Assembly: GCA_965202585.1 (NCBI GenBank)
Contig: OZ241828.1
Location: 38,130,001-38,194,000, forward strand
DNA length: 64,000 nucleotides
Source of the DNA: Thalia democratica
Lineage: Eukaryota
Direction: 5' to 3'
The notes below the pieces were generated by a model that ran no database searches, had not been told where the DNA came from, and worked only from the letters and a program-made list of their open reading frames with translations. This document shows positions 1-64,000 of this stretch, piece by piece. The position numbers and the translations under genes were made by a program. Within the stretch, counting starts at the first letter, position 1, and each line of letters begins with the position of its first letter.

Positions 1-802
1 TCAAAAATATTTAAAATTTTGGAAAAAGTAAAAAATGAATTTTAGGTACTGGTTATACCTAACGTACAAATTGTTTATTCATTTTTAAATATTAATATAA
101 AATATATTAATTATGAATTGTGGCCCTCTAAAGTTTTAGAATTTGAATTGTGGTGCACTAATGGAAATTAAAATGCATTATTTATTATGTTAATTAAAAC
201 TACTGTTTTTAAAACTTACAAAACTTTACTTTCTTTTTATAAACTACAACCTTTAGCTAGTTTTTGTATTTATCAAAATATTTAATATGCTTGAAGAATT
301 GTAAATTATGAAAATAAAACTTCTATTAACACAAAATTTGTTTAATTAGCTTTAATATACTAATAGTTCAACAAAGCATTGGCTCTATATATGTACAAAG
401 TGAATACACCTTGATGTTAATTTTTTTTCTTAATAGCCTGTACTTAGTTATTTTAAGTACAATTAATTAAGTTTTCATTATAAGCCCTAATTTAAGAACA
501 TTATGTGTCTATCCACTTTTTTTTTAGATTTTATAGTTCACTAAGTAACGTTTGTAAAGTCAAAGTTTAACTATCTGTTGTATGGTCAATATTATCATCC
601 ATATATTAGTAGCTTTTTACATGATACCAAGTTTTGCTATACTATAAAACACAAAGGTACAAGTTTACTTAAATATGTTTTGTTTTGCTTCATATAACTT
701 TTAGTTTTTTTTTGTTTTGGTTTTTAACATGTGCCATGTATCTACTTTAATGCATTTTAAAATTAAATATAAAACAGACTAGCAATGTATGGTGAAACTT
801 AT

Positions 803-884
803 TGTTAAAGTCTTATTGTCTTATTAAAATGTTAAAGTCTTATTGTCTTATTAAAGTGTTAAAGTCTTATTGTCTTATTGTTAA
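803..884. repeat. Tandem repeat, ~27-bp unit x3
   Basis: tgttaaagtcttattgtcttattaaa(a/g) repeated. Confidence 0.85.
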
Positions 885-1200
885 AAAGGAAATCTCACAA
901 ATTTATCACCTTACAACCATTTAAGTTTAAAACTGCTGCTAAGTTTTTTATTTTAAAAATACACCGTTTTAGTTTCTAGTTGAAAAAAATAAATTATGGA
1001 ACCTTAAAACCTTACAAAAACTTAAGACTCTACAGACATTAGATATTACGAGATTTGTAATGTAGGAATTTAATAAAATGTTTCAAACGACAGGACTTGT
1101 TATTTATCGTATATCTATCTCCTTTAGTTTTTAGTTAGAACTGTATTTGTTTTATTTAGAATAGATGTCGGCAGCTTTTTAAAAAGAACGTACTAAGATT

Positions 1201-1472
1201 ACTGGAAAAAGTTCTTCGCACGCCACAGTTTTTTTGCGAAGTTTTATCAAAAAATAAAAAAACTGATAAATATGACGTGTATTGAATTAAAAATAAAAAA
1301 ACATTTCACACTTACAAAAGAAGCACTTACAAGCATAAAAAAAAACATACTCGTATGCTTGAACTTGCTTCTCCTGCATTAGTTGTTGAACTTGCTTCTA
1401 ATAAGCACGTCGTGGGCCACAAATTTTGATTGGAGGGTCTCATTTGGCCGTTTGGCAGTTTGCTGACCCCTG
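1201..1472 (+). mobile_element. Degenerate hAT-type MITE (3' end preserved)
   Basis: Ends in gggccacaaat...catttggccgtttggcagtttgctgacccctg, a typical hAT MITE terminus. The 5' TIR was not found, so the start is approximate. Confidence 0.55.
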
Positions 1473-1678
1473 ATTTTGAACCAAAAGTATATATTTACAT
1501 TAAAAACCAGATATAAAACGTAGCAGCAGAGCATAAAAACAAAAAAAGTTGAAATTGAAATTAAGTACTTGATTATGATGTCATCTTTTATCCGAAGTTG
1601 ATTTGCAAAAATTGAAGAATTTAGTTTTTTTTTATGTCTTTTTTTAAGTTCTTGTTTAAAGATCGATGAAATCAGGCT

Positions 1679-4600
1679 ATGGAATATGAAAGTCGAACTA
1701 GTCTTGTTAGATTTTCATCAGTAAATCAAACATGTCCTAACGTCAGCTCAAAAAATCCGGGTACTGAAGGTAATGTGGTTTAAGTTTTACATCGCTCGTA
1801 CAAACTAGAATTAAAACTTTTAAACGATAACAAACTAACATTAGCGTGTTTTAAGTTATGTATTGATTTCTATTAATTTCAGCAAGTAAAACAACAAACT
1901 TAGTAACGTTAGTTCATACAAATATGCACTTTTATGCATTTAAAACAGTAGTAGTGGTAAGGTTTAGTCAGTACTTATAAACTAAAGAACGTTGAAAAAG
2001 GATAAAATGTTTATAATGAAAACTAATTAAAAACTGATCAATAGGTTATACTAGTTGAAATAGCGCTTTATTATTTATTTGAAACTATTTTAGAGCAACA
2101 ACATAAAAGTATTTACTAAAAAGTCTTTTTAACTAATGGTTCGAAATTTTTGTATGTAATTTATATAAATTTATAAAATGTATTCGAAACACTAACTTTC
2201 AAAATTTCTTTTAGTTAAAAGTTTTTAACATGAAAAATATCTTTATAAGCTTTAAAAATGAAAAGCAAAAGAAAAGCTTTTAAAATTTGGAAAAAACAAA
2301 GCAATAAAAAATTAAAAAAGAAGAAGTTTAGTTCTAAAAACTTAAACATAACAACTGAATCAAACGTTGTAGCAGCGAAGGCGCAAACCCTCACAGAAAT
2401 TTTTGGCAATTTAAAGGAAGTTTGTAAAAATTTAGCCGTTAGAGTGCAGTACTGCGTTGAAAACGAGGGAAATTTTGAAGAGGAAGAGACGGAAGAAGAC
2501 ACTGACGATGATGAAGAAGAAGAAAATGTAAACAATTTTTATTTCAAAAGTTTCAAACTCAAGTAGTTGCCTTTTTTTGATAATTAGTTCAAACAAAGTG
2601 ACTGGTCTTTAAAGAATCTAAACTGCCATTGCTATCTGAGTTACGTAAATTTTCTTTACTTTAAATTATTTGGTTACAAATGTTTCTAAGCTGCTCTCAG
2701 CCAACAAAGTTAAAAACATGTTTGTATATAAAGATATAAAAAAAAGGTTAAGATACTCTTGTTATCACAATACGCAGCTGGAAACAGTAATACAATTAAA
2801 ACATTACTTAGTGTTTATCGACAGTGTTCTATGTTAAGTTATAATTTTTATTTCTTAAACTTAATTTCATCAAAAACGATTTACTAAAATATCTTAGTCT
2901 ACAAAAAATGTTAGTCAGTTTTGGTTAATCAATCAGTTACAGAGCTTAACTTAAATATAAAATGTGTGCTATACAAATGACTCAAAAAATAAAAAAAATT
3001 ACATATAAACCTTCTTTTAATTTTAGCAGAATATTTTTATAAAAAAAAATTAAAACATGCTAATGTATTTTGATTGAAATTAAACTAAAAAAGATTCAGA
3101 AAAGAAATTTCCATCTAATACTTAAAATAAGTAGTGCATTTTGACCTAAAGGGTTATTATGTATAAATCTTGTACACTTACAATTCCCACCCACCATCAA
3201 TTCCTACCCGCACACTTTTCACCAAAAAGAGTTTTTATTTTCTTTAAATATTTATTTTTACTTTATTATTTTTTGTTTTTTATGAACTTTTTATTTACTT
3301 TTCTATCACTGTGACCCCTAACCCTTAGTCGGTAAGTGGTTCTCGGGTTTGATCGGGTAGGGGTTGTGCGCGGGTGGGAATTGGAATAAATCTATAAGTT
3401 TTAATAGTTACGTTAATTATATTTTATCAAAAATTACTTATAGCCTATTTAATATTCAATTTGTTTTGTATACACTGCCTAGAAAGTCTAATACTAGTGC
3501 TTACACTTTATCTCAAACAAGCTAATTAGTATTGTTTCACTTTTAGCTGATAAGATAGTTGTAAACTCTATAGGAAGAAAATGAAAAGAAAAACGAATTC
3601 ACTGAACTTCTTGACATATTAGAAATATACAATAGAAAAAAAGTTGATCAAAAGATTATAATGAAAGCAGTCTTGAAGAAATGTGACGACATTTTAAACT
3701 TGTAAGGGCTAACGTCATTTTAGTTTATTTTATTGAATTTTAATTAATAAGTATTCTAAAATTACCATGAATGCAGTTTTTAAAACGTTTAAAAAAAATA
3801 CTTTGCATGTTCTTTAGACATAAAATAATCTTTTGCTATACAAATGAACGACAATAAACAAAAATACTTTTAGACAAAAAAGTGTGTTAAAAAAAGTACG
3901 TATTAGGCAAACTATTCAAAATAGTGGTTTCTAAGCCTCGAAAAACAATTTAAAAAACCAAAGTAAAAACCAAAATGTAATTAAAAACAATATTAGAAAC
4001 GATAAAGAAAACGCTGAAAGTACTGACAAAAGTAAAGAAAATAAAACTGAAAAGGATGAAGATGTAAATAAAAACGAGCCAATGAGTTTTGATATAAGGT
4101 TAGTTGCAAGATGAAAAATGACCTGATATATCAACCAATAAAATTTGTTTGTGTTGGCTATTGATGAATAACGATTTGTTGAGGTTCATTTAGACTTTAG
4201 TTTTTTAGCAACTATTTTAATTAGCAAAGGGTAATTAGGTTAGGAAGTGTGTATTTAGTACTATAGGAAGTCTTTTTTAAGTATGTATAAGTAAATTTTT
4301 ATTAACTATTGAACTTTTTAGTTCGTCAATTAATAATCTGTAAAATCCTCTTAACGTGTTTTACCAATGTTGAATAAACTTTAAATTCTCTAAAGTTGCA
4401 TTTAATAGTTTTACGATTCTTTTCTGTATAAAAGCTCAACGTGAGACAAAAAATAGTACAGATTCTTTAAGAAAAAATGAAATTTTTAATTAATTTTTAT
4501 CGTGCACTATACAATCTTTTCAAAGTTTAATAACAACCAGATCTTCTAAGCAACTTCATTTCAACTGCTCAAACCAAAAAAAAAAAACATATTTCAGACT

Positions 4601-7600
4601 TCTGAGCGGAGACGCGGGCCAAAAAAAATTGGAGGAGTTCCTTGGGTGCAAGAAGCTGTCGTTCTTGGTGGACAAGGAGCAGGTGGAGGGTTGGAACGAG
4701 GACGAGGCGGAGGAGCTGGAGAAGATATTTCTGAGGAGGGCGGTGATGTCAGCGAGAAACGAGGGGGACATCTTGCAAGTGCTGAAGAAGTCGGCGCCGA
4801 AGAGCATAGCGGTGAAGCTGCTGCAGAAGAAGTATGAGATCAGGTTGTTTGAGTTTTGTTTGATAAATGGTGAAAATAAAAGTCGCTTTTTGGACTTGTA
4901 AGAATGCTGTTATAGACTTGAAACAGATAGAGTTGGTACCCTTAAACTACTTTTTATTTTGAAAGTAGAGCGGCAGACTACTTATTTTTTTTCGAAACCC
5001 ATTTGTAACGTTAGGCCATTCATGTAAAAGAACAAAATAGTTGAAATATCTAATTCCGCCAGTTTTTAAAATTTATAAGCTAACTGTACGTCACAATAAG
5101 CAAGCTATAAATTTTTGAAAACAAGAGCTTTGATTGAGTTTTTCTGCTAAAATTAGGAGTTTCTGCAAAAGTTTTAGTCGGTTTAGATCGCCACTAATGT
5201 TTAACAAATATGGAAAACTGTCTTATTCTTTATTACTTCTAATTTTTGCTTTCATTGTTGTTTTAAAAGTTTTAATGCACAAGCATTTGACAGTTTTTAT
5301 TTATTTTTTTAGTGGTCAACAGATATACGAATTGTTGTTAAAGTATTTTGTAAGCTAGTTAGAATTCAAAGATATTTTACCTACATATTAAAAGTGACCT
5401 TTTAAATCATGTAAAGTAAGTTATTTAGATATCTTTATGTTACCATATTCATACTCACCTATGAAATAGTGATATTTAGATAAATATGTGATTAAGATAT
5501 ATTGTACTTGTGAATTTAAGTATTTTTCATTAGGATGTGTCACTATACTAAGCCAATCTTAACATATAAGTAAGCAGCATTTATATAAGTAACCACTCCA
5601 AGACGCGTTAGTTGCACATTATTTGCGCAAATACATTTGTCAACAACTTTTTGAAAGATCACTCTTTAATTCAATATAATTAGAAATAATAAAAGTACAC
5701 TTTTTATTTAAAAATTTTTCACAGTGAACCTTCGTGTTTGTAAAGTTTTTTATTAATAATATTTAAGGTTTACAGAAATAATAATAATTGCCTATACTTT
5801 AACAACAAAATTTTAACAATTTAACGAAAATCAGCTTAAATCTTTGTTTATTCTATTATATCTTAGAGTTTTTTAGTTGGTGATCATTGCATTATGCACA
5901 AAACACTGATTTGAGTAAAAAACTCTGAATTTGAAAATGTTTCATTAATATTAATATTTACTTTATACAAGCCTAATTGGTTTATTTTATTCTGTAAAAA
6001 GTTTTAAAGACTCAGTATTTTTTCTACTCAAAATTAAATCGTTTTCTTTACTAATTGCTTTCATCAGTTAGAGCAGAAAAACGTGAAGAATGACAAAATA
6101 CTACATTCTGACATGAAATAGTTTTTAAGACAGTTATTGTCACCTCACAGATGGAACACGGCGTGCGGGGCAGCTGATGACTTTGACTTCTACTCTTTAC
6201 CAGCCCACTTCATCAAGGGCAGCGTGCGGAAAGCGCACATGCAGACGGTGCTGTGGAGCCAGAGGCAATCAATCGAGTCTGTCAACCCCGATAACAACCT
6301 CGGCGACTTCTGCCCTTCGTTTTTGTATCACAAGCAGTTAGTTTGCAACACGAATATACTTTCGGATATCTTTATAGTGTTTCTGAACATGGCTTGCATG
6401 GAAGACTCTAGTCTGCTAAACAAAAACAGTTTGTTTTAAGTTATGTTCCTTTAGCTGTTTTTGTAAGTTTTTGTTGAAACAGCTCCCCCTACCGGAAAGA
6501 AGGAGAAGGAAACGAGTCTCAGCTTCCCGTGCGCATGCGCAACGAGCCGCATTACGTGTGGAAAAAATGGAGTTTTAACAACTCGGAACCTAACCAATCG
6601 ACGCAACTCGAAGGGGAACAGCTTCCTCAAGAGCTAAGGTCAGTCATATGAAGCAGATAACATAAACTTGAGAATAATATGAATTTTGTGCAACTATTGC
6701 TTGTGTAAACCAACTCTATTGCAGCTGGATATCTCCGATGGTGAGGCTGCTCATAAGAAAGCTGTGCGAGCCGATCGACCGCGGGTTTTCCCCGGACGCC
6801 AGCGAAAACGTGATGTACATGCTGGTCGTGCACAGCACCTCGGAGCCGAGCCAGCCCGGAGAAAAAGGATTTAAAAGCCAAGTAGAGTTTTTGTTGGAAA
6901 ATTTAAAAGCGTCTTAAGTTGTTTCACAGTGAAACTTTGAAAAATATTGATTTAACAGCGAGCTTAATATAAATGCAGATTTTTTTTAGCACTAAAATAA
7001 ATTTACTTCTTAACTCATAAAAGTTTAAAAAGGTGTTCTGTAACACTTTTTTCGATGAAAGGCAACAAAATTGCTTAATATAACAATATCAAGTGAACCT
7101 CAGGCAAACATGCTCATCTCAAAACCTTTTGAAACCAAAGGTGTACATCGGATCGGCCGAAGACGGCCTGAAGGAGAAATTTTTCGGCGAAGGGGGTTTT
7201 TGCGAGAACATGGTGAGCATCAAGAAGCACTTCAGCAGCGCGGAGTTCTTCACCTTCCATCCCACCGCCCTCCTGGTCGAGATGCGGCTGATGCAGGCGC
7301 TGATCTCCGAGGAGAGGTTCGCCCTGTTCGCGCTCAACACCTTCGAAGACTCGCGCCAGCTGGCCAAGGAAGCGCAGGAGCTCGTGGGTTAGCGCGTTGA
7401 GTAAAAATTATGGGACTAAAGTTAGTAAATTAATTTCTCCCCCTCCTTCTTTCCGGTAGGGGGAGCTGTTTCAACAATAATAAAACACAATTATTTCAAT
7501 TCTAAATTATAAGACTTTATTCTAAAGTAAACAAAACTTTTAAAGGCCAAGCTTTATTCTTGAACAAAAACGAGCTGTGGGGCCCGGCCACCGACGTCCA

Positions 7601-7694
7601 CTTCGGCCTCAACTTGAAAGACGAAATGAAGGTCAGAAAAAACTCCCTGCCCAATTCCTTTCCGGGAAAAAGACGAAAAAAGCGGAAACATTAA
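1679..7694 (+). CDS. Uncharacterised 9-exon protein (~541 aa): basic and acidic N-terminal tracts, candidate GIY-YIG-like C-terminal domain, terminal basic NLS (KRRKKRKH)
   Basis: Exons 1679-1769, 2250-2527, 3574-3701, 4598-4831 (alternative donor 4843), 6151-6336, 6483-6638, 6725-6881, 7141-7387 and 7546-7694. All introns are GT..AG with matching phases, total 1626 nt = 542 codons. The 3' exons have strongly G/C-ending codons. AATAAA lies at 7700-7705. The first three AT-rich exons are less certain than the last six. Confidence 0.8.
3181..3383. mobile_element. MITE with a 12-bp TIR and TAACCCT core
   Basis: caattcccaccc (3181-3192) is the reverse complement of gggtgggaattg (3372-3383). Internal ctatcactgtgacccctaaccctt matches the 41.6-42.2 kb element in reverse. 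ataaatct is repeated at 3163 and 3386. Confidence 0.65.
3874..4098 (+). other. Exon-like block with one in-frame TAA in gene 1 intron 3 (poison exon, pseudo-exon or alternative last exon)
   Basis: Acceptor tacttttag|A at 3874 and donor AG|gttagt at 4098. Phase 2-2 matches the flanking exons. The frame is open except for TAA at 3932-3934 and encodes K/N/E/D-rich sequence like exon 2. Confidence 0.45.
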
Positions 7695-7699
7695 GCGCG

Positions 7700-7705
7700 A
7701 ATAAA
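7700..7705 (+). promoter_or_regulatory. Polyadenylation signal candidate for gene 1
   Basis: AATAAA 5 nt after the TAA at 7692-7694; the motif is common in AT-rich DNA. Confidence 0.4.
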
Positions 7706-9016
7706 TTACGAAAATTACTGGCGTTTGTTTTGTGCAATAGAAAAGTGTTTAAACGATTGTTTTAAAAATTAAACTGTTCGTAAAATATTTTAGATAGAAC
7801 TACTAAGGTAGTAAATGAGAAAAGTAGATCCAAGTTTTAAATTTTGATTGAAGATTTATAGTTTGCTGAAATTTGGTTTTTATATGAAAATTTCTAGTTT
7901 TATTGGATTTATAACTTACTTTTTGTTGTGAGAAATCATAATTCATTTAAGAAAAAGAGTTTATCTTTTAAGCACTTCGTAAAGTTTTTATGCAGAAGTT
8001 GTTTTTGGTACCTTGATTTTCTATTTAAATGGAACGTTTTCTTAGATAGTTTAATAAACTTAGAGACCCTTCTAATTACCGATTGTGTTTATCATTTTTC
8101 TCCGTTTTTTTTTATATTGTTAATGGTTCGAAGTAAGACATTGCTAATAAAGTTGTAAGAGTAGAGCTCAGGAAACATAATTGAGACAATAAAAACGGTA
8201 TAGCAGCTTAAAAGGTTGCTGCAAAATTGTCTATAAATATGTTTCTTACGATGAAATCTACCATCTGAGCTGAAATTCAATGTAATTTAGATTACGTAAG
8301 TTTTGTAAACTTTGTAAATAAATTTAAATTTATTCTAAACACTTTTTAAATGCATAATTTTAGTGCTTCGCAATCTTCAAACTACTTTACCACTATTTAC
8401 ACTTAACTTTTTAAAAAATTAAAAAATAACTTCAATAGTATTTTAAGTAGCCTTCAAACCGATGTAATAATTTTCGATCAGTATCTAGATAATTTTAAAA
8501 TTATTGTAAAATTGTATAAAAATTTAAAATTTACAAAAACTCTTGTAAAATCTACAAAAAGAAAACATTTAAGTTAAATAAATTCAGAAACAGACTAGTA
8601 AAGTTTTAACTAAATTAAGTTTTCATGAAGCATATGGCTAATTTTTGTATTCTTCTTTTTTTTTGAAAAGAGAATACAAACTTCAAAAAATTTAAACTTG
8701 TACTAAACCATAGTACTAACAAAACGTAGTGATGTTTTATTTTAACACAAAATCCTTGTGATTAATTAATAGTTGTTTAGGTAAAGATTGTAAACAAATA
8801 CTAAGTCTTTAAAGTGTACCTATTTAGCTAACTCGCAATAAATAACTTCTAAAGTTAACATCAAAAATGAAAAAACTGAGTGTTTGCATAAAACTGTTTT
8901 AACTATACTAGTATTCATAGTTTTCAAACTAAAACATTTAACGAAAACATGGTTTGTATTTTAATATTGTGATGATTTCGCATTTTATACATTTAATACA
9001 GTTACAGTGTATAGTT

Positions 9017-9040
9017 TATATATATATATATATATATATA
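9017..9040. repeat. (TA)n microsatellite
   Basis: Uninterrupted TA run of about 12 units. Confidence 0.9.
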
Positions 9041-9969
9041 CATAAAGTTTTGCTGTTTTGAAATAATTCAATACTTTTTGATTAAAAGTTATATTGTTAG
9101 TAACGTTTTTAAGCTGATCTACATTCTATAAATATTTTACTTAAAATTTCTGTAATCAAAAAACTTACATTGATTGAGTTTAAAAATTAGTTTTTTACGA
9201 AACTTAAAAGACTATCTTGTTTTGAATATAGTTTTTTTTAATAGTCTTAATTGAACTTATAAAAATCCTACATGCATTAGACTAAATAAAAAAAGGGGTA
9301 ATTTGGATGTAGTTGTTTACTACATATTCTACGACGTAGATAAAACAATTTCAAAGTCAGAGCTTATACTTATATAGTAGTACCATCAACTCATACTGAA
9401 AATATACTTTAAAAATTCGTTCATAGTTTAATCTATGTTTAAAAAATACCACATTGGTTAATTTTAAAGACTTTAAATAAAACTTTACCAGTTAAGACTT
9501 TTCTTAAAAACTATTTAGTACAAAGTTGTTAATTTAAAAACACTTAAACTTTAAACTTTGTTTTTAAAAGGTCTTAACTGTTACCCTTATAAAGTTAACA
9601 AATATAACAAAAGTAAACACTTTAAACACTTGAAGTCCTTAAGACGTAAAAAATTTAGCACCTTATACTGTGTGAATATGCCATACTTTGTTGACTAAAA
9701 CAACTAACTCTATTCTTTTGTGTAGTTTGTTTACATTCACAATGGTTTTTATTTATCTACTGGAAGGAATAAAAAACGAACCTTAGTAAAACAAAGTAAA
9801 TATCAAAATCTTTTCTTAAGGATAAAAGAAACGCTGAAAAATATTTATAATGTTTCACAAATATAAGTTTACTTTGAATGATTACTAACGTTCACTTGAA
9901 CAAACACTTTATGATAGAGTTTTTAATGACAACGGCGCAATAACGTTATTAAAATCAGCTCTTTATTCA

Positions 9970-10249
9970 AATGGGATGTGACCCGTGAAAGGTATAACCT
10001 GCATTTTGCGAGTATGCAAGGGTGGCCCGGGAAAGAAAATTTTCGAGACTTACACTAGATATTGTGAGGTTTGAAGTGAAGATCAAGAAAAAAAGGTCAT
10101 GACTAAAGTTTGAAGAAAATTTAAAAATTACAATAATTATTTCGGTAATGGTATTAAGAGGAAAACTGAAAATACGACTGTCGCCCGCGAATATTTTTAT
10201 TTACGAAACTTGGCCCGCGACCATATCACCAAATGCCTGTCGACCTCTG
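9970..10249 (+). mobile_element. Degenerate hAT-type MITE
   Basis: Repeated (g)gcccgcg motifs, a gaagatcaagaaaaaaaggtca box and a terminal gtcgacctctg. The start is approximate. Confidence 0.55.
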
Positions 10250-10920
10250 GTTAAAACTAAGAATTTATAAGCAAATAAACATCTGGCTTCAGCTAATACA
10301 TAAAATTGAAGAACTAAAAAATACTGATAATTCCACTTGGAAGTATTTTTAACGTTGAAAATAGAAGTTATTAGTAAAAATTAAATATTCATGAAATACT
10401 TTATAAAAAACACAATAAGAAAGAAAACTTTTTGTTAGTATACTTTTTTACATGAACTTATTGCTTTGTTTTTGAAAAAATACATTAGAAAATTGAAATT
10501 GTTGTACAGACTAAGATATAAACTTATGTGTTACTTTAAGAAATATAAGATTTTGGAAGTGTTTGTTTGTTTTTTAATTATTTATTTGCTAATCAGAGGC
10601 ATGTGAATAAAGTTATAAATGATATAGTGTATCATAAAAGATCTTTTATCGGTATATATTTTTAACTTTCAATAGTAATCAAAAATAATTGTTTTTTAAT
10701 TAAAATTCTTAAATTTTTTTTTTAATATAAAATTACAAACTGTTTTATGTTTAGTTTTTTGCAGTATTTATTGTTTTTTTATATACTTTTTATATTAATA
10801 TGATTTTTGTTACTTTTTATAAAAAAGAAATGACAAGTTTTTCAAAAAATAAAATTATAAGATAAAAGTTTTAGACTTTTTTAATCTACTATTGTAAATT
10901 GTTTATTGCACTATAAAATA

Positions 10921-10992
10921 AAAACTCTCAAAAAGTTTTGTCTTAGAATCTGGTGTACACAAAAACCTTTCAGTTATTGAATCGTACACCAC
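10921..10992. repeat. Short interspersed repeat family copy (diverged)
   Basis: ctggtgtacacaaaaacctttcagttattgaatcgtacaccac. Confidence 0.6.
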
Positions 10993-13397
10993 TTTTCAAT
11001 AAAAAAGATAGAATTTTTTTTGTATAGTTTCTATTTATAATTTTATTTTAAGTTTCTTTAAACAAAAATTATCTGTTATCTGTTTAATGTTAAACATACC
11101 TAATTTTAATCATTATTTTTTAAATCAAGTGAGATATTTAAGATTCTTTTAATCATTTATAGTTAAACCTGTTTACTGTTTTTCTGACTTATAATTGTAT
11201 TTCATAAAACATACAAAATATATTTACAAAAATTATTCGGAAAATTTTAAACTAATTCGTTTAAGTATGTACGAAATTTATAAAATGTTTTTTTTAACCT
11301 CTTTTAATCTTAAGTTAATTGTTTTTATCTTGACAATAACAACACTTGAAGAAAACGAAATAAATCTAAGTAGAGTTTAATTATAAAATATAGTAACATT
11401 TCATTAAAAATTTTAGTTACATAGTATATTTGAGCTTAAGAAAGATTGACTTTTTAAAAAGTTACTTTTTTGTTTATCCAACTAAAATCAATGAGGTTGA
11501 TTATTATCTTTTGGTGTACTATAGAAACAACGTTTAACTTTTATACTGAACTTTTACATTAATAATTATTTTAGTTCTCTAAACATAATGTCTAGCTAAA
11601 AAAGAACATTTTAAATTTAATAACCTACGTTCAATAAAACAAACCTAATTTAAATAACATTATATTCTATTAAATGGATAAAGTTTAGATTACAATTTAA
11701 AAAGACGCTATAGTTTGAATACAGCTTTATAGCTAATAAAAACATTTACATGTTGATTTTGTTCTAAAAATAATTTTAGTACGTTTTATAGAAAATAGTT
11801 ATTTTCTAACACATCTTTTTATCAACATATAACATACTAACAGCATGAAACATAAAGTGGAGGTTAGTTGTGTAACAAAGTTAAGCGTGAATAATATAGT
11901 CTACAAACTGTTTTTCATGAAAATCATTTTGATTACAGTAGTTAGCAAACTTTATTTTAAAAGTGTTAACAAGCTTATTTATTTTGTATTAAACCATTGT
12001 TATTTAAAAAAACAATTTAACCTGTTTTTTATATGTTATAAAGTTTAAACGTTCTAAAAAAATTTCAGACATTTTTATGTCTATCTATCTTCAATAAAAA
12101 AAAAGTTTGGCCAGTTACCTAACAAGATTAGAAAGAGAAAAGTAAATAAAAGTAATTGGACAAAATAAAGTTGAATAAGTAAAAATATAAATATTGCTTC
12201 TAACATCATGGTAGACATTTGTTTTTTTATTATGATAAAACTTTCTGCTCTAGAAGTTAAAACTTTTTTAATAACATTTATTGAAAAAAAAATAAATAAA
12301 AAAAAATACTTAAATAAAGTTTAGTAAAAACATCAAAAATGAAATATATTACTAAGTTGTGGTTTGCAAATTAGTAGTGTATTGTAAAATAGATGAAAAA
12401 TTAAGGTGGTGAACTGTGTATTTTAAAACAAACGTAAGTTTAATAAGGCAATAAAAGCATAATAAAAAAGAAGTACGTTTAGAATTAAAAAGAACAAATA
12501 GCTGTTCTAAATAAATAGGCAATAGTTAAAAGTATCCCAATGGACGTGTTAAAATATTTAAGAAAAATAAAATACCAAACTAACAAGCAAGAAAAATGCT
12601 AATTATAGGAGATAGCTTCAGCCGCTTCACATTAAATATTCATACTAACAGCTGCATACAAAAAGTCTAAATTTGTTTGATAATACCTGAGTAAACTTTA
12701 AACCTTTAAAGAGCATTGTTTTTAGCGAAACTAAAAACACAAAACTCAAGTCGAAACTTTGCAACACACAGCTCTAAAGGTACAAAAAAACAGTGTAGCA
12801 TAAAATCATTGTTGAACCCGTTTTTTAGATTATTTGCACTGCTAATTTTTAAAAGGAAGAAAATGATTGAAATGCACTTTAGGTATGTTTTTAACGGAAA
12901 AGCTTGTTGTGTATGTTGGAAAGCGTTAAAGTAAAATAATATTAAAAAAAAACTGAGTACACATAAAAGTACAGCATCAAAAAATTACAAGATGAAAAAA
13001 ATAACTAGGTGCAAAAACTACTTTATAAAAGAATTAGCTAAGTAAATATGTAATGCAAATTGACGATGAAAAAAAAAATCAAAACATTTGCATGTTTTGA
13101 AAATATATAAAATAAACTTTTCAAAATACAAACTTTCTGATTGTTTATTTATAGATATTAACAAAATTATACTGAGGTCTGTTGAATTTATAATAAAAAA
13201 GAACATTGATCCTACAAGAGCATTTTATGCTACGACAAAGAGTTTAGATTTATTTTAATTTGCTAAAATATTCAAACCAAAACAAAAAAAAATTTTGAAA
13301 CAACGTGTTGCACCTAGTCAGAGCAGTACCTAAATTGCCACAATTTTTAACCGTCTAATCGGCAACAAACAAAACGTCGAAACAAACATGTGAGCTT

Positions 13398-16300
13398 TCA
13401 CCTTCCGACGACCTGCAGCTTGGTCCTGTTGAACACCCACTCGTCCAGGCAGGCGACGGCGAACACGTCGGTGTCCACGTCGAACTTGTTGGCGAACAGG
13501 TGGCCCTGCGTCAGCATCCAGCTCAAGTCCCCGACCCCGTACACGCACACACCTGGACGTGAAAAAATCAGTTTGACAGTGAGAAAAGTGAAGCAACAAA
13601 ATCAAACAGCACTGGCAGGTGTGCTGCAGTGAAAAATCAGCACCGTGTTTAATAGAAAAAAAAACAGCTTAGACATATTTATTAAAATGTTAATACTGAC
13701 GCACCCTCCTGAGTACTTAAAAAAATTCGATGCAGTTTGCAAACTTAAAAAAACTAAAGCAAAATGATCAAACAAAACTTGAAAATATTCCTCAATGAAA
13801 AGAAGCAGATCAAAAAAAAAAAGTTGACTTACACTTACAATACAAAAATATAAAATCGCCAACCCCTCATGTATCTCCCCTCGCATTTCGGGTACGCGGG
13901 TGATTCCCCGTCGTCGAGACCGGCCCACTTGACCAGCCTGGGGATGGACACTAGTTCGTTGCGGTCGTACTTGGGGTGGGGCGGGTAGCTTCCGGGTAAG
14001 ACGGGGTACCATCGCTGGAGGGAGGCCCAGATGTGCTCGTCGGGCGAGTAAGTGTCCTCGTTCCACTTCATAAACTCCTTCACTCTGCCGTCTGGAAATT
14101 TTATATTTTTGTTACTCATGTTCAATTAAAAAAAGGGTATTTTTGTAAGAAATTAATAAAGCTCCACAATAAAGAAGACAATCAATGATTGAAAGTTAAA
14201 ATTTAGTTTAAAGTTTAGACTTTCCAAAAAAAAAAACCACAATGTTTAGCATTTTTAACAAAACTTTTATATCAAAAAAATTACAGTATTTCAAACAGCT
14301 GTGTATCGACCAAAACTTAGATTTATTTTCTTTTGCCTTATGTCATAACTTATTACTAAAGCTACACAAAAATTTGTTCCCTAACTATACAATACTAATG
14401 AAAACCGAATTAAAAAAAAAAGCGATCAAAAACACGACTATAAAATCGTGTTAAAATTAACTGTTAAGTAAAGATTGAAGGGTGAAAAGAGCTAACACTC
14501 TGTTTGTTTGCTAAAATAGTTCTAGTTTGAAAAGCAAACCGTTTACGATGAAGTCGACGGCTTCATACGTGAATACGTAGTAGGCGGATCCGGCGAACAT
14601 TTTGATTCCGAGGGGGTTATCAGCTTTCTCTTCGTCCGTCTTTTCCATGTAACCCTTGTTTGCCGGCACTTTGTACTTGAACTTGTACCTAGAACACAAC
14701 ATGAAAAAAAGTTTATTGAACTGATTAAAGTGACGAACTAAACTTTTGTTACATCTGTTCAATTCACACGTATTTATTTCGTAAAGTATTTTGTAACAAG
14801 TACTAAAAAGTGAAGTTGTGCTAAAAGAAAAGTTCATGAAAATGAAAAGTCACATAAGTTACAACCTTAAGTTTATACTTAAAAAAAAATACAGAAAGCA
14901 TTTTAAAGTTTTTCAAAAAATTATAAAACCAAGTTTAATTTTTAATTTTTGCATTAATGTGCATAAAAACAGTTAATAAAAAAGTAGTTGTGTTTAAAGA
15001 CTAAGTATAACTTTTGAGTATAGCAGCTGTACTTATAATAACTTAACTTACTTGGTTTACATTTAAACAAAAAAGTTTATAAAGAACATATTTAAGGTCT
15101 ACTTAAAAAAATAATGTTCTTTAAAAGAAAATCGACTGTTTCCGTGTGTTTTAGTTTTTTTAAACTGTTATTGTTAGTAAAAAATACATTACACAATACT
15201 GTTATTAAAAAAAAAAGAATAAATAACATTAAGTAATAATAAAACTTATGTACCTTCTACTTTTGTGTCCTGGCATTGTCACAGTTTCTAGGTTGTTCAT
15301 TCCATTAAGCATTTGCAAACTTTTAACAATGTCGTAATTTGTTTTGAGAGGAAAATCTTGACCACAAAGATTTATAACATATTTCCATTTTACTTGATTT
15401 CTCCTGAATAAGGTTGTTGTGTGATAAATAAATGGAATTCATCAAAACTTTGAAATCTATTTCATTTTTATTTAATAGATATAAATATTTAAAAGCTAAC
15501 TGTCACAGAAGAAAAAAGATTTTACTTAATTCAAAGCGTATTTCGATTTGATCAACTATAGAGCGATTATTTAAAAGAAGTAATTGAAAACTTTCAAAGT
15601 ATTAATTAAAAGCTCGTTTATCATACGAACTGATTTAATACAGCGATAAAATTGTTAAAATTTCAAATGGAAGTATTGTAATAATTGTTTACGGTAAAAC
15701 TGTAAGTTTTAGCTGTTATCATAATTGCAACGTGCATACTATATTAACTTTGTGGAAAACTATTTTTTTTTATCAACGTTTTGCAACATTAAGTACATAG
15801 TAAGCTTGTTAGTGCTTATTTGAGTACTTTTTTTCAAAAATTGCTTATGAAGAAGTTAATGTTTTAACTTAAAGTTTAAAGTTTTATAGAGCTTTTAAAT
15901 GTATAGTTTTAATTTAAAAAAAAACGTTTTATGATACATTACATAACGTTTTATGGTTTTCAAACATTTTTAAGTATCCATTTAAAATGTCACTAACTAG
16001 CAATGTGTCAATTGTTTACTCATTTTTTTACTGTAGACAATAAAAACAATTAAGTACATAGATTTTTTTTTTCTACTTTATAGTAATTTTTTTAATAACT
16101 TTATACTTGATTTATTTGCTTTATTTCACGATATTCAGCTCTAAAATTTATATTAAAACTGTTGGCATTGCAAAATGGTTCGTAAATTTAAGATATTTTT
16201 TTCTGGTGAATTAAACACAAACTTTTCAGTTTAATTGATTAAAATCTGTTTGTTATTCATATTTTTAACTTTGTCTAAAATTCTCTGAAAAAATAACTTA

Positions 16301-19300
16301 ATCTAATTTATTGTCTGGAATTTTCAGTACAAATGTTTAAACTCATATCATGATAAGAAAAAGTTACCGCACGTAAAAATTTACACACGACTTTTTGTTA
16401 AAATGCCTGCTTAAAACTTCCTACTTTTTCGCATCGCCTTTAATTGGAAAACAACCGGATAGTTTAGTGTATTCAGGCGTCAATTAAAAGCACACCATGC
16501 GTTCATTGTTCCTCGAACCGACATGGATTAAAACGCAAAACTTTTCGTACGCAATTCACACGCGTCCACCGTGAAGCTAACAAAACAGAAATCAAAACAA
16601 ACGAACGCTCCCGACAATAAGTTGAAAAACGCTAATGCCAACGAGCAGTTGAAAAAACACACGAACCTTTCTATCAGCTGCCTCATGCAAACCAGATCCG
16701 CCTCCACCCTGCTGTAGTGCGTGTATATGAGCTCGACGGCGTCCGAAGCCACGAACACGTTGGGGAGGCACCGGACGATCGTGGCGACGTCGCCCTTGAA
16801 CTTTTGGGGCGATTTTCTGTCGACGTGAACGCAGTAGATGTTGTTCGGTCGGTAGATGGCGCGAAGGAGAAGCTCGAACTGTCTCACCTTCCTATTGGTT
16901 GTTTGCAATTAGTAGAATATTTTATGCACTTTGAAAGGTGCAGGAAATGAATTAGACAATACAAATACTCTTATTAGTAACTTTGTAACCTAAAATTTAT
17001 TCAAACAAAAACAAAACTAAATAATACTTTCTATGATATTTGCTCATCGTAAATTTAAACGAGCTACGAAGTTATCTCAGAAACAAACTTGTGAATGGTT
17101 ATAATGTACGCAATTGGAAATTTTATTTCTTCTTCGCTCAGGGGTATATTTATGTAGTTTCTCCATTTCCGAAAATCTTCACAATTAGAAGCTCTGTTTA
17201 ACAATTCTTCTTCAAAGTTGTCAAATTTTAAACGCTTCGGTTTGTATGCCTGCAAGTTGTAAGGGTATAGATTTTTTTTCCGTAATGGTAGTACTAGCTG
17301 TTTATTTTTTTTTTAATTTATTTAATTTGTAAAACTTACTCGCATTTTGCTAGTATTAGTTTTGTATTTTTCATTTTATTTTGTTTTTTGTAAAAACAAA
17401 TTTTAATTTTATATAAGCTATAGTTTATTAACGACCAAAAAAAAGACGCTAAAGACATTTGGTCCTAGGACCTGGTGAACAAAAAACCTTTCGGTTATCG
17501 AGTCACACACCACGAATACCTTTTTACGTCTTGTCCAAGACCTATTTAATATGTTAAACAAAATTTATATTTGTGAACCTAAAGTGTAATTTACAAATTT
17601 ATTTTTTTTTCACTACAGTAGTAATAAACCATTAAATAAATACTAAAGTTTAGCAAAACAATTTTTTTTCTAGTTAAGATTGCTGTAACAAATTAAAAAC
17701 ATATTTATTATAAACAACAACCATTATAAATCATTCGTTAGCTTTTATTGCTTTTACTGTTCAGCGCACATCCGCGGTACTTCTACAATTAGATTAATAC
17801 GCAACCACTTAGAAAAATAACTAATTAAAGTTTTTGCATGAAACTTTAAACTATTTTACTTTTTAAAAAGCGCATTTAAATCTTTACCGAAGTAGTTTTT
17901 GCTAATGTTAATTGGCGCCGTTAATTAATTTGATTTTGCTTCCTAGAAAAGATTAAAGCATTTTACACAGGAACTAAAACGAAAATAGAAAGTATATCTA
18001 AATTTAAATAATCTCTTATCTATTTTAGTTCATAGCTAAATACTCTAGATTCTAAGGAAAACCAAATCTCGGATTGGTTCCTCTTTTTAACAATGTTAAT
18101 AAGATAAGCAAAAAACAACACTTTCAATACAAGTATTATTGAACAAAAATAAACTTTTTGTTTAAAGTTTTATTTTTATTTATAAGGTTTGTGTTTATAT
18201 TTGTGGTTATAATAAAAGAAGTAATAAGCATAACTAATATATACCTTTGAAGATTTATTAACCTTGACAAACTATTTACAACTTCGCGAAGTTAAATTTA
18301 AAACCTATGCTGAACAAAACGACTGAATAATTGAAACAAGAAGGATGTAAAGTTAACTTTAAATATTTTTTTGTGTACTATACAGTTTTAGATGAGATTT
18401 AATTGTTTGTTTTAACTAAGGACAATAATTTTTATTACAGTTGAATTGTGGTTTTTCATTGTCATATGATTAAAATAGCTTTGTATGATGTTTAAATAAG
18501 AAAGAAAAAAAAAATAGATGTTCTAAAAAATACCTGATTTATTAATTGAAAACTAAAATTAAAAAACATATGTTCTTTACACACTTACTAATAATAAAAG
18601 AATATAAACTTGTATAGAGAAAAACATTATTCATTTTTCAGACTTTTTTATTTTGTTTATTAATATTCAAATAAAACTTTCATGTGTTTCATACAAAGTT
18701 TTGTAACAGTGGTGGGGAATAAAATAAAACATATTAAGTTAAAAAAGGTTAGTTTTCTATAAAAATATGTATGTAGAATACGTAGAAAAGTTACCAAATT
18801 AAAAGTTAAAGACAAAAGCTTTACATACAAAAATTTTTAGATAAAAATTTTACTAAAAACTCAGAAGTAGCAGAAAATAAGAAAAAAGTCATACTTGGGA
18901 GTTGAACTCCATAAGCAAAAGTTTAGATTGCAAAACAGAATCTTCATTTTTCGATATAAAGCTCTCGCAATCGATGTTGGGTATCCCGTCTGGCCTGTGG
19001 TGGAACACTTGTGACATGCGGGCACGAACTTTTTCATTCTGCAAAGAAAAAATATCAAGCTCCTTATTATAAAACTTATTAGAGTTATTTAAAAAATCGG
19101 ATATAAGTACAAAGCTTAAGAAGTTGCAAATTTTTGTGATTATTAAAATATTAATAAATTAATATATTAAAATAATTGAGAACTTGTGTAAAATGTTAAA
19201 TTAGTTAAATAAAGAAAAAGTTACTAACCTAAAGTATCTAAGAATCTAAAGTAAAGATACATTAAAATAAACATCGACATGTATTAATAGGAAAATCTAA

Positions 19301-22300
19301 CTTTTTATGTTCATAAAGTGAAAATTCTAAACTTCTAAAACACTTTAAAAATAAAAACTGAATAAAATCTATAAAAAATGGTATTTTTTTTTACAGGGTT
19401 ACAGCTAAATGACTTACAATGGTATAATAACAGCTTTATGCATAATTTTTTGCTTCAAACAAAAATGTTATATATGTTAAAAGGAACTAACTGTAAAAGC
19501 ACCAAGAATGTTCCCTTTTTTATAAAATTCTGTTTAATTAACTTTTATTGATCAGACGTAAGTATTGAAATTAATTAGACATAAAATTCTTATCAAGGAG
19601 TTTAAAGTGTTTAATTTAACAAAGATAATTGGCTTTAAATTTTGATTACTTTCGTGTAGTTTTACTAATGTCTAAAATTTATTGTAACCACTCTTATAAC
19701 TCAATTAATAGGAGTATTTTTGTTGGACACTTTTTCTGTACTCATTCCAACTCTATATATGTTAAAGTTTACTATTTAAATTAGACCTTTTACTAAAAAT
19801 AAACCAGATAAAACTTAGTTAAATTAAACATAAAACATTTTATAAATGAAATTATATTATTACTGTTACTTTATTTGAAGGGCATTAATAATCAAGTTTG
19901 AAACGAATGCAAAAATTGTTATGTTTTAACAGATGTATTGTTTATTGAACGACAAAAAGGAGCGCTCAAAGTATTTGGCTCTAGGACCTAGTGGACGAAA
20001 AAACCTTTCGGTTATCGAGATATACTATTTCATTACTTTGTTTTAAAAATAAGTTGATTTAACATATGTTTTTTAGACTTTATTTATAAATATAATTTTA
20101 GAAACACTTGTACAGACTACAACTCTTTAAAACTATTATCATAAAGTGGGTATTTTCACAGATTAATTAAAAAAAAATTCTCAAACTAAATATAAATTTG
20201 AGCAAGGTAGTTGAAAAGATTTTTTAATTAATAAATGCTTTTTTTAAACTTTCTATCTGTATATATACTGTTTTTAAAACTAGATTTCTTATTGTTTCAA
20301 ATCATTTTTTAATGAATGGAGTATGCAAGTTGTGTAAAATCTGAAAGTAAGAAGTTTATAGACTCTTGAGAACGGTGAACTTTTGCTTTCGATACTTAAC
20401 TTATTTAACTCTACTTTTTGTTGAGTTTTTGTAACATGCTTTAAGTTATTTCAAACTTCGTTTAAGAACTCATGGAACTACAAACAGTATTACAAATCAT
20501 GCTCGGTTTAACTTTTAAATCTTTTTTTTTTCATTTCTACAGTAAACTACTTATGATGTGTCATATTATACTTGTTTTTAATTATATTTTTATAAGTTAA
20601 AATATAATTAAATTTATTTATCATAACGTAGAGTATACTGATATAATAAAACTTTTAAAAATGCAATGAAAAAGTATAAACAATCATTTTATTTCTAATA
20701 AACTTTATAAGAAAATTTTTATATCATTGAACAAATTAGAAAATTACCAAAGGTATTTTATTCAGGTCTTAAAATTAAAAAAATACCAATAAGTTCATAT
20801 CATCGCTTTGAGTCTTTTATTATACAGAGATAAGTTAAACACTTATAAACAAAAGAACAAAAGGACTGCAAACAAGAACTAATTATACTTACAGTTTTTG
20901 CCATAACCTGTTTGAAAACCTTCTTAATTATATTAAATACAAAATAGGTTTATAACTTTAATATTGGATATAAAACAAGTTTTAGAAACAAAAAACTACC
21001 TTTACAGATTCAGAGTAATCGTCAGTTTTCCATTTTTTCCATCTGAGAAAAAATGTTTTTGTGTTAAGTTCTATTACAAAAAAAAGGTTAAAAAAAAACT
21101 GTTTTACAGGTTAATATAATCAAACGTGATAGTGCAGCCATCAGCGTTTATAGATTCTTTACAATGATTTCTAAAGCTTTCGGTTTTATTTTCGTACAAA
21201 CATGTTACTGTTTTGAGTCAAAATTTTTTTAATCAATATTTACAATGTAAAAGTGCTACTTAGTTTAAACAATTTGTTACTTTAAACATTTTTATGTATC
21301 TTGTTAACTTGAAAACATTACAAACACTATTAAAACGTAATTTAAGCTTCCAATCTGAACTTAAGTTTACTCTTTCATAAAAGCTCTTTACAATTAAAAA
21401 GGTCAAAGCTTTTACAGTACCCTATAAATCACATAAAAATACAAAATTGAAAACATTTGACCTACAAATATCACCGTTGCCAAAAAAACATTAACAAGGA
21501 CAACAGTTTTTTACAAGTGCTTGTAAACTTATACGGTAAATATTTACATGCAAAAACATTAAGCGAGCTATAAAATTTTTCACATGGTAAATCTATCTAG
21601 TACGTTTAAATTTAAAGTTTACAAGAACAAATTAAACTATAAAAAGGTTTAGGCTTGTCATGGTGTTAGTGCTTAAATCTATTTTGATTTTTGTATTCAA
21701 TATAAAATAAAGAGTACTTTTAATCTTTAAATAAGTATTATTGTTCAAATTAATAAAAGAGAATTATACGGTCAAGTTTTCCACTTAGGTGAAAAATTTG
21801 ACTTTAGATTTATGTTTAGAGGGTTTGTACTTTCAAGGAATAAAAGTAAAATAAAGAAAAACAGTATATATTGTAAATGCATTTTTAGTTAGCAAAAACA
21901 ATAATAAGTCGATGGTTTTACTTCTTCTCCGTATAAAAATGTTTAAGCTTTTTACAATTAATGATTTTACATTTAAAACTTTTTAAAGCTATTTATAGAA
22001 TACAATTAACAGTTTAAAATATTTACAACTAATAAATAAAGAAACACAAGTGCTCCCGAAAAATAAATATTTCGTATACTTTTAAAGCTCATACGTGTTT
22101 GCAGTAAACAACTAAAAAACTAAATCAGCCAACAAATACAGGTTAAATAAAAATATTAAAACAAAAAATAACTCCCAAGTTTATCTAAAAGCAGTGTTTC
22201 ACGTAAAAATGATAGCCAGGATTTGTTTTTGTTTCAGCAAATAATTCTATAAAAACTGTTTAACTCAACAAAAACTTTTATTTTTACTGTAGTACTTACT

Positions 22301-23258
22301 ACAGTGAAATTAAACTTACAATTTTTGAATACTAATTTTTATTATTTTATCAATAAAGACTTATTAATTGAACTGTTAAAAAGGAGAAGAAGCTTACTTA
22401 CAGCGGAAGTAATTGACAATAGTTACAAAACTAGCGTTTGTAGATATCTAAAATTAAGTTTTTAAAGTTAAAACAATTGAAAGCAATAAATGTTGAAAGT
22501 TAAATTTTATAAAAATTACAGATGTTTAAAGATAATCATCAATCAGAGAACTGGTTTTAGCGTATTAATTAAAACTTAAACTTTAATTCAAAGAAAAAAA
22601 TCTGTTTTGAAGGTAAAATTAGGATATTTTTTCAAGATTAGCTTAAAGTAGTTAAAAAAAAAACGGTAGATTTTATTAAACTTGTTGAGAAACATGTACT
22701 AGTTCGAAATGTCTGGGAAACTTCATAACTAGCTGAGAAAAAAATAGTAACAAAAGGCTTAATCAATAAAATGATTATAGTCTATAAAAATAGTTTTCAT
22801 ACTAGACACTCATAAAATGTAAATTTTGGTTTTTTTAAATGTTTTGTACGATTTATCAATAATGTCTGTAAAAACTAATGATGAACCGTCAGATTTCTGG
22901 TAAAAAGTTTTACTTATACTTACAGGATAGTTGTTTTTTAATTATTTTTTGATTATTGTTTACTGCTGTTTTAGCTGATAAAAAAAAGTAAATACTTGTT
23001 ATTAAAGTTAAGTAATACTTTTTGTGTACAATTAAAAGCAAAAAGAAAATTATAAATTTGTACTTATATAGTATTAAAGTATTTTATCTGCTAATATTTA
23101 TAAAATGGAACTAACTTAATTAGTTCTTTCTTATCAGCTACGTGTTGGGTTGTTGCATGCTTTACTTCAACGTCTTTTGAGTACTGAGCAAGCAATGTAG
23201 CTAAGATCCAAATGCAAGCTATGGACAAAATTATCTTTTTCACTTTTTCTCTTTTCAT
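13398..23258 (-). CDS. GCNT: Beta-1,6-N-acetylglucosaminyltransferase, core-2/I-branching family (GT14), type II membrane protein, 465 aa
   Basis: Exons (minus) 23258-23116, 21042-21000, 19038-18895, 17249-17089, 16891-16667, 15403-15254, 14688-14540, 14091-13864 and 13552-13398, total 1398 nt, all in phase. Family motifs: LSEEEIKFPIAYIITIHK, LLRAIYRPNNIYCVHVD, WKYVINLCGQDFPLKTN, FAGSAYYV, DTYSPDEHIWA, VCVYGVGDL, HLFANKFD. N-terminal TM anchor KKIILSIACIWILATLLA. The paralogue (GCNT1/2/3/4) cannot be assigned. Confidence 0.93.
17431..17513. repeat. Short interspersed repeat family, best-preserved copy
   Basis: Core ggtcctaggacctggtgaacaaaaaacctttcggttatcgagtcacacaccac; related copies at 10921, 19948 and 59166. 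Confidence 0.75.
19948..20020. repeat. Short interspersed repeat family copy
   Basis: ctaggacctagtggacgaaaaaacctttcggttatcgag, close to the copy at 17431. Confidence 0.75.
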
Positions 23259-24367
23259 TATTTTCTAGATACCAGTCAAAAATCATTAAACATGCTATGT
23301 TATTGACCTGATGGTACTTAAGTTGGTTATTAGATACTATAGAAATAGATGATGAAACAACTTTCGTGTACGTAAACTATACTTAAAATTATAAAAGCAA
23401 TACTTGTTAATAAAGAATGTTAAAAACTTCATTTAACAGGTTATTTTGGTATAAACCATAAAAAAAAAGTTAATTCAATACTTATTTGGTGTAAAATTGT
23501 CTGGTACAACCGTGTAAAAACAAAAAAAGTTTTCTAATTGTGAAAGTTTGTATGTTTGTTATTCAACAAAATTTTTATCTAACTAACATAACATTAGCTG
23601 TTTATTTACTTAGCTCTTAAGTTTTTTCATCTGCGCATGAAAAGTGTGAAAAAATAGAATCTTGTTTAAAACTACTTGCCATACTTTTTTTTATCTAATT
23701 TTCGATAGTTTTATATTATACCTTTGTTTTAATAGAAATTGTTTCACAAAAATTTATAAAACAATAAAAAAGGTTTGAATTCCTGTACTTTTAATATATT
23801 TATAAAAATAAACAAGTTAAAAGTAATTAGCTACTGAACATGCGCAGATATAACAATATATAACTTAATAACTATGAGTTTTTTAATTTATACAATTTTT
23901 TTTTTTTAATTTTTTTTAGACTACTAAAAGGTAATTGTTATAAATTACTAAACTTCTTCATTACTGTCATACTTTCTTTAACTTCCGCAAAGTTTCAACA
24001 TTTTTGTAAATAAGGAAACTTAGTTGCAGTAAGCTTAGTGTAATAAAACAAAATCTTTTTTATTAGTTTTGTTGACGAAAAAATTATATTACAAATAACG
24101 CATTTAACAAGTAATTAGAATTTTCTAAAAATTAAAGGTTAATACTTTCCTATTCACAATAAATACTTACTTAACATGTATCATATATGGTTATTCAAAA
24201 AAACTACTTGTATATTTTAAATAATCAACTAAGAACTATTTACCGAGAGTAGACAAAAAAATTAAAAGAAGGCCATTATAAACCACAATCATATGTTTTA
24301 TCTGTTATGGAAAAAAGAAGAAATAAGTGCATAAATTATTTAGAACACAATTGAGAAAAAAAAACAC

Positions 24368-24520
24368 TTTCAACTTGCTAATGAAAGCAAACTGTCTAAG
24401 TTGTAACCACTCTACTAACTTCTGATAACAAAAACTTAAACATAATAAAGCTGCAAAAAAAAGCTTTGCATACATGTGTACGAACAACTGAGCTTTATAT
24501 TTTCGCACTGAGCTCGACAT
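24368..24520 (-). other. Candidate alternative first coding exon or 5' leader region of GCNT
   Basis: ATG at 24520 opens MSSSVRKYKAQLFVHMYAKLFFAALLCLSFCYQKLVEWLQLRQFAFISKLK, ending at a phase-0 GTGTTT donor compatible with exon 19038. It lies in a GC-richer island (24480-24840) upstream of the gene. Confidence 0.3.
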
Positions 24521-26481
24521 AGACAGAGCTGCGGTTCGCAAAAGAAAGAGGCTCTAACATGCCGACGCAACAACAGAGCTTTCTATAAAAGCACAATGAA
24601 GCAGCCCGTGGCTTTCCTACTTTTCTTGCCGTCATTCTCTCTTCTCTGTTATACACATGTCCCTTTTAAATTTTGCGATTGCTTCGGTTAATCATTGAAC
24701 ACACGCGTTTTCGTGCTCCTTTTCTTTTATTCCGTTGGCGTAGTTTTGATTGAGATAAATTTCAGTTGTAGTACGAGCTTGCAAACTGTTTCAAACAAAA
24801 TTATAGAAATTGTAAAAGTTGAAACAGTAACTGGCGCAAAGATTATAAAATAAATCTCCATCATAAAAAAAAAACCACTACTTGCTTAAAAAAAAAGTAA
24901 ACGGTTATAAACGGTTGTTTTTATTTTTACTCTCATTTTATAAAACTAATATCAAACCTGTAATTTCAAACTTTTAAAAAAGCTTAAACTGACAAAACGT
25001 ATAAGATAAAAAAGAATAAATCAATAAAAACATAAAATATTTAAGCCAAAAAAAAGTTTTAGTTTAGTTTAAAGCAACTACAACACTTTTCTGTATTAAT
25101 TGTTTCTCAAGTAATTTGTAAACTCACTTGAACAAATAAAACATAAAATCATGACTAATTTCATGTTTTTAATTTTTAAAGTTGTGAAATACACAATTTT
25201 AAGAGATTTTTCTCTTTTGAAAATATTTATTTGATAAATAAACAAATTAATTTATAATAGTTTTCCTACACTTAAAAAAATTATACATAAAAGGAAATAA
25301 ATTTGCCTAGTTATAAAAATAGCAATATAAATTGCAAAAGATGTTGATACTTATTATGACTCAGTGAGTTTATTTATTTTTTTATGATACTAACCATTTC
25401 ATTGAAATTTTTATAATTAGATTTACTGAAAAAAAAAATATTTGATATAAAAATTTTTAGACAAATAGGTTCATGATAGTTTACATTAGTAACTTTTGAT
25501 TAGTAACAAATTGTGGAGATGATTCATATAATATAACGTAATTACTAATAAAACAAAGCTTTAATAAGTTTTTCTTTATAAATTTGTTGCAGTTTTTTAA
25601 AACGTTTTACTTTTTACAATTTTCTACTTGTGTTTTCAACTCTTTAAATTAAAAACTTTTTTTTCTAAATTTTTGATCAACCAATATCTAAACTATTACA
25701 TGTTTATTATATTTACACTTAATATAAGTGAAAAATAGCTAAAAGACATAAAAATAATTGTTTTTTTTACTCTGAAAAAAATAACTGAGTCGGTTACAAC
25801 TTTATCTTTGTAGTTGTACACTTAATAATGAGCAGAAAACCGTATTTATCTATCACTTTTAAAACCTCATCTTTTTTGTATTATCTTTATAAAAAAGGCT
25901 ACAGCTTATTTTTCACATGTCTAGTTTTGTTATTAAAAATAGTTATAAGTATAAGTATTTTTGAAAACTAAAGCAAACTATACAAAAAGCTGTTTAAGTA
26001 TAACTTTTCACACATTTGTGCTACTATCACAATAATAAAACAAATTACTTATTATCAACAAAAATTGATAAGAAGTAAAGCTCGACTATAGTGTGACTAA
26101 GATTATAGTTTAAGTTTTTAAGGTAGGCGTTTCCTATTAAATGTTAGAAAAGTTCTGCCTACTGATTACTTTTATAAAAAAAAAACTATGACACGTTAAA
26201 AGTTAAAAACTAATATTTTTTATATGGTTTCAAAATCAATTTTACATAAACAAACGACTAAAAAAAAGTTGCTATAACTATACGATCTTTGTAAACTTTT
26301 TTTTGAAGTTTCAGTCGTTAAACTGTATAGAAACATTTTTTATTATTTAAGTCAAAAGATTCAGTAACAAAATTTTAAAAGTAAGCTTACAAAAATATAT
26401 TTTATGCTTTTACTCTATTTTAGCTTTTATAATAAGCCTTACAATACTAGGTATTAGGTAATAATAACAACAAATAACAAC

Positions 26482-26839
26482 TAGAGTGGGCAACGTACGG
26501 CCCGCGGGCCAGATCCGAATCGCCAATGATACATTTGGACCATGAAAAGTAAAACTGCGGCCCGCGAGCATTTAAATCTGGTCAGCTAAACCAAATATCA
26601 AATTTTAAACTATATTTCCTGAGGTTTTAATGAAAAGCAAAAAAAAAGTTGGTACGACTTACGTGAGGTTTAAAACTTACACTAGTATAAAAAAAAGTCG
26701 TATTAATTATGTTTTTTTGTCGAAATAAACTGGATTATTGAGTAATTTTCGTGAATTTTAAGAAACTGAAATGCTCCGATTCGCCAAAAAGTAAACTTTT
26801 CTACATCTAGACCGCCAAAAAAAACGTTGTCCTCCCCTT
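26482..26839. mobile_element. hAT-type MITE
   Basis: Left tagagtgggcaacgt and right acgttgtcctcccct form an imperfect TIR; internal cggcccgcgggcc and gcggcccgcga motifs. Confidence 0.65.
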
Positions 26840-29800
26840 ATTAAGCGTTTATGTTGGCCTATAGTTTCTAAAAACAGTTAAGTTTTACCACTGAGTATTT
26901 TGTAAGTTAGTTACTAAAGTTTTTATTTCTACAAATTTTAAGCTTAAAGTAAGCTCGAAAAAATGTTTATTAAATTTTTTATAACTAAATTCGAATGAAT
27001 CTTGCTTTTTACTTCTATAAAGAATTTTTTTAAGTTTTTTCTATGTTTTCTACTTTGAAGTTAATGTTTTCATCATTAATGTAACAAAAGAACACAAAAC
27101 TTAGATTTTGTTATTTAAAAGAAAATAATTTTAGACTAAAATAGTTTTTGCCTTCTTAGCAGGTGAAAGTCCAATAAGTGTAGAACCTAAATCAAAGTAT
27201 TGGAACATTCTTAACTTCATGTAAACAAAAAAAAAGAGTTCAAAAAACTGAGTAAAAACGTTTAGGGTTAGATGATCTGACGATTAGAAAACTGTTTTAT
27301 AGACCTAGATTTTATATTCACATCTTTGTACTATATTATGAGAAAACATGATGGTACTTTTTTTTAAAGTAAAATAAACAGCATGATGCAAACGTTACTA
27401 CTAAGTTTTAGTAGCTGTATAACTGTGGTAAGTTATTTGGCAACAATCTTTAAAAAATAATTACTAGCTTTATAAAAGTTACTAGAATTAACTTAATTTC
27501 AAACACTTTAATCTCAAACACAAGCACAAAGTTTTTACTTTTTGATTCGTGATTCAGTTTTTTCGTTTCTAGCTTTCAGTTGTTTGAAAAAATTTTTGCA
27601 TCACCTATCAAACTTCTGAATAAAAAAAAAACTTGATAATGTTATACTTGATGATTTTTCAAAATTGAATTACTTTTTAAGACTCTCGTTTATTAAAACA
27701 ATAATTAATATAGCAAAACTACCTAAAAAAGGTTCTTTAAAAATCTTTTAATAAAACTTGTACAGCAAGTAATCAAAAAACAAATTAGGAACTGTTTCTT
27801 TTTTTTGAATAATAAGAGCACAAAGTTTTTTTTATAGCTTTTACAATAAAAACAGATCATGAACCTTTACTATCTAAATTTTTATTAATATTTAAAACCT
27901 AACTTGTAAAAAAGCTTTGAATTATAAAGTTCAATAAACTATTATACAAATTATGTTACTGAAAAAATTTACCTAATACAACCTAATTAAGAAAAAAGAA
28001 AACTTAAACTTCCTAATTACATCATTGCTAGCAAGTTTTTATTTTCATTCTTAAGTAGTTGTACATTTTAAACAGTTAGAGGACAGTCACTAACCTAATT
28101 ATTTCAACTACTCGTCACCGCAAAGTTATTTTAAAAAGAAAATTGACTTACTTTAATAGTTTTAATAAAGCAATGTTAAACATTGCAAACGAAACTGCTA
28201 ACAAAAGGTAGTAAACTAAAAGATATAAGTAAAGTGTAAAAATAACCTTAACAAATAACATTCAGGTGAATAAAGATATCATAGCTTTATTTAGTTGCAA
28301 AACTTTACATATTTTAAAAGGTTAAAACAGTTTTACATTTTACAAAAAAGCTCTTATTAAAGCTATACTTTAAACATGTAACTTACTAAGTGTTTATAGT
28401 AACAAAAACTAACATATTGACTGACTTAAACTGATAGTAAAAAAAACAAATTTTTTTTTACAAAACCATTGTTTAATGATTTAGTTTCTTTATGAATACT
28501 GTTTGTAATTCAACTACTTGAAAATATTACTTATTTGACAAAATCTATCTTTTATCTGTCTTTAATCGTTTAATATCTGTCTTTAATCGTTTTACTATTG
28601 TAAAAAAATATTAATCTATTTTTTACTGTTTACTGCTTAATTTATAGTATCTGCCTTTAAAATATGTCTTTAATCGTTTTAATATTGTAAACAATTATTA
28701 ATTTATTTTTTATTTTTTACATAGAAGAACAAACAAGTTATTGAAATCTAAAAAATGAAGTATTAAAACAACTCAATAAACTGAAAACTAGCAACAAAAA
28801 TGTTTTTTAAATACTGTTAAACAAAAAAGTTCAAAACATTTAATTCTAACGCTTGTAGTATATTACTAATTGCTGTAAAATTTAACTTATTTACAAAAAT
28901 TTTATTCTGAAATAACTTGATTAAACTTTACTTCATCAAATTTTGTACTATAAATTGCAAAATTAAACAAAGTTATACAAACAATAACGTGTTGAAGCGT
29001 TAACAAGTTAATTGATAACTAATCTAATAACAAATTGTTTTATAAAATCTTCAAGCAGAAACACGGAAGTATATTTCGAAGCTATTATTAAGTTTAATTA
29101 AAGTAATAAAGTTAACTATATAAACGTTTTTTACTTATAGAATAATTTCAAACAAAAACTATTTATTTGAAATACACAGTAAAAAATACAAAATAGTCAA
29201 AGAAAAAAAAAAATTTACGTAAAGGACGAGTTTTCAATTCTGTATGTGACTTTTAAATTATTAGCTTATTTTTAGAAAAAACTCTTTCAATAAGTGTTTT
29301 AATGTTTACTCAGAAAATTAAACATAATTGTCTAATATAGTTCATAAATACGTGATTTCTTGTTTAAGATATTCATTTTTTCAATATAAGTTTGTTTAAA
29401 AAAAAAAGTAAAAACTGTTATTCAATAATACCATATTAGTTTAAAATATACAAACCATTAAAAGAGTCAACTTATGCTACGGCTAGGTAATTTATCTAGC
29501 CGGCAAGATATATTTATGTTTACTACGAATCGAATTCTTTAGACATTGACTTTTGCAGACTGCTTTACTTTGGTAAAATTGAAGAAAAAAAAACTAATAT
29601 TTTAAGCACAAATGTATAAAAGTGTAGCCATTAGTGATAGAACCACAGTTTAATTTAAATTCAATATATCTAATAGTTGTAAACTTTTACTTGAATATTG
29701 TTTCATTTTATGTATAGTACAAACTTTTATAAGATTATTTATAAGTGGGAAAAACTTCGGGGTTTCTAGTTTTAAGATAGACCTTTTTACTTTATTGGTC

Positions 29801-30384
29801 GAAACATAAATAAGCTGAATTCGTATATATTTACACTGTTTTACCATATAATAGTGTATACTTAAAATTAAAAAAAAAACTATTATAGTTGTAAGAGTAT
29901 GTCTTTAAAAGTACTACTATATTTCAAGATATAAAACATCAGTACACCCTTAAGACATGAAGAATTTTTAATACTGAAGTATCGTTTAAGTTTTTTGATA
30001 TATAATCCAACTAAAATATTCTAAAAACTACAATACTATTATTATTTTAAATATCAGCAGTTAAACTTTTTTGAAAATTCAAATGCTTTCATACCTTCTG
30101 ATGAAAAGTACGTTGCGTTTTACAGCTAATAACACAGTATGAACATTCGGACCTGATAAAAAACAAAAAATGTATAACAAACATTTAATAGAATTAAAAG
30201 ACAAGTTATATACGTAGTTTAAAATATGTTCCTTGAACGTAATTAATTTTTATTTTGAACCTAATTTAACTAAAGCGATATCAATAAAATTTCAAATTTT
30301 TTATACTTATAAATAAGTTTTTTTAAATTAGTATTTTTTAGTTACACATAATTCAAAACTGCAAAAATGGTGCCTTAAAAAAGT

Positions 30385-30915
30385 GATGACATGTGCGAAA
30401 CTAAGACCTACGCAAAAGTGACAATTCATGCAAAAGTCACGAAGTGCAAAAGTGACAATTCATGCAAAAAATAACCCGTGCAAAAGTGACAACTCGTGTA
30501 AAAATTAAAACTATTCAGTTTTTTATAAAACCTTCTAAGGCCTCATATCTAGAATTTGTTATAAAAAAGTCATGTAAGTATAACTAATAGTTTATTAACA
30601 TTTGCTATATTTATATGTTTGTAAAATAAAATTAAAAATTCGGAATTACTAAAAATAGCCATATATATGTAAGTTTTAAAACTTTTTTAAGTCATATCTT
30701 AAACAATAGCTTTCTATATAAATATATAAATGTAATTTTTTATATAGCTCTAATTAATACAATGATGATGGTAGATAAATTTAAAAAATTAAGGTCTTTT
30801 AAAATAAGAATTATCGGAATTAGAAGTGTCAAAGTTTTAATTTTCGTGTACCGCAGAATGCAAATGTGTCATTTTTGGAAAAGTATCAGTCGTGTAAAAG
30901 TGACAACGTACATAC
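30385..30915. repeat. Relic arm of the GCAAAAGTGAC-repeat foldback family
   Basis: Several gcaaaagtgac(aa) units at 30410-30500 and a further unit near 30890-30905, the same unit as the 41589-42166 arms. Confidence 0.6.
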
Positions 30916-33900
30916 TTGGCCCTTTCCCATTTTGGTATTGTAGTTTTTGTACAATTATTGGCTTAAAACAATGTCTAGCTCACTACATAAAGCTTTAGAA
31001 AATACTCCTGTAGATATAATATATGAATTAGTTTCGTTTTGATTAAGAGATAGATGCTTTGTGAACAGCTTATAGTAAACACGTCTACTAAACGGGCAAA
31101 ATAGGTATTTTCTACAGTTTTAATTTTTTTCAGTCATACTTTATTTCTTCACGACTTTGTGTGTATGCAATTAAGTTACGATTTTAATGTTTATAATACA
31201 TCTGTATTAATGGTTTTTATGTAAAATGTATTACTTGTTATGGAACGTTTTGAAAAATATAGTTTTACTTATTAAAGGAATCCTTACAGTAGATGCTGTA
31301 GTACGGAAGGGATCTACGTTCCAAAAGAAATGAATATCAGACACTAATAAAATTCACACTTCCAAGGAACTAATTGTACCTTATGACAAAACTATAAGCT
31401 TATGCTTCTTTGACAAAGTATAATGTACGAGTAAAATATTAGCACAAATGTACGAAAACTACTTCTAACAGTTTAGTTCAATATAAATAACAAGGTTCAA
31501 ACCGTTTTTAATGACTTTAAGACTAAAGCAAGAGTAAACAAATGAGAAATACATGGGCATTCATAACTATAAAAAATTCCTAAAAGTTTTGTCTTTATAA
31601 AGTTAAAATTAGAATATTAAATACAAACAAGTCAGACTTGGAAAAGAGAGCAAAGTAATTTAGATGTTAGGCAAAAGTCCTACTTGATTCGATTGCAAAC
31701 CTTTGCAGAAGTAGTCCACTAGTTCAAAAAAAAAATTAATAAACAAAAGCCTATGACATTCTTAAAGTTCCATAACATTAAGTTTTACCGTTTTAAATGT
31801 AATGAAGTTAACAATGCACCACTACAGAAGTTGGCAGTGTTTTTGAAGAGGCGGCTAGATTTACTGAAAATATTTCTCTGTAAACTACGTTAAAAAGAAG
31901 AAATCTTTGCGAACAACAGCGTTCTGAAAATTCTTACTTTAAATGATATAAAAATAGTTTAATTTTTATTTATTTACTGTTTAATGAAATAAACATAAAA
32001 TAGGCAGCGTTTCAGTCACAAACAGGGGTGTCGCGTGGGGTGGCACACTGGAGCTGTTGTTTCACCTAGTCAAAAAAAAAGAAGAAAAACGAAATTTTAC
32101 ATTAAATTCAGAATTTTTGCTTGTTTGCATTGAATCTAATGATAAAACTGTTTGTTTTTTAGGTTTTACAACTAGTTTTCAAATATTCGGTAAGTTGGAG
32201 CTGCAAGCTCGACCTGTGTCAAATGCGTTTTAATCATATTCATATGTTCCATACAAAAAAATTGTTAAAAAGCTTAACTATGGAGCTGCATGAACTGCAG
32301 CACTATGTGAATTAAAAAATATAGTTTTCGAAAATCATACATTGAAAAATGTACTGAATGTAAACAAACTGAATATACTGAATGTAAATCTTACTTTCTG
32401 AGTTGAATGTTGCATGATTAGAACCCAGTGGACAACATGTATACAAAATAAAATTATTGTTACAACCAAAGCCAAATGTTAAAATAAGTTCTTAAAAGTT
32501 CAAATGTTAAAACAATTTCTTGTTAAAAATTACAAAACTTTATAGTTTTGTGTGTGTCTCATTGACAATTCTTTTAGTAATTGTTCATGAAAAAATTAAC
32601 CACCTTGTTCACATGTTATTGTTTTTTTTAAATCAGAATACCTTAATTAGCATATTAGTACCTTTTTATTTATTTGTTAAAAATTTGAACTTCAATCTAG
32701 TTTACTATTTGTTTTTCAACTGGAAAAGCACAAGAGAAAACTTTTTGTTTGGCGGACTGCAGCTTGCGAATCCCATTTTACTATTATATGCTAAATGCTA
32801 ACCTTATTTTGCAAATATAATGAAAATGTCACTCTTCTTTTAGTAACTTTTTTAAATGATCCCAATGGCTCTAAATGGATTAAAGCAAGTAATGACATGT
32901 TCGAAGGACTATGGGTTACATAAGACCCAAAAATGTGACTAAAGCTGTTTTTTCATTTGATACTTAGAAAGTACTACTTCTAACGGTGACGATGGTATAA
33001 CCATCTGACCTAATACAATTATAACTGGTCTAGTGTCATTATAACCTTCAGGTCTAATATGGGTATGAGGGGTAAAGGTCATGTTAAGTTAGATGAGCAA
33101 AAGTTAAATGTTATGATATTATTAATGCGCTTCTAAAAATTAAGTAATTGTATGAATACTATTTAGTTCAAAAGTTGATGAATCGGCTTATAATAAATTG
33201 TTATAAGGTCTTTGCGGCAAAATCCATATAAATCAAAATACCTTAAGAGTAAGTACTTAAAAACTTTAATAGTATAAGAAAACTCGAAAACTAATAAAGT
33301 TAGTTTCCAACCTAGTTAAAAACTGATTTTAACTTGAACAAAGTATATGTTACAATTAATTTCAGAACAAGTAAAACACAAACAAAATATTTATTTCTAT
33401 TTTTTGATTAAAAATAGTAACTAAGACAAAATAGTTACGTTACAGCAAAGTTTAAACAAGTACAATACACACGAAAATTCATTACTACTTTTTAAAACTG
33501 AAAACAAAAAATAAAAAGTATGTTACAACTACTTTCAAAACAAATAAAAACGTAAAAAACAAGTAATTACTATTTTTATAGCGGCTATATAAAACTACAA
33601 GAAAACCACTAACTTTGACAACAACTAGAAGTAAATGAACACTCACTATGAATTAGACTCGGACAAGAATTGACATAAAACGTTCCGAATATAGTTAGGA
33701 AACTGCTAAGTTATTTGAACTTGAACGATTTAAAGGTGATGTGACTATCAGGAAAACAACTTCGAAATCAAAGAATGAGGCAGACAACGTAGTGAAGGAA
33801 AAAGACACAATGACTTTGTTTCTTAGAAATTTGTAATTTTGACTTCTAAAGCGTCAAAAGCCCGGAAACTTTGACTTGGATGTCGAAAAGCCGCCTACAG

Positions 33901-36900
33901 ACTCAAATAACACGAAAAAAGCCCTCATTCAGCAAAACTCGTGTTTATATGCAAAAATTATTCAAGAAAATTTGCTTTTATTTCGGGGAAAATTTCTATT
34001 TGCGCGGAAACTTCCTATACTGTAATTAAGTACTTATGTAACACACCTTTCAAGACTAGAAGGTGTCACATTTTAATATGATAGTGAATACTCGAAAGAA
34101 TATTTGCTTATCAAAGGTGGGGACACTGTCCTTACAATGGATTAGCAGTTTTTTTTTAATCCTAAAAATATTACCAATTTAAAAAGTTTAAGAAATACTT
34201 TTGAAATTTGTGGTTTTTAACTTTGTTTATAAATTGAAAATGAAGTTTGTTTTTACTTCAAATAAAAGATCTATTATTTGATTAAAACTGCTATTCAAAT
34301 AATTGTTGTTTAAGATAATAGAATAAACAAACAAATTATAGAAATACTTAAGGCTTAAATACTATACTCTAAAAATTAAGTATCAAATAAACAGAGATAG
34401 TTAAGTTAATAATAGAAAATACCAGACCAGCACAATTTACACGAAAAAATCGAAATAGTAAATGTTTACCTAACAAGTTTATTATTTTTTTTTATTCTTC
34501 GATTCTGGATTTTTTTAGAAATAAAAAAAGAATTTTCGAGACATCAAAAAAACGTTCAATTAAAAGAATAGCATTAAGTCTACCAAAAAATAAACTTTCT
34601 TCATACGGAAAACCTAAAAAAATCGCATCAAGTTTATTCTATAACAGTAAAAGTTTTATTCATAAATTGATTCTTTTTTAGTATTTATTGAAACGGTAGA
34701 AGCACTAATTATTAAATATAACTTTCTTTGATATGCTTCCCCTAAGACAAATAGTAATTTTTTGTAAAATTAATTACTAAAGTTTAATAGACTTAATAAA
34801 GTTAATAATAAGATAAAACTAAAGCTGAACAAAAAATAGGAAGCAAAATATAGATAGAGTTAACTAGTTGAACAAGAACTAAAGTTTAACACTTTTGGTA
34901 GGATTTGCTATTCACACTACTAAACTAGAAAAAAAACTTTGATTATTTTTCTTACATGCTCAATCATTATCTTACTTTACTTTTAAACTAGTTTATTATT
35001 CTTAGTCTTTAATGTACCAAAAGATAAATTCAGACATAAAATTTTACTAATCTTCTTCAAAAAATTACATTAATCTTAAAAAAACTATAAAAAATTAGTT
35101 TAATTAATAGATATAATTAAATCTTCAATAAAAAGGGATACATTTTGAGCACCAATTTCTTAGGTATGATGATCACAAATGTTGTTATTAACAACTGAAG
35201 AATACACAAGTAGTTACAAATGTTAATGCTTAATAATCAGAAATATATTGAAAAAATAATTGGAATTTTTTTTGTACTAAATGTTATGTTGTTTTTAAAG
35301 AGTTGGATTTTAATGTACTTTCTTTAATCCTTAACAACCATAGTTTTTAAATAGATAAGATTTATAAAAAAGAAGCTTTATTAAATTTTTGTTATACAAA
35401 AACATGTTAAATAACAGATGACTAAAAACATACTGAATATGCATTTGTATAAATTTTCTGTTCATCTTTAAGTAATCAAACAAGTAATTTAAGTTAAGAA
35501 AACTAAGAAAAATGTTTTACTTTATTCTTTTTAAAAACTTTTCGAAAACTTGTTAGGGATTCAGTACTGTAAGTAAGGACTAATTTATTTATCAGATAGT
35601 CGTAAACTGAAAATGATATAATAATATTTCATTTTTACAAAATGTTTATAACAACGAAAATAAGAATGCTAAAACATTAAAACTTTTAAGTCGGCAGCGC
35701 TAAAAAACAGTAACATAAACCATTAACTAACTGATTGTAAAGCCTAATTTTTATTACTATAACTATTATAAAACAGTCTGTTATTAGTAAACGAGCAGCT
35801 ATAACTTAAGAATTACTATAAAGTCTTTGGTAAATTTAAATGTTTAAAAAAACATTATAAACAAGACTGTCGTATTGCTGTGTTTTAACTTTTAAATATA
35901 TAACAAACAGTATTGATGGAAATGAAAGGTAAATGGAGGGGAAATTCTAATCAGACACAACTAAAGTGTAAAAACAAACTGCTCAAGAAAGTTTTCAGGT
36001 TTCAACATAAATATTATCTACAGTGTTAGATTAAATTATTGCTGTACAAACGAATAGAAGTATATAAAAAAAATAAAACAAAATATTGAACAACAACAAA
36101 AAGTTCTTTACTTAGATTGTCAAACTCATTCTAAAAACTGTATACTTAATTTGTCAAGTATCTACTGAAGCTTCTGAATAATAATTGAGTTGTTATAACA
36201 AAAATTAAAGCTAGTAAACTACACAAAAAGAAGTATTTCTAATTATGCATAAAAAATGCACTTGTAACAAAGTTCAGAGCCTAAACTTTTATTGCAGTCT
36301 TTATAGCTGTAAAAAACGAAATTTAACTCATTAGTTTCTCTTTTATCTTAATTGCTTAGTTCAGTCTTGGGCAAGTTCAACTGTTTTATTATGGTATTTT
36401 AAGGTTTACATTACAAAAAAGAGATAATAAGTACAGTAAGATTACTAATATAAAAATTGACACTATCTTACTGCTTAAAACATTATATTTTCCATAAAAT
36501 AAGTCTATAAGTACTTTTAATTAGATTAAAAAAAAGCCTAAAGATTAAGTTTAGTTAGTTAATCTAAAAACGTAATATGTCTTATGAAATAATACGTACT
36601 TATGAACTAATAATATAGAAAATGACTTTAAGTCATAGCGTTTTAAAATAATCTATAGACTACTTATTTTTTCAAACAATTGATGCACTGTACTGTATAA
36701 AAAAAAAACAAAACTTAAAGATTTACTTAAAAGTAAAAATCTTATTTTATGATAAACCTTTTCATTTTAAAATTAAGTTGATAAATCCACAAGTCAAGTA
36801 TTTTTACTAGTATAAGAAAATAATTACCTTTGTAAACTCAAATAACAGCAGACTTAAATGAAATCGAAAATATACCATGTTATTTCAATATGAAAATTAT

Positions 36901-39900
36901 CTCATGGTAAAAAATGTAATAATTTTGATATTGACTTAGTATTTAAAAAAGGTTTTAACTTTCTTTTACTTGTAAAGTTTTCTTTTCTCTTATACATTCT
37001 AATTAACTGTTTTATTTTATGTCTTGAAAAAGTAAAAACTATATCTCAATCAAAGCTGTAGGATTTTTCTTAAATAAAAATAAGTTTATTAAGTTCATTT
37101 TGTTTAAAAATTATTTATACGATAAAAAAAAACCGTTATTAACACATTTAAATAAAACTATTCAACATGTAACAATCTTACATACTTCGAACTTGTTATA
37201 CTTTGATCCTTAGAAAAAGATTAAGCGAAGCGGATGTAGTTAAGCAAGATATTCGAGCTAAAACAAAATTCATTTATTTTTTTTTTTTAATAAAACGAAA
37301 ATAAGGCCTGAACTTATGCTTTTAAAGCAAAGTTGTCAAATTTTTTAAATTCGAACGTGTATGTTAAATGTGGAAAGTTCTCTTTAAAGTAATAAACCAT
37401 AGCTTTTTGATGCAAATTGTATTTTCATAAAGTTAAATAACAACTAGCATTTACATAGGAGCTTATAGAATATGACGGTTAATAGTTTACGATTAGTAAT
37501 AATTTAAACATTAAGAGTTTTCAACTTTAGTTTTACCAAGGAGAACACAAATTTAATTTTTCAAAAACTTTTTCCAATAAAATATTGATTTGTATTTAAT
37601 TGATTTGTATTTAATTAATCTTAAATTGTTTTCTGTTTTCATAAAATGTAAAGTTTAACATAGCCCATTACGTATCTATATATGTAATATCTTTTAATGA
37701 AATAGTTATTCATCAACCATTTCAATAATTTAAGTTCTCTTTTTATGAGCTTAGTTTAAAGTCTACTTAAGTTTTTCAAATATAAATTTATAACTTAGAT
37801 TTCAATCTTTGTTTAATTTTATGTAAAAGTCTTAATTTAGCTTTAAAATTTAAGTTTCTATCGAAGTTAAAAGTATTCAAAGATGATGAAAACTACTAAC
37901 TGATTTTGAAATGCTAAGTAACTAAGCTCTCTATATAGTAAATTTTCATTGTTTTTTGTATTTAATTTTGTGTGGTCATCGTGGCTATACATTAGAAATG
38001 ATTGTAAATAAATAAACTCACCTAAAAAAGGTATTTTTTTATGTTTTAGTAATAGAGATAGTTTTAAAAGGTTGGTTCTATTCTTACTTAGAGTAAATTC
38101 GTACACAGTTTCGGAGTAATATTTTTTTTGTAGATCATAAGGTTGTTTTTAATAACATTTAGTTCTTTGATATGTTTTTTAAGTATAAACTATTATATAA
38201 CCCACTAAGTAAAATTCCTTTTGCCTTAACATCAGCTTTTACGCATATTTAATTTTGCAAAAATTTCTAGCAACTGACGATTACGATAGTCGGAAATAGT
38301 GAAATATATTAGTTTTAAACACCTAAATTCATAAAGTATAACGTCTAATAACTTTATAAAGAAATTGTGTTCATACATGTACATAATAATACTTATTTAC
38401 CTTACTGTTTCAAGATTAGTATTTTTAACTTTGTTTAGTTTTAGAAAAAATCAAGCACAATTTTAGTTTACTTTTCTTAATTTTTCTGATTACAGTCACT
38501 AACAAATTTTTTAATGTGATTAAGTATACCTAGACTTAAAATAATTGCATCTTTATTATTAGCAACAGCAATTTGTCATATTTTTAATCGTTTTTTAAAT
38601 TTACTTAGGAATTAAATTTATAATTAGGGTGAAAAGTTTTTACTAAATATACTGTAGTTTTCTAAGGCTATGTCCATGACAATCTATTATTAATTCTTAA
38701 AGTATAAAAGTTTAATACTCTCGAAGTCAAGCTTGAGATCTTTATTTGCAATATGATTATCTTCAACTGTATAAAAATATATTTATGATAAAAGATGCCT
38801 ACAAACTTCTTTGATATTTTAGAAAATCTCTTAATAGTGCTTAATATTTTAATGATTTGTTATTGTGTTATCGGTGACTCACAGTTTTAATCACGAAGAT
38901 AGTTTAGTTTACTTAATAGTTTAAGTTCGGATTTTTTATAAAGAAATCATATTTATATTTAAAACGAAAAAAATTAGAATAGTTATTTTGTGTAGCAAAA
39001 TAAAAAGCTTTACAACATTTTATACAAACTTATCAAATAGATAAACAATCAAATACTTGAATAACCAATTAATACTTAGGTGATTCGTATATATAGCTAC
39101 AGATTATAAGATTTCTGAATTTGTAAACATTATCTTAAAAAAAACAACTGTTAGAGTGATGACTTGAATATATTTTACACGAGTACAAGCATTTTTACAA
39201 AATAGTTTTCAGTGTTTTAATTTCTAGATATTGTAAAGTAGTAGAGATTCTGCTTAAAAAAGTTAAAAATTCAAAAGCAGGTTTTTTGTTAACCGTTTCT
39301 AAAGCTATATACAAGCGTTTTAATAAAACTTTTAAAATCCCGCCCCGTTCCCACTTTAATAAGTGACCTTTGATATCGAGTTTTAAGAATAGACAAAGAT
39401 TTAGTAGAGTTTAAAAATAGTTGAAAATTTGCAGTTTGCAAGTCATACAAGAGTTCATATTCAGGTATTTGTTCTTTCTGTGTACAATGAAAAACGATTC
39501 TTCTAAATGCAATCAACGATGGGCTCGTTGTTGTGCATGCAAGACGTCGTTATCTGAAAAATTTGTCGGTGTTATCGTTTTTAAGTTTTATAATTTAATT
39601 TTAAACCAGATGACAATCAAGAATTGTTAATGTTGATAAAAAAAGGAATAGAAAAAAAAGTTTACTGTTTTAAACAGCTAAATAGTTTTCTCATTGTGTC
39701 AATTTGCATTGCAAGCTTAACCTTGTTTAACATTAACTTTAACATTAGTAATACTAAAAACAGTAAGCTTCCCTTTCCCAGAAAAAATTTTAGTTTATCA
39801 TTATTTTTTTTCTAATATATAGCAGCACTTGGTTTAAACTATTAGTTTTGATCAAAGAGTTAAACTTGCATAACAAGCAAAAAACAAATTGTGATTCCAT

Positions 39901-40574
39901 AAAAATAAACCCAACAATTGTCAAAGGTTTGTCTGAGAACTTTTGTAGATAATTTAATTAGCTAAAAAAGTTCTGCTTTATGCAAGTACGTTAAAAATAA
40001 ATCTTTATTAGGACTTAGTTTTAAAATAAAAGAATTAGTTAGCTATTCTAACTTAAAATTTGAAATTACGTAGTTAGTTGACAAAACTACTCTTAGTCAA
40101 AATTATATTTTAGTATAAATCAAGTTAAGTGGAGATATACGAACAGAAACTACAAAAAAATGTTTGTCTTTAAAAGGTTAATTACTTGTATGTTTTATTC
40201 TAGACCATAACATTTCTAACGAACATATTTCGCTCCTACTACTGACTTAAATTTTATAACCAAAGTTGGTTACTTATAGTTATAAAAAACTGAGTGTGGA
40301 ATAATAGTATTTATAAAAAAATTAACCTAATTCGTTTTTGTAAAATTGTTAAGAAATTATGCTGCTATATTTTCTGTGTATAACAGTTAAGAGTTTACTT
40401 TTGAATACTCTACCTTATTCCTAAAAAAAATAAAAGCGTCGCTAAGATAAGTTGTATGAGGTTAAAATTAAACTCTAAGCATATAAGATAATAGTTCTAG
40501 AGTCTTTAGTTTTAGTCATGTGCAAACTTAGGTTACAGCTTTAGTTTAAAAGAATGTTATAGTTTAGCTAAGGT

Positions 40575-40888
40575 CAGGGTTGGCACTTGTTTTTTCAAAA
40601 ATTTTTCCAGGTTTTCCAAATTTTTTCCAGGTTTTTAAAAGTACACATTTTTGAAGCTATTTTTAGTTTAAATTTAAGTTTAAGGTAAGAAACTGTGTTA
40701 AATAGTATCCAAACATTGAAAATAGACTGTAGAGCTACTTTAAAAATGTTTTTTATTAAAAAAAAAATTTATGATAACAAAACCTTTTTATTTATATGAT
40801 AGATTTTTTGAGTCGAATCAAAATTTTACTACTGAACATGTGAAAATTGTTAAAATTCCAGTTTTTTCCAGGTAAAGTGACAACCCTG
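40575..40888 (+). mobile_element. hAT-type MITE, copy 1
   Basis: TIRs cagggttggcac and gtgacaaccctg; the body is closely similar to 40994-41340. Confidence 0.8.
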
Positions 40889-40993
40889 TATAAAGCAGGG
40901 TTTCCCAAACTCACAATAGCCTCTTAGGCAAAAACTAAAAAATAATAATTGTCCATACTTATTTGTTATATATCAACCCTTTACTAGTTATTT

Positions 40994-41340
40994 CAGGGTT
41001 GCCACTCGTTTTTTCAAAAAATTTTCCAGGTTTTTAAAAGTACACATTTTTGGGTCTATTTATAGTTTAGAGTTAAGTTAAAGGTAAGAAACTGTTTTTA
41101 ATAGTATAAAAACATTGAAAAGATACTGTAAAGCTACTTTAAATATGTTTTTTAAGTAAAAAAAAATTTGATGATGACAAAAATATAAATATGATAGATT
41201 TTTTGAGTCAAATCGAAATTTTACTACTTAACATGTGATTATTGTTCGAAATTCCAGGTTTTTCCAGTTATTTCGTCTAAATTGTTAGATTCCAGGCTTT
41301 TTAAGGTTTTTCTAGGTTTCCAGGTAAAGTTGCAATCCTG
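40994..41340 (+). mobile_element. hAT-type MITE, copy 2
   Basis: TIRs cagggttgccac and gttgcaatcctg; direct near-duplicate of 40575-40888. Confidence 0.8.
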
Positions 41341-41579
41341 TAAAATAAAAAAAATAATTTTCAAAATTTAGTCATTAAATAGACACTAAAACTTGTTTAA
41401 ATAGATTGAAATATGCTAAGCTTGATTTTTTATTAGAATAAGTTTTAAAGTTCATGTATAGTATACTAAGTTCACATTTCGACTTAATTAATATTATATT
41501 CATCTTTCGCGAATCTACGCACATTGTTTCCACTGCAAAAATAAGTAACTGAACGAGAGAAAGTAACTAAATGAGAGGT

Positions 41580-42175
41580 AGCAAATATGGGAACGGGTAA
41601 CTTTTGCACGAGCGTCACTTTTGCACTAGTGGACAATTTTGCACGTCGTCACTATTGCACGGAGGGTAAATATGAAAAATGAAAAGAAAAACAAATTGTA
41701 AAAAAAAACAAGAAGTAAAAATAAAAATACTAATTAATAAAAAATAAAAACGTAACCAACTGAGGACAAGGGTTAGTGGTTACAGTGATAGGAATATAAT
41801 AAAAAAAAAAATAGAAAAAAAATAATAAAAATAAACTAATAAAAATCAAAAAAAAAGCTACCAAAAACGGTAAGGGTTAGGGGTAACAGAGATAAAAAAA
41901 TAATTTACCTAAAAGATATTATTAATATATAAAAAAAACAGGAAAATAAAAAAAGCTATAAAAAACACACTAAATTCAAAAAAAATACCGACTGAGGGTA
42001 AGGGTTAGGGGTAATAGTAGTTAAAAAAAATAAAAAAAGTAAAGTTAATAAAAATAAAATATTTTTTTTTCAACCTGTGCTAAAGCGTCCCCTCGTGCTA
42101 AAGTGACGCTCGTGCAAAAGATTCGCAGTGCGAAAGTGTCCCCTCTTGCAAAAGTGACACCAACCAAGCAAATAT
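41580..42175. mobile_element. Foldback element with modular inverted arms and a 9-bp flanking direct repeat (Mutator-like)
   Basis: Left arm has ttttgcac units (41601-41660) and right arm has gcaaaag/gctaaag units (42077-42160). agcaaatat is repeated at 41580-41588 and 42167-42175. Three internal agggttag(g/t)gg blocks. Confidence 0.65.
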
Positions 42176-43756
42176 ACTTACTATATTGTTTGTTTTCTTA
42201 TAATGCATTTAATAAAATACAATTTCCCAATTTATTTCTTTACAAAAATAGTTTTCATTAAAGTTGTTCATAAACTAAAATAAAAATAAACAATGTATAT
42301 GTGTTAATAATTTAGTTTTTTTACTTTGTTCATTGGCAAATTAAAATTAAATTTGACTTGCATGGTATTAGAGAAAAATCTTAAAATGTGTTCAACCTTA
42401 GGTGGGCAAGGAACAAATTAGCTTAAAATAAGAGATTAAATGAGTTGAAATGAAACTTTATGTCATACATATTGTGAGTAATTGAAATCTTTTAAGGTTG
42501 CATTTTTTGTATCCAATGCAGCTTACAATAGTTATCCGAAAATCGAAAAAAGCCCTATAAAAACTTTTTTGAATCAGCTAAAATTTTATCACAAGTTATT
42601 CTTAATATTTGCTAAACGAAAACTAGTTTTCTAGTTGAAAACTCAGTATTTGAATGTTTTACAAGCGCCTTAGTTCAACAAGACCTGTTCAGTCTTAAAC
42701 AAACTTGAAAAAAAAGATTGAATAACTATTAAAAAGTGTTTTTGTCTCATATTTAGCCATGTATAAGTTGATCAATAGTGTAAAAATTTTCAAAATTTGA
42801 AAACTACTTATTACGAAAAAGAACTTTTTTCCTGAAACTTACAGCAAGCTGAAAACTATATTTGTAAGTAGGCTTTAAACTTTTAACTTAAAGTAAGCTG
42901 AAAACGAAAAATTGTGAATTATCATCTAAATTTCAGTTATCTTTAATAGTAATAATTTAAGAATGTATCAGAAGTTAGTCTTTACAATTTTATTTATTAG
43001 AGCTTTACCTGAAAAGCTTTTTTCCAAGAAACGCCACATCTTTTTTTCCTTCGGATTTTCGTTGTTTTCTTAAATTTGCTCTAAACATATTTTAGTATAT
43101 AATTAGAAGTCATGTAAACAAGGTTTGTACTTTTTCATGCATTTTAATAGTCGTGCAAAAGCTTGTCTTTACCTGTGGTCAGTTTTCAAAAAGTAATAAA
43201 ATCAAATAAATCATAAAAAAAAACTCAATTTTTAACTCTAATGTCTTGTTTAAACCCTTGTTAGCCTTTTATTTAGTTTAATAGTCTAGAATGAAAAAAA
43301 GTATAATTATTTTTTTATATCTTTTAAGTAAATTTTTATAAACACAAGCTTACAACTAGAATAGATTGTCTTATAAACTTACAATTTAGATTAAAAAGAA
43401 GCTCTTATTAAATAGTTTTCAAAAATACTTTAAGTATATCAATTAAAAATTCCAATCGAGATTATAGTAATTTTATATATTTTATATAGTAAACTACAGG
43501 CTATTTTATAATATTATAGTGCACTTTAAATGCACATTCTAGCAGTAAAATCAACTCGTTTTTTACTTGACTTCAAAAAATAGACATATAGTAAGAGTAA
43601 TTTAAAATTCTAAAAATAATTTAAAATTTTATCCGTTTGGTGACAGTAGAGGTTTGAATCATATTTCATCATTATGTAACACTGAAATTCGACTATCTCC
43701 AAAAATTAGAAAGTTTTAGTTTGAAAAATAAATATTTTATCACGCAAAATTCTTTA

Positions 43757-43863
43757 TCTAAATTGTAAAACGATGTACAACTAGAAATAAATATTCTATT
43801 TTAATTATTTAGTCACACAAAATTCCATTTCTAAATTGTAAAAGGATGTACAACGAGAAATAA
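43757..43863. repeat. 34-bp direct duplication
   Basis: tctaaattgtaaaacgatgtacaactagaaataa (43757) versus tctaaattgtaaaaggatgtacaacgagaaataa (43830). Confidence 0.8.
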
Positions 43864-44525
43864 CTATTTTTATGTTTTAAAATAGTAAAATATTTGATCA
43901 AATTTACAAGTAAAATAACAAACTAAATATTATATTTTGTGGTGAAACAGTGTATCAATAAATTTATACATAATAAATTATTTTGTGTTTATTTCATAAT
44001 TAAAGCACTATAAAATAATAGTATGTTAATAAAAACTTTAAGCTAAAAAGTTTACAAAGTTTTTAGTCAATCACTATATTAGTAAAAAAATCTATTAAAA
44101 ACTTAAATAAGTATATTAATACTTATGTTTATTTGTTTTTTACTACCCAGTCTTAATTATAAAGAAGTGCAAAAGTATATGTTATTCAAAAAAAAATTAA
44201 GTTTTCTATTTTAAATTACAAGAAGTTAAAAATTTAACATTGAGAAAAATATAAATTTAAGTTTATAAATGTCTCAGTTTACAAAATTATAATAGACTGT
44301 TTAGTTTAAAAATAATTATTAAAAAATTGAGTAAAAAATACTTGTATTTAGCTCTTTATTCTTATGCTGATGTGATAAAATTCTAAAAACTTTTGTGTTA
44401 TACGGTAATACAATGTCTAAGATGTAGTTTTGATAAATTAAAATCAAACTAATGCAATTTTTACTAAACGTATGGGTAAAAAAAGCTTGACCTGTTAAAA
44501 ATTTCTTAGGCACAAACTTAAAGGC

Positions 44526-45260
44526 TTATGTAACAACGAGTTCAAACCCTCTACTGACACTTGACGGATAAAAACTTTTGGAAAAACATTTACAAGTTAC
44601 ATAACTCAATTTATTAAAACGCTAAAAGTATTCTTTATTTTAGACTTAAAGGACGTACAAATAGAAACAATTATTTTTGAGGTTTTAAAATAGTGAAACA
44701 CTCAATCAAATCTACAAGTAAGATAACTAACCTTATAAAACATGTTTTCAGTTTCAGAACTTTTGACAACCTCAGACACAACTTAGATTGAGTTGTTTTC
44801 CTGCATTAAAAAAAACACATAATTAAGATTATCAGTATTAAACTTAAATTCATACAAAAACTGAGTTTAAAGCAGTTAAAAGATTAGAAAACGCTTCATT
44901 TTGATAAATCTTATCTGTGTTGTTTAGTTAAAAATGTATTTTTTTGAATTATTACAGATAACTTTAACACAGTCTTTCAATAGTTATTATTAAACTCTTA
45001 TTTCTATATACATTTCTATTTAAAACACCGACACCTATAAAATAACCCAATTAAATTTAGTCGTACAAATTTTAGAAACTAACCGTCATTTATAATAGTT
45101 ACGTAAAGTAAAATTAATTTTTATAAGGTTAAAGCAAAAATTCCATTGCAAAACAGCACTGTACGTCGAATCTTATGTAAAGCAACTTGTATTTGAGAGT
45201 TTACGTAATGATTGCTTACTGAGGTAACTTTTCTCGTTTTTTCAAAAAGCCTTTATGTAA
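44526..45260. promoter_or_regulatory. Cluster of six D-box (NFIL3/PAR bZIP, TTAYGTAA) sites
   Basis: TTATGTAA 44526, GTTACATAAC 44596, TTACGTAA 45099, TTATGTAA 45173, TTACGTAA 45201, TTATGTAA 45253. Confidence 0.55.
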
Positions 45261-46164
45261 GCTGTTTTTTTCAATCAAGTTTTTCTTTTATTAAAACTTC
45301 ATGTATAGTTTAAGTGAAAGCAAAACTTTAGGAAAAGTATCATAAGTATTGGTAAAATAAATTTTTATTCGACTAAATTAATTTCTGTTACAATGACTCC
45401 ATTTAAACTTTTAGCTTAAATCATATTAGTTTTATGTTTTGTTAAAATCAAATAATCTATAAAAAAAATTAACTTTAAAACATTATAACAAAGTTTGAAT
45501 AAAATGTAAATAAATACACTAACTTGATCTCATAAAAATTGTTGAGTTTATCCATAGAGTTTTTTCCAGTAGTCCTTCATGTTATCTGAAAATTTTTAAA
45601 TGTAAATTTTATTTTTAAAACTAAAATTTAAATATAGATTAAGTTAAAAAATTAAGATAACAAATGATAACTAACAAGTTACACTTAGCTTTGTATTTGA
45701 TTCAACATAAAATCAATGCACACTTTAAATTTGCTATAAAAACAAGAAAGTATAAATAGTTGTTCCATTGAAATAGATCTGATAATTAAGGCTTTAGCTA
45801 CAACTTTAAACCTTTAGCTAGTTATTTATACTATCATGGTTAAAAAACGTATTTTTTAGAATATATAAAGAATTGACCATATAGTTTAAAATTCTATTCA
45901 TAAAAAACTTTTTCATTTTCTTCATTCATGTAATTTTCTTAACATCAATATTTAATTTAAACTTTGAAAATAACGTATTGTTATTATATAAAATGTAAAA
46001 GCGAGTATAAATAGTTGTATTTAAAAAAAAGAAGTTGTAGTGAAAAATTATATAGTTTAGCTAAAATCAAAATTATACATTTTAAATTAACAAAATACTA
46101 GTACAACTTATTAAAATTTTGTTACTGTTTTACTTTTGAAACAAAATAAATACTTTTTAAATTC

Positions 46165-46314
46165 TTTCAAGATATCTCAAAGTTTCGGTCAAAGACCTCT
46201 TCAGTGCTGATTTTAAAAATCTTATTGAAGTAGAATCTATTTGAATAAGGTTTTTTAAACAAGCATTGGAAAGGTCTTTGACCGAAACTGAGTCTGCTTT
46301 AAAATATCTTGAAA
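46165..46314. repeat. 150-bp imperfect palindrome (foldback MITE-like)
   Basis: Perfect 18-bp pair agtttcggtcaaagacct (46181-46198) / aggtctttgaccgaaact (46272-46289), outer pair tttcaagatat/atatcttgaaa, and inner near-matches. Confidence 0.75.
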
Positions 46315-49293
46315 TAATTTAACAAATATAATTTCTCCTCTAGAAGTTTAGAACTTTTTATTAGTTTTCGAAAAATAAGTCATATAACAAAATAAATACG
46401 TTAAACAGTACAAAAATTTCTAAAAGTAAGAGGTTGATTTTAGCTTAAAGTGTAATTAAAAGTACATTTTTTTAATTAATACATTTCACCCTATTTAAAC
46501 TAATAAAAAATGCTTAGAAGTTTTAAACTAAAAAAAAGTTTTCATTTATTATTTCCTAATAACTGAAATAAAAACATCTAATTAAAAGAAGAGTAAGTTC
46601 TTGTTTTATTAAAACTAAATAAGTAGTTTTTGCTTAGTAACATTTTAAGATATTCATAGAAAATAAAACACTTTGCAGTGATGTTATTGCCTGTTTTAAA
46701 CGTTTTAAGTAATTAAAAAAAAAGCGATATTCGGTCTACTGCGTTTTTTATAACGGTTTGTTTTTCAACTAATACAACTAGTTAGATTTTCAGTTTTTCA
46801 CTACTGGAAAAAAAATATCTAACAGCTTAAAGTTTACTTAAACTTAAACACAAAGACTCATCTAGTTTTATCTATATAACATGCATCAAATTAGTGTAGA
46901 TATATGAAAGAAACTAATTTTTTTTTTCTTGTTTGTAAGCCAGATTATTATTGTTCGCTAAAGTTTTTAAATTATTATCTAGTAAAACATTACAAAATTG
47001 TGTTTAAAAAATTTATTGACATAAAGTTTAATTATTATGTTCGCTTTAATAACATAAAAAACTGCCACTGAAATTATTTGTTTGAATTTTGTTCAATTAG
47101 CAACTTTTTTTATTATAGTATATCATAATTTATTTTGGTTTTTGTTAAGTTAATTAAAAGTTAATTGTTACATCTGTTAAACTGCTTTTTATATTAGAAG
47201 TTTTACATTCTAACTTAAAAAAAAGTTAAACCTTAAACTAAACTTCAAGTATTTAATAAAAAAAACTTTTAAACAAAAAGTTTAGTAAACCATATAAACT
47301 GAGTGACTTTTTACATGGTCTTTGGAAAAGATAAACAACAACACCACACTACTCAACACTTTAAGTATCAACGCAGTTGTTAAAAGTAAAACTACATAAG
47401 TCATTGTAAGTTTTACGCGTTTAAGTTTAAAGAAAAGTCAGGTAACGAGCTTCAAGGGAACTATTTATCTCTGTTGAAAACTAAAAGCTTCAAGAAGGCA
47501 ATGTGTCTTGTAAGACTTCAGCTCAAGTTAGCTTGCCGCAACTGTTTATGCATGAGCATTTGAAAATGCCGGTATGAATTATCTACACGGTTGACTGAAC
47601 ACACATGCAATGCGGGCATACACTTGCTCACGCTTTATATAAACTTAGTGTTATATTAAATTAAAGAAACGCAGTTCTTTAACTAGAGAGTAAAGTATTG
47701 AACATACCTCGGCGTTTGTGACCAAGCTTGAGGCTACCCAAAATTTAAAAATAAACTAAGTTAATAAAGATGGCTTTAAAACTAAGCTTGTTTTAACAAC
47801 AAATTTTATTACAAATATTATTACAAAATTATCAGTTCTTAAAAACCTACTTGAAAAAAGTCTTGATTATATACGGGTTGGTTTCCTTGTTTTCTTTCAT
47901 AAATACAAACACCTGTTTATTTTTTTTGTGTAAAAAAATAAAATTATTTTACACACAAAACCCTTAAAACTTATTTCTGTATATAGGCTCTTTAAAGAGC
48001 AGAAGCCAATAAAAGAGCCTAAAAGTCTTAACTTAAACTAGAATAACATTATATACTTCAATCAAGTAAGGCTATTAAAAACTAAAATATAATTTGATAA
48101 AAATCTTTTTTAATACTTTAATCTAAAGCGTAAAAGCAAAACATCTAAATTAGCTACATGCAAAACATAGTAATTAAGGCACTAAAAACGAACCTGACAC
48201 TATTCGCTCCACTAAAACTTTGTCTTTTTTGGTTGAAAGCTTATTTTAGTACCCTCTCATCTTCACAAATTACACACGGCTCAGTATCTCCTTTATTCTA
48301 GTATTTTCTTCATTCTAGTAACCTTGGTCACCTGCTAAACTACTAAACTCCACTTTCTCAAGTTTTTTTTTATTACGGTATTAAGGTTTAGCAAGCCCAG
48401 ACTGCAATGTTTTGTTTTTAAATACCCCTTAACTTAATCTTTTTCTTAGTTTAGCGTTTTAAATGTTTACTCTTATTCATTTTTCTAAACAACTGAGCTT
48501 TTCCCAATTCTAAATAGTTTTGCATCGTTTTAAATTCTTAAAAATGGCAAGTCTGGGCCGCTTTACCTGTTTTCAATATTGAATTAATTATCAACATCAA
48601 TTTTCTGTTTTGTTCCTAACACTTTTTAAGTTTACAGTTTTAGTACAGCTTTAAAGCATAACGTGACTTTATAATACTTTAAAAGCAAAACAAGTTACAA
48701 CAGTTTTTATAGTTTTAATTATTAACATTAATACTAGTTTAAAATACTTTAAAGGGAATATTAATAAAGTGCAAGTGTTAGGAAAACAAAATAGTAATGT
48801 AAATATTTTATGATTAAAAGTTAGTCTTTCCACATTGTATTTGTATTTTTGAACTAAAAATTTAATTTATATTTACAAACTTCAATAAACAGCAAATTAT
48901 GGTCTAATCAATTAAATGGTTTCTTTATAGTTTTTTTTCATTTTGATAAAATTAAAAAGCTGCTTGATAAAAATAAAAATTTATTTAAACGGCAAAAGTT
49001 AGACTGTGGAAACACTAACTTGATAGATTAATTACAAAGTGCTTATAAATGCGTAGCGTACCTCTCCTAATTCTTTTTCTTCAGGTGACACAGAGATTTA
49101 TAAATTTTAAAACAAAAAAATCCTTATAATTATTTTCGGACATCTCTACTCTTAATCGAAACTATCTTGCTTTCTCACCTAAGGTTCTTTACATTAAACC
49201 ATTTAATCTTTGCATTTAACTACGCTTAAAAATTACCTCGTCTGTTAAGTTTATACAAAAAACTCTTTTACCACATTAAAAAGTTTTATTCGA

Positions 49294-49363
49294 CAGGCGT
49301 CCGTTTCCTATGCTTGGGAAAACCTCAAAAAAGGTAATCCCAAAAGAAGAAACGGACGCGCTG
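49294..49363 (-). ncRNA. Candidate pre-miRNA-like hairpin
   Basis: GCGTCCGTTTC (49297-49307) pairs with GAAACGGACGC (49349-49359). Inner helices are TTGGGA/TCCCAA and ACCT/AGGT with a 6-nt loop. The minus-strand fold gains G-U pairs. Confidence 0.35.
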
Positions 49364-50212
49364 CCATTAGCTGGTGACGATAAGAAATTTACGACGGAAA
49401 GCGAACATCAACTACGAAGATAAAAATAAGTAAAAAAGAAAAAAAATATATGTACACGGCCCTACACTATTCCTTTCCACCTTCTCTCCTAACTTTTATG
49501 GTTTAAAAAAAAAACTTAATTAAATTTTGCCAATTAAATGGTCACCTAAAGAATGTAACGAGAGCTACGTTTTAACAGTTAGATTATTCACCGCTATTAA
49601 AACCAAGTTAAAGTTATTTTTCTGCGTCGTTTTTACAACGGGCAAGCAATAACTGTTGTGTCACTTGCAAAATAAAAATAAAAACAACAAAGTCATTAAT
49701 ACTAATTATGTAAAAGTTAAGTTTGTTTGTATGATATACACACATAGTTTTGATTCTCAGTTACAAATCCATTAGTTTTTACTCTGCCTCTTTCCATGGG
49801 AACTTTTTAGATCAAAGCAACAAGTGAAGTTTCGTGTTCTTTGGAATCTAACCGGTTTTGGACGAGCCAAGCACCTCTGGTCAGATCCAAAGCTGTCCAC
49901 TTTATTTTTTACTTATTCAAAAACGTCGATAGCATCTAAAAAGACAGAAAAACATCCGATAGAACTTCGCTTGGTCGGCCATGGTGAGCCTAGCTCTTCT
50001 GTTTTTTTAGTTGCGATCATTGTGTGAGGGTTGGGGAGGCGACAAGGCAAAGTTAAAACTAACCGAGCGATCGTAGAGATCTATACAACGAAGTAGTTTT
50101 AAAATCACAGCTAACAGGTGTAACAACAACACAAAAGCATGAACTGTATATAAGTAAATGTTTTATCGAACAACAACAATTATCACTTACCGATCATATT
50201 TTTACAACTTAC

Positions 50213-50353
50213 ACTCCGGCCATCCTGAGAGATGCTTGCTCTGAGCTCCGCGAGAGTGTTGATAGACTCGTTCTGTCACCGTTTTCTGAAAACTTCCCCT
50301 GCGAAGCGACACCGGGCAACATTTTAATAGGGAAGTTCTCGGGCTCGAAAAGT
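50213..50353 (-). other. Orphan 141-nt exon downstream of NFIL3
   Basis: Long pyrimidine tract ending ctctccag and a GTAAGT donor. The block is GC-rich with an open phase 2-2 frame (LFEPENFPIKMLPGVASQGKFSENGDRTSLSTLSRSSEQASLRMAG). Confidence 0.5.
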
Positions 50354-51958
50354 CTGGAGAGAAGGAAGGAAAAGGGACAGTGGTCGAAGGGACAGAAAAA
50401 AAAACACATATACAATGTAGATAAAGTACTAAAGATCAAATAACAACCCTCGCGCAAGTTGGAAAAGACAACACAAATACACACAAACACGACACACACA
50501 CTTATTCATGTAATATTAACTAATTGAAAAGTATGTCCCAATTTATGGATTATGTGACAGTAATAACTTTCGACACATATCAAAAGGTACAACGAAAAAA
50601 GTAAAAAAAAACAAGTACAACGATACTAAAGTTACGTAATAAGAAAAATAAAGTAGTAACGTAACATTTTATATTAAAATTTGAACGATTTTACGTTAAG
50701 CAGTTTTTTTTAAATTTTTTTATGTTTATGAAACATAGTTAATTAGAAATTATTATAAAAAATATTTTTATCTGTATTTTACTTTTGTAACTTCAAAGTG
50801 AAAAATATTTAAGCTTGTCTTCTTTTTTTATCAACGAAAAACGACTATATACAAAAAATCCCTCTGCAGTATAACTATCAAGTTACCAATTACAAATCTT
50901 TCGATCATATTAAAAACTTACTTCATTTAAACTTACAACTCAAAAAAGGCATCCTCGCAAAACAACACATTCTTATCATTAGTCTCGTAAGCATACCAAT
51001 ACCTTTCTATACGAAATTAAAGCGAAAATAAAACAAAATGAACAACATGTCTCTTAGCCCTGGTCGTAGCAAAGTATGGAAAGAAACAATCAGTAGTTGT
51101 TGGCTTAACCGTAAAAAGTAAGAATATGTACAAGGGGCTAGAGATTAAGTTACTCTAGCTGAAATCAGTTTTAGAAAACAACAAAAATACAAAATAAAAG
51201 CGTTAAAATACTTGAACATGTTCATAAGTTCTTTTTTACTTACAAAATACTTTAAGCACAAAGGGTCAGAGTTTTTACCCAAAAAAAATTTTACTCACAC
51301 GCGCACACACCATGCTCACAAATATTCAAACACGCTCATTTAAAAATTTAGACCGACCAAATGTAGTTTTTATGAATTTTTTAGTGTTTGTTTGACTGTA
51401 CATGTGTGGTTTAATGTCTGCTCTTATTCCGCAGTGTTAGTGTGTGTGCATGTGTATCTGTGTTGCTCCGAGCTAACTGAATAAGCTTTGAACTTTTACT
51501 AAAAAAGTTTTTTTAAAAGTAAAGTTTTGAAAATAAGTCAGCTTTTTCAGCTAGCTCGGTTGGACCAAACCCTTCATCGTCAAACTTAGTAAAAAAAAAC
51601 ACTAAATTGTTTTATCATGCAGATATATATACAAAAAAAGCAAGAATTGGTGTTAAAAGGGCCATGAGATGAATGGATTGCCAACGGATTTCTGTATTGT
51701 TGTTGTTGTTCACACGGGTGTTCAAGGCTTTTGTTAACTTATAAAGTAATCGGCTATTTTGAATCTATTGTCTAAGGAATGTGCACGAACCAACTGGAAA
51801 CTGCGTGGTTCGTGGTGTTTTTTCAAATTCATACGCAAAGAGAGTATTGGTTCAAAATAAACGATCTTTTCAACAACAAACAAAAAGTCACCAATAATAA
51901 TAAATTTTAGCAGAGTCCCTGTACAAAACACTTGGTGTGTGACCCGTGTCGCCGGGCG

Positions 51959-54900
51959 TTAGCCCGTTTTTCCGTCCTTCCACCTGAGCTTGTGCGGAAG
52001 GCTCTTGTTCGCGCCGTTTTTGTCCACGGAGCTGTTGCTGGCGCTGCCCGGCGACTGCGGCAGCGGCTCCGAGTGGCACGACAGCGACCTCTTCTGGCCG
52101 CTCCCGTTCACCTTGCCGTTCTTCCCGCTTATGACGTAACTGCTGTCGTCGATGCTCATCGGAGCGCTCCTCCGCTGCTGCTGGAGGTGCTGGATGGCGC
52201 TGATCCGCTGCTGCTGGACGGTCAGCTGCTGCGGCGACTTCTGCTGCTGGACAATGTGAATCTGCTGCTGCTGGTGGTTGGCGACGACGGCGGCAATCTG
52301 CGCGGTGGTCATGCTGAGCTGCTGCTGGATGTTGGGGGAGGGCGGCGTGGAGGGAATCGAGTGTTCCATGGAGCAGGATGAGTGGGTGGATCCGCTCCTC
52401 TTGAGCAGGTTGGCGAGCGTGTTGGCCGCCTCCATCGCCTTCTCGTCGGTCGTGCATACTTCTCCTGAAAAAATTTTGACATACAAGAAAGACCGTTTAG
52501 TTTCTTAAAGTTTAGTTAACAAAAATATTCATACAACAACTTTTTGTGTAAAATGTTTTTAAACTTCAAACACAGTTTGTTACAACAAAAACGCACCTTG
52601 CTGCTTCTGAACTTGCTGCTGATGCTTCTGGAACCCGTTGGTGTCGATCTGCGTTGAGCAGATTGGAATCCTGAGCGGCACCACCACCTGCTGGTCGTTC
52701 TGCAGTCGCAAGTTGTTGGACGCGCCCTTGATGGCTGCCGGCAAGCAGGCCATGTCCTCCGTGCCTGGCTTCAGCGAAGTCAGCACGTATGCCCCGGATG
52801 CGAGGTTTTGTAGTAGCTCCTGGAACAACTAATTGTTAGCTCTAGCACTTTTTGTTATTCTTTTTTTTAATTGTTCAAATTTTTCGCAAATTACTTGTTT
52901 CCAAATTCTTTTTAAATAAGCAATTAACCTTACGCATAAAAGCTTACTCAAAGAAACCAGGGTAAAAAAAAGTGCATTTATTTAGTTTCAACCTTTAGGA
53001 CGAGACCAACCTGCGTGTAGTTGGACGAAGAATTGGACTGGGAGGATCCGGGCCCGTTGACGTTGCCGTTCTTGTTTCCGTTGGTGGCAATTTTGGAGGT
53101 GAAGGCGTGCAGGGTGTCCGAGGCCGTAGCCTCCAGACCGCCCAGGCCCAGGTTCTGGTGGTGGCTGAGGAGCTTGTGCTTGCCCGTGTCGTTCTCCTTG
53201 CTCAGCTGGGAGTTGATCGTTTCGAGCAGAGACTGTCGCAGACCGATTCTTTTCTCGTCGCTCTCTGTTGTGAGACAAAGAAAAAGTAACCGACCGTGGC
53301 ATGCTGAGTTCTTATGTTTACAGTTTAGTTTACTTGAGAACTAATGGAATTTTCAAGCTTAATATAAGTCATTTATAGTCATATTATGAAGTTAAACTTT
53401 TTTTCAGTTTTTTAAATTTTAAAATATGAATATTTTTTGAAACAAATACTATAAAACTACTCAATTAATAGTTTAACGATCACTGTGAAACTTAAAGCAA
53501 AGCTAAGTATTGTAAAAACTTATAACGAGTTAAGTTTGTTTCATTTTCAAACTATCAATTTGTTTTAATTTTCATTTACGTGAATAATTTTTTTCATTGT
53601 TTATCCTTAATTTTTTGTTTGAAGTTATTTTAGTAAAACTAGATATGCCTGCTAAAATATTTGATGACTTGAATTAACTAAAACAGCTGTATATAATTTT
53701 AAATAAACGCAGTAACATTTTTAAAAAGTAAAAGAAAAAGTATTAAAAATTTTCTTTCTAACATTAAAATTTTCAATACACCTAGTACACTTGTTGGTTG
53801 TTTTTTAAATCGAAACCTGCATAAGTTTAAACTTGTAAATGGTTTCGCACTACGAACTAAGGTCTGTTAAACAAAAATGAAACAGTTTTATTGGTCGTTG
53901 CAAAGGCTTGCTTCACTACAAGCACAATGGAATGCGGTTCGACGTAATGTTTGCAGTTTAAGCAGATAAAAGTTACCAGATTAGAAACCATTTGTAAATC
54001 ACAAGTTTTGATAAACTATTTTGCACAAAAGATTTGGTGGTCACTTTTAGAAAAAGGTTAGTTTTTACCTAAAATTGTTGCTTAATCTAGTATATCAGTC
54101 ATTAAAATTAAAAAGTTTTTAAATGCTTTTTTAATGCATTAGTCAAAAGTTTAATAAATAGTATAAATACTATGGTCCTACATAACAACTGCAATAAAGT
54201 AGATTTTCCAAAAACGCTTTACATAATCATACAACTAATTAAAAAAAAAATCAGTGCATTCCTAGAAAGACCTTTCGAGTAGCATAAACAGTTTTTGGTT
54301 GTTAAAAATGTTAAGTAAATATTTCAAATAAACAAACTTGCAAGCGCTTGTGATATGAGTTTGTTGGTGAGTGCAATTGAATTTCCCGTCTTTTTCAAGT
54401 TTCCTGATGAATCAATGATCGAATCAGTTGTTGAAGATGATGAAGACTGTTTACACAAAGAATAATTGCTAAGTAAAATACAACAACTAGTCTTACGTAA
54501 AATATTTTTTGTTTAGTATAACAATCGTTAAACTAATTAAATTTGAAAAAGGATAGCTATAATAGTTACAATTATTCAAAGCTTTTTAGTGTAGTGAACA
54601 AATAGTTTTTACTATTTTATATGTTACAAATACTTTATTTTAGCGCATAAGATATTAAATTTTGCTTCAAAACTAAAAAAAACAAATGATATATAGTTTA
54701 CATTTATTGTATTAAGCTTCTAATTACAATATTTTTTCAATTGCTTTTTCATTTTGTTTAAATAAATTTTTGTACTACATATTAAAAAAATGAAGTTTTG
54801 CATTTAACTATTTTTCTATATTTCAAAACATTCCCCGAATTGCTATAAAAAACAAACACTTGTCTTAGACACACAACTACGTCAGTTTAATACGTTTAAT

Positions 54901-57900
54901 ATTAGTCTTTCAACTTAGATGTAGTTTATAATTACCAAGTTGTTTTAATTAAATTTTAGCATCATTAAAAATTAATTTTCCATGAACCAACATAAAAAGA
55001 GAAACAGTAGTGTATAAAATAAAAGTTTCTCTAAGATCATAACCTCCATCGATACACTGATTTTGAACACCTTTAAATTCAATGGTTTCACAAAATTCGG
55101 ACTAGTTTATATGAATGCCCCAAAATTTGTTTAAAGCTATCAACTTTTTTAAAGGCATTTATTACAACAACATGATAAGAACGTTATAAAGAAGTCTGTA
55201 TTGTCGAAAAAGTGCAAGTGAAGTCTTTTTGTTTTACTTTAAAATATAATCCTGTTGCTTGGTTGCTCTTGTAGAAAGAAAAGTATGAATGATCTTGAAG
55301 ATCGAAATCTAATAGAAAAAATAATGTGTTGCTCATGGTAGGTTAACTGTGATTTTTAAGGTTAGTATTGACAACAATTGGTTTTAAAAGAGTGATTACT
55401 GTATTTAGTTATTAAAGTTCACCTTGTTTGTTGTTGAACTTTCGTAAAGCTTAAAAGAGTTGATATAAGTTAATAGAGTGTTACTCAATGACTATGAGGT
55501 CTAGCTGTGAGTGTTCTCATCAATTTTTATTAAAAAAAAACTCTAGGTATTTAAAATCAATGTTAGAACTTAAATTATGTTCTAATATACAGATATACTT
55601 AATTGTTCAAGGCTTACACAAAACGGATCACAAAATAACACAAGAATTCCAATTCAGTAGATCAACTCTCATTAAAGCTATTAATCTTCACATAGTTTAA
55701 GTTAAAAAAAGTTATTTCGTTTTTAATTATCAACTACTTTGAGGCTTATTTTATCTTTAAGCTCTTTGAAAGAATGTTCCTTAAATTCTGTTTTAAAGAT
55801 GACAGAACAATCTTTAAGTTACTTCATACAGCTTAGATTTTATTATTAATTTTTGGATAAGGGTCTGCCTGAATTTAGTTGTGTGAAACCGGTTTTTGTT
55901 TTATACCCTAATTTAAAGGTATAATAATATGCACACTTATTTTTTTACTTAAATAAAACACTATACTATAATGCAAATCTCTATTGCAGCTAAATATACT
56001 TTTTATTTTTTTCTACTTAACTAGTTTAAAACTATGTAGGTTAGAAAAAAAAAATACATTGAAATAGCTTTTTTTTGTTGTTTATAAAAAAAAACTAGTT
56101 TGTAAAGCTGAACTTTATAGGACAAAATTCAAAATGTATTGTAATTTTTAGTATAAACTTAGTTTGAAAAGTATAAGATTGATCGGTAAAAAAAACCCAT
56201 ATAAATAACACTTTCAATGTCAAGTACCTATTTATCAACCTGGTTTTTTATGCAGGCAAGCAAAAATTTTGCTAAATATTATACCTTCTGCCATGGTACT
56301 TCAATATACAATCAAGTAAGTTAGCAAAGCACTCTTACAACTTTGCAACCGAAGCAAGCACGTCACGCAAAAAGAACAGAACACAGAGTGAAGATGAGAC
56401 GTGAGTTTTGCATTTTGTCATTTCCACCAATAAGCAGAATGAACTAATATTTAATAATTTAAGATTATAGTAAACATCCTGTATTCAACGTGAATTATAC
56501 GTTGAATACAGGATGTTTATAATAATAATAATTACACAGAAAAAGAGATATACCTAAAAAAATAATGAAGTTTTTACTAAAAACCTGTTTGTTTGTTTTT
56601 TTAGGTTTTCACTTAAAAAACCAAAGAGTAATGAAAACTACTACTCAGAATTTGAAAACAATGGGAATGATGATAATTGCAGTTATCAGTTTGGAGACAC
56701 AATTCTAGATTTTGTTTATAAGATGAGGCTAAATAACACTTATATAAAACTGCAATTAAAATGCTAAGTAGCAGCTTATGAATTTCATTTCTATTAAATA
56801 TAAAAAACAAGTGTTTAGTAGGAATTTGTCGCAAGAAAAAAATTAAAAAATGTTTTAAAAAAGTTAATTACTTTAAGCTAGCTATAGAGTACAGTTTTTT
56901 TAACAACAATTTTACTTACTTAAAGTCATGCAACAGTACTTTTTGTGTAAAAAAACCTAAAAACGTTTAATTTATCAAATAAAAATTTACTTTATTAAAG
57001 AATACTTAAATTAAACTGGGTTTTGCGTAATTTAGATCTACAGCAAATACACAAGATTCAAGTTTTAAACGGCAGACAGCAAATATTAAAAGCAGTGATG
57101 CGCAGCGACTTGAACTCATTTCAACTGTTAACTTCACTTCAGTCTAGCCAATTGAAAAGCAAACAGAAAGGCACAAGCTTTTCAAATACACACTTCTTGC
57201 AGAAAACCCGCGCCTTAGCGCAATTTTTAACTAGTGGTATAACTTATACAAATTTATCAAAATTTTGCAACGCCACTTGTTTGTTTTCTATGCTTTTTCA
57301 CAAATTTAATTTAAATTGATAACCGTATTTTCACGTTTTTAACAGCTTGCTAAAACTTTTGTTTTTGAATACTAATTTATACATTGATATTTACGTACAT
57401 TGTTTGATATTTATGTACATTGACAGAGTTAATATGAAACTACGCTTTCGATATATATTTAGAACTTAAAAGTAAAATAATATTCCAAAACAAAATCATG
57501 AATAAATAATCTTGTATATTTGTCTTCTTATTTTTAAATAAGTTGAGAACTTTTTTAGTTCAATTTAGAACCTCAAATATAAATTTTGTCAAAACTCTCA
57601 AAATTTTTCAAGTTTTGAGAGTTGAACTGTAAAAATTTTTCAAGTTTTTATTTAAAATATTTTTAAATGTTTGTGCAAACTTAGTGTGTCTTATATTTTT
57701 TAATGATTTTTTTAGTGACCTAACGATCCTTAATTTTTTTTGCTTAATTTCACGTACATTTTGATTTATGTTTTGATATACTATTATAACAAACAAACTG
57801 ATGAGCTGTTCTGTCTAACAGAGCAGTGATACAATTGTATTTGTAAAAACGTAGTTTGTCTTAATACATACATATTTCTTTATAGAAAGTTCATATATAA

Positions 57901-60900
57901 TTAGTACATGATTTTTTTACAAATAAGTAGCTTATTCTAAGCTTTTTCAATTTTAACATCATAAAAAACTGTATTCTAATAACAAGAAACAAATCAGTAA
58001 CTTTAATTGTTAGTTAAAAAACAAGATTTTTTATTTCTTTTTATTAATTTTACAAATCAACTTTTACATTTTAGTCTACTAAAGGAACTTTTTTTTCAAA
58101 AAAATAGTTTTTGTTAATTATAAAATAGTGGGTGTAATTACAACTTCTAGATATTTGTTTTAAGTGAAATTAGTCATTTTAAACAAGCAGTAATACCAAT
58201 GAGTTGTTAAAGACGCTATTAGTTAGTTATACAACTTTTCTATCATTTCAAATATTTTATGACAGAGCAGTCTTCTATGCACATGTGCCATAAACTTTAT
58301 AGGAAATTAAAAACATTTTAAAAATAGGCATGAATTATGTGAGGTTCTAAAACAATTTATACTATTTCGTTGGTACTAAAAAATTCAAAAACTATTTATA
58401 ATGCATAACATAAAGAATAAACAACACAAAAAGAAAGTATTTTGATAGTTCAAAGAATCAACACATTTCAACTGGGTTTATGTTGGTACAATAAAGGAAG
58501 ATTACTGTATAATTTGTTTTTATTTATATTCCAGTGAACTTGTTTCACTAGGATCTTTTGTTAGCAAACGATTAAATATATACTTTGAACAGTTAGATAA
58601 TTCAAAAAACTATTTATGGTTAAGTGAGCATATATTTTCTAATAGTATACTATTTTCACAACTAACAGCTAATTCAAGAACAACTGTGCTGCTAGATTAT
58701 TGTGTTAAATTGAAATATTAATAAAAATGTTTTAAATAAAACTAGTCAATTACCTGATCTCCATTTTCGCTTGTTGGTGGTATCAATCCGTACTTTACCT
58801 AAAATAAAGTAAAGTTAAGTTGCAGCTTGTTTAAAATAAATTGATTTATTTTTAATCATTTAAGTACTTAACTGTATTTTACAATATGAATATACTTGAC
58901 TTATTTGTCAATTGTTTAGATGTATCAATAGTATATAGTTATTAATAATAGTACATAGTTTGTATCAACTAAAAATAATGCTCAATTTGTTGTAAAATAA
59001 ATAGCATAATTGATAAACAATAAAAGTGGGAATTAACTATTCTGTTTGTTACCTGGTTTCGGTGGGAAAAAATTCCGACCTTGATAGATGTATCAATAGT
59101 AGTTTAATCTTTAAGATGTATCAATAGTAAAATTATTAATACTTTTAAATGAACAAAAAAATAAAATTTTGTCCAAGAACCTGGTTGTAGTAAAAAAAGC
59201 CTTTCAATTATTGAGTCGTAAACCACTTGAATGCAGTTTACCGCTTACTAAATTAATTTAAAGTTTAGTTTTTGAAAACTATTTGTAGCATCTAATCAGC
59301 AGTTACTCAAAATATTTTTGAGAACGATGGACAAACTTAAAAAGAAAACTTATAGGTTTCAAAAGTCAACCACTTGTAATGAATAATTATTGGTTATTTT
59401 TTGTAAAAGTACGACGCCTAAAACTAGTTAAATACATATATAAGTTAATTTTAATAGCATCACATTCTTTTTCATAATAAAAAAGAAAATCATTGTTTAT
59501 AAGAAAATATTTTCTTGACAATTTAATTTAAGCTAGGCAATAAACATTGACCTTTAGTACGTTTAAGTTATAACATCGGTTATTGTAAATAAAAAAAAAA
59601 TCAATTTTTTCTTAAGAAAACTTAAACAATACTTAGTTTCAAAAAATGAGTTTATAATTTTTGGCTAAACAAATATAAAGCGCGAAAAATAAGGTAAAAA
59701 GTATAAACTTTCATAAAGCACCTGAGTTGAAGAAATTTAAACAAAAAGTTTAGCAGAACTACGGTGAAAGTACTTTTATTTTATTTGCCAACTTTGTAAT
59801 AGACTACATACTACGTGGTTGTACGGAAAAACAACCGAGAAAAAAGTCAGCAGAGTGCGTTACGCAACGGGCGAGTAGCAGCAACTGGTTCTTACTGAAC
59901 GAGTCTGGTTTTCATCGCCGCCGCCATGTCAGATGGTTCAGAGCTTTACGCAATTTCAAAAAGTTAAAAGACATAAGTAACTACAAAAAACAAAAAACTT
60001 TTAAGCTTAAAGAAGAACTTTTCAAACTCTACAGATTGTTGTAATAAAATCAACTTGAAACAATAGTATACTTGGTCAGATATTTTGATTTTTTTTAAAC
60101 ATGTTTGGAATAATATTCGAAATAAAAAAAGACTACAAATTTAAAAAAAGTCTTTTTGGTCTTATTGTATTTATTTGTAAAAACATTATTTACCTTAAGA
60201 GCATACAACTCTTGTCTTAGTTGTTGATTTTCATGAAGTAAGATCAAAACTTTTTCTTCCAAAACTGAGTCAATTGTTCTTCGTTTTTGTCGAGATCTGT
60301 ATAGAAAATAGTTAGGTAAAGCATAAAAAAAAAGTTTAAGTTTAATTTTTATTTAAAAATTTTTTCCCGAATTTATTTATCTTATGTAACGCAAACTTTA
60401 CAGCAAAATATGTAAAGCAATTTTTTTTTTTTTTTTGGCCATTACAAAACGTGTTAACATATCGATTGATTCGGTATACGAGGCTTGAAAACAGTAAATA
60501 TACTCAACGTGGTTACAATTCATGCAAGACTAATAAAAAAATAAGTGCCTGTGTTGGTTGAAATACTGTTTATTCGCGTGTGTATGAATTATTCAAAACG
60601 CAGTAGTCGGGCACTCAATCAAAATACTATCTGCAAATGAATAAAATCGAGAGAAGATGGGCGAAGAGAAAAAGCAACTTTCAAAACGGTTACATAACAG
60701 ACGGAGATAACAGGCCAACCTCAGTTGTAGTTTAACACGAATGCCATAACAATAAGTTCTATAACGATATTTAGTGTTACGCTCATACAACACTTCTCCA
60801 AGCGAATTATTTCATTCGAACAAATTAAAACAACAGTTAGTTTAAGTTTTGCTTTAAACTAAGTAGTTTAATTTGGTTATATAAGATCTTAAAAAGTATA

Positions 60901-62735
60901 ACTTATAAAGTGTTTTCCATAAACTAAAAAACAATAATTACATAATTACTTTTCCAAGAAATTAAGTTTATAAAAAGATAGAATCCCACATGCCAATAAA
61001 TAAATTACAAATTAGTAATTAAAGATTTTTAAAGCTTAACTGTACAAAATTGAAACTTTTCCTTAATTTTAATCAAATACTTACTAAAAAAACATAAAAA
61101 TCTTATTATTTAAAAAAACTAAAGTCTTTAAAATGTAACAAAACGAAAGTTCAAGAGTTTTTTGTCACAAAAGAATTGTTATTAGATCATTAACTTATGA
61201 TGTTTTCATTTTTCAAGTCTTAGTTATTGAAAATTCTTAGCATTTTACTTGGATTAGGCCTACTTCTCTATAATTTTGAAAAACTATACTTTTATTCTAA
61301 GATGGTATACTGAACTGTATGTAAATTTAATCTTAAAACTTCAAGGTTTCCATTGTACAAATGATTTTAATCAAGCCACAGTGTTTGTCGATGAATTTTA
61401 AGTGACCTCAGAATTAGGTTCGTGTGACCTTTATTTTTTATTTTTGGCTGTTCTACGTATACAATTTTGCCTTAGTGTATTTTTATTATGTATAAACAAA
61501 ACACACTATAAAGAATTTTGAAAACATTATAAAATCAAATAAAAAAAAGATTATGTTATCTCTAAAGTTAAATGTGTTTTTTGTTTATTTCAATACTTAT
61601 TTAAAACTACATTTTTTGTTTAAAAACTTGCATATATGTGATAAAAAACTAAAAAAACCAATTATGCTTAATTATTTCAATGATACTGATCCCAATGAGC
61701 AAAGGAAAAATTTTTAAACATTTTAATTGAAAACGGTAGATTTATATGTAGTTAAAACCAGTTGTTTCAAAAAGTTGTACAGACGTTCAAAAAGTTCATG
61801 TGAACTAAATTGAAATCATTTCAAAACAATCTAAATAATTTAAAGAACGAAACGAACTTCCTTGCCGCTTCGTTGTTCTTCAATCTCTTGTGCCAATAGT
61901 ACTCATCTTTGCACTCGTTCGGTACAAAATGTCTGCTCTTACGCATAGTCGTCGGGCAACGTGGGTAGGGCTGCTGTTGGAGAAGTAAATTATGAAGAAG
62001 TGAATTGTAACAACGAGTTGGACAACTACACAACGTTGATGATATTAAGCAGTTATGTTTTTTTTTTTGTTTTCTAAAATAAGTTCACTCTTCTTAAGTA
62101 AACTTATCTGTGTTAGATTATTTTTCATGAGCAGTTTAAGACTAAGATTTTTTGAGATAAGTTTTCTACAGAAAAAGCATTAAAACTTTCTTTTTATATA
62201 ACAAACGTTAGAGTTGTATAAAAGTGTAGAATAAGAGAATTATATTTACTCCGATCTTCTACTTAGTTTTAATTTAAAAAATAGCAATTTTAGAGATATG
62301 CAAAAGCTTACAGATATTAAAAATACTTCATACTTATTTTGAAAATTAAAACTTCACGATTTTATATGTTTTTTATTTAATCTAAATTTTTTTTTCAAGT
62401 TAAAAAATCACTCATTTATAAAACAAATATCACTGAAAAACTGTAAGAAGTCAGGTACTTGTTGAAAAAAAGGCCTTAGCATATCAAGGAAACTTCTCGC
62501 AAACGTCAGATGCATTTCAAAAATAGAATCCTGTAAAAACAAACAACAAATATTAACTCACGAGGTTGCTCGACAGGATGTTTCCGATGTTGTAGTTGGC
62601 CGACCCGTTGAACCCGCTCTTGAGCACGTTGGTAGGGTTGGGAAAGTTGAACGATGGCTGCTGCTGCAAGTTGTGGTGCTGCGGTTGAAACTGGGTACCA
62701 TTTGACGCTAGCCCTCCGTTGAAGCTGGGGTTCAT
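51959..62735 (-). CDS. NFIL3: NFIL3/E4BP4/vrille-like bZIP transcriptional repressor, 512 aa
   Basis: Exons (minus) 62735-62562, 61973-61858, 60296-60194, 58798-58754, 54446-54338, 53264-53011, 52828-52597 and 52464-51959, total 1539 nt in phase. bZIP: RKSRHFVPNECKDEYYWHKRLKNNEAARKSRQKRRTIDSVLEEKVLILLHENQQLRQELYALKVKYGL. The C-terminal SLPHKLRWK matches the E4BP4/vrille LPHKLR repression motif. Confidence 0.93.
56471..56519. repeat. Perfect 21-bp inverted repeat with a 7-nt spacer
   Basis: taaacatcctgtattcaacgt-gaattat-acgttgaatacaggatgttta. Confidence 0.9.
59166..59227. repeat. Short interspersed repeat family copy (diverged)
   Basis: gaacctggttgtagtaaaaaaagcctttcaattattgagtcgtaaaccac. Confidence 0.55.
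59859..60946. promoter_or_regulatory. Intronic D-box/CEBP-like site cluster within NFIL3
   Basis: GTTACGCAAC 59859, TTACGCAA 59946, TTATGTAA 60382, GTTACATAAC 60689, ATTACATAAT 60937. Some sites sit in GC-richer non-coding islands. Confidence 0.45.
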
Positions 62736-63588
62736 TGCTCGGAACCCTGCGCGACTCTGTGAAGTTTCTCTTTCTCTGCAGTGGCGTTCGCTGCTGCTGC
62801 TGACTGGTGGGGAACAAAATTATTTTTTGTGAGGCTCGTGGTAGTTTTAGCCGCACATTGCTTATACACTGATTAACTGAGCAGCCTGTTACCGCGGTAG
62901 CTGCCAGTTTTAACTGTTACTTTAAAATACCTGACTGTATACGGCTTATTTAGTTGAATAGCGATAACAGTGTAGACACTTATTAAGAAACTAGACTCAA
63001 AAAATGATAAATTAAAAGTTTTTAGTTTACTGGTGTATAAATTATAGATAGAGGTTATTAAATGTATAATAAAAGCTTCTTTTTTTTCTATTAATGTGTG
63101 TTTGTTGAAATATTTAATGTAAACTATAAATTAAAGATGATACTTATTTTAATTTTTTTTTCAAGTACCACAAAATTGTTTGAAACTTGTCTTATATAAG
63201 ACGAGTAGGTAGTAACTTGTGTTTTGTTTTTCTTTTACGTAACAGCTGATTATTGATTTTCAAAGTATAAAGTTGGTTTATTCTTCAAAATATAGTTAAA
63301 CATTAGAGATTAAACATGACTGTGATAAACATCACTTAAAACAAAACAGTTTTAACTGTAAAAGGTTGGCTAACTGCAAAATATTAAAAGGTTTCGCGTT
63401 AAGTTTCCTTAGGAGTAATACTGTAGTCATATTCTATTTTAGAAACTGTGTAACTACAATTTGGAAACTAAAATAATCTACTACAACTTCTAATATAAAA
63501 AAAAACAGAAAAATACATTTTCCTACAAAGCACAGTTCAAAGTGCCTTTTAAAACACACGTACAAAATAATTAGTGCTTTTTACCAAC

Positions 63589-63624
63589 CTGATTGCTAAG
63601 AACGCTGTCTTTTTGTCCTGTCTC
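63589..63624 (-). other. Probable 36-nt 5'-UTR exon of NFIL3
   Basis: Acceptor catttattgcag and donor CAG|GTTGGT flank a locally GC-richer 36-mer; the next acceptor is at 62803. Confidence 0.5.
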
Positions 63625-64000
63625 CTGCAATAAATGATGAGAACAAAACTTTAAATTGTACTTGGGTTTTACTAATATGCAACTTAGTACAATCATTGAC
63701 ACTAAACTGGTTTACCTATCTCTGTGTTTTAAAAAACTAGAGTTTAAGCTCATTTTTTACTCAACCTTTTACTTAAACGACAATTACTAATAACTTTAAT
63801 TCAAAAAAAAGTTACTTAACAACTTTAACAACAATTACTAAAACCTTTAACTTAACAATCTTAACTAAAATCCTTAACAACCTTATTTTTACATTCTTAA
63901 TCTAAGTTCTGAATCATGTTATGTATTTTATTTTTATTTTTGTTAGTTACAATGTACCATAATGATTGCACACAATTTAAGAAGTGTTTTAAAAGTAATT

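Follow-up and report, generated by a model that had tools for sequence, protein, structure and literature searches.

A D-box cluster in the spliced 3' extension of a tunicate NFIL3 gene: a candidate homotypic module for NFIL3/PAR-bZIP feedback

D-boxes are bound by NFIL3/E4BP4, which acts as a repressor, and by PAR-bZIP factors, which act as activators. In mouse liver, DBP and E4BP4 share D-box sites (PMC6687812). Among the preferred DBP/E4BP4 ChIP-seq sequences in mouse, TTATGTAA has rank 2 and is active in reporter assays, and the classical palindrome TTACGTAA has only rank 18; reporter effects are given for at least ten top-ranked D-box sequences (PMC6687812). The D-box enhancers of vertebrate clock and light-regulated genes (mouse Per1-3, Rev-erb, and Ror, zebrafish per2) share the core TTAYGTAA with the sites described here. 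As summarized in the literature cited, these enhancers carry several copies together in a promoter or an intron and are read by PAR-bZIP factors and NFIL3 (PMC6687812; Vatine 2009 as cited there).

Little is understood of the tunicate clockwork, and components of the canonical loop are reportedly absent. Ciona seems to be without CLK, CYC, and TIM (PMC9939569), and a Botryllus preprint describes the absence of per and cry from 15 tunicate genomes (bioRxiv 10.1101/2020.12.08.417055); this is roughly what a first-pass annotation of the DNA analyzed here had stated when it called Ciona a species reported to lack clear clock orthologues. The same annotation pointed to a dense group of D-boxes near an NFIL3 gene in the window, which is the whole 64-kb stretch of DNA that was analyzed.

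The gene next to these D-boxes is a genuine, intact, and expressed NFIL3/E4BP4 orthologue. Its coding part is arranged as follows:

51959-62735, minus strand: coding part of the NFIL3/E4BP4 orthologue, eight exons with an intact frame of 509 amino acids
62735-62562, 61973-61858, 60296-60194, and 58798-58754, minus strand: coding exons 1-4, from a relative's mRNA mapped to the window
54446-54338, 53264-53011, 52819-52597, and 52464-51959, minus strand: coding exons 5-8, from the same mapping

The mRNA used for this map (contig L053) was found via the last exon, its protein P0001 being 89% identical, and all junctions of the eight exons are GT-AG. The bZIP domain is divided between exons 2 and 3: positions 1-17 of Pfam bZIP_2 lie in exon 2, and the strikingly A+T-rich exon 3 supplies the remainder, SRQKRRTIDSVLEEKVLILLHENQQLRQELYALK. 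The orthologous protein P0001 matches bZIP_2 at 6.6e-13. The domain has the extended basic region of the PAR and NFIL3 subfamilies, and this region, KDEYYWHKRLKNNEAARKSRQKRR (NNEAARKSR with the extension KDEYYW), closely agrees with the solved NFIL3 bZIP stretch. The top PDB matches are the NFIL3 chains 8k86/8k89 with an E-value of 8e-19 over 67 residues, compared with 3e-5 for CREB and 2e-3 for C/EBP; the domain is nearer to NFIL3 than to CREB, C/EBP, or other bZIPs, and the first-pass identification of the gene as NFIL3 is thereby upheld. The closest named homologues come from Ciona intestinalis, Clavelina lepadiformis, and Phallusia (a protein that is NFIL3-like in UniRef). They are all ascidian, and the host is accordingly a pelagic tunicate, in agreement with the earlier proviso that it might be a tunicate. 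Still closer homologues are nameless and stem from marine metatranscriptomes. A C-terminal motif LPHKLR[FW]K is common to the window gene and its ascidian orthologues. The gene is called expressed because marine metatranscriptome contigs span its 3' UTR and poly(A) site.

Base composition differs strongly between the exons of this gene. Exon 3 (60194-60296, minus strand) lies in an open-frame stretch, 60098-60352, with a GC content of 0.24, and the large 3' coding exons have 56-62% GC, resulting in an exon-by-exon GC mosaic within one gene. Exons 1, 2, and 4-8 are 72-93% identical to relatives' mRNAs, and exon 3 is 96% identical in a close and 91% in a distant relative. In the GC-rich exons between 51959 and 53264 (minus strand), a second same-strand frame and one opposite-strand frame are open over 150-190 codons. 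These overlapping frames are misleading, and a frameshift appears if exon 3 is overlooked: a model joining exon 2 straight to the exon at 53.2 kb was rejected because it passes over two small exons as well as exon 3, which is A+T-rich. Intron 3 contains a GC-rich island of 122 bp (59812-59933, 51% GC) without a notable open frame, a match to relatives' mRNAs, or an Rfam match. Rfam and tRNA scans of the 64-kb window were empty.

Evidence from RNA, which consists of contigs of two marine metatranscriptome runs aligned to 44450-50449, places the D-boxes inside a transcribed region. The relevant features are:

49266-51958, minus strand: long 3' UTR of NFIL3, with AATAAA at 49290-49285 and D-box cores at 50632 and 49706
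43008-49138, minus strand: spliced extension beyond the main poly(A) site, from RNA contigs
about 49138-48194, 47912-47851, 45585-45524, 44800-44732, and a next exon from 43080, minus strand: extension exons with GT..AG borders

The main poly(A) site lies at about 49266, as shown by a contig with a non-templated poly(A) end 20 nt past AATAAA. RNA contigs also span 48192-49138, and contigs join 48194 to 47912, 47851 to 45585, and 44732 to 43080. Translation of the four joined extension exons (49138-44732) yields no long open reading frame across them. In a more distant relative, the last NFIL3 exon runs unbroken in a 6-kb contig (L061) to the donor at window position 48194; splicing then uses the acceptor seen in the window, and the contig continues into sequence that corresponds to 39.26-39.48 kb of the window. 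The cluster therefore sits in two introns (44801-45523 and 43081-44731) of a spliced 3' extension of the NFIL3 unit; the stop codon is 6.7 kb away and the main poly(A) site 4.0 kb. Its earlier placement 7 kb downstream of NFIL3 is thereby corrected: this is not plain intergenic DNA, since the sites are intronic in the extension. Owing to this intronic position, the cluster could affect NFIL3 or any part of the unit farther downstream. The extension itself may be a further isoform of NFIL3, part of a polycistron, or a gene that overlaps NFIL3.

Several observations concern sequence farther downstream. The exon 43008-43080 (minus strand), spliced from 44732, reads ATG TGG CGT TTC TTG GAA AAA AGC... 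and has GTAAAG as the donor behind it; a coding gene inside the NFIL3 extension may begin here. A 9.6-kb metatranscriptome contig of a relative (L058) carries the NFIL3 coding sequence at 208-1722 and, 6 kb on and on the same strand, an ADH_N/Glu_dehyd_C open reading frame, and represents an operon-like polycistron unless the assembly is chimeric. The next recognizable same-strand coding gene downstream in the window consists of exons for a GT14 'Branch'-type glycosyltransferase (IYCVHVDRKS...) at 13333-16908 (minus strand). A protein-guided mRNA search for this downstream GT14-like gene gave no match, and neither did an exact search of JGI metagenome and metatranscriptome contigs with the exon at 47.9 kb.

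A scan of the window sequence found six TTAYGTAA cores in 44526-45260, four of them in 45099-45260:

44526, plus strand: D-box core TTATGTAA, in intron 43081-44731
44597, minus strand: D-box core TTATGTAA, in intron 43081-44731, the sole fit to RTTAYGTAAY among the six (44596-44605)
45099: palindromic D-box core TTACGTAA, in intron 44801-45523
45173, plus strand: D-box core TTATGTAA, in intron 44801-45523
45201: palindromic D-box core TTACGTAA, in intron 44801-45523
45253, plus strand: D-box core TTATGTAA, in intron 44801-45523
45099-45260: sub-cluster of four cores between the downstream exons 45524-45585 and 44732-44800
43672-43679, plus strand: further D-box core close by, the seventh, matching the full 10-mer, in intron 43081-44731

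All six cores lie exactly where the first-pass annotation had put them, as exact matches to the 8-bp core within 735 bp, and inclusion of the core at 43672 gives seven in 1.59 kb. The full consensus RTTAYGTAAY is matched by one of the six cluster cores. Their flanking positions agree with it in 5 of 12 cases, which is the chance level, and a comparison of the flanks revealed nothing common to the six sites beyond the core. In the entire 64-kb window there are 24 distinct D-box sites: in addition to the six of the cluster and the one at 43672, nine fall in 1-43.6 kb and eight lie beyond the cluster. The six background sites that had been listed for the first 44 kb are all present, but the list was incomplete and missed those at 26242, 31217, and 37819.

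Such a density is not expected from base composition. When the cluster was compared with composition-matched simulations of the window, as had been proposed at first pass, four sites in 162 bp occurred in none of 1000 Markov-1 and none of 1000 Markov-3 sequences, and six sites in 735 bp occurred in 1 of 1000 order-1 and 0 of 1000 order-3 simulations. As a second yardstick, word families of the form NNNYNNNN with similar abundance were held to both thresholds, four in 162 bp and six in 735 bp; 4 of 1074, TTAYGTAA included, reached them in the window (p about 0.004). The working figure for a pre-named motif clustering in this way is thus p about 0.001-0.004 per window.

The genome, in which the window occupies C4:38,130,001-38,194,000, is 801.8 Mb long and contains 21,892 copies of TTACGTAA and 166,678 of TTATGTAA/TTACATAA, corresponding to a core density of 0.235/kb, slightly below that of the reversed control words. 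At this density, a Poisson process yields, genome-wide, 0.2 six-core clusters (735 bp) and about 1.4-1.5 four-core clusters (162 bp), and at the density of 0.32/kb found in a local background sample of 200 kb it predicts 1.2 and 4.9, respectively. Real DNA is lumpier than Poisson. Genome-wide, 186 same-strand D-box triplets with gaps of up to 80 bp were counted against about 24 expected, and most of them are satellites or dispersed repeats. Since the reversed control word forms 192 such triplets, clustering of the D-box motif is not a general feature of this genome. Among 30 loci taken from these triplets on C1 and C2 (about 165 Mb), three are non-repeat loci with four cores in 162 bp, which suggests a genome-wide total of about 15, and no non-repeat locus has more than four cores in 735 bp. 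One locus of this kind (C1:1,064,775-1,064,899) is unique non-repeat sequence where four D-box cores, including two copies of TTACGTAA, fall within 125 bp, with TACGTAA nearby. The cluster is rare. Four-site loci are extrapolated to exceed the Poisson figure of 1.4-1.5, and the six-site arrangement has no counterpart among the sampled non-repeat loci. With regard to density, the sites exceed both composition and genome background, as in a homotypic-cluster module.

D-box cores are also found in other parts of the NFIL3 locus:

63235: D-box core TTACGTAA, some 300 bp upstream of the mRNA start as mapped
60938, 60690, and 60382: D-box cores in intron 2
54493: D-box core TTACGTAA, 47 bp before exon 5
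54219: D-box core, 119 bp past exon 5

Between 43.6 and 63.3 kb there are 15 cores (0.76/kb), compared with 0.21/kb elsewhere in the window; with the genome rate as expectation the excess has P 1e-4, and with that of the local sample 0.002. After subtraction of the cluster, the excess at the locus is not significant (P 0.04-0.16, the latter against the 200-kb local sample). The palindrome TTACGTAA occurs five times in these 19.7 kb, about 9-fold its genome-wide density of 0.027/kb: as the pair in the cluster, in the 3' UTR, before exon 5, and upstream of the mRNA start. Over the 18.1-kb span of the five sites, its Poisson P is 1.6e-4, rising to 0.014 when the cluster pair is left out. Neither the other seven WWWCGWWW palindromes nor all WWWCGWWW words pooled are enriched at the locus, and the CpG observed/expected ratio is ordinary. 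The excess of TTACGTAA is therefore motif-specific, and CpG retention was rejected as its cause.

Genomic DNA of relatives was available from two ascidians and from organism B, and other relatives were represented by transcripts. The Ciona intestinalis orthologue has seven coding exons in 6 kb and six cores; a single intron has four of them within 820 bp, and another lies 116 bp behind the stop codon. The 25.9-kb Ciona locus has 11 cores compared with a Markov expectation of about 5, and by the word-family yardstick its clustering has an empirical p of 0.016-0.04, at positions other than those in the window gene. Two of the four intronic cores (AP043571.1, L056 13704-14515) have the common flank CCCACTTAYRTAAAAAA, which suggests a local duplication. 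The Clavelina orthologue has no D-box inside or just past the gene. The copy of the cluster region in organism B is about 98.7% identical, a divergence too small to inform on conservation; no core is altered among the displayed differences, 5 of 12 substitutions lying outside the display. An apparent 744-bp skip at 44859-45604 in this organism was discarded as a repeat artefact because one of its sides is 24 nt long. A relative's transcript with 72% identity lacks the two 3' UTR cores at the corresponding positions. The record from relatives thus amounts to one weak positive, Ciona, and one negative, Clavelina.

The NFIL3 protein of the window should read TTAYGTAA, as predicted from family knowledge because its basic region is close to that of the solved NFIL3 domain. 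The genome also has an NFIL3 paralogue on C7 (54.199 Mb) and a PAR-like match on C4 (48.838 Mb). On C2, arrays at 72.72-73.32, 98.93-99.03, and 61.75-61.89 Mb contain tens of exon pairs that resemble the NFIL3/PAR basic region and zipper, with about 55% and about 43% identity and a spacing of about 180 bp; these arrays look like a large lineage-specific expansion of an NFIL3/PAR-like bZIP subfamily. With the paralogue, the PAR-like match, and the arrays, competitors for D-box sites exist in this genome.

The reading preferred here, to which a probability of roughly one half is given, is that the cluster is a homotypic D-box module providing NFIL3/PAR-bZIP feedback on the NFIL3 transcription unit. 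The six cores, or seven with that at 43672, would act as one cis-regulatory module located in introns on the 3' side of the extended unit. The NFIL3 product would occupy the cluster in competition with related bZIP activators, and this occupancy would feed back on its own locus as negative autoregulation or cross-regulation. We infer that the cluster is bound, which way it acts, and which gene it controls. In favor of this feedback, the cluster lies inside the transcription unit of the very factor family that reads the motif.

The most substantial alternative, possible yet distinctly less probable, is a chance or neutral pile-up of an A+T-rich 8-mer without function, which happens to lie near NFIL3 in a genome with 75% A+T. 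Four-site non-repeat loci are extrapolated to be roughly ten times as frequent as under Poisson, the reversed control word clusters equally often, and three other word families cluster as strongly within the window itself. The flanks are without a consensus beyond the core, the 3' UTR sites are not positionally kept, Clavelina is negative, and the pairing of motif and gene was picked after the fact, which also counts against the feedback reading. Yet the pre-named 8-mer family reaches p about 0.004 against word families and at most 0.001 in simulations, no sampled non-repeat locus attains six cores in 735 bp, and two of the four cores in the sub-cluster are the genome-rare TTACGTAA, which alone is enriched among matched CpG palindromes; the weak parallel in Ciona points in the same direction. 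A pile-up derived from a mobile element or from a decayed tandem array whose unit bore the motif was rejected and is the least credible of all explanations. It might be suspected from weak local duplications with an 808-bp spacing, from the satellite nature of most dense D-box runs elsewhere in the genome, and from a high-copy inverted-repeat element 1 kb away (about 46.05-46.45 kb). However, the 1-kb cluster region is single-copy in 802 Mb save for a 48-bp chance match, no tandem period spans the sites, and the six sites are alike in the core alone. The cluster is thus unique sequence, as in a homotypic-cluster module; the first-pass statement that it is not part of a tandem repeat stands, and its membership of a repeat family, which would have spoken against the proposal, was not observed. 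The neighboring element contains a near-perfect 54-nt inverted repeat (46181-46234/46236-46289) within the segment of about 46050-46450, where the contig depth reaches about 48,000 in one DNA run; it is a very high-copy MITE-like element.

A real D-box module with another target, such as the exons from 43080 on or a neighboring gene, or with other readers, such as PAR-type activators or the products of the bZIP arrays, is unlikely. The sites are in introns of downstream exons and outside the NFIL3 coding gene, a further open reading frame follows the extension exons in a relative's contig, and the extension reaches about 39.3 kb in a relative; the paralogue on C7, the PAR-like match on C4, and the exon pairs on C2 would supply other readers. 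Against another target, the downstream exons are continuous with the last NFIL3 exon in a relative's transcript and hence share the NFIL3 promoter at least partly, and D-boxes are enriched also on the promoter side and in introns of NFIL3. Other readers as an alternative lose weight through the fact that NFIL3 and PAR factors share sites wherever tested (PMC6687812).

A self-repressing NFIL3 D-box loop, comprising promoter, introns, and 3' cluster, that serves as the negative limb of an oscillator or in light or stress resetting and replaces PER/CRY feedback is highly improbable; the idea of a D-box-only clock is speculative and draws on site counts. One photolyase/cryptochrome-family gene is present in the genome, on C10. 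The Pfam Period_C profile has no match in the genome and none in controls either, so that it has no bearing on PER.

If functional, the cluster would offer a compact element, of about 200 bp to 1.6 kb, for D-box feedback wiring in the closest invertebrate relatives of vertebrates, and electroporation of Ciona is a practical route to testing it. If non-functional, it is a calibration case: a cluster for which Poisson predicts fewer than one copy per genome and which is nevertheless matched by several neutral word pile-ups, given the lumpiness of real DNA.

Compared with the vertebrate D-box enhancers, the cluster differs in being located at a tunicate NFIL3 locus itself, 4 kb past the main poly(A) site, and in being known from its sequence; the flanks of its cores also differ from the vertebrate 10-mer. 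Mammalian Nfil3 belongs to the same gene family as the window gene and has the same DNA-binding domain. Its rhythm is said to have been ascribed to RORE elements by Ueda in 2005. The vrille/Pdp1 loop of Drosophila with its V/P boxes is similar in that repressor and activator bZIPs of one family compete for one type of site (PMC9939569). In Drosophila, however, the boxes are in Clk and vri is driven by E-boxes, whereas here the boxes are at the gene of the repressor itself, and CACGTG and RORE, like CRE, are absent from the 64 kb, an absence that is not significant for such short words. With autoregulated transcription factor genes that carry homotypic clusters, the locus shares many identical sites in less than 1 kb of unique non-coding DNA of its own unit, a likeness that is here purely statistical. 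Among the titles and opening parts of abstracts retrieved in a literature search, none reports NFIL3 autoregulation through D-boxes. D-box clusters as modules are well known, and the cluster at a tunicate NFIL3 gene itself is a new candidate example of them rather than a new kind.
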